DNA of 32,000 bases from Sedimentisphaera cyanobacteriorum (GCF_001997385.1 NZ_CP019633.1:1380001-1412000); one strand, 5' to 3'. Numbered from the stretch's first letter, positions 1 to 32,000 are shown. Notes: generated by a model from the letters alone, not told the origin. A program made the numbers and translations.

Positions 1-1
1 A

Positions 2-733
2 AGGCTTAAAAATTCCTTCTGGACGCTGAACAACTCCAAAATCAGGGATTACAATGAGCTGGAGAGCTTCCGTCAGAGGAGCGAGAGATACCTCCGTGAA
101 ACTGAAGGATATTCCTGTTTCTCCATGGAAACTGGAAAAGAATACCCCAGCGCAGGTTACTACTGCCTAAGGGAATACGGAAAGATGCGCCTCTACCCTT
201 ACAACAGCGAGCATACACGAAGCGGCAGCCAAATACTGAAAGACTGCTGGGAGCTTGCAAAATACAACAACCCGAGCAAGTGGCTGATACTTCTTCAGGA
301 CTTTGGCGAATACAGCCCTGAGTTTGCAGCTGCGGCCTCCTGCTCAGGACTGCCCGGGATGAAAGCCCAGTTTTTCGAAAAAATCGAGGACAAGCAGGCA
401 GTTTCTGAAGTTTTTGAGGTTTATGCGGAAAACTCAGAACAGCTCTGCAATCTTTTCACCTTCCCGATAGGAGAAAGCCCCAGCGGCGAGTCTTGGGCAG
501 GGTTTCAGTTTTGCAGCCGGGAAGCAAAAGAGGGCTTTATCCTGATTTTCCGTGAGAAAGAAAACACGTACAAAAACAACACTGTAAAATTGCTGTTTTT
601 AGGGTCAGGAAAACTAAAAATTACTAATCTTCTTGAAAAGACAGAAAAAATAACGGATTGCGATGATGGTTTTGTAGGTTTGAGGATGGATAAACCAGGC
701 GATTTTCTTTTTCTCAAATACGAAAAACTATAA
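2..733 (+). CDS. 3' portion of a gene that starts upstream of the window. Uncharacterised protein whose C-terminal part resembles the beta-sandwich tail of some glycoside hydrolases (weak)
   Basis: Frame 2 is open from base 2 (RLKNSFWTLNNSK...) through the listed Met at 125 to TAA at 731-733. I recognised no diagnostic catalytic motif. The tail ...WAGFQFCSREAKEGFILIFREKEN...KLLFLGSGKLKITNL...GDFLFLKYEKL only loosely recalls GH C-terminal domains. Confidence 0.55.
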   Translation, partial: RLKNSFWTLNNSKIRDYNELESFRQRSERYLRETEGYSCFSMETGKEYPSAGYYCLREYGKMRLYPYNSEHTRSGSQILKDCWELAKYNNPSKWLILLQDFGEYSPEFAAAASCSGLPGMKAQFFEKIEDKQAVSEVFEVYAENSEQLCNLFTFPIGESPSGESWAGFQFCSREAKEGFILIFREKENTYKNNTVKLLFLGSGKLKITNLLEKTEKITDCDDGFVGLRMDKPGDFLFLKYEKL

Positions 734-778
734 TTTTTTTGAATTATCACGTAATTATTCTGTAACTAATGTAAATAG

Positions 779-3700
779 TTGTTAGAATATTCGGAGGCGG
801 CAAATTTAAAGAGTATTAAGGGTAACAGTTTAACGGATTATAGAGTCTTGAGATTATCAAAAATAAACTTAAAGACTAAAAGCCTTCGCAAGACACACAT
901 AATATACCTGGCAGGTATGTTTTTGTTGTTTATAACTCCGCTTTTCTGTCAGCAGTACTCACTTCGCCTTTCGAAGAAAATCGAGCAGCAGGCGGAAAGG
1001 GAGGAAGCTCTGCTTTCTTTAGCCTATCAGATGCAGCTTAAGATGCGCATTGCCTCTCAGTATTTCGAGACCTACTGCATTTCCGGCGAGGAGAGCTATG
1101 CAGTAGAGTTCGCCAAGATAGTAAACCAGATGGGGGGCACAAAAGCAATGCCCTTCCAGGAAGGCTTCGATGAAAACAGACGTCTTTATTCTAATGTTTC
1201 TCCGCAGCGTTTCGGGCTCAACAGCTCTCAGGGATCCAGCCTCAACAGCATCATAGACCAGATCAACAATCTTGTAGATTTTGAAATAGAATTCAGCAAG
1301 AAGATTCGAGAGAAATACACAGGACGCGATCCTAACGAAGTAGATCCCAAACTGGCAAGCAGATACTCGATCCTCTCAGGCAGAGACGATGTTATGGCCC
1401 CGGATGTTTACGAAAATTACTTCCAGAAAAGGCTTCGCATCAGGGATAATTTAGACGGCGTGATCTCTGAGTTGGGGGATTCATCGAGCAAACTCCGGGA
1501 GAAAAACATTGAACATCTTTCGGTGATGTCGGTTGTCAGTCAGGCGGCGACAGGCCTTTCTATAATCGGTCTTATCGGGCTCTCATTTTTTATGAACAAG
1601 AAGATAATAAGAAGAATCCTGAAAGGCTCTGAATCGCTTGAGAAGAACATCCGCGAGAACAATCTCTCTGCAAGGCTTAACTTCGGCGAGAGCGAAGATG
1701 AGATCGGCAGGCTCTCAAAATCTTTCAACACCTTAACGGCAAGGCTTTCTAATAATTATGAATTTCTAAGGACGATACTGAGCTCTGTTAATGAGGCTAT
1801 TATCGTCTGTTCTCCGGATAAAGAGATTCTCAGAATGAATGAGTCTGCTGTTCGTATGACGGGCATAAGCGAGCAGCCGGAAGGAAGCAAGGCTGATAAT
1901 ATTGTCAAGCTCACTCATAACGGGCAGAAAGTTAGTCTGGAAGAGATTATAGACAGCGTAATCGCCCGGGCGGAAACCCGAAGCCTCAAAAAAGATCTCA
2001 ATATGAAGTCTGCTCAGGGAGCTGAATATATAGTTGAGCTGGTGGCTAAACCTCTGCAGAATGAGAGCGGGGGAACATCAAACGTTATCATATCAATATT
2101 CGATTTCACTTTCCAGCATCAGCAGTTCCAGAAGCTTGTGGAGGCACAGAAGAAATTTGAGCTTCTGCTCAAGGGGTCTATGCTGGGGATGTGGGAGTAT
2201 GACTACAACGAAAATGCCTTTTATACCCAGCCGGGTTTCTTCAGGATGCTCGGGTTAGAACCGCTCGGGGAAGGGCCTCATTCACCTAAAATCTTAAAAG
2301 ATATATGTCATCCGGACGACTATGAAAACCTGATGGATTCAATTCTAAATTTCAGCGAAAATCCAAAAAGCGGGATTAAAGCGAGATTTCTGAGCGGCAC
2401 AGGGAAATGGCGGAAAATTTATATCTACTGCGAATTTCTCGATTATCACAATACAGGCTCGAAAGATCTGCTTGCCGGCTTCAATCAGGATATTACAGAA
2501 CAAGTGGAAGCTGAGCGGAAAATTGCCGAAAGCCATACCCTCCATGACGTGGCGGAAATTGCCAGCCTCGGATACTACAGCTACAACTTTGAAAAGAAGA
2601 CATACGAAATTTCCGGCGGTATCAGAAAGATAATGGGGATGCCGGAAGGACAAACAGAAATTTCCCTAGATGAGCTCGCTGATGCGATAGAGGGCAGCGA
2701 AGAAGACGTTCCTCTGGTAGCCAAAAACTTTGAAAAATACGGACCTGGAATTGAGCCCAAAAAATTCCTTATGACGCTCGATTACAAAGGCGTAAGAAAA
2801 ACGCTCAGGGTGCAGCCTCAAATCGAAAGAGACCAAAAGGGAGAGCCGAAAGGCCTTTGGGGCGTTGTTCAGGATGTAACCGACTTCGAAAAGGCACGCA
2901 AAGAGGCAGTGGAGAAATCCGCCCTATTCCGAGATATAACTGAAAACTCTATGTTCGGCGTATTTATAACCAGAAACAATGAATTTGTTTATTCAAATGA
3001 GCGTTTTGCAGAGCTCATAGGAGAACATCCGGATAGCTTAAAAGGCAAACATTACAGTGATTTATTTGCTGAAAAAACCTGCTCGCAACTTCAAGCGATA
3101 AACACCAGCAAAGACGGTACAGAGAACAATCCGCTTAATTTCGGGATTAAAATAAGCACAAAAGAAGGCAGGAGCTTCATTGCAAACATCTACCAGCGAA
3201 GCATTGAATACAACTCCCGCGAGTGCGTGCTGGTAATGCTCTGGGACGACACAGAAAAGGCTCAAACAGAACAGCAGCTTCGGCTCAATCAGTTTGCTAT
3301 GGATTCGAGCAACGATGAGATCTACGTATGCGATGAAACCGGAAATATCATCTACTGCAATGAAGCAGTTGCCCATAATACCGGCTACGACAAGGAATCT
3401 CTGAGGGGCGAGAATATCTCGAGAATCTTCAACACAAACGAGAAATATCAAAACCGCCTGCTTGCCCAAGGAAGCAGCCGAATAGATAAGTTTGTTCAAA
3501 CACGTAAAGACGGAAGTAAATACACCTCAGAGGTTAATATAACCAGCTTTATTTCGCCTGAAGATAAACAGCTATACTGCATTGTTTCCAGAGATATAAC
3601 CGAACGAATCGAGATGCAGAAGAGCCTGCAGCTTATGAGCAAGGCTATAAACTCCTCAAGCAACGAGATCTATATCGCCGACAAAGACTCACGCATTATA

Positions 3701-5443
3701 TACTACAATGAAACTGTGCTGAAAAACACAGGCTACACTCAGGAGGATATGGAATCTGTTCGTGCTTGGACAATGGCTCAGTCCAGCACGATGAAAAACA
3801 TCGAGGACTACCGCGAGCTTTACAGCAGTCTCCAGCCTGGGCAGAACCTCACAAAAAGAAGCAAACAGAAAAGGAAAGACGGCAGCCTCATCAGCGTAGA
3901 GGTTGATATAATAGCCTTCAATTCACAAGACGGAGAAAAACTCCTTGCAGCAATCGTTACAGACGTAAGCGAGAGAGAGGCCTACGAGGAAAGACTCCTC
4001 CAAGCTAAACAGGCAGCTGAATCTGCAAATAAGGCTAAAAGTACATTTATAGCAAATATGAGCCACGAGATCCGCACCCCTCTTAATGCTGTTATAGGTT
4101 TCAGCCAGATACTTGCTCTCGAGATAGAAAAAGACAGCCATAAGAGCTATGTGGAATCAATTAATACCGCCGGACAGGCACTGCTTTCTCTTGTAAACGA
4201 CATACTCGATATCTCCAAAATCGAAGCAGATAAGATTAGTATGACATCTAAAGAGACAGATGTTCTCAAAATGCTTGAAGAGATCAGTATGATATTTAAG
4301 TACAAGGTAATGCAGAAGAATCTGAGCTTTTCTTTGGATGCAGGCAGCATACCAACCCTTATGCTGGATAACAAACGCCTAAATCAGGTACTGATAAACC
4401 TTGCGGGCAATGCTGTGAAATTCACCGACGAGGGCAGTATTGAGATGGGCGCAGATTTTCAGTATAACTATGGTGATAACAGCCGAGGCACCCTAACAAT
4501 ATGGGTTAAAGACAGCGGAATAGGAATCTCAGAGGAGAATCAGAGAATAATTTTTGAGGAATTCGAGCAGGTTGAGCTTTCCGATTCAAGGAGCTACGAA
4601 GGTACAGGGCTCGGACTGAGCATATCTCAGAAACTCATAAAACAGATGGGCGGGGAAATATTCCTTGAAAGTGCGCTCGGTGCAGGCAGCTGTTTTACAA
4701 TAGTTCTTCCTGACCAGAAGGCAGTAGATAAGCCCGATGTAATAAACGACAATAATCAAAAGGACGTATTCCTTAGGGCAAAAGGTATAAGGGCAATGGT
4801 GGTGGACGACATTCAGGACAACCGCTATATGCTCGAGGAGTACCTACAGAAGATTGGCTTCGATACACTCTCAGTTGAAGGTGCAGAAGCAGGGCTCAGC
4901 GAGCTTTACAGCTTCAAACCGGATATAATCATATCAGACTTGCGAATGCCTGTAATAGACGGCAGCAGCTTTGCCCAGAAGATCAGGCAGGATGAAACCT
5001 TTGGCGATATACCGATAATCGCCCTCACTGCGGCTATGGAAAGCAGCATCTCCTACGACTTGACAAGTTTCGATGAAACCCTGCTTAAGCCGGTAAACTT
5101 CAGCGAGCTATGCGATGTTTTGAGCAGATATTTTGATTTTGAAAGCTCAAAGATAAAGGCTTATGAGGATGAGTATAAAAAGGTTTCGCCGGAATATTCA
5201 ACTGTTATCTGGGAAAGTACAATAGAACCCCTGAAAAAAATGATAAACTCAGGACTTGTGATAAACGAGGTCTCGCTTGCAGCTGATAAGATAATTTCCT
5301 TCGGCGAGGAAAAAGATGAAGAAGGCCTTACAGAGATAGGCAGAAAACTGAAAATGGCAGTGGAAACTTTTGATGTTGTTCAAATTGAAAAGCTCATAAA
5401 CAAGCTTGAACAGATTTGCTCCGCTGAAGAGGAAGAGGTTTAG
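779..5443 (+). CDS. Hybrid sensor histidine kinase/response regulator (TM, extracytoplasmic domain, TM, HAMP, 6x PAS/PAC, HisKA, HATPase_c, REC, His-less helical tail)
   Basis: TM1 is IIYLAGMFLLFITPLF and TM2 is VMSVVSQAATGLSIIGLIGLSFFM. HAMP-like segment: ...EDEIGRLSKSFNTLTARL. Six PAS-like modules follow; the last two are clear duplicates (NDEIYVCDETGNIIYCNEAVAHNTGY / SNEIYIADKDSRIIYYNETVLKNTGY). H-box is MSHEIRTPLNAV (His codon 4064-4066). N/G boxes are NLAGNAVKFT, DSGIGI and GTGLGLSI. REC has VVDD, phospho-Asp in IIISDLRMP (codon 4937-4939) and LLKP. The start is uncertain: TTG 779 (ORF track), TTG 848 or ATG 917. ATG 917 would truncate TM1, so an upstream TTG is favoured. Confidence 0.93.
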   Translation: MLEYSEAANLKSIKGNSLTDYRVLRLSKINLKTKSLRKTHIIYLAGMFLLFITPLFCQQYSLRLSKKIEQQAEREEALLSLAYQMQLKMRIASQYFETYCISGEESYAVEFAKIVNQMGGTKAMPFQEGFDENRRLYSNVSPQRFGLNSSQGSSLNSIIDQINNLVDFEIEFSKKIREKYTGRDPNEVDPKLASRYSILSGRDDVMAPDVYENYFQKRLRIRDNLDGVISELGDSSSKLREKNIEHLSVMSVVSQAATGLSIIGLIGLSFFMNKKIIRRILKGSESLEKNIRENNLSARLNFGESEDEIGRLSKSFNTLTARLSNNYEFLRTILSSVNEAIIVCSPDKEILRMNESAVRMTGISEQPEGSKADNIVKLTHNGQKVSLEEIIDSVIARAETRSLKKDLNMKSAQGAEYIVELVAKPLQNESGGTSNVIISIFDFTFQHQQFQKLVEAQKKFELLLKGSMLGMWEYDYNENAFYTQPGFFRMLGLEPLGEGPHSPKILKDICHPDDYENLMDSILNFSENPKSGIKARFLSGTGKWRKIYIYCEFLDYHNTGSKDLLAGFNQDITEQVEAERKIAESHTLHDVAEIASLGYYSYNFEKKTYEISGGIRKIMGMPEGQTEISLDELADAIEGSEEDVPLVAKNFEKYGPGIEPKKFLMTLDYKGVRKTLRVQPQIERDQKGEPKGLWGVVQDVTDFEKARKEAVEKSALFRDITENSMFGVFITRNNEFVYSNERFAELIGEHPDSLKGKHYSDLFAEKTCSQLQAINTSKDGTENNPLNFGIKISTKEGRSFIANIYQRSIEYNSRECVLVMLWDDTEKAQTEQQLRLNQFAMDSSNDEIYVCDETGNIIYCNEAVAHNTGYDKESLRGENISRIFNTNEKYQNRLLAQGSSRIDKFVQTRKDGSKYTSEVNITSFISPEDKQLYCIVSRDITERIEMQKSLQLMSKAINSSSNEIYIADKDSRIIYYNETVLKNTGYTQEDMESVRAWTMAQSSTMKNIEDYRELYSSLQPGQNLTKRSKQKRKDGSLISVEVDIIAFNSQDGEKLLAAIVTDVSEREAYEERLLQAKQAAESANKAKSTFIANMSHEIRTPLNAVIGFSQILALEIEKDSHKSYVESINTAGQALLSLVNDILDISKIEADKISMTSKETDVLKMLEEISMIFKYKVMQKNLSFSLDAGSIPTLMLDNKRLNQVLINLAGNAVKFTDEGSIEMGADFQYNYGDNSRGTLTIWVKDSGIGISEENQRIIFEEFEQVELSDSRSYEGTGLGLSISQKLIKQMGGEIFLESALGAGSCFTIVLPDQKAVDKPDVINDNNQKDVFLRAKGIRAMVVDDIQDNRYMLEEYLQKIGFDTLSVEGAEAGLSELYSFKPDIIISDLRMPVIDGSSFAQKIRQDETFGDIPIIALTAAMESSISYDLTSFDETLLKPVNFSELCDVLSRYFDFESSKIKAYEDEYKKVSPEYSTVIWESTIEPLKKMINSGLVINEVSLAADKIISFGEEKDEEGLTEIGRKLKMAVETFDVVQIEKLINKLEQICSAEEEEV

Positions 5444-5640
5444 AGCGAGATTATTCTTTCTGCTATAAGCTCTGCTGTGAATTCGGCAGTATGATTGTGA
5501 AAATGTAATTTCACCCGCCAAAAAACCTTCCGAAAAGGGTTTGTAATGCCTGCGAAAAATATCGAGTTTCATATTGACAACGACTTATGAGAATTTACCT
5601 CCGAAGTCAAGAACCCTTTTGATTGCAGTAGTTTGCATAA

Positions 5641-5676
5641 AAAAAACCCCTCTTTGCAAAACCAGATAAAAAGGGG
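5641..5676 (-). terminator. Rho-independent terminator downstream of tRNA-Leu
   Basis: Minus-strand RNA reads CCCCUUUUU-(12 nt loop)-AAAGAGGGG (9 bp, one G-U) followed by UUUUUU. It lies immediately 3' of the tRNA. Confidence 0.6.
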
Positions 5677-5681
5677 CGATT

Positions 5682-5765
5682 TAGCCAAGGTGGGACTCGA
5701 ACCCACACGACCTTTCGGTCAGGGGATTTTAAATCCCCAGCGTCTGCCTATTCCGCCACTCGGCC
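5682..5765 (-). tRNA. tRNA-Leu (anticodon UAA), class II with long variable arm
   Basis: The cloverleaf was folded by hand from the reverse complement (84 nt). Acceptor GGCCGAG/CTTGGCT (two G-U pairs), D-arm GCG-GAATAGGCAGA-CGC. Anticodon stem GGGGA/TCCCC with loop TTTAAAA (anticodon TAA). 15-nt variable arm TGACCGAAAGGTCGT, T-arm GTGGG-TTCGAGT-CCCAC, discriminator A. CCA is not encoded. Confidence 0.92.
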
Positions 5766-5781
5766 ATAATAAGAAAGAGAG

Positions 5782-5809
5782 ATTATACTAATAAGGGCAT
5801 TGTTTTCAA
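5782..5809 (-). promoter_or_regulatory. Sigma70-like promoter for tRNA-Leu
   Basis: The minus strand reads TTGAAA-N16-TATAAT. The -10 ends 16 nt upstream of the mature tRNA 5' end. Confidence 0.55.
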
Positions 5810-5894
5810 GATGCAAGATAAGCGATTTTGAAGCTGATTTTATAAGGGGGCAGTTGTCTAATGTTAGTATGGTTCGGCAGAAAACCAGAAATGC

Positions 5895-5931
5895 AAAATA
5901 AAAAAAGGGTTCCGCAAAAAACACGGAACCG
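5895..5931 (-). terminator. Strong rho-independent terminator with no annotated gene upstream (orphan)
   Basis: Minus-strand RNA reads GGUUCCG-UGUUUUUUG-CGGAACC (7 Watson-Crick bp) followed by CUUUUUUUAUUUU. On the plus strand no U-run follows, so it is directional. Confidence 0.65.
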
Positions 5932-6330
5932 CTTTAACCCTTTAATCCCAGCCATATTTAACTGCGATACTGAGAATAATTGTATAAACGCCGCTGGTCA
6001 TTTCAAAACCATTATACGAAATTAAATAACCATTCTGCGTAGAAAGAGATTAAAAGAGGGCAAGAAGCCGTTTGTGCGGCTAATTATTCACAAAAATTTC
6101 TCAGCGAAAGCAAATATTGTGCGACAATATTTCCCGGCAAAGCTTTTTAAAGCCGCATCTATCCGCTTGTTTCCCGCCTTCGGCGGACAGGCTTTCTGCC
6201 TTTGGCGGACTCCACGTGCGGCTCTGATTGCCCTTAGTATTAGGCAGCAATTCCACGACACGAAATATTTAAGCCGAGCCACGAATGAATCCGCCGCAGG
6301 CGGAGAGGTATAGGAGGGGAGATTTTTTAA

Positions 6331-6360
6331 CCGCTAATTTTCACTAATTTCCGCTAATAT
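6331..6360. repeat. Three tandem 10-bp units CCGCTAATTT / TCACTAATTT / CCGCTAATAT
   Basis: Read directly from the sequence. The 10-bp period is exact, and CTAAT is invariant in each unit. Confidence 0.8.
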
Positions 6361-6365
6361 GGTTT

Positions 6366-6400
6366 CTTCGTGGTGAATAATTCATTTTAAAACCACGAAG
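6366..6400. repeat. Perfect 9-bp inverted repeat CTTCGTGGT-N17-ACCACGAAG, part of a CCACGAA/TTCGTGG motif cluster
   Basis: Read directly from the sequence. The same 9-mer CTTCGTGGT recurs at 6520-6528. The heptamer or near-copies also occur at 6253-6264, 6279-6285 and 6503-6509. Confidence 0.8.
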
Positions 6401-6569
6401 GATATTTGTAAGATATTTTATAGAAGGGCTTTACATTCTTAAAAACAACCTGTGCTATCCGTGTCATCTGTGCATAATAATTTCACCAAAAAAAATATCC
6501 CCTTCGTGTGTTTCTAGGGCTTCGTGGTAAAAAAAACACAATTTTTTCTTAGATAATACCAAATTCTTC

Positions 6570-6598
6570 TTGAATATATGATTAAATATTGGTATATA
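6570..6598 (+). promoter_or_regulatory. Candidate sigma70-like promoter for the PEP-CTERM protein gene
   Basis: TTGAAT-N17-TATATA in an AT-rich tract about 70 nt upstream of ATG 6671. Confidence 0.3.
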
Positions 6599-6670
6599 TA
6601 ATAATAGAATTAGTATAGTTGGTATAACACCCTGAAAAATTTGGGAGATTTGTGTTGAAAGGTAGTTTAA

Positions 6671-7564
6671 ATGAAAGAAAAAAGTTGTTCATTCAAGTTC
6701 TTGGCAGCATCAGCAATGGTTATGTTTTTATTGCCCCAAGCCTTCGCATCATTTTCATTTTCCGGCAGCAATGGAATATGGTCAGGCTCAAACTATCAAT
6801 CAGTCAGTAGCTGGAGCCAAGTGTCTAGTGACGATAAGATCGCTGTTGGCTATACTGACCAAGGCTCTCTTGAGGGCGATGGAGGCAGTGTTGAAAGTTT
6901 AAATCGAATTTACGTTGGTCACAATCATTACGGCGAACTCTCTCTCTCCGGAGAAGGTACAACATTGAATGTTAATGGCTCGGAAAATCTGTCGGTTGGA
7001 ATGGGAGCTTCTGGGCTGATAGAAGTTCTTTCTGGAGCAGCTCTTAACACAAATCATAACCTTGTAATTGGAGATGGGGATTTAGGCGAAATGACTATTA
7101 ATAATGGAACCGTAAATTGCACTAACCACTTAATTTTTAATTACAAAGATAACTCAGATAACAGCAGCATTACAATTACTAACGGTGGTTCTTTGACTTC
7201 AAACACATACTTGTACACAGTTAATAACACCGCAAACCTTACTATAGAGGATGGCTCGGCTTCCTTTGAGAATATATATGCCGCTGGTTCATCTGTAACG
7301 AATGTCAACATCGGACTTGAAGGCAGTATTTATCTTGCCGGCGGAGGCGACAGCATCGATTCTTTTATTGAAGCTATCAGTAAAGATTCTAATGCTTCAT
7401 TTGAACTGAAGCTATGGAACGATGGTGCTTATGTAAGTTACAGCTCATTACAGGAAAATACTGACTACTTTGTCTCAGATGGTATGATTACTGTCCCCGA
7501 GCCGTGCAGTATAATGCTTTTCTCTTTGGGCGGGATGCTTTTAAGACGTAAGACAGCAGTCTGA
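6671..7564 (+). CDS. Secreted repeat protein with PEP-CTERM sorting tail (T5SS/PEP-CTERM-associated repeat type)
   Basis: Signal peptide is MKEKSCSFKFLAASAMVMFLLPQAFA. Internal beta-strand repeats resemble autotransporter-associated repeats (...LSLSGEGTTLNVNGSENLSVGMGASGLIEVLSGAALNTNHNLVIGDGDLGEMTINNGTV...). The C-terminus VPEPCSIMLFSLGGMLLRRKTAV has the PEP motif, a TM helix and a basic tail. Confidence 0.85.
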   Translation: MKEKSCSFKFLAASAMVMFLLPQAFASFSFSGSNGIWSGSNYQSVSSWSQVSSDDKIAVGYTDQGSLEGDGGSVESLNRIYVGHNHYGELSLSGEGTTLNVNGSENLSVGMGASGLIEVLSGAALNTNHNLVIGDGDLGEMTINNGTVNCTNHLIFNYKDNSDNSSITITNGGSLTSNTYLYTVNNTANLTIEDGSASFENIYAAGSSVTNVNIGLEGSIYLAGGGDSIDSFIEAISKDSNASFELKLWNDGAYVSYSSLQENTDYFVSDGMITVPEPCSIMLFSLGGMLLRRKTAV

Positions 7565-7892
7565 TTTATTTGCTCGGCGCATAATTTTTATCGCTGATTA
7601 AGCAGATTTATCCAGCAGGCAGCTTGCGAAGCCGGCAAGTGAGAGTGTAAAGCTGTGAAAGGAAATAACTTACAATAATTTTTCCGCAGTTTTGGCGTGC
7701 ATTGCTGTTTAAGGTTAATTATTTACATCTAAAACTGCAAATACACAAAAAATCTTACATTTTTTCTACTATTCCTTCCTTTTAACCTTGTATTTTTTTC
7801 TAATCATTATATCTTATATTAATGGAGAAATGTGAATAAGTTTTATAAACCGCGAAAAATAAATTAATCAAAAACTAAAAAATTTGAATTTT

Positions 7893-7915
7893 TTCTTGCA
7901 TTTCTTCTTGCATTT
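7893..7915 (+). repeat. Tandem 11-mer TTCTTGCATTT x2 (12-bp period) overlapping the -35 of the downstream promoter
   Basis: Read directly: TTCTTGCATTT c TTCTTGCATTT. Confidence 0.75.
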
Positions 7916-7936
7916 TAAAGTAATAACACTTAGAAT
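7908..7936 (+). promoter_or_regulatory. Candidate sigma70-like promoter for the dockerin protein gene
   Basis: TTGCAT-N17-TAGAAT. The -10 ends 6 nt before the ORF-track ATG at 7943, which argues for the downstream ATG 7979 as the real start. Confidence 0.4.
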
Positions 7937-7978
7937 AATGCTATGGAAAACAAGGAACTCAATAAAAAGGGGCACAAG

Positions 7979-8572
7979 ATGAAAACTAAGGCGTTATTTA
8001 TGAATGTTACAGCATTTTCCCTTCTCTGTATAATGCTGCCCTGTGCAACACAAGCCGCATCTCCGGAATGGGAAAATCCGCAGGGATATGATTACTCAAT
8101 GTGCATCTACGCACAGGTTTTCGATCAGCAGGGCAATCAAATTGCCTTTGCACCTGATTCGGCAATTTCCGCATGGACATCCGAGGGCACAATTTCAGGC
8201 TGCTCTGCCGAGCCTGTGGATTCGCCCGCGGGAACTATTTTCGCTTTTCAGGCTTTTTATGACCTTTCAATCGCAGAGGATTTTTCACTGAAGGTTTATG
8301 ACAGGGAGCTTGATGAGGTGTTTGAAACGGAATACATTTTCGATTTTGAGACCGGCTCCACTCTCGGGGACGTAGTAAACCCTGTTGTGGTTGTTGCGAA
8401 AGCAAACTATCTCCCCTGCGATTTCAATGAAGACGGTTTTGTAGATTTGCTGGATCTTGCTTTATTGCAGTCTGAATGGCTTTCTGATACCAGCCTTGAA
8501 AGCGACTTGAATTCTGACGGCAAGGTTGATATTAAAGATTTTCAGCTTTTCTATAAAGAATTTGAAAATTAA
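7979..8572 (+). CDS. Small secreted protein with a C-terminal type-I-like dockerin (two Ca-binding loops)
   Basis: ATG 7979 is preceded by AAGGGG 7 nt upstream. Signal peptide is MKTKALFMNVTAFSLLCIMLPCATQA. The C-terminus has two EF-hand-like repeats, DFNEDGFVDLLD and DLNSDGKVDIKD, separated by about 22 aa. The ~140-aa N-terminal domain is unassigned. ORF-track start is 7943. Confidence 0.8.
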   Translation: MKTKALFMNVTAFSLLCIMLPCATQAASPEWENPQGYDYSMCIYAQVFDQQGNQIAFAPDSAISAWTSEGTISGCSAEPVDSPAGTIFAFQAFYDLSIAEDFSLKVYDRELDEVFETEYIFDFETGSTLGDVVNPVVVVAKANYLPCDFNEDGFVDLLDLALLQSEWLSDTSLESDLNSDGKVDIKDFQLFYKEFEN

Positions 8573-8597
8573 ACAATTTAATTCTGCGTCAATAATC

Positions 8598-8629
8598 AAA
8601 AAACCCGTCTATTTAAGACGGGTTTTTAA
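8598..8629. terminator. Bidirectional rho-independent terminator between convergent genes
   Basis: AAAAA-ACCCGTCT-ATTTA-AGACGGGT-TTTTT is a perfect 8-bp stem flanked by an A-run and a T-run. It lies between the + gene ending at 8572 and the - gene ending at 8739. Confidence 0.8.
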
Positions 8630-8738
8630 TTTTAAATCCGAAAACCAAGCTTTAATCCCAAATTTCTAATTCATATTTATAAAGTTAGAAGCGGTAATCT
8701 CAAGGATCGAATATTAAATCCGCAATTCAAAGCTTAGC

Positions 8739-9650
8739 TTACTGAACCGTTGTCCAAGTGGCAATAAGTGCTGGATTATCTTTCATCCAATCCTTTGCGG
8801 CCTTTTCCTTATCGTCTGCGTTTGCCATAACATCCATAAGCGAGCCGATCTGAGCGGTGTTGAACTTAATTTTCGAGAAAAACTCAGCCACTTCCGGGAA
8901 ATCGCTCTTGAATCCCTTTCTGCATATCGCCACAACTCTCTCAGTACTCCCGTAAACGCCTTTCGGGTCTTCGAGGAATTTGAGATCGTACCTTGAGAAT
9001 TTCCAGTGCGGAGCCCAGCCAGTAACAACGATTGGCTCTTTCTTGTCGATAGCTGATTTTAATGATGCGGTCATTGCAGGGCCGCTTGAAGTGAGCAGTT
9101 CGAGATCGAGGCTGTAATCCTCAATCGCCTGCTTTGTTTTTTTCATAATCCCGGCGCCTGCATCGATGCCGGTTATCTGGCCGTCCAAGCCGTCTTTGAT
9201 CTGGTTCAAATCTGCAACGCTGTCAATTTTCACGTAATCCGGAACAACGAGCCCGATTTTCGCAGTGTCGAACCACGTTACCAGCTCATCGAAATCCTTG
9301 CTGTACTGCTCCCAGTAATGGCCGTGAGTGGCGGGCATCCAGCTTTCAACCATAATATCCTGATTCCCTTCTGCCACAGACGCAAAAAGCGGCCCGAGGT
9401 CTGCAAGGGTCATCTGGACATCATATCCCATATCCGTAAGCATTACCTCCATAAGATGTGCAAAAGCAACGCCTTCAGCCCAGTTGCCGTAGCTGAGCTT
9501 AATCTCCTTTGTGCCCTGAGATTCTTCCTGCTGCTGCGCCTGCCGGTCGCCGTCATTCTGCTCGGGAGCCTGTTTTTTGCAGCCTGTAATACCTATTACA
9601 GCAGCCGCCAAAAACGAAAACGCCATAACACTAATTATTTTTTTCATCAT
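8739..9650 (-). CDS. opuAC: Glycine betaine/compatible-solute ABC transporter substrate-binding lipoprotein (OpuAC/ProX family), copy 1
   Basis: Lipoprotein signal with lipobox ITG|C. OpuAC-type motifs are NWAEGVA, ESWMP, ITGIDAGAG, SSGPAMTASL and VTGWAPHWKF. RBS is AAAGGAAAG. By eye it is roughly two-thirds identical to the ORF at 11112-12038. Confidence 0.9.
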   Translation of the reverse strand: MMKKIISVMAFSFLAAAVIGITGCKKQAPEQNDGDRQAQQQEESQGTKEIKLSYGNWAEGVAFAHLMEVMLTDMGYDVQMTLADLGPLFASVAEGNQDIMVESWMPATHGHYWEQYSKDFDELVTWFDTAKIGLVVPDYVKIDSVADLNQIKDGLDGQITGIDAGAGIMKKTKQAIEDYSLDLELLTSSGPAMTASLKSAIDKKEPIVVTGWAPHWKFSRYDLKFLEDPKGVYGSTERVVAICRKGFKSDFPEVAEFFSKIKFNTAQIGSLMDVMANADDKEKAAKDWMKDNPALIATWTTVQ

Positions 9651-9742
9651 AACTTTCCTTTCTAAACAATTTCAAATTAACCCGCACCCAAGGAGAGGAT
9701 TATGAACATCTGAAATACTGACTATATTCAGCGCAGTAAAAT

Positions 9743-9765
9743 GGGCAGCCCTCACAAGACTGCCC
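9743..9765 (-). other. Intercistronic hairpin between the beta-barrel gene and opuAC copy 1
   Basis: Minus strand reads GGGCAG-N11-CTGCCC followed by AUUUUAC. The 6-bp stem and weak U-tract suggest a processing/stability element or a weak attenuator. Confidence 0.25.
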
Positions 9766-9805
9766 GAAATCTTTTTATCGGATGATTAAGATGCAAGGTT
9801 TAGTT

Positions 9806-11065
9806 TTAGAAGTAGTACCCAATGTTTACATTGAACCTTGTGTGCCAGCCCTTGTCGTCTGCGGCAGCAGAAAGACCGTCTGTCCAGCTGCTGTCGAGCC
9901 ATGGCTGATTCTTACCCATTGCAAGGTCAACCATAGTGAAGAACCTTCCAACGCTGAAAGACATACCGAGAACGTTCTGGTGTGAATCGTTGTAGTCTGA
10001 TTTGTCTTTGAGCAGTACTGAGTAGTCGTTGTAAACGGTAACAGTTTTGATCGGGCCGAAATTAACGTCGAGATCTCTGCTGATACCAGCTACAAGCATT
10101 GTGCCGTCTGCTGCTACCTGATACGGGAAGTCGTATGCACCCATTACTACGTAATCATCGCTTACGCCTGCAGGGTTTTCTGCATCGTAGCCGTACCTTA
10201 TAGCTTCAAGCTTGGCGTTCCACTTGCCGTAGTAGCCGTCGAGGTGAGTACCGATTGCGTAGTGGTCGCCGTCGCCGCCGGTTTCATTGTTATGCAGCTG
10301 AGAATACTGAAGAGAGAGTCCGAGCTCGGTCTTGTCGCCATCGCCGTGGTCAAGTGTCTGAGCAAGTCTCATATTAACCTGATTGCGTTCAGTATTAGCG
10401 CCCTGAGGCGTATCGTTTTCAACTACATCATAAGAATACCTTGATGAGTCGCGGCTGTCGCCGTAGTAGCTTCCTTCGTCGCCGTAGTAGTAGGCAAGCT
10501 GCAGATTGGTATTGCCCATATCCTGAACCCACTTAACACCGAGGTCGTAGTCGTCTTCCAGACCTACGTAGTATGGAAGCTGGAAGAACCAGTTGTGAGA
10601 TGCGTAAGGCAGGATACCGAAGGGTACCTGATGTACACCCACCTGGATCTGTTTGGTGTCATCAAACTTATACCCCAGCCATCCGTGATGGAGGAAGTGA
10701 TAGAAGTGTCCTGGGTCAGCGTGATGTGTTCTGTAATACCTGTACTGGAATGAACCGATAATCGGGTCAGTTCCCTGCAAGTTTACATTAACGCCGATTG
10801 TGTCCAGTGCGAGCTCTCCGCCGTGCTCGTAATCCTTTGCCCAGCTCTTGTAAGCGTAATTCGCTCTTACGAATCCGCCAATCTTGAGAGGGCCTGCAGT
10901 GATAGGGAGCACCTGCTTATCAAACGAGGCGTTGGCATCGTCTGTCTCCCCGAATTTGATGCCGCTGAAAGCAGAATCAATATCCTGCTCGCTTGCAGCA
11001 AATACGCCCGCAGCCAGAAACGCAACCATCAGTGCGGCCGCTAAAGGAGTCTTTAGGGTCTTCAT
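9806..11065 (-). CDS. Outer-membrane beta-barrel (porin-like) protein of unassigned family, embedded in the opuA operon
   Basis: ATG 11065 is preceded by GGAAAGGA. Signal peptide is MKTLKTPLAAALMVAFLAAGVFA. Composition is Y/G/D/N-rich with alternating hydrophobic residues. The C-terminus ...FNVNIGYYF has the terminal aromatic OMP signature. ORF-track TTG start is 11092. Confidence 0.7.
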   Translation of the reverse strand: MKTLKTPLAAALMVAFLAAGVFAASEQDIDSAFSGIKFGETDDANASFDKQVLPITAGPLKIGGFVRANYAYKSWAKDYEHGGELALDTIGVNVNLQGTDPIIGSFQYRYYRTHHADPGHFYHFLHHGWLGYKFDDTKQIQVGVHQVPFGILPYASHNWFFQLPYYVGLEDDYDLGVKWVQDMGNTNLQLAYYYGDEGSYYGDSRDSSRYSYDVVENDTPQGANTERNQVNMRLAQTLDHGDGDKTELGLSLQYSQLHNNETGGDGDHYAIGTHLDGYYGKWNAKLEAIRYGYDAENPAGVSDDYVVMGAYDFPYQVAADGTMLVAGISRDLDVNFGPIKTVTVYNDYSVLLKDKSDYNDSHQNVLGMSFSVGRFFTMVDLAMGKNQPWLDSSWTDGLSAAADDKGWHTRFNVNIGYYF

Positions 11066-11111
11066 CAATGAATCCTTTCCAATTTGTAACAATATTTCAC
11101 TTTTAAATTAA

Positions 11112-12038
11112 CTACTTCCAGCTGTTTATCAGCTGCTGATTTTCTGCCATCCAAGCCTTGAGAGCTGCCTTTTTGTCGCCATCGGCATTAGCCATAGTGT
11201 CCATAAGTGTTCCAATCTGAGCAGTGTTGAATTTGATGCTTGAGAGGAACGCAGCAACTTTCGGCATATCTTCCTTGAATCCCTTGCGGCAAACCATGCG
11301 AATCTCTTCAGCGCTTCCGTAGATTCCCTTCGGGTCGTCGAGGAATTTTAGGTCGTATCTTGCAAACTTCCAGTGCGGAGCCCAGCCTGTAACCACGATA
11401 GGATTATTCTTATCGATAGCTGATTTCAGAGATGCTGTCATAGCAGGTCCGCTTGAGGTAAGCAGTGTATAGTCAAGGTCGTACTCTTTTATAGCTGTTT
11501 CAGTTGTCTTGGTGATTCCAGCACCTGCATCAATACCGGTAATCTGGCCTTTGAGCTTATCTTTAATAGAGTTTAGCTCTGTAATGCTGCTGATTTCCAT
11601 GTACTCAGGAACAACGAGCCCAATTCTTGCATCAGTAAACCAGACGCCGAGCTGCTCGAAATTTTCGCTGTACTGGTCCCAGTAACTCTTGTGCGTTACA
11701 GGCATCCATGTCTCAAGCATAACGTCCTGATCGCCTTTGGCCACAGATGCATAAATCGGGCCTACATCAGCCATTGTAAGCTTAACTTCATAGCCCATAT
11801 TTGTGAGCATCTCTTCGACCAGCTGCGAAACAGCCACGCCTTCAGCCCAGTTTACGTAGCTGATTTTAACAACCTTTGAGTCGCTGGCGGACTGAGCTTC
11901 AGCAGACTCAGAGCTGCTTGAAGAAGCGCCCTGCGATTCTTCGCCGCCGCCGGTTGTCTGTTTCTTGCAGCCGCTGAATGCGATCAGCGATACTGCTGCA
12001 AACGATAGTAATGTGAGTTTGAGTAATTTGTTTCTCAT
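11112..12038 (-). CDS. opuAC: Glycine betaine/compatible-solute ABC transporter substrate-binding lipoprotein (OpuAC/ProX family), copy 2
   Basis: Lipobox FSG|C followed by a Ser/Glu-rich linker. It carries the same OpuAC motifs as copy 1 (NWAEGVA, ETWMP, ITGIDAGAG, SSGPAMTASL, VTGWAPHWKF). RBS is AAGGAGA. Confidence 0.9.
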   Translation of the reverse strand: MRNKLLKLTLLSFAAVSLIAFSGCKKQTTGGGEESQGASSSSSESAEAQSASDSKVVKISYVNWAEGVAVSQLVEEMLTNMGYEVKLTMADVGPIYASVAKGDQDVMLETWMPVTHKSYWDQYSENFEQLGVWFTDARIGLVVPEYMEISSITELNSIKDKLKGQITGIDAGAGITKTTETAIKEYDLDYTLLTSSGPAMTASLKSAIDKNNPIVVTGWAPHWKFARYDLKFLDDPKGIYGSAEEIRMVCRKGFKEDMPKVAAFLSSIKFNTAQIGTLMDTMANADGDKKAALKAWMAENQQLINSWK

Positions 12039-12065
12039 TTCGGATTTCTCCTTTTAAATAAAATT

Positions 12066-12902
12066 CTAACGATTTCCCCACTTTTCACCCATTGCCTGGG
12101 TTACTCTGTCCAGATAAATTGCAAGTATAACAACTGAAAGGCCGGCTTCAAACCCTAATCCAATTTTTAACTGGGTAATTCCAAAAAGAACCTGTTTTCC
12201 AAGTCCGCCGGCGCCAATCATTGCAGCGATAACAACCATAGATAATGAAAGCATAATCGTCTGGTTAATACCTGCAAGAATACTCGGAAGAGCGGAGGGC
12301 AGCTGTACCTTAACAAGCTGCTGAGTTGTTGTCGAACCAAATGAAACTGCCGCTTCCATTACCTCTTTAGGCACATGCCTTAACCCAAGGCTGGTAAGCC
12401 TTACTGCCGGCGGCATAGCAAAAATCACTGTAGCCATAGCGCCCGGAACCTTGCCAAGCTCAAAGAAAAGCACGGCCGGAATCAGATAAACGAAAGCCGG
12501 CATTGTCTGCATAAAGTCCAGAATAGGCCTTACCACTGTCTCTGCTTTCTCGCTCCTTCCTGCAAATATCCCAACAGGAATACCTATCAGAAGGGCAATA
12601 AATGTAGCGACAAGCACAAGAGCAAGCGTTTGAACTGTTGCCTCCCACAGCCCCATACCCACAATAACGGCAAAGCCGATAAGAGTCATTATAGGATAGT
12701 GGAAGTTTTTCCAGCCCTTAAGATACCACGCCAGCACGACCAGAATACCTATCAGAACCCACGGATTTGCACCCGTGAAAGTGGTTTCAAGACTATCAAT
12801 AAGCGTACCAACGCCCTGATTGATTCCGTCGAAGAAACCTTCAAAATTGTCGGTAAGCCAGTTTATTCCCTTTTCAAATGTATCGCCTATCTTAAGATTC
12901 AT
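12066..12902 (-). CDS. opuAB: Glycine betaine ABC transporter permease (OpuAB/ProW family)
   Basis: Multi-TM protein with EAA-type loop EAAVSFGSTTTQQLVKVQLP. ATG 12902 is preceded by GGAAGGAG and overlaps the opuAA stop (ATGAATCTTAA), consistent with translational coupling. The ORF-track start 12962 lies inside opuAA. Confidence 0.9.
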   Translation of the reverse strand: MNLKIGDTFEKGINWLTDNFEGFFDGINQGVGTLIDSLETTFTGANPWVLIGILVVLAWYLKGWKNFHYPIMTLIGFAVIVGMGLWEATVQTLALVLVATFIALLIGIPVGIFAGRSEKAETVVRPILDFMQTMPAFVYLIPAVLFFELGKVPGAMATVIFAMPPAVRLTSLGLRHVPKEVMEAAVSFGSTTTQQLVKVQLPSALPSILAGINQTIMLSLSMVVIAAMIGAGGLGKQVLFGITQLKIGLGFEAGLSVVILAIYLDRVTQAMGEKWGNR

Positions 12903-14088
12903 TATTATCTCCTTCCGATGACATTGCTGCAAGAATACTTGCACGGGTAACAATCCCCTCAAAGTGTCCGTTCTCGCTAATTACCGGAATAGGCAGCGCC
13001 GTCTCAGAGGCTGCCGGTATCATTTCGGCAATAGCTGTGTCAGGTGTGCTTGTGTAGGCGTCTTTAACGATAATTTCATCGAGCTTCTTTTTATTCTCTT
13101 TAGAAAGCCTGATTGCATCATCAATTTTCACGTGCCCTATGAACTCTCTGTTCTCGTTTACAACAAACAGAGTTGAGAGCCCTGAACGCTCCATCTGCCT
13201 TAGGGCCTGGGCAGGCCCGTCCTTATGAGAGGCAATAACTTCCGGCTTTCTCATAACAGTTTTTGCTGTGATAACCTTGGACCTGTCAACATTTTCAACG
13301 AAATCACGAATATACTGAGACGCGGGAGCGATAAGGATATCTTCAGGCGTGCCGATCTGCTCAATGAAGCCGTCTTTCATAATTGCAATCCTGTCGCCGA
13401 GTTTGAGTGCTTCGTCGAGGTCGTGTGTGATAAATACAATTGTCTTGTGCATTTTCGCCTGAAGCTCGAGCAGTTCATCCTGCATATTGGTTCTTATAAG
13501 CGGGTCCAGTGCGCTGAAGGCCTCATCCATAAGAATGATATCTGTATCAGCGGCAAGAGCCCTTGCAAGCCCCACTCTCTGCTGCATACCGCCGCTGAGC
13601 TCGGCGATCATGCTGTCTTCATAACCCCCAAGACCAACCAGCTTAACTGCATTTTCAGCAAGCTCATATCTCTTATTCTTCTCAACGCCCCTAATTTCAA
13701 GGCCGAAAGCAACATTATTCAACACGTTCTTGTGAGGCAGAAGGCCGAAATGCTGGAAAACCATAGACATCTTCCGGCTTCTGAGCTTATTGAGGTTTTT
13801 CTGGTCAAGCTCCATTATATCTTTGCCGTCAACTACTACCGAACCTTTAGTCGGACCGATAAGACGATTCAGGCAGCGAACCAGAGTGGATTTACCGCTT
13901 CCGGAAAGCCCCATAATAACGAACGTCTCTCCCTTCTGCACCTCAAAAGAGGCATCATTTACGCCTATTGTGCAGCCGGTCTTGGCCAGAATCTCTTCTT
14001 TGTTCATTCCCTTTTCAATCAGAGGGAAAACTCTTGAAGTATTCCTTCCGAAAACCTTGAAAAGGTTTTTAACTTGAATTACTGACAT
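12892..14088 (-). CDS. opuAA: Glycine betaine ABC transporter ATP-binding protein with tandem C-terminal CBS domains (OpuAA/ProV family)
   Basis: Walker A GLSGSGKST, Q-loop MVFQHFGL, signature LSGGMQQRVGLARAL, Walker B IILMDEAFSALD, H-loop FITHDLDEA. Two CBS-like repeats form the last ~120 aa. Confidence 0.95.
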   Translation of the reverse strand: MSVIQVKNLFKVFGRNTSRVFPLIEKGMNKEEILAKTGCTIGVNDASFEVQKGETFVIMGLSGSGKSTLVRCLNRLIGPTKGSVVVDGKDIMELDQKNLNKLRSRKMSMVFQHFGLLPHKNVLNNVAFGLEIRGVEKNKRYELAENAVKLVGLGGYEDSMIAELSGGMQQRVGLARALAADTDIILMDEAFSALDPLIRTNMQDELLELQAKMHKTIVFITHDLDEALKLGDRIAIMKDGFIEQIGTPEDILIAPASQYIRDFVENVDRSKVITAKTVMRKPEVIASHKDGPAQALRQMERSGLSTLFVVNENREFIGHVKIDDAIRLSKENKKKLDEIIVKDAYTSTPDTAIAEMIPAASETALPIPVISENGHFEGIVTRASILAAMSSEGDNNES

Positions 14089-14245
14089 ACCTGTCTCTCT
14101 TAATTTAATTTTCCAATTTCAAAGTAAACGTGCAAAGCTAATACCCGCCCTCAATTCAGCGGCAAAGCCGCACGATATCCTCAGAAAAATAACTGGCACG
14201 ACTGCTAATCGAGCCTGCCAGGACACTAACTACCGCTGATAATGG
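14089..14245 (-). promoter_or_regulatory. ~155-nt structured 5' leader of the opuA operon (candidate cis-regulatory RNA)
   Basis: Minus-strand RNA has nested long-range helices CUGCCC/GGGCGG and UCAGCGG/CCGCUGA. They enclose hairpin CUGGCA-N17-UGCCAG followed by UUAUUUUUCU. A local hairpin GCGGC-UUU-GCCGC competes for the CCGC of the long-range helix. Confidence 0.35.
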
Positions 14246-14250
14246 GCAGA

Positions 14251-14279
14251 TTAAACAATATTTATAACACGAAAGATTT
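14251..14279 (-). promoter_or_regulatory. Candidate sigma70-like promoter of the opuA operon
   Basis: Minus strand reads TTTACA-N17-TATAAA, about 165 nt upstream of the opuAA ATG. Confidence 0.4.
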
Positions 14280-14354
14280 CAGTTGTAAAGTTTTTTATTA
14301 AAACTCTGAAAACATTATCTGCTTCCAAAAACCTTTTTAAGCCTTAAAAACCGA

Positions 14355-14393
14355 TAAAAAAGCCGTTTTGAAAGTTCAAACAGCTGTTTTTTT
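14355..14393. terminator. Bidirectional-looking terminator hairpin separating the GH32 transcription unit from the opuA promoter
   Basis: AAAAAA-GCCGTTTTGAAAGTTCAAACAGC-TGTTTTTTT is an imperfect ~9-bp stem (one mismatch, one bulge) flanked by an A-run and a T-run. Confidence 0.45.
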
Positions 14394-14408
14394 ATTCGCA
14401 ATGCGAAT
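14394..14408. repeat. Perfect 15-bp palindrome ATTCGCA-A-TGCGAAT upstream of the opuA promoter (candidate operator)
   Basis: Read directly. It lies 115 bp upstream of the proposed -35 and immediately after the terminator hairpin. Confidence 0.5.
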
Positions 14409-14658
14409 GATTAAAGCTAATAAGAAAAAATTTCCTTAACAATAATAACAAGTATTTTTACAAATAAATATCCTAACAAACGAAACTGCAGCAAAAGAGT
14501 TTATTACTGAACAGCAGTACAGACGAAGATTTATATTCCAAATCGAAAAAATTCCCGCTGTCTGCATCGCAAAGACGCAAATTCAAGACAAAAAGATTTT
14601 AAACAGTCCCTGTAAAAACAGTCTTTGGTTAAAACAAATCCGCCCTTTTGCTCCGCAT

Positions 14659-17600
14659 TCAATCCTCATCCTCCCATACCGAACGGAGCTTGTAAGCGTC
14701 CAGATAATTAATGTGAGCGGTGCCGCTTATTGAATACAGCTGAACGCCTGTACTGTCTGCACGAGTTGGATAAACACGCGTGCTGAAGACTGCCCTGTCG
14801 TTAATAAATACATCCAAAATGCTGTGGTCTACAAATATATGGAATTTCACAGGCTCCCCGGCAATATCGAACCCGGCACTTAACAGATTAGTCTCAGAGC
14901 CGGTTTTATCCAGCGTTGAATTTCTTTTGTCTATATTAACAGTACCTGCAAGCCGGTCGTAATAGATTAAAGTTTCTTCTGCCCCGTCAGGGCTTCTGAG
15001 AACTTTCACGCCGACAATAGCCGCATCCTGAGGCTCGATTTCTGCCTTTATTTCCACCATTTTCCCGTAAACTGGTCGAAGGTTTTCTTCTCCAATGCCC
15101 GTAGCCAATTCTTTGTCTTCCAGCTCAAAATGATACTCCCTGAGGTTTGCAATCTCAGGTGCCGGCTTCTGACGCAATGTACCGTCAGAAGCTGCATATA
15201 TCTTTCGCGGCAGGGAGAATGTGTGCCGCCAGCCTGCATTTTCAATAAGTGCGGCGCATCTCTGCTCGGGCACAATCCCCATTATTCTGGGCAAGCCGTC
15301 AGGTGCTGTATATGCAGCGGGAGCAAGCATCCAATTGAATATATCCAGCTGTCTTGGCTCGGGGTGGTCAGGCGTAAAATGTTCATTTTCCCATTTACCG
15401 ATCCAATAAAGCTCTCTGGCAGGTCCGTCGGACTCCATTGTAGTAATCAGGAGTATATGCTTTCCGTTTCCAATGGGCAGAAAAACGGGCATCTCCCAAT
15501 AGTGGCCTGAGGAGCTTATATTCCCGGTATGCAGCGGATGAAGAAACTGCCAATCCCTCAGATTTGCAGATTTGTAGAGAAGCGCTGCACCGCCTGCACC
15601 ATCTACGCCTGAACCTATAACCATATACCATAAATCGTTTCCCCTCCAAACATAAGGATCGCGATAATCCATATATCCGGGCGGGACATCACTCAGCACA
15701 TGCCCCTGTTTCTGCCATGTTTTCCAGCCGTCAACACTCGTTGCCAAGGCCACATGCGCCTTGCCTTCAATTGCGGTATAAACGAGGGTTGGGATGCCGT
15801 TGTCATAAACCGCATTGCCGGACCAGCACCCTCCCGAATCAATCCCGGGCTCCGGTGCTATGGCATTCGGCATATGATCCCAGTCAGCCAAATCGGAACT
15901 CTTAAGATGCCCCCAATGTATATGATCCCAGAAGCTCCCCGAGGGGTTTTTCTGATGGAATACATGCCACTCCTGGCGGTCGGGGTCGTAAACTAAGCCT
16001 GTAGGTTCATTTGTCCAGTTCGCTGATGTGCCTGCATGATATCCCGGTCGGGCATTAGAATCAGTTATGAACCTTTCTTTAGATGGTATAAGATCCGGTT
16101 TATTATCCAAGGGCAAAGCCTTAGCATATTCTGCCCTTATTTGTTTGCGAGAGAGGGCTTTGTTATACACCCGAAGCTCATCCATAATCCCGTTTACAGC
16201 GCCGTGGGCATAAGGTCCAGACCATTGAGTATGAATATCCCTGCCTATCATCAGGTCGGTTTCGGTATCGGGAGTTAGTGGTCTTCCAGCTGGAGAAGCA
16301 GCAGTGCCCACAAGGCGGCCGTTAAGATAAAGCTTTATGCCCTGGTCTTTATGGAAGGTTGCCGCGATATGATTCCATTTGTATTTCGGCAGCTCCATCG
16401 TTGCCCAGCAAGTATGCCAGTTTCCATCAACGGAAACTGAAAGATTCCACCTGCCGAATTTTGTAATCCCAAAGAAATAGCCTGCTGAGGGTGCTGTATA
16501 ATGATTCACAAAGGCAGCATCATCTACAGGGTAAGACTCCAGCGCAGCCCAGCATTCTACAGTAAGCTCTTCTGAAGGAAGCTTATCCTGCGGTATAGAT
16601 TTTGTTATCCAATTTGTTCCTCCATCAAAACGAAGCGCCTTTCCGTATGCGCCGTCTTCCCATTCGGGGTCATAAAACGGGCTGTTTATGCCCAGCATCG
16701 CCCCTGATTCCATGTCGTTGGTCTGATAGCCCTGACCCTCTTCGAAGTCTAATACAACCTGGGCATCATTATACTCGGCAGCCTGCTTGTAAGGTGTGAT
16801 GTCAACCCCTTGAAGCCAAAACTCCGTGAAGCCGGTAAAGTCTGCAAAATCAACATAGCAGTCTGCGTTTTCATCGTGAACGGAAGGAAACTTGCAGGTT
16901 GGATTTACAGTTGAAAACCGCCAAGTTTTTCCGGACACCACTTCCTCCCCGAATACCTCATCAATTCTCCAGTAATACGTTCTTCCTGCCTCAAGTCCGC
17001 CGGGCAGATATGAAACACCCTCCTGCTCGGAACGGAAGGTTAAAGGAAACTCGGAGCCTAAATAAACTCTGTGCTCTTCAGCGCCGGGTGCAGGCGCCCA
17101 TTGCAGTGAGGGATTTATCCAAACTTCTTTCTTATAATCTGCTGGTGATGGTCTGGAAGCTGTGTTCTTATTTGGCAAATCACCTAAGAGCTGCTCATCT
17201 GTAAGCGCGACCTCGCTAAAGCGAAGCTCATCTATCAATCCTCTGAAAGTTCGTGAGCCGCCGGAAGTTTCTCGTCCAATAAACATAGACTCATCACTGC
17301 CTAAGTTCAAGCGGCTTCCGGTGTAAAACTGCTTCATATTCGTATCATAGCTTCCATCAGGATTGAGCACGCCAAAAATCAGCCGGCCTGAATCTTTGAT
17401 GTATCTTATCACAAAATAATGCCAGTTTCCGTCAGCATAGTTTCTGCTGTTCAGCGGGACAGACTGAATCCCGCCCGGAATCATATTGATATTGAAATTA
17501 AGAGCTCCATTGCCGTTTTCATTAAGAACTAAGCTGTAGCTGAAATCGCTGTCGGCCTGCAGAAACACCTGCATCGGCCCTGCCAGAGACTGTTCACCAT

Positions 17601-17952
17601 TTGTCCTGAAAAATCCCTCAACAGTGAAGGAACCGGAGAAGTCCAAAACATTTCCGTACTGTGAGGGCGGGAAGAAAAGGATTCCGTATCCTGACTGCGC
17701 GGAAGAATCGTATGAATAGCCGCCGCCGGAAAAGCCTTCGTTAAACATATCGGATGGAGGAGTCTGGTCGGAAGTGGTATAGCCCTCTGTCCCCATATAC
17801 CAGAGGTGGCTGCCGTTTCCGCTGGAATCATTAACCACGGGATTTCCGGAGAGAGGATCCATAGACCACAGACCGATTGTATCAGCGCAGCCTATGCCGC
17901 AGAAAAATTCAACACAAATCATCAAAAAAATTAAGCTCTTCAATCTTAGCAT
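14659..17952 (-). CDS. Secreted multidomain GH32 beta-fructofuranosidase/fructan hydrolase: signal peptide, shared LamG module, FN3-like, dockerin-like loop, second LamG, GH32 N- and C-domains
   Basis: GH32 motifs appear in canonical order. WTNEPTG corresponds to WMNDPNG, followed by FHQKNP...HWGH, then the RDP motif in DYRDPYVW and the EC-motif equivalent YWEMPVF. The C-terminal beta-sandwich reads ...FHIFVDHSILDVFINDRAVFSTRVYP. The N-terminal 390 aa parallel the whole neighbouring 413-codon protein. The second LamG has ...GIMDELRVYNKALS. RBS GAGGAAA lies 19 nt after the upstream gene. Confidence 0.92.
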   Translation of the reverse strand: MLRLKSLIFLMICVEFFCGIGCADTIGLWSMDPLSGNPVVNDSSGNGSHLWYMGTEGYTTSDQTPPSDMFNEGFSGGGYSYDSSAQSGYGILFFPPSQYGNVLDFSGSFTVEGFFRTNGEQSLAGPMQVFLQADSDFSYSLVLNENGNGALNFNINMIPGGIQSVPLNSRNYADGNWHYFVIRYIKDSGRLIFGVLNPDGSYDTNMKQFYTGSRLNLGSDESMFIGRETSGGSRTFRGLIDELRFSEVALTDEQLLGDLPNKNTASRPSPADYKKEVWINPSLQWAPAPGAEEHRVYLGSEFPLTFRSEQEGVSYLPGGLEAGRTYYWRIDEVFGEEVVSGKTWRFSTVNPTCKFPSVHDENADCYVDFADFTGFTEFWLQGVDITPYKQAAEYNDAQVVLDFEEGQGYQTNDMESGAMLGINSPFYDPEWEDGAYGKALRFDGGTNWITKSIPQDKLPSEELTVECWAALESYPVDDAAFVNHYTAPSAGYFFGITKFGRWNLSVSVDGNWHTCWATMELPKYKWNHIAATFHKDQGIKLYLNGRLVGTAASPAGRPLTPDTETDLMIGRDIHTQWSGPYAHGAVNGIMDELRVYNKALSRKQIRAEYAKALPLDNKPDLIPSKERFITDSNARPGYHAGTSANWTNEPTGLVYDPDRQEWHVFHQKNPSGSFWDHIHWGHLKSSDLADWDHMPNAIAPEPGIDSGGCWSGNAVYDNGIPTLVYTAIEGKAHVALATSVDGWKTWQKQGHVLSDVPPGYMDYRDPYVWRGNDLWYMVIGSGVDGAGGAALLYKSANLRDWQFLHPLHTGNISSSGHYWEMPVFLPIGNGKHILLITTMESDGPARELYWIGKWENEHFTPDHPEPRQLDIFNWMLAPAAYTAPDGLPRIMGIVPEQRCAALIENAGWRHTFSLPRKIYAASDGTLRQKPAPEIANLREYHFELEDKELATGIGEENLRPVYGKMVEIKAEIEPQDAAIVGVKVLRSPDGAEETLIYYDRLAGTVNIDKRNSTLDKTGSETNLLSAGFDIAGEPVKFHIFVDHSILDVFINDRAVFSTRVYPTRADSTGVQLYSISGTAHINYLDAYKLRSVWEDED

Positions 17953-17971
17953 AATGTTTCCTCAGCAATTC

Positions 17972-19189
17972 TCAAAAACAAGCATTTTCAGGTACAATTC
18001 CGCAATCCAGCCAAGCTGCAACAAAATGGGACAAATCATTGATGTCAACAATGCAGTCGTCATTGTAATCATGAACAGAAAACTCATCGCATGCGGGCTG
18101 CTGGGTGGTAAACGACCAAACCTCACCCTGAACAGCAGTTCCGTCCATCAATATTTCATCAACACGCCAGAGATACGTTGTACCCGGTTTTAATGTATTC
18201 GGAGAATATCCGGTCTGCTTCTGCTGGGTTTTGAATTTGGGAGGCTCTGTACGTCCGAAATATACGTTGTAAGCATAAACGCCGCTTCCCGAGTCCCACT
18301 GAAGCTCTATATCAAGACCAACCCCCTGCTCTCTGGGTGCTGGGTAAGGGTTTCTCTCTGCTTCTATTCTGCCCATAAGTTCGGAATTCGGGACAATCCC
18401 ATCGCTGATTCTGAGTTCATCAATCAGGCCGTTAAACTGCCTGCTTCCTCCATAGTTCTCACGCCCGATAAGCATATTAGCGCTGCCGCCTCTTTGAAGC
18501 TGAGAACCTTCTGAGAGCTGCACTTCTTTCTGCTCTGTTTGACCGTCAGCAGTCAAAACTGTCAAAGACATTTCATCGGACGGTTCGCTGAATCTGGCTG
18601 CGAAATAATACCAGCTGCCGTCGGCATAGTTCCTCGCATTTGCATCCACTGATTTTATTCCGTCGATTGTGGTATTTGCAGCAAACCTGAGCCATCCAGC
18701 CCCGCCTTCATTTATTGATATACTGTAGCTGTAGTCGTTCTCTGCCTGGAGGAGTATTTGCTGCACTCCGCCGGCGGACTGGTCTGCGTGAGTCTTGAAA
18801 AACCCTTCTACTGTAAAAGAGCCGTGGTAGTCAAATTCGTTTCCATACTGATCCTGCGGAAAAAACAGAACGCCTTCATCAAACTGTTCGCCGGCATCAA
18901 ATGAATTCCCGTGAGGTGAAAAACCATCGGAGAAGAGTGTTTGGGGCGGCTTAACAGAGCTGAAAGTAAAGCCGGCATTTCCGAAATACCAGAGATGATC
19001 GAATTCCACCACCCCTTCGCTAGGACCGCCTATTGTTCCCTGCCCAAGCCCGAAAGCGCTGTCGTAAACCGCAGGGTTTGCAAGATGAGTCCAGTCCATA
19101 GACCAGCGCACGGTTGTCTGGGCAAAACAGGCTGAAGCCGCTAAAATTATTACGGCATTGAAAACTGTTTTCTCTAACAAGGGTTTCAA
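17972..19189 (-). CDS. Secreted LamG-module protein with FN3-like domain and C-terminal Cys-framed dockerin-like tag
   Basis: The likely start is TTG 19189, preceded by GGAGA with 6-nt spacing, giving signal peptide (M)KPLLEKTVFNAVIILAASACFAQ. LamG motifs are GVLFFPQDQYGNEFDYHGSFTVEGFFKT, NYADGSWYYFAARF and NMLIGRENYGGSRQFNGLIDELRIS. The FN3-like domain has TYLWRVDEI...VWSFTT. The tail is ACDEFSVHDYNDDCIVDINDLSHFVAAWLDCGIVPENACF. ORF-track start is 19213. Confidence 0.88.
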   Translation of the reverse strand: MKPLLEKTVFNAVIILAASACFAQTTVRWSMDWTHLANPAVYDSAFGLGQGTIGGPSEGVVEFDHLWYFGNAGFTFSSVKPPQTLFSDGFSPHGNSFDAGEQFDEGVLFFPQDQYGNEFDYHGSFTVEGFFKTHADQSAGGVQQILLQAENDYSYSISINEGGAGWLRFAANTTIDGIKSVDANARNYADGSWYYFAARFSEPSDEMSLTVLTADGQTEQKEVQLSEGSQLQRGGSANMLIGRENYGGSRQFNGLIDELRISDGIVPNSELMGRIEAERNPYPAPREQGVGLDIELQWDSGSGVYAYNVYFGRTEPPKFKTQQKQTGYSPNTLKPGTTYLWRVDEILMDGTAVQGEVWSFTTQQPACDEFSVHDYNDDCIVDINDLSHFVAAWLDCGIVPENACF

Positions 19190-19231
19190 GAAATATCTCC
19201 CTTCGAATTGCAATTCAGTTTTATCTTACAA

Positions 19232-19251
19232 TCCGTATTAGCTTATACGGA
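19232..19251. repeat. Near-perfect 20-bp palindrome TCCGTATTAGCTTATACGGA upstream of the LamG-413/GH32 gene pair (candidate operator)
   Basis: TCCGTAT-tAGCTt-ATACGGA has 9 of 10 positions symmetric. It lies 43 nt upstream of the TTG start, adjacent to a TATATA tract. Confidence 0.5.
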
Positions 19252-19362
19252 TATATAATTCTCTGCGACCGCAGCAGCACCGTATCTGTAAATCAATCTT
19301 ACCATTACGCAAGTGAAGAGCTTTTAAAAATAAGCTTCCCGATTTTTTAGATGCGGTTGAAT

Positions 19363-19401
19363 CTGCTGAAAAAACAGCAGGGGGAAAGCCCCCCCCCGCT
19401 G
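19363..19401 (-). terminator. Rho-independent terminator after the 736-codon LamG gene
   Basis: Minus-strand RNA reads CAGCGGGGGG...CCCCCUGCUG (about 10 bp, GC-rich, contains a G9 run) followed by UUUUUU. Confidence 0.75.
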
Positions 19402-19415
19402 TTTGAATGATATTT

Positions 19416-21605
19416 CTATGGACACGCTTCAGATGGCACGAGATTGCATTTGAGCCAATTTGAAGACATTATTGCAAGGTCGTTTAAGTCGATATAGCAG
19501 TTTCCATCAGCATCGCCCGGCAATGGCGGGTCGCATTGAGGAATCACAGTGCTGAAGCTCCAAACTTTCCCCTCAAGGGTGTTAGACATACTGTCAACCT
19601 GATCAACTCTCCAGTAGTATGTTTTGGAGAATTCCAGCTCGCCCGGGTCATAATTTGTTGAGCTCTGATTGCCCTGGAATGTGAGGTTATTAGGGTCAGT
19701 GCCCCAATACACATCATGGCTTACCGCATCTCTTCCGGCATTCCAGCTCAGCTCTGCATCTATATCAACACCCTCAGCTCCGTTTGCCGGATAGGGGTTG
19801 TATGCCCACGGAGACATCCCGCCAACTTCTGCCGGCGAGAGTTTCTGGTCGTAGATGCTGAATTCATCGAGCTTGCCGACAAAATTCAAGGTATTAGACC
19901 AGATATTCTGGTACGTTGAGGCCTTTACCTCAGAGCTTGCATCATTCAAATCAAACTGCCCTGCCGCTAATTCTGAGCCGTTTCTATAGAGGACGCACTG
20001 ATTAGTCCACCCGTCATAGGTTGCTGTAATCATCTGCCAAGCACCGGGAGTGAAATTTTCGCCTGATTCAACATCTGTACGATTGCCGTACATCGTAATC
20101 CCGCTCCAAGGGAAAGAGGCGATATAACGCAGCGAACCGAACATATTTGGGTCAGCAGAAGGGTCTTCTGTATTTTCGCTGCTGGTGAACATCTGATCGC
20201 CCATTCCGGCAATTATAGTTTCTTCCTCTAAAGGCTGATCGATATAAACAAAGATATTCATCGTCCAGGAATCCTCGCCTGCCAAAGGCAGATTATCAGG
20301 GCTCTGATTCACTACAGAACCTCCACCGTTAAACTCAAGGCAGTTTCCTTCAAAGCCTGTAGTCCAGGTTGGATTCGACCAGCCGTCAAAGCTGCCGTCA
20401 TTTCCGTTTCCGGAAGTGTCCTGAACAGTCTGGCCTGAGGTTTCATCCATTTTCCATTCGAGCACCTTTTGCGGGGCAGGACGCGTGTTAAAACTCCAGA
20501 CCGGGCCATTTACCTCAACATTGCCTGAGGCATCTAACCCATCAACCTTCCAGTAGTAGGTCTTGTTTGCCTCAAGAGATGTGAGCGCATCATAAAAACT
20601 CTCGGAAACATTGCCAAGCTTTGTCATACTTGCCTGCGTTTCTCCAAGATAAACATCATAGGAAGCAATCACCTCATCATCACCCCACCATTCAAGATAG
20701 GCATCTTGTGCGACAACATTCTGCTGACCATCCTGAGGATGAATAACGCTTACGCTAACCGGAACAGCACCCATAAGCTGAGTATCAGATACAATTCCGG
20801 AGCTGAAACGCAGCTCATCTATAAAACCGTTAAAATTCCTGCCGCCTGTAAAGTTTTCCCTGCCGATAAGCATATTCCCTGCGCCTTCATGAAGGAGCTC
20901 AGAGCCGCCCGGAAGTGCCTGCGTGGCTGAATATACCGAGCCGTCCTCTTTCATTACTGTCAAAGAAAAACGGTCGCTGCGGTCGTCAAAACGGGCTGCA
21001 AAGTAGTGCCAGCTCCCGTCTGCAAAATTTGCAGTACCCGGGCCGCCTGCATATACTGTGGTGATCTGGCCGGTTCCAGAGGCTATCGTGTTTACAGCAA
21101 ACATTAAAGCTCCTTCACCGCCTTCGTTGAGTGTAATATTATAGCTGAATCCTACTTCATCCTGTATCAGAATCTGCTGAAATCCGTTTTGAGACTGGTC
21201 GCCGTCAGTTTTGAAAAATCCTTCAATTGTGAAAGAATCAGCGAAATCGAATTCATTTCCGTAGCCGTCTTGAGGGAAGAACAAAACGCCGTCCTGACCC
21301 TGCATATAACCAGCGTAGAACGATTCTTCACCGCCTGAAAATCCTTCATTGAACATACTTGCCGGCGGGGTATCATAGCCTGAAACATATCCGTTTTCAG
21401 GAAAAAAATAAAGGTGGTCTTCGGAAGCATCAACCGCCAAACCGCCAGAGAGAACCCCCTGCCCTGCTCCGACAGCAGAATCATTTACCACAGGATTAAC
21501 TGTCCCTGTATAATCCATACTCCAATGACTGATTGGAGTTGCAGCGGAAACTAAAATGCTTGCCGCCAATAAAAATAGCAATGAAACTGTTTTTTTAATT
21601 ATCAT
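19416..21605 (-). CDS. Secreted protein: shared LamG module, FN3-like, second LamG, FN3-like, C-terminal Cys-framed dockerin-like tag
   Basis: ATG 21605 is preceded by GAGG with 7-nt spacing. Signal peptide is MIIKKTVSLLFLLAASILVSA. Motifs are GVLFFPQDGYGNEFDFADSFTIEGFFKT, NFADGSWHYFAARF and NMLIGRENFTGGRNFNGFIDELRFS. The second LamG has ...FVGKLDEFSIYDQKLS. There are two YYW[KR]VD FN3-like modules. The tail is QCDPPLPGDADGNCYIDLNDLAIMSSNWLKCNLVPSEACP. ORF-track start is 21626. Confidence 0.9.
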   Translation of the reverse strand: MIIKKTVSLLFLLAASILVSAATPISHWSMDYTGTVNPVVNDSAVGAGQGVLSGGLAVDASEDHLYFFPENGYVSGYDTPPASMFNEGFSGGEESFYAGYMQGQDGVLFFPQDGYGNEFDFADSFTIEGFFKTDGDQSQNGFQQILIQDEVGFSYNITLNEGGEGALMFAVNTIASGTGQITTVYAGGPGTANFADGSWHYFAARFDDRSDRFSLTVMKEDGSVYSATQALPGGSELLHEGAGNMLIGRENFTGGRNFNGFIDELRFSSGIVSDTQLMGAVPVSVSVIHPQDGQQNVVAQDAYLEWWGDDEVIASYDVYLGETQASMTKLGNVSESFYDALTSLEANKTYYWKVDGLDASGNVEVNGPVWSFNTRPAPQKVLEWKMDETSGQTVQDTSGNGNDGSFDGWSNPTWTTGFEGNCLEFNGGGSVVNQSPDNLPLAGEDSWTMNIFVYIDQPLEEETIIAGMGDQMFTSSENTEDPSADPNMFGSLRYIASFPWSGITMYGNRTDVESGENFTPGAWQMITATYDGWTNQCVLYRNGSELAAGQFDLNDASSEVKASTYQNIWSNTLNFVGKLDEFSIYDQKLSPAEVGGMSPWAYNPYPANGAEGVDIDAELSWNAGRDAVSHDVYWGTDPNNLTFQGNQSSTNYDPGELEFSKTYYWRVDQVDSMSNTLEGKVWSFSTVIPQCDPPLPGDADGNCYIDLNDLAIMSSNWLKCNLVPSEACP

Positions 21606-21627
21606 ATAAAAACCTCGAACCTGCACA

Positions 21628-21666
21628 TAAAAAAAACGAACACAGACGGTGCAGACATCTGTGTTC
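21628..21666 (-). terminator. Rho-independent terminator after the LamG/PEP-CTERM gene
   Basis: Minus-strand RNA reads GAACACAGA-N11-UCUGUGUUC (perfect 9 bp) followed by GUUUUUUUUAU. Its U-run ends only about 22 nt before the next gene's ATG. Confidence 0.8.
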
Positions 21667-21690
21667 GCCTGCTTATCAATCTTTACAATA

Positions 21691-22647
21691 TTAAGTTTTA
21701 CGTTTTCTGGTAAAAGCCAAGCTCCCGATTCCTAAAAGAAGTGCAGTAACAGGCTCCGGTACACCAATAAGCTCAGGATTGCTCATGGCGCTGCCGGAAA
21801 GCCTTACTTCATCAATCAAACCGGCAAAGCGTTCAACTGGTGTTTCACCTTCTCTGCGGCCTATAAGAATATTGTTATTGCCTCCGTTGATAATCATATC
21901 ATTAGTGAGAGTCTGGTTCTTGAAATAGGCGCTGCCGTCTTCGCTGTAAACCATAAGGCTCATTTCATTAGATGCGTTATTGTATCTTGCAGCAGCATAA
22001 TGCCACATCCCGTCCTGAAAACCTGCTGCCCTGTCTTCTGTTGTCATAACAATGTTAACAAAACCAGAGCCGTCATACCCCCAAAACTCAAGGCCTCCCG
22101 CACCGGAATTTCCGGTATTTAGCTGGAGATGGCTCGCAGCGTGTCCTTCCTTTGCCCAGAGCAGAGTCTGAGCTCCAGAGGTATCTCCTATCTGCTTGAA
22201 AAACAGCTCGGCAGTAAAGCTTCCGGAGCTATACTCATTTCCGTATTGATCGGCAGCATAGAACATATTTCCGCCCAATTCTCGAACTGCATTAAAATTA
22301 AATGACTGAGCAGATGAAATACCGTTCAGCATACCGGAGGGAGCAGCATCACTGCTGAAGGCATTCTCTCCGCCTCCCAAATCAGGATCCTCCATCTCTC
22401 CCCACACATATAAAGGGTCATGTGCAGGATTTGGGTCTCCTGAATTTCCTGCAATGCTTCCCTGTCCACTACTGTCTGCGCTGTCAGCTATGCCGTGGGT
22501 ATTAGCATTCCCGTCCACGTAAAGGCCTTCCTGCCACGCATCCATTTTCCAGTGATGGTAAACAGCAGAAGCAGGGCTTGCAGCAGAAATAATGAAAACA
22601 GCCATTAATAACATCAGCAAGCAATTGTTCATTTTTCGAATTCTCAT
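21691..22647 (-). CDS. Secreted LamG-module protein with PEP-CTERM sorting tail
   Basis: ATG 22647 is preceded by GGAGAG. Signal peptide is MRIRKMNNCLLMLLMAVFIISAASPASA. It carries a divergent copy of the shared module (HHWKMD, QYGNEYSSGSFTAELFFKQ, FQDGMWHYAAARY, NILIGRRE...FAGLIDEVRLS). The C-terminus is VPEPVTALLLGIGSLAFTRKRKT. ORF-track start is 22662. Confidence 0.88.
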   Translation of the reverse strand: MRIRKMNNCLLMLLMAVFIISAASPASAVYHHWKMDAWQEGLYVDGNANTHGIADSADSSGQGSIAGNSGDPNPAHDPLYVWGEMEDPDLGGGENAFSSDAAPSGMLNGISSAQSFNFNAVRELGGNMFYAADQYGNEYSSGSFTAELFFKQIGDTSGAQTLLWAKEGHAASHLQLNTGNSGAGGLEFWGYDGSGFVNIVMTTEDRAAGFQDGMWHYAAARYNNASNEMSLMVYSEDGSAYFKNQTLTNDMIINGGNNNILIGRREGETPVERFAGLIDEVRLSGSAMSNPELIGVPEPVTALLLGIGSLAFTRKRKT

Positions 22648-22710
22648 TTTCTTGCTCTCCAAATTAAACTACATTTTTTCTGAGCCCATTGCCCATTATT
22701 ATTCATTTTT

Positions 22711-23598
22711 TTATCTTGGCCAAACAAGCCTGAACGCCTCTTCTCTAACTTCAGAGGGCGAACCGTTCCTCGATATTTTTTCGCCAAAGCTCATTGTTTC
22801 AGTATGGCCATCCAGAAAGACCACATTCCCCTCGCCCCTGTTTTTTTCCTCTCCGAAAACGTTATGGAAAGTTCCGAAATAATTAACAGGCCTTGAGCGG
22901 AGTATATACAGCGAATTATCATCTAAGCCGTAATCGCTGACGCCTGGGATAGTCCATGCGTTCTCATCTGCAAATCCCACAATATCAGCCGGCTTGTCAA
23001 CTCTCAGCATCTTAATAGATCTGCCGCTGGCTTCTAAGCTGTCCGGATGAGAAGCGGGAGGCGGTACAGATGTAACCCAAGGATTCCATTTATTCGATTC
23101 TACACCGAGCCAATAGTTCATACTGTAGCTGTATTGCGGTTCGATAGGGATTGCCTGCTGATGGCCTGGGTGGTGATCTGAACCGTAAGTTTCTGCAAAA
23201 GAAGGGAAGGAAGGACATAAATGCGCACCCTCATTTTCAAGGTAAGGCCAAAGCCCCCCGTCCGGAGCTGCCAAACTGTTGTGCCAAACGCATTGAGGAG
23301 GACAGGCCGGGCCGGATTCGTAAGAACCGTCAGGCTGGAGATACTGGCCTTTGCTTATTTTGCTCAAATTATCCTGAGAATAGAGCCAGTTATATATATA
23401 GGGGAAATAACCGTCATTACTGCTTGTATACATTTGAATTGCCAAGCCATACTGCCTGAGATTAGACTTGCATACAATTATCCTTGCGCTCTCACGCGCC
23501 CTGCCCAGAGCGGGCATAAGAACTGCCATCAGCAGCGCTATGATTGAAATGACAACGAGCAGTTCAATTAATGTAAATCCTTTTTTATAATGGGTCAT
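22711..23598 (-). CDS. Prepilin-type N-terminal cleavage/methylation protein of the DUF1559 (pseudopilin-like, H-X9-DG-type C-terminus) family
   Basis: The N-terminus MTHYKKG|[24 protein letters not shown] has the GFxxxE motif with Glu at +5, followed by ...[15 protein letters not shown]. The C-terminus ...[17 protein letters not shown] is typical of this family. Confidence 0.9.
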
Positions 23599-23618
23599 AA
23601 GTAAATCCCAAATGACAA

Positions 23619-23681
23619 ATACTAAGCTTACTAAAAATAAATTGTAAAAAACAGCTTATCTTTTGAAGCCTTGCAAGTCAA
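23619..23681 (-). promoter_or_regulatory. Candidate promoter region for the pseudopilin/LamG locus (two alternative hexamer pairs)
   Basis: The minus strand has TTTACA-N18-TAGTAT (23619-23648) and TTGACT-N17-TAAGCT (23653-23681). Neither matches consensus exactly. Confidence 0.3.
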
Positions 23682-24061
23682 GCGTTTTTTTAGAATTTTT
23701 AGAGTTTTTTTCATTTACTCAAAAATTAAATGACTTTGCAACAAGCCTATCTCTTTGAAAATTAAGACGCATCAAGAGCCCAGCTGCAAAACAAACCCTT
23801 CTAATAAAATCACAATTCAACTCAACACAACATAAAACAATGATTTGGAAGACTGAATTGACATAGCCTTGCATTATACTATCTTTTGTTTTACTTACTA
23901 ATTTTATAGTCAAAACTAAAGCTTAGAATTGCTTTTCAAAACTAAAATCCGAGTATATATAAAAATATCAGCACCTGTATGCGTTTTACAAAAAAATAAT
24001 CAAAAGCCAAATTTATCATTAACCGCCTGCCCGCTTGCTGAAAATTGATAAACCGGATGCT

Positions 24062-24090
24062 TTTACTGATTGGTCAAACCAAAATATATA
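24062..24090 (+). promoter_or_regulatory. Candidate sigma70-like promoter for the envelope-glycan gene cluster
   Basis: TTTACT-N17-TATATA, about 80 nt upstream of ATG 24171. Confidence 0.3.
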
Positions 24091-24170
24091 AGCCTGCGAA
24101 AGACACCTAAATCGCTCTGGGGGTTTGAATTCATTTGGCAATTCTGCGGGAATTATTAAAATACCCATCT

Positions 24171-25136
24171 ATGGCCGGAAAAAGCAAAAGAAAAAACAAA
24201 CGAAAGCGCAGCACTGCCGAACATTATATCGAATATCTCGGCGTTCGGCTTGCAGCGGGAGTGCTGCATACCCTCGGGGTTCGCCGTTCGCTAAGGCTCG
24301 CAATGAAGATTGGCGAGATTATGTGGGACCATTACCCGAAAGGCAGAAAGAAGGCCGTGGAGAATCTGCGCAGCAGCTTCCCTGAAAAGGATGAAGAATG
24401 GATCAAACAAACCTGCATCAAGAGCTTTCAGCATCTGGTTATGCTTGCTGTTGACGTTTTCTTCACAACAAAGCTCGTCCGTCGGGATAACTGGCGAGAT
24501 TATGCAGAATTTATCAACGCCGAACGGGCAAAATGGCTCATGGCCGAGAAGAAGGGGCTTATAATGCTCACAGGCCATTACGGAAACTTCGAGATTATGG
24601 GCTATCTGATGGGGCTTTTCGGCTTCGATGTTTACAGCATTGCCCGCCCGATAGACAACCCCTTCGTAAACAAATGGCTCTATTCCGTGCGTGAGAGGCA
24701 CGGCCAGCACATAATCAACAAAAAGGGAGCTGCGAAGGTTATGCCGGAGCTGGTTAAGAAAGGTGCAACGCTGGGCTTCATCGCAGACCAGAACGCCGGG
24801 AGGAAGGGGATATTCGTCGATTTCTTCGGCAAGCCCGCAAGCACTTACAAAAGCATAGGCCTGCTCGCTATAACCGAAAACCTTCCCGTAGTTGTAGGCG
24901 TATGCCGGCAGAGGATGGGTGAATTTTTCTTCGAGATTGAATGCGGACGCATTATAACCCCGGCCGAATGGCAGGATAAAGAAAACCCGCTCAAATGGCT
25001 CACGCAGGAATATTCCGGCGAGCTCGAAAAGCTTATCAGAAAGGCCCCCGAGCAGTACTGGTGGATACATCGGAGGTGGAAAACGCGTCCGGAAGATGTA
25101 AAACGGAAACGCAAAGCCAAAGCGGGGAAAAATTGA
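24171..25136 (+). CDS. Lipid A late acyltransferase family protein (LpxL/HtrB-like lysophospholipid acyltransferase)
   Basis: HX4E catalytic motif in LTGHYGNFE. Other motifs are IADQNAG, VDFFGKPASTYKSIGLLA and PEQYWWIHRRWKTRP. ATG 24171 is preferred over ORF-track TTG 24135. Confidence 0.85.
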   Translation: MAGKSKRKNKRKRSTAEHYIEYLGVRLAAGVLHTLGVRRSLRLAMKIGEIMWDHYPKGRKKAVENLRSSFPEKDEEWIKQTCIKSFQHLVMLAVDVFFTTKLVRRDNWRDYAEFINAERAKWLMAEKKGLIMLTGHYGNFEIMGYLMGLFGFDVYSIARPIDNPFVNKWLYSVRERHGQHIINKKGAAKVMPELVKKGATLGFIADQNAGRKGIFVDFFGKPASTYKSIGLLAITENLPVVVGVCRQRMGEFFFEIECGRIITPAEWQDKENPLKWLTQEYSGELEKLIRKAPEQYWWIHRRWKTRPEDVKRKRKAKAGKN

Positions 25137-25744
25137 GCGATTGTGTAAAAAGGCTTATAGATTTGACAGTATCGCTTGCCGCCCTGCTCGTGCTGTGGCC
25201 GGTGATACTGCTTATCGCAGCTGCTGTTCGCCTGGAGAGCCGAGGGAATCCGTTTTTCCTGCAGGAAAGGGCAGGCAGAAACGCAAAACCCTTTACGATG
25301 ATCAAATTCCGCACGATGAGGGCAGATGCTGATCCGTTCGGCAATTCGCCCAAAACAAGCGATGACCCGAGAATTACGAAAACCGGAAGACTTCTTCGCG
25401 AAACGAGCCTTGATGAACTGCCCCAGCTTGTGAACGTGCTGAAGGGGCAGATGTCTCTGGTGGGGCCGAGGCCGCTGTACGTTTCGCAGATTGCCGAATG
25501 GAACGAAAGGCAGAAACGCAGACTCGAGGCCAAACCCGGGATTACAGGCCTCGCCCAGATCTCAGGCAGAGGCTCGCTTACGATAGAGGAAAAGCTCGAG
25601 CTGGATGTGGAGTATGTGGAAACGAGAAACCTTATTAACGATTTGAAGATCCTGCTCCGAACGTTCACAGGAGTTTTTGCGAAGTCTGACATATACGAGA
25701 AGAAGTATTCAGAGAATCAGCATACTCGGAGCGGAAAACAATGA
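25133..25744 (+). CDS. Small monotopic phosphoglycosyl transferase (bacterial sugar transferase family, PglC/WbaP C-terminal type)
   Basis: Re-entrant helix LIDLTVSLAALLVLWPVILLIAAAV, then KFRTM, the Asp-Glu dyad in SLDELPQLVNVLKGQMSLVGPRP, and KPGITGLAQISGR. The likely TTG start at 25133 overlaps the upstream TGA (TTGA). The ORF-track start 24995 lies inside the preceding gene. Confidence 0.85.
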   Translation: MSDCVKRLIDLTVSLAALLVLWPVILLIAAAVRLESRGNPFFLQERAGRNAKPFTMIKFRTMRADADPFGNSPKTSDDPRITKTGRLLRETSLDELPQLVNVLKGQMSLVGPRPLYVSQIAEWNERQKRRLEAKPGITGLAQISGRGSLTIEEKLELDVEYVETRNLINDLKILLRTFTGVFAKSDIYEKKYSENQHTRSGKQ

Positions 25745-25776
25745 AAACGCAGAAACCCAAAGGCTGGTGAGATAAT

Positions 25777-26883
25777 ATGAAAATTGTTCAGGTAGTTCCC
25801 GAGCTCCATCAGGGCGGCGTAGAGAGAGGCGCAGTGGAGCTCAGCCGTGAGCTGGCCTCACGCGGACACGAGAGCTTCGTTATCAGCGCAGGCGGGAAGC
25901 TGGCAGGCAAGCTCGCTGCGGAAGGCGGAAAACATATCACAATGGACGTATGCTCGAAAAACCCAATCACCGCCCCGCTGAGGGCTTGGGGACTGCGGGG
26001 ATTCATCAAGGGGCTCAAGCCCGATATAGTGCATGCAAGAAGCCGCGTGCCGGCGTGGATGTGCTGGTTTGCCCTGAAGGGAATGAAGATTCCGCTGGTA
26101 ACCACGGTGCACGGATTTAACAGCGTAAGCGCATACAGCAAGATTATGACCGCCGGGGAGAGGGTGATCTACGGGAGCAGCGCTATCAGGGATTACGTGG
26201 TTAAAAATTACAAATTCGACTATGACAGGCTCCGGTATGTCCCCCGAGGCGTGGATATGGACTACTTCGACCCAGCCAAGACAGATGAAGAATTTATCGA
26301 AGCATTCAAAAAGCAGTATGCACTTGAGGATAGATACGTAATATCGATTATCGGAAGGGTTACCGAATGGAAAGGCCATGAAGACTTCATCCACGCAGTT
26401 GCCAGATACCGAAAAAAGCACCCCGAGGCTGTGGGGCTTATCGTTGGCCGAAAGGCAGGGAATAAGGGCGATTATTTCGAAAAGCTTCACAGTATGACCG
26501 AAAGACTCGGCGGGAAGGAGGCCTTCAAATTTGCAGGGCCTCAGGCGAATGTGCGGGAGATTTACGCCGTTAGCGACCTTACAGTATCAGCTGCATCAAG
26601 CAAGCCCGAATCTTTCGGCAGGATAGCAGCCGAGGCGATGGCCATGAATACGCCCGTTGTGGGAAGCAGCCACGGCGGTACGCTCGATATCATCAAAGAC
26701 GGCCAAACCGGCCTGCTGTTCAACCCAAAAGATGCAGATCAGCTCGCCGAGAAAATTCAAGAAGCTGCAAATATGAACTTCTCCGGACTGAGAGATTATA
26801 TCGATGAAAACTTCAGCCTCAGGATTATGGTCGATAAAGAGCTTGAGGTGTACAGGGAGCTGACAAAACTCACCGTGAAATAA
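25777..26883 (+). CDS. Glycosyltransferase family 4 (GT-B fold)
   Basis: N-terminus MKIVQVVPELHQGGVERGAVEL. EX7E motif in PESFGRIAAEAMAMNTPVV. Its 3' end overlaps the convergent GT4 gene by 14 bp. Confidence 0.88.
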   Translation: MKIVQVVPELHQGGVERGAVELSRELASRGHESFVISAGGKLAGKLAAEGGKHITMDVCSKNPITAPLRAWGLRGFIKGLKPDIVHARSRVPAWMCWFALKGMKIPLVTTVHGFNSVSAYSKIMTAGERVIYGSSAIRDYVVKNYKFDYDRLRYVPRGVDMDYFDPAKTDEEFIEAFKKQYALEDRYVISIIGRVTEWKGHEDFIHAVARYRKKHPEAVGLIVGRKAGNKGDYFEKLHSMTERLGGKEAFKFAGPQANVREIYAVSDLTVSAASSKPESFGRIAAEAMAMNTPVVGSSHGGTLDIIKDGQTGLLFNPKDADQLAEKIQEAANMNFSGLRDYIDENFSLRIMVDKELEVYRELTKLTVK

Positions 26884-27907
26884 GCAATCTGTAGATCTTT
26901 TCGAGCCTTGGGATTATCGCCTGCTGATAATATTTACTACGATACAGCTCAAGGGCTTTTTGTGCTTTATTACTTGCTTCATCTCTGCTGCTCAGAGATT
27001 GTTTTATTGCCTCAGCCAAGGCCTGAGAGGAGCCTTTCTCTGTTAGATAGGCGTTTTCACTGCTTAAAATTTGAGACGGTCCCTGGGTTTTTGTACAAAC
27101 CATCGGGATGCCTCTTGCCATAGCCTCAAGAACAACTATTCCGAAAGGCTCATCAAGCGAAGGGAGCACAAATAAATCCGCGTGATCAAGAGCCTGGGAC
27201 ACATCATCCAGCCAAACGCCAAGATTCACTCTATCTTTGATGCCCAGTTTTCTGCTCAGGGCTTTGAGATTATCAAGTTCAGGTCCGCTTCCGCCTATTA
27301 CAAGCTCTGCGTCTATCCCGTCAGCGAGAATATCAGCAAACGCATTAAGGAGCAGGTCAAAACCTTTTTTCTGAACGTATCTGCCATAGGAAAGGATTCT
27401 TATTTTACCATCCTGAATTTGCTTTGCCGACTCGGCAGGCTCAATACGAGAAAAATTCGGCAAAACTCTAACCCTCTGTTCAGGCCAGCCCAAATTAAGG
27501 GCATGACGTTTCTGGTCTTCAGTGGTGGCGATAAGCATATCTATATGCCTGTATTTATTAAGTGCTACATAATTGTGGAGCTTTGCTATTACGGGAATTT
27601 TTTCCCTGCGCAGGGCCCTGCCTGTATGCCAGGCTGCCCGCTTGAGCTGGGTGTGAACAACATCAGCATCAAAATCCAGTATGAGTTTATGAAGCCTGTG
27701 AGGCGTGGAAACATCCCATTCCCCATGGGAATTAACAGTTTTGAGAGTTAAATTTGGAATGCCTTCAAGGCTTTCTTTCTTTACAAAATCTTTATGGCAA
27801 ATAGCCAAAACCTCGTGCGAACGTTCTGCAAGAGCCCTTGATGTGTCAACAAATGACCGCTCAGCACCGCCAAAATTCCGAGCGAGCATAACCTGTGCTA
27901 TACGCAT
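26870..27907 (-). CDS. Glycosyltransferase family 4 (GT-B fold)
   Basis: ATG 27907 gives MRIAQVMLARNFGGAERSF, parallel to the N-termini of the paralogs at 25777 and 29609. EX7E motif in DEPFGIVVLEAMARGIPMV. The ORF-track TTG 27931 would start inside the IS inverted repeat. Confidence 0.88.
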   Translation of the reverse strand: MRIAQVMLARNFGGAERSFVDTSRALAERSHEVLAICHKDFVKKESLEGIPNLTLKTVNSHGEWDVSTPHRLHKLILDFDADVVHTQLKRAAWHTGRALRREKIPVIAKLHNYVALNKYRHIDMLIATTEDQKRHALNLGWPEQRVRVLPNFSRIEPAESAKQIQDGKIRILSYGRYVQKKGFDLLLNAFADILADGIDAELVIGGSGPELDNLKALSRKLGIKDRVNLGVWLDDVSQALDHADLFVLPSLDEPFGIVVLEAMARGIPMVCTKTQGPSQILSSENAYLTEKGSSQALAEAIKQSLSSRDEASNKAQKALELYRSKYYQQAIIPRLEKIYRLLISR

Positions 27908-27910
27908 ATA

Positions 27911-29445
27911 TAGTCGTTCCTGAAAAATCAATGATTTTGGGGAAACTAAAAAAATATATCAGGCTAATCGAGTCTTTAATTTGCTTTTCATTGCCAAATT
28001 TCTGTAAAATTCAATAATTTTAAGCATAAAAATATAGGCAAAAGTAAACTTCTTTAGAAGTTTACGCATATTGTACCCAAAAGCGCTGCCGAGGGCGTTC
28101 ATTTTGTCCCCTTCTACACCTTTCAAGAAGTTTCTTCCCAACCTGTTGTCTTCTTTGAGGTGGCCTATCGTTGGTTCTATGCTCGATCTTCTCTTAATCC
28201 ACCTCTTGATACTTCGTTTCTTTTTTCGCCAGCCCTTTTCTACAATTTCAACATTTCCAATATCTTCGCAGCCATGTTTCTTGTATCCTCCATCAACATA
28301 AACATCTCCAAGCTTTTCTCTCCCGATTAAATTCATTGTCTGCTTCAGATTAGCCCGAAGAGTATGGCCATCATAAGGGTTTCCTTCAAAGCCCAACGCT
28401 CCTACGATAAAATTATTCTTGGCAGTAGTTACAATTCCAACCTTATTTCCAAACTCATATTTCTTGTGGCTTTTGCCTTTCCCAATGCAGCAGACGTGAG
28501 GTTCGTGAATACTGTAGAGCTTATTTTTGCTTTTCTTTGTCTGGGCTAAAAGCTTCTTAGCGGCTTGAAGCAATGTATCAAAAATTATTCTTAACTGCTC
28601 ATTGCCTGCTATATTCCGCTCGACCTCTTTCGTAATTCGCCGCAGGTAGTTCCTTAATTTCTTCACTTCTTTTTTAGCTCTTTTGAACTGTTTTGCACGT
28701 CGATACCTGCCCTGCATTACATACGCCCTTTTTCCAACCCTTTCGTAGCTTTGGCGAAGTTGGAGTTTTGAGGCTTTTGCAAGATCTACAAGCTTAATGC
28801 GCAGTTTGTGGCAGAGTTTTGCGTCGGTCGGATAAGTGATGTTCTTCTGCTGAACGGTTGTATCTGCAACGAGCTTGTTGAAATCGTTCTTTTTGATAAC
28901 CTTAAGCTTCAAGCCGGCTTTGATAGTTTCTTCGAGCAGCTCTTCAAGACCATCAGATTTTACCTTATTACGCCACTTAGTCATACTGGTTGGATCAATA
29001 GGAGGCTCGTACTGGAAGTATCTTTCGCCGCAGAAATACTGCCAGTAAGGATTCTCAACCCAGCCGGCAACGATTGCTTCATCGCTGAGATTGAAAGTGT
29101 ACTTGAGATACTGAAGGCCGACCATCAGGCGAATCGGCTTGGCCGGCCTGCCTGAATCAGGACTGTATAAACTGCCAAACTTCTCTTCAAAGCGAGACCA
29201 GTTGACAACCTCTGAGAGTTGGACTAAAGAGTGATCAGGATTTACAAGAGGTTTTAATGGCTGCTGAAAGAGTAAGCCTGCTTTATTGTTTTTTGCCTTC
29301 ATTATTTTGTCCCAATATTGCAATGTTTTGATAGATGTAAGATAAACACTTGCAATATTATACCATATCTCGAAAGCTTTTCAATCATATAAACCATTAT
29401 CAGAAAAGAATTTAAGGAAATTTTAAACTTTTTCAGGGGCGACTA
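27911..29445 (-). mobile_element. Intact IS5-family insertion sequence (~1.5 kb)
   Basis: Imperfect 17-bp terminal inverted repeats: TAGTCGTTCCTGAAAAA (27911-27927) and TTTTTCAGGGGCGACTA (29429-29445), 15/17 complementary. They are flanked by TATA at 27907-27910 and 29446-29449, a candidate 4-bp target duplication. The flanks are alternating A/T, so the ends are ambiguous by about 3 bp. It contains a single transposase ORF. Confidence 0.8.
27959..29302 (-). CDS. IS5-family DDE transposase
   Basis: The N-terminal region is typical of IS5/IS1182-type transposases (...SGRPAKPIRLMVGLQYLKYTFNLSDEAIV...ENPYWQYFCG). DDE candidates are VADTTVQ, VYVDGGY and SIEPTIGHLK. The C-terminal part is RNFLKGVEGDKMNALGSAFGYNMRKLL. 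ATG 29302 is preferred over ORF-track TTG 29323. Confidence 0.88.
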   Translation of the reverse strand: MKAKNNKAGLLFQQPLKPLVNPDHSLVQLSEVVNWSRFEEKFGSLYSPDSGRPAKPIRLMVGLQYLKYTFNLSDEAIVAGWVENPYWQYFCGERYFQYEPPIDPTSMTKWRNKVKSDGLEELLEETIKAGLKLKVIKKNDFNKLVADTTVQQKNITYPTDAKLCHKLRIKLVDLAKASKLQLRQSYERVGKRAYVMQGRYRRAKQFKRAKKEVKKLRNYLRRITKEVERNIAGNEQLRIIFDTLLQAAKKLLAQTKKSKNKLYSIHEPHVCCIGKGKSHKKYEFGNKVGIVTTAKNNFIVGALGFEGNPYDGHTLRANLKQTMNLIGREKLGDVYVDGGYKKHGCEDIGNVEIVEKGWRKKKRSIKRWIKRRSSIEPTIGHLKEDNRLGRNFLKGVEGDKMNALGSAFGYNMRKLLKKFTFAYIFMLKIIEFYRNLAMKSKLKTRLA

Positions 29446-29608
29446 TATATTTCTCGAATTAATGAACTGCAATTTTTAACATCAATCATAATTATATAAA
29501 AGTATTGTTTGTTAATCAAGTTAAGGCTGTCGGAGTTCTTATTCTCTTGACAATAAAACGGATAAAGGATAATAGCATAAAAATACGCAAAGTTTCAGGG
29601 GAATAGTT

Positions 29609-30652
29609 ATGAAAATAGTTCAGTGTATGTTTGCAAAGGGCAAAGGCGGGCTCGAACAGGTATTCGTTGACCACACCAAGACCCTCAAAGCTGCGGGCTT
29701 TGAAATTTTCCCAATATGCAACTGCAAAGGAAGCTATAAAGAGAATGTGGCTGAGGCAGCAGGCAGAGAGCCGATTTTAATTTCCAACACCAGAAAGCTT
29801 AATCCTTTTTTCGGGTGGAAGTTTGCCCGAGCAGTTATGCAGATTCAGCCGGATATAGTTTTTCTGCATGGAAACAGGGCTATTTCAATGTGCCTGAGCA
29901 GGTTTGTAAAAAAGAAACTCCCTGAAAATACGAAAATCTGCGCAACCACCCACAACTACCGCAACAAACTTTTCACAGGGCTTGATGCCTCCCTCGTTAT
30001 AAGCAGGGATTTAGAAGAAAAGCTCAAATGCAGAGCCATACCTTCAGAACGGATTTTCTACTTCCCGAATGCAGTCCGCCTGGAGCCGCCAAAGGAATTT
30101 CATTTCCACAGCCCACCTGTTATAGGAACAATGAGAAGACTGCATCACGAAAAAGGCTGCGATGTGCTGCTTAAAGCCTGCGGGATACTGAAGCAGAGGG
30201 GAATTGAGTTTAGTCTGGTTGTCGGGGGAGAAGGCGAGCAGAGACAATCATTGGAAGATCTCTGCAGCGAGCTTGGCATTGAAGATTCAGTAAGCCTGCC
30301 GGGATGGGTAAAAAACAAAGAGAAATTTTTCAGCGAAATAGATATCTTTTGTATGCCCTCAAGAAAGGAAGGGCTTCCCGTGGCCCTGCTTGAGGCAATG
30401 TCTTTCGGTAAACCCTGCATTACAACAAACCTGCCCGGCCCTTCCGAGGCGATAAATAAAAATGGCGGCGGGATAATAATTGAAAAAGAAAATCCTGAAA
30501 AACTTGCAGACGCCCTTGAGAAAATAATAATAAATGAAGATTTTGCAGCCGGCCTTGGCCAGAAGGCTCGGCAGACTGTACGGGATGAATACTCGTTCGA
30601 GATGCAGAAGAAAAGACTCAGTGATATTTGTGAAAGAATAGTCAGGCTTTAA
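29609..30652 (+). CDS. Glycosyltransferase family 4 (GT-B fold)
   Basis: RBS AGGGGA. N-terminus MKIVQCMFAKGKGGLEQVF. EX7E motif in KEGLPVALLEAMSFGKPCI. Confidence 0.88.
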   Translation: MKIVQCMFAKGKGGLEQVFVDHTKTLKAAGFEIFPICNCKGSYKENVAEAAGREPILISNTRKLNPFFGWKFARAVMQIQPDIVFLHGNRAISMCLSRFVKKKLPENTKICATTHNYRNKLFTGLDASLVISRDLEEKLKCRAIPSERIFYFPNAVRLEPPKEFHFHSPPVIGTMRRLHHEKGCDVLLKACGILKQRGIEFSLVVGGEGEQRQSLEDLCSELGIEDSVSLPGWVKNKEKFFSEIDIFCMPSRKEGLPVALLEAMSFGKPCITTNLPGPSEAINKNGGGIIIEKENPEKLADALEKIIINEDFAAGLGQKARQTVRDEYSFEMQKKRLSDICERIVRL

Positions 30653-30655
30653 GAT

Positions 30656-31681
30656 ATGAGAATAGTACACTCGGATAATATAATGATCCGCCGATACGGG
30701 CTTACCAAGGTATCAACCGGAAGGAAGCTTTTTAACGGCATGATCAGGAACAACTGGAAGGTGATCGAATACAGCGAGAGGGATATTGCAAAATTCGAGG
30801 CTCCTCTGCATATAAAACCGCTTGGGGTGCCCGCAGCGAACAAGAAGTTTATAGAAGTTTGCAGGAACTGGAATCCTGATCTGATTATCATCGGCCACAG
30901 CGACCTTATCACAAACAATACGCTGGACAGGGTGAAGGCAATTATGCCGAATGTACCGATAGCATATATAAACGTTGACCCTCCTTGGAGAGAGCGGAAC
31001 GTTAAAAAGCTGCACTGGCGAAAGAATCACGTTGATGCGATGTTTATCACTTCCGGAGGCGATTTTCTCAGGCAGTTCTGCACGGGAAGAAATATCGTCA
31101 GCTTCATTCCCAACGCAGCCGACCCATGCATCGAAGATATGGACAATTCAAAGAAGGACGAGCTCGAATATGATCTGACGTTTTGCGGCAAAGGCAGTGA
31201 AACAGACGACCGCTATCCTCTGATAGTTAATCTGCATAATGACCTCAAAGACAAGCTGAAATTTGAGACATTCGGAATCTACGGAAACCCCGCTGTATGG
31301 GGGCAGGAGTACGACAGCGTGCTTTCAAAAACGAAGATGAGCCTCAATCTGAATCGCTATGAAGGCTGGAAATATTATTCATCTGCTAGAATCTCACAGC
31401 TAATGGGCAACGGAATCCTTGCATTTATATGGGACGCAGGGCAGATGAAGGATATTATCCCGGAAAACTGCGCCGCATACTTCAAAGATGAAGATGAGCT
31501 GAAGAAAAAGATTATTGAATTTCATAACGATAACCAAATGAGAAAAGATATCGCCGGTGCAGGAAGAAAATACTACCACGATAATTTTTCCGGTCAGCAG
31601 ATTATCAAATATATCGCCGAAACAACCTTCGGCAAACCATACTCAGAAGATTACATCTGGCAGGGTGAGGTGTATAAATAA
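30656..31681 (+). CDS. CgeB-like / Glyco_trans_1_2-type glycosyltransferase-family protein
   Basis: It starts 3 nt after the upstream stop. The C-terminal region (...YSSARISQLMGNGILAFIWDAG...YFKDEDELKKKIIEFHNDNQMRKDIAGAGRKYYHDNFS) resembles the C-terminal GT1-like domain of CgeB-family proteins. The assignment is moderate. Confidence 0.65.
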   Translation: MRIVHSDNIMIRRYGLTKVSTGRKLFNGMIRNNWKVIEYSERDIAKFEAPLHIKPLGVPAANKKFIEVCRNWNPDLIIIGHSDLITNNTLDRVKAIMPNVPIAYINVDPPWRERNVKKLHWRKNHVDAMFITSGGDFLRQFCTGRNIVSFIPNAADPCIEDMDNSKKDELEYDLTFCGKGSETDDRYPLIVNLHNDLKDKLKFETFGIYGNPAVWGQEYDSVLSKTKMSLNLNRYEGWKYYSSARISQLMGNGILAFIWDAGQMKDIIPENCAAYFKDEDELKKKIIEFHNDNQMRKDIAGAGRKYYHDNFSGQQIIKYIAETTFGKPYSEDYIWQGEVYK

Positions 31682-31683
31682 AG

Positions 31684-32000
31684 ATGATTGGAGAGTTGGA
31701 TAACTTTTGGAAGAAACTAAGATACTTTTCACTGCGCCACGTAAACCTCTTTCTATCCTCATTTATACTAAACTCAGACAAAAGGAAAAAGTTTCGTGAA
31801 AATGCAGATTCGCGTTTAATTGAGCATTTCAGGAAAGACATAGATAAATTCATCTCTCTTTATCCAGCAGCTTACTGCGATGAGGAAACTCTAAGAGAGA
31901 TATTGCATTCGAAAAAAAGCGTATGCAGATTTGGCGACGGCGAATTCAAGCTGATAGTTGGAGAAAGGCACAAATCTTTTCAGGATGTAAACAGTGAGCT
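31684..32000 (+). CDS. 5' portion of a GT-D type (DUF1792-like) glycosyltransferase; continues past the window
   Basis: ATG 31684 lies 2 nt after the upstream stop, and the frame is open to the window end. It reads MIGELDNFWKK...SKKSVCRFGDGEFKLIVGE..., containing the RFGDGE motif characteristic of DUF1792/GT-D proteins. Confidence 0.6.
   Translation, partial: MIGELDNFWKKLRYFSLRHVNLFLSSFILNSDKRKKFRENADSRLIEHFRKDIDKFISLYPAAYCDEETLREILHSKKSVCRFGDGEFKLIVGERHKSFQDVNSE

Follow-up and report, generated by a model that had tools for sequence, protein, structure and literature searches.

What brings a pilin-like protein, four related LamG proteins and a glycoside hydrolase together in one gene cluster? 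The question is raised by positions 14659-23598 of the window, the 32,000-nt stretch of Sedimentisphaera cyanobacteriorum DNA analysed here, within which all positions are counted. A 100% match to S. cyanobacteriorum places the host in the Planctomycetota (Phycisphaerae). Five co-oriented minus-strand genes encode one prepilin-type protein and four signal-peptide proteins, the last of which bears GH32. All five open reading frames lie on the minus strand where a preliminary description had placed them, and its sequence observation as a whole (a prepilin-type gene, four module-sharing LamG proteins, a terminal GH32) is confirmed. Its interpretation stood in part: the pseudopilin-LamG-GH32 linkage is kept in relatives, and the fixed DUF1559 link and the fructan-dedicated design were not upheld. 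We regard the cluster as probably a utilisation locus for fructan (beta-fructofuranoside polymer) of the PVC-group type, constructed on a generic PVC cassette design.

The head of the cluster comprises the following features.

22711-23598, minus strand: gene 1, prepilin-type protein (class III signal peptide), 295 residues (profile searches)
23518-23589, minus strand: prepilin leader and methylation motif KKG/FTLIELLVV, then the hydrophobic helix (PF07963, TIGR02532, translation)

The translation of gene 1 has Gly-1, Phe+1 and Glu+5, and the Pfam N_methyl profile scores 34.8 bits (cut-off 21.2), with PF07963 covering residues 4-27 and TIGR02532 residues 5-27. Assignment as GspG was rejected by the equivalog model (34.5 bits with a cut-off of 88.85). 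The match to DUF1559, whose Pfam identifier is SBP_bac_10, reaches 30.4 bits (cut-off 23.3) and covers only profile positions 2-35 of 268. At least 6868 homologues, approximately 40% identical, were retrieved under the JGI name 'prepilin-type processing-associated H-X9-DG', and by sequence gene 1 is classed as a peripheral member of this huge H-X9-DG/DUF1559 pseudopilin family, of which Planctopirus limnophila encodes 68 paralogues (PMC10632474). In the AF2 model (pLDDT 84), the match to solved pilins is confined to the N-terminal helix; structure comparison found no solved relative of the ~230-residue globular domain, whose invariant positions include numerous His, Cys, Glu and Asp residues.

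The remaining genes are modular.

21691-22662, minus strand: gene 2, 323 residues, with signal peptide, shared module (residues ~35-301) and C-terminal PEP-CTERM (profile searches)
21697-21762, minus strand: gene 2 PEP-CTERM sorting signal, residues 301-322 (TIGR02595)
19416-21626, minus strand: gene 3, 736 residues, signal peptide plus modules (two Laminin_G_3 stretches in Pfam, alignments)
20766-21533, minus strand: gene 3 shared module (paralogue alignments)
20463-20762, minus strand: gene 3 first FN3-like segment (FN3 profile)
19824-20303, minus strand: gene 3 second LamG_3 (Pfam)
19524-19823, minus strand: gene 3 second FN3-like segment (FN3 profile)
19422-19535, minus strand: gene 3 four-Cys single dockerin-type repeat (tag profile)
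17972-19213, minus strand: gene 4, 413 residues, signal peptide plus modules (one Laminin_G_3 stretch in Pfam, E = 2.8e-12)
18368-19114, minus strand: gene 4 shared module (alignments, AF2 model)
18080-18379, minus strand: gene 4 FN3-like segment (FN3 profile)
17978-18091, minus strand: gene 4 four-Cys single dockerin-type repeat (tag profile)
14659-17952, minus strand: gene 5, 1097 residues, signal peptide, modules and GH32 (two Laminin_G_3 stretches in Pfam)
17179-17877, minus strand: gene 5 shared module (paralogue alignment)
16882-17181, minus strand: gene 5 FN3-like segment (FN3 profile)
16837-16875, minus strand: gene 5 degenerate dockerin-type loop
16138-16623, minus strand: gene 5 LamG_3 (Pfam)
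15997-16017, minus strand: GH32 nucleophile motif WTNEPTG, with Glu for the usual Asp of WMNDPNG (alignment)
15163-16038, minus strand: gene 5 GH32 beta-propeller (Pfam)
14692-15096, minus strand: gene 5 GH32 C-terminal sandwich (Pfam)

Signal-peptide cleavage sites of genes 2-5 were assigned by eye, and genes 2 and 4 have uncertain start codons (their S. cyanobacteriorum database records are 304 and 405 residues long). Gene 2 matches Laminin_G_3 at E = 4.7e-11, and its PEP-CTERM tail, recognized in the preliminary description, exceeds the TIGR02595 cut-off (18.3 bits, cut-off 16); PF07589 is present in the Anaerohalosphaera lusitana orthologue and in metagenomic relatives (P0085-P0087). The FN3-like segments are weakly supported, their profile matching PDB FN3 domains at E = 6e-5 to 1e-2 with Pfam matches below threshold. 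For the Cys-framed tag, called dockerin-like, the profile's best matches are single type I dockerin repeats (E = 3e-5), and Pfam Dockerin_1 gave no match even at E <= 10; judged by sequence, the tag is one dockerin-type repeat, not the canonical two, and goes unrecognized by Pfam. The window ORFs include no transporter, kinase, regulator, T2SS core, exosortase or cohesin gene. With neither a Dockerin_1 match for the tag nor a cohesin or exosortase gene in the window, the 'three different surface-attachment solutions' and the 'machine' of the preliminary description went beyond what was observed.

The ~250-residue module common to genes 2-5 is real and far beyond chance, its four copies being 32-51% identical and the motifs quoted for it invariant. 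The four paralogues are retained across genera, each paired 1:1 with an orthologue in two further genomes, and gene 4-type orthologues are 66-74% identical, compared with 34-51% between paralogues. The AF2 model of the gene 4 module is a LamG jelly roll (pLDDT 75.6). Searches of PDB, Pfam and folds gave only generic LamG matches, with none to known CBMs or fructan-binding modules and none placing the module in a characterized family with an unrelated role. The family is small, with ~60 representatives matching over the full length in an exhaustive search. No glycoside hydrolase other than GH32 is fused to it (GH32 in 9-11 of the 61 representatives scanned), and apart from GH32 Pfam gave a single match that might be catalytic, to Beta_helix. 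The module most probably binds fructan in the manner of a CBM.

The order of the same five genes is identical in S. salicampi (L001) and in A. lusitana, where the flanks differ; the proposed linkage is thus conserved in related genomes. Also present at the A. lusitana locus are genes for a PfkB kinase and an MFS sugar transporter, a further GH32 and a regulator of the LacI/GntR type. Metagenomic relatives (P0087-P0089) adjoin GH32, PfkB, MFS and regulator genes, one GH32 near the metagenomic module relatives carries DUF4960, a levan surface glycan-binding protein (SGBP) domain (56 bits), and related loci hold 2-4 GH32 genes. Module relatives were retrieved without reference to GH32, and all judgeable loci recovered in this way are GH32 loci (~20, mostly Verrucomicrobiota, the others including metagenomes). 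A genome-wide scan with the module alone gave 16 loci, 15 with GH32 genes and one ending at a contig edge. All 15 loci in which the contig includes the relevant region (the window, L001, L002, L003, L005/L006, L008, L009, L011, L012, L014, L015, L018 and L020-L022) have a pseudopilin gene, a pattern that spans two phyla even though gene order is rearranged and the flanks differ. The 'fixed' link of one DUF1559 lineage to GH32 does not hold, since the pseudopilins of these loci fall into three non-orthologous lineages, alike only in the N-terminal ~60 residues (the helix).

Gene 5 matches Glyco_hydro_32N at 195.9 bits and Glyco_hydro_32C at 96 bits and is identical (100%) to S. cyanobacteriorum protein P0001. 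It has both the RDP motif and the acid/base Glu. Its best PDB matches are 7vco (E = 1e-60), 6num, 3pig and 8i12, and WTNEPTG aligns with the WINDPNG of 7vco, 6num and 3pig. The Glu-nucleophile motif is kept in S. salicampi, A. lusitana, L005 and other module-bearing GH32 proteins. GH32 spans sucrose, fructo-oligosaccharides (FOS), inulin and levan, so that 'substrate-defined hydrolase' was too strong a term; the Glu motif points, short of proof, towards endo-inulinase-like chemistry. A Glu nucleophile is documented within WMNEPNG in the endo-inulinase INU2, an active enzyme (PMC5245892).

Candidate transcription signals subdivide the cluster.

23653-23681, minus strand: promoter-like element TTGACTTGC-N-AAGATAAGC, 83 nt upstream of gene 1 (regex scan)
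21634-21670, minus strand: terminator-like hairpin, 15-bp stem then U-run, between genes 2 and 3
19372-19404, minus strand: terminator-like G/C hairpin, then U-run, between genes 3 and 4
~19289-19317, minus strand: similar promoter-like element TTCACTTGC...AAGATTGAT, upstream of gene 4 (regex scan)

The gene 2/3 hairpin (dG = -21.1 kcal/mol, z = -2.4) has a partly conserved counterpart in S. salicampi and none in A. lusitana; the gene 3/4 hairpin (dG = -24.7 kcal/mol, z = -4.7) was equalled by 0 of 200 shuffles. These hairpins argue against a single operon and suggest two or three transcription units. The promoter-like elements are defined by consensus resemblance; the one at gene 1 is kept at the equivalent site in S. 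salicampi (position 4280 of L001).

Other enzymes are also found in a cassette of this kind (regulator, pseudopilin, LamG, LamG-PEP-CTERM, enzyme): paralogous pseudopilins head like-built clusters whose final gene encodes a metallophosphoesterase or a different glycoside hydrolase. The design is therefore generic, and the locus is dedicated to fructan in this instance only. In the mechanism we favour, the four LamG proteins would be exported by Sec, as their signal peptides indicate, and gene 5, a multi-domain GH32, would be the catalytic subunit, probably attacking polymer outside the cytoplasmic membrane. Genes 2-4 would be non-catalytic surface or envelope proteins that share with the enzyme the LamG module specific to GH32 loci, and surface glycan-binding proteins if the module binds fructan. 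Anchoring may involve PEP-CTERM/exosortase for gene 2 and the Cys-framed repeat for genes 3 and 4. The pseudopilin, judged by its motif, would be cut by prepilin peptidase; the conserved linkage suggests that it may join a fibre like those of type II secretion or type IV pili; such a fibre might either export the locus's folded proteins or help to capture and retrieve polymer. Released fructose or FOS would be imported by the MFS transporter and then phosphorylated by the PfkB kinase, whose genes lie within the locus in A. lusitana and Verrucomicrobiota and elsewhere in Sedimentisphaera.

Two alternatives concern what the LamG proteins and the enzyme recognize. The module could mediate protein-protein contacts, as a cargo mark for the locus pseudopilin (T2SS selection) or for assembly on the PEP-CTERM paralogue, a real if minor possibility. 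It sits directly behind the signal peptide in all four Phycisphaerae proteins, whatever follows, and its lack of similarity to known CBMs would fit; each cassette, moreover, pairs its own pseudopilin lineage with its own LamG module family. In the unrelated L026 cassette an N-terminal LamG module (37-38% identical) recurs in the PEP-CTERM protein and in the phosphoesterase, which fits protein-protein assembly as well as substrate binding, a common polysaccharide ligand being less obvious there. Against this, in Verrucomicrobiota the module comes after the GH32 domain, towards the C-terminus, in proteins that are often very large, a placement typical of CBMs, and LamG/ConA-like folds commonly bind glycans. 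That the target is instead sucrose or small beta-fructofuranosides, such as the compatible solutes of cyanobacteria in a hypersaline mat, with the LamG proteins serving, for example, adhesion, appears unlikely. The closest PDB and NCBIfam relatives of gene 5 are indeed of the sucrose-6-phosphate hydrolase and beta-fructofuranosidase types, and its database name is 'sucrose-6-phosphate hydrolase'; yet a disaccharide would not require a signal peptide and ~620 non-catalytic residues, nor are these compatible with a phospho-sugar substrate in the cytoplasm, the Glu-nucleophile motif is that of an endo-inulinase, and related loci combine several GH32 genes with a levan SGBP domain.

Two further alternatives concern the pseudopilin. 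It is quite unlikely to be a bystander that plays no part in fructan use, with only the LamG and GH32 genes as the real unit. Adjacency could arise easily because the family is so expanded in PVC genomes, the GH32-locus pseudopilins belong to three unrelated lineages, a sampled paralogue pair (L024) lies among housekeeping genes without a LamG neighbour, and a terminator-like hairpin parts genes 1-2 from genes 3-5. Such chance proximity accords poorly with a pseudopilin in every visible GH32/module locus, or with the Verrucomicrobiota pseudopilins, a tight orthologous group (45-75% identity) travelling with the locus; three of the four independent generic paralogues sampled likewise adjoin LamG genes. 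Very unlikely, in our judgement, is a pseudopilin that forms no fibre and acts instead as a periplasmic binding protein, anchored in the membrane and passing fructose or FOS to the MFS importer. The identifier SBP_bac_10, the globular fold with its invariant residues and no solved relative, and the gene's position would suit it: directly upstream of the MFS gene in all Verrucomicrobiota-type loci, and divergently adjoining PfkB and MFS in A. lusitana. However, the Sedimentisphaera locus has the pseudopilin without the transporter, the protein begins with a pilin helix of canonical, assembly-competent form that includes Glu+5, and MFS transporters are not known to work with binding proteins. 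With fructan utilisation as the preferred reading, an enigmatic, hugely expanded pilin-like family would gain its first substrate-defined genetic context, through a linkage recurring across two phyla.

The levan/fructan PUL of Bacteroides thetaiotaomicron (BT1754-BT1765) comprises a SusC/D pair, the SGBP BT1761, the surface endo-levanase BT1760, periplasmic GH32s, a fructokinase and a sensor-regulator. The loci described here resemble it as regulated clusters with a surface GH32, non-catalytic binding proteins, further GH32s, an importer and a fructokinase, and one related locus carries the BT1761-type DUF4960/SGBP levan-binding domain. They differ in that no SusC/SusD was found among the window's main ORFs or the Pfam lists of L001-L007, in that PEP-CTERM or dockerin-type repeats would anchor the LamG binding proteins in place of lipoproteins, and in having a pseudopilin gene as a constant member. 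Clostridial cellulosomes, with their dockerin-borne enzymes and CBM-bearing scaffolds, likewise combine a modular enzyme and non-catalytic proteins with a short Ca-loop/helix repeat of dockerin type I-like form; here, in contrast, there is one repeat rather than two, Cys replaces the loop Gly, four cysteines frame the tag, Pfam Dockerin_1 is not matched and no cohesin was identified in the window.

INU2 of Aspergillus ficuum (PDB entry 3RWK, among the gene 5 matches at E of about 1e-24) shares with gene 5 the Glu in place of the Asp nucleophile in the W-x-N-E-P-x-G box and a non-Cys acid/base motif (EVP in INU2, EMP in gene 5). Unlike INU2, gene 5 has ~620 residues of accessory modules, and its nearest solved relatives are Asp-bearing bacterial exo-type beta-fructofuranosidases (7vco, 6num, 3pig). 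Gene 1 shares with GspG/PulG and type IV pilins the class III signal peptide, Gly-1/Phe+1/Glu+5 and a long hydrophobic N-terminal helix, which superposes on FimA and gonococcal pilins. In contrast to GspG/PulG, it fails the GspG equivalog and has a globular domain without a solved relative; unlike gsp/pil pilins, it sits in a carbohydrate-utilisation cluster and belongs to the PVC H-X9-DG/DUF1559 expansion. The planctomycetal 'fishing rod' hypothesis (Boedeker et al. 2017, reviewed in PMC12078418), an existing but untried idea, proposes that pilin-like proteins capture whole polysaccharides for periplasmic uptake; as reviewed there, it names neither genes nor substrate specificity. The pilin-like genes described here agree with it in being embedded in carbohydrate-utilisation loci, and what they add is genetic linkage, read from genes alone, in both Phycisphaerae and Verrucomicrobiota.

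The preliminary description placed five co-oriented minus-strand open reading frames (ORFs) in this region, and these are recovered at exactly the same positions. Its domain calls, comprising a prepilin motif, Laminin_G_3, PEP-CTERM and a complete GH32, are reproduced by profile searches. The five genes probably constitute a fructan utilisation locus, which is of a known kind, with an accessory architecture that is undescribed and probably general in PVC bacteria.

22711–23598, minus strand, gene 1, pseudopilin
21691–22662, minus strand, gene 2, putative LamG surface protein
19416–21626, minus strand, gene 3, putative LamG surface protein
17972–19213, minus strand, gene 4, putative LamG surface protein
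14659–17952, minus strand, gene 5, LamG and GH32 protein of 1097 amino acids

The window is part of the S. cyanobacteriorum chromosome (Phycisphaerae, Planctomycetota), and a protein of this species matches the gene 5 product with 100% identity. The product of gene 5 has the domain order that defines family GH32, with a five-bladed β-propeller (PF00251, 195.9 bits with a cut-off of 22.1, covering profile positions 1–307 of 307) followed by a C-terminal β-sandwich (PF08244, 96 bits with a cut-off of 21.9). Bacterial β-fructofuranosidases match the GH32 domain end to end, the first being 7vco (1e-60), followed by 6num, 3pig and 8i12. The triad motifs WTNEPTG, YRDPY and YWEMPVF align with WINDPNG, FRDPK and MLECPDF of 7vco; at the motif level, the catalytic triad retains RDP and its acid/base Glu, and the Glu of WTNEPTG in the nucleophile box is in register with the Asp of WINDPNG.

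15997–16017, minus strand, W[MT]NEP.G Glu-nucleophile motif of gene 5, also found in the related proteins P0004, P0099, P0120, P0121, P0128 and P0137

The same Glu box is present in the gene 5 orthologues, in the 35%-identical enzyme of a metagenome GH32 locus (L005) and in several other module-bearing GH32 representatives. Loss of activity through the Asp-to-Glu change at the nucleophile is rejected, as the Glu is kept across proteins that are 35–81% identical, and is further countered by the INU2 endo-inulinase, in which Glu is the documented nucleophile (PMC5245892), namely Glu43 in YWMNEPNG (PMC5245892; PMC6042768). Judged by its sequence, the gene 5 GH32 is a functional variant and not a product of decay, because the Glu box is conserved in relatives and corresponds to the nucleophile arrangement documented in INU2; the box is also a mild pointer to polymer-cleaving activity. 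The W[MT]NEP.G motif marks a bacterial GH32 clade, which bears a Glu nucleophile so far discussed in the literature for endo-inulinases (PMC5245892), and co-occurs with the shared LamG module in the present data set.

Laminin_G_3 is detected in all four proteins encoded by genes 2–5 (43.5–133 bits; cut-off 27.6), with two domains each in genes 3 and 5 and one each in genes 2 and 4. The approximately 250-residue module that they share has a pairwise identity of 32–51% among its four copies, and the motifs quoted in the preliminary description are invariant, bearing out its claim of a common N-terminal module on four proteins. The module is a complete LamG_3 domain, opened by the W-x-M-D strand a few residues past the signal peptide, with an insertion ahead of the jelly-roll core. 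Its AF2 model adopts a LamG β-sandwich (pLDDT of 75.6, with the first ~40 residues disordered), and the closest PDB folds are generic, comprising BoNT Hcn, laminin LG and neurexin LNS domains. Both the Laminin_G_3 scores and the jelly-roll fold place the four LamG proteins in the ConA-like superfamily. A search of the PDB with the module profile returned nothing but pikachurin LG domains (E = 0.15), and no fructan CBM fold is among the Foldseek top 50 for the model. CBM66 or another known fructan CBM is thereby ruled out as the identity of the module, which in these searches has neither sequence nor fold likeness to CBM66, CBM38 or the BT1761-type DUF4960. The DUF4960 levan SGBP domain does occur at L005, on the GH32 adjoining the module gene and on that neighbour protein only.

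All four module paralogues have separate orthologues in S. cyanobacteriorum, S. salicampi and A. lusitana; the quadruplication is therefore older than these genera and has been maintained. An exhaustive HMM search of 1.84 billion representatives, which together with a genome scan supersedes a word-index profile search with 14 matches, identified approximately 60 proteins with a match over the entire module, the weaker matches covering the generic LamG core only. GH32 is the sole glycoside hydrolase fused to the module (9–11 of the 61 members scanned with Pfam); a single Beta_helix is the only other possibly catalytic match, and Dockerin_1 and PEP-CTERM are found in a few members. Because the loci that encode the module hold GH32, and no glycoside hydrolase other than GH32 is fused to this module, it constitutes a GH32-locus-specific LamG family, which extends across two PVC phyla and is a candidate new fructan-associated binding module.

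The main challenge to the preliminary description was whether the pseudopilin–LamG–GH32 linkage is found in related genomes, and it is conserved in S. salicampi, in A. lusitana and beyond. S. salicampi has the identical five-gene set with the same flanks. In A. lusitana, the five genes keep their order in a different genomic neighbourhood, and the GH32 orthologue is 72% identical; genes for PfkB and an MFS sugar transporter are found upstream in divergent orientation, genes 3 and 4 are separated by a GntR/LacI-type regulator gene, and a second secreted GH32 is encoded downstream. These additions are classic fructan-catabolism genes. The module profile also retrieved PEP-CTERM-bearing metagenome relatives, and all three of their contexts are GH32 loci with PfkB, MFS or a regulator. 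One 10-residue peptide pattern, taken from the module alone, was scanned against 185,579 species genomes and therefore sampled close relatives only. It returned 16 loci, nearly all in Verrucomicrobiota (subdivision 3/Limisphaerales) metagenome-assembled genomes (MAGs), which were annotated by our own ORF calling and BLAST; GH32 is present in 15 of them, and the remaining locus ends at a contig edge. The Verrucomicrobiota-type order is conserved and comprises a regulator on the opposite strand, a large module-containing LamG protein, a pseudopilin, an MFS transporter, PfkB, a GH32 of ~700 residues and then one or two GH32s of 1160–2600 residues, in which the shared module is C-terminal to the catalytic domain.

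All 15 loci that have the relevant region on the contig encode a pseudopilin, counting L005, whose first gene, truncated at its N terminus, can be aligned to the pilin helix. BLAST separates the pseudopilins of the GH32 loci into Sedimentisphaerales, Verrucomicrobiota and L005 types, with only the N-terminal ~60 residues in common, which rules out a single orthologous 'fructan pseudopilin' across phyla; the Verrucomicrobiota type is a tight group of 45–75% identity. Two contigs with a Verrucomicrobiota-type locus, L008 (CAZKMR010000037.1) and L012 (CAYTJG010000001.1), are labelled as Bifidobacterium/Bifidobacteriaceae MAGs, yet their pseudopilin is 70–75% identical to that of locus L003. They are probably mis-binned.

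The five genes are flanked downstream by a glycine-betaine ABC transporter operon and upstream by lipid A/LPS-EPS glycosyltransferase genes and an IS transposase. The transposase (DUF772 and DDE_Tnp_1; window 27959–29323, minus strand) is inserted among GT4 glycosyltransferase genes, and the transposases near the S. salicampi locus (L001) differ from it (Transposase_mut at 13519–14757 and Y1_Tnp at 20727–21191 of L001). Between the two OpuAC substrate-binding genes of the glycine-betaine operon is a 428-residue ORF without a Pfam match (window 9806–11092, minus strand), and S. salicampi has an equally placed counterpart (425 residues, no Pfam match, L001 18220–19497). A hybrid histidine kinase of 1554 residues (window 779–5443, plus strand), comprising HAMP, several PAS, HisKA/HATPase and receiver domains, is encoded at a distance of ~9 kb; no link to the locus was found.

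The C-terminal ends of the LamG proteins carry distinct signals. Gene 2 ends in a PEP motif, a transmembrane helix and a basic tail, as expected of PEP-CTERM (residues 301–322, VPEPVTALLLGIGSLAFTRKRKT); its TIGR02595 score of 18.3 bits is marginal yet above the cut-off of 16 (E = 0.003), and its orthologues and relatives match PF07589. No exosortase gene of the XrtA/EpsH family is encoded in the 32-kb window. The Cys-framed tag, proposed earlier to be dockerin-like, is conserved in orthologues and does resemble a dockerin repeat, but its membership of the family does not hold. The best PDB matches of its profile are single type I dockerin repeats (5nrm and 5nrk, E = 3e-5), whereas PF00404 gives no match even at E ≤ 10, which rules out a canonical type I dockerin, and each protein has one loop rather than the two tandem ~22-residue repeats of that type. 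Because the profile matches single repeats best, the tag is a single Ca-loop/helix repeat of dockerin type with four framing cysteines, dockerin-like without being a family member. A profile of 11 FN3-like segments matches FN3 domains in the PDB (6tpw, 6e-5; 3mpc, 8e-4; 1k85, 0.013), and Pfam gives a sub-threshold Pur_ac_phosph_N; FN3-like linkers are thus weakly supported.

A canonical dockerin is encoded elsewhere in the window:

7943–8572, plus strand, two-repeat Dockerin_1 ORF of 209 residues (E = 5.8e-8), with loops DFNEDGFVDLLDL and DLNSDGKVDIKDF

Canonical dockerins hence coexist in the S. cyanobacteriorum genome with the single-repeat Cys-framed tag. This ORF is assigned to a low-GC stretch (~6000–8000; 35–39% GC versus about 45–50% elsewhere) that adjoins a tRNA-Leu at 5681–5766, and the neighbouring ORFs at 6671–7564 and 125–733 are without a Pfam match. 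An island next to the tRNA gene is one possible reading of this region.

The gene 1 protein begins with the pilin-type N terminus, KKG|FTLIELLVV, in which the G|F-x-x-x-E site is followed by a hydrophobic helix (PF07963, 34.8 bits with a cut-off of 21.2; TIGR02532, 31.1 bits with a cut-off of 16.3). It scores well below the cut-off of the GspG model (TIGR01710, 34.5 bits against 88.85, over the N-terminal 57 residues only), and no GspD, GspE or GspF gene is present in the 32-kb window. For DUF1559, the type named earlier, PF07596 is above its cut-off (30.4 bits against 23.3), but the alignment covers only profile positions 2–35 of ~268, and the C-terminal motif ...GNVVFLDGH lacks the His ten residues upstream. 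No further pseudopilin model reaches its cut-off among the NCBIfam matches at E ≤ 0.01, and an H-X9-DG model is absent from them. Gene 1 has at least 6868 homologues, of which many, ~40% identical, are named 'prepilin-type processing-associated H-X9-DG protein' by JGI. The AF2 model is confident (pLDDT of 84) and has no solved structural relatives beyond the pilin helix. Outside this helix, the family alignment has invariant C43, H126, C128, E212, N213, H245 and D263, and C103, H106 and H265 are kept in at least 90% of the sequences; these polar and Cys residues suggest disulfides and perhaps a metal or ligand site.

The intergenic gaps are 48 bp between genes 1 and 2 and 19 bp between genes 4 and 5. 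Strong hairpins followed by a U-run are located after gene 2 (dG of −21 kcal/mol) and after gene 3 (dG of −24.7 kcal/mol, z = −4.7). Upstream of gene 1 is a promoter-like element that is also conserved in S. salicampi, with a look-alike upstream of gene 4; this promoter-like resemblance is all that the intergenic regions of the locus share, with no common operator motif, and an Rfam search of the locus was negative for riboswitches and other RNAs. A single operon is less likely than two or three transcription units, or than attenuation.

The architecture of the locus is a generic cassette, because paralogues of gene 1 head clusters of the same design that end in other enzymes. The control sample comprised five close (~40% identical) gene 1 paralogues on long contigs. 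One is a pair among housekeeping genes; the other four adjoin LamG genes, and as two of these are mutually orthologous, they represent three independent cases. Three of the loci, designated L026, L028 and L029, have the following cassettes:

L026, 8001–16909, LacI, pseudopilin, LamG (~1040 residues, dockerin-like end), LamG-PEP-CTERM (~280 residues), metallophosphoesterase and second phosphoesterase
L028, 8001–16897, the same order as in L026
L029, 6638–15334, LacI, pseudopilin, LamG (1051 residues), a 318-residue protein and then glycoside hydrolases

In L026, the second, large phosphoesterase has an N-terminal module 37–38% identical to the PEP-CTERM LamG protein. The generic cassette thus combines a pseudopilin with a PEP-CTERM-anchored LamG protein and with an enzyme that bears a paralogous N-terminal LamG module, and the fructan locus is one substrate-defined instance of it. 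The interpretation in the preliminary description is accordingly supported in its conserved linkage but not in its fructan-only design, as the same cassette occurs with metallophosphoesterases or other glycoside hydrolases. No description of the pseudopilin–LamG–GH32 linkage or of the generic cassette was found in the searchable literature.

The Sec signal peptides of genes 2–5, the prepilin leader of gene 1, the PEP-CTERM signal and the GH32 catalytic residues are read from the sequence, and comparative genomics reveals recurrent linkage of the module family and of a pseudopilin to GH32, MFS and PfkB genes. In the working proposed here, the shared module would bind fructan, the proteins of genes 2–4 would act as anchored surface binding proteins, and the pseudopilin would join a T2SS or T4P-like fibre, exporting cargo or capturing polymer. 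Less probably, the module may instead mediate docking to the pseudopilin or to its paralogues. The pseudopilin, for its part, may less probably be an incidental neighbour or a periplasmic binding partner of the MFS importer.

Beyond fructan, we consider it possible, though rather doubtful, that PVC bacteria possess a modular PUL-like system that programmes a common fibre and has their expanded H-X9-DG/DUF1559 pseudopilins as its locus-specific subunits. Each cassette for the use of a carbohydrate or polymer would then comprise a LacI/GntR-type regulator, its own pseudopilin, LamG-module adaptor proteins and one or more enzymes; the adaptors would share their module with the enzyme, one of them being PEP-CTERM-anchored, and the cassette would adapt a common type II secretion/type IV pilus-like fibre to one substrate, the components for which the fibre would export, display or retrieve.

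In some planctomycete genomes, no paralogous family is larger than the DUF1559/H-X9-DG pseudopilins, which reach 68 copies in Planctopirus limnophila, two of them essential (PMC10632474), and pilin-mediated polysaccharide capture in Planctomycetes, the 'fishing rod', is still termed a hypothesis in a 2025 review (PMC12078418). In the locus and its ~20 relatives, a pseudopilin is linked to GH32, an enzyme family whose chemistry is known, as well as to a dedicated LamG module family and to genes for sugar import and phosphorylation, and the pseudopilin–GH32 link is present in S. cyanobacteriorum, S. salicampi and A. lusitana, all of them cultured. This gives the DUF1559/H-X9-DG expansion a testable, substrate-defined context and turns a vague hypothesis into concrete experiments. 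The Sus-like PUL of Bacteroidota is characterized by an adjacent pair of a SusC-like TonB-dependent transporter and a SusD-like lipoprotein, whereas Pfam shows neither domain in the submitted ORFs of the window or in the gene lists of L001–L007. If the PUL-like reading were true, it would provide a genetic basis for the 'fishing rod' hypothesis, and the fructan locus would be the first substrate-defined example of such a system, a PVC counterpart of the Bacteroidota Sus paradigm.
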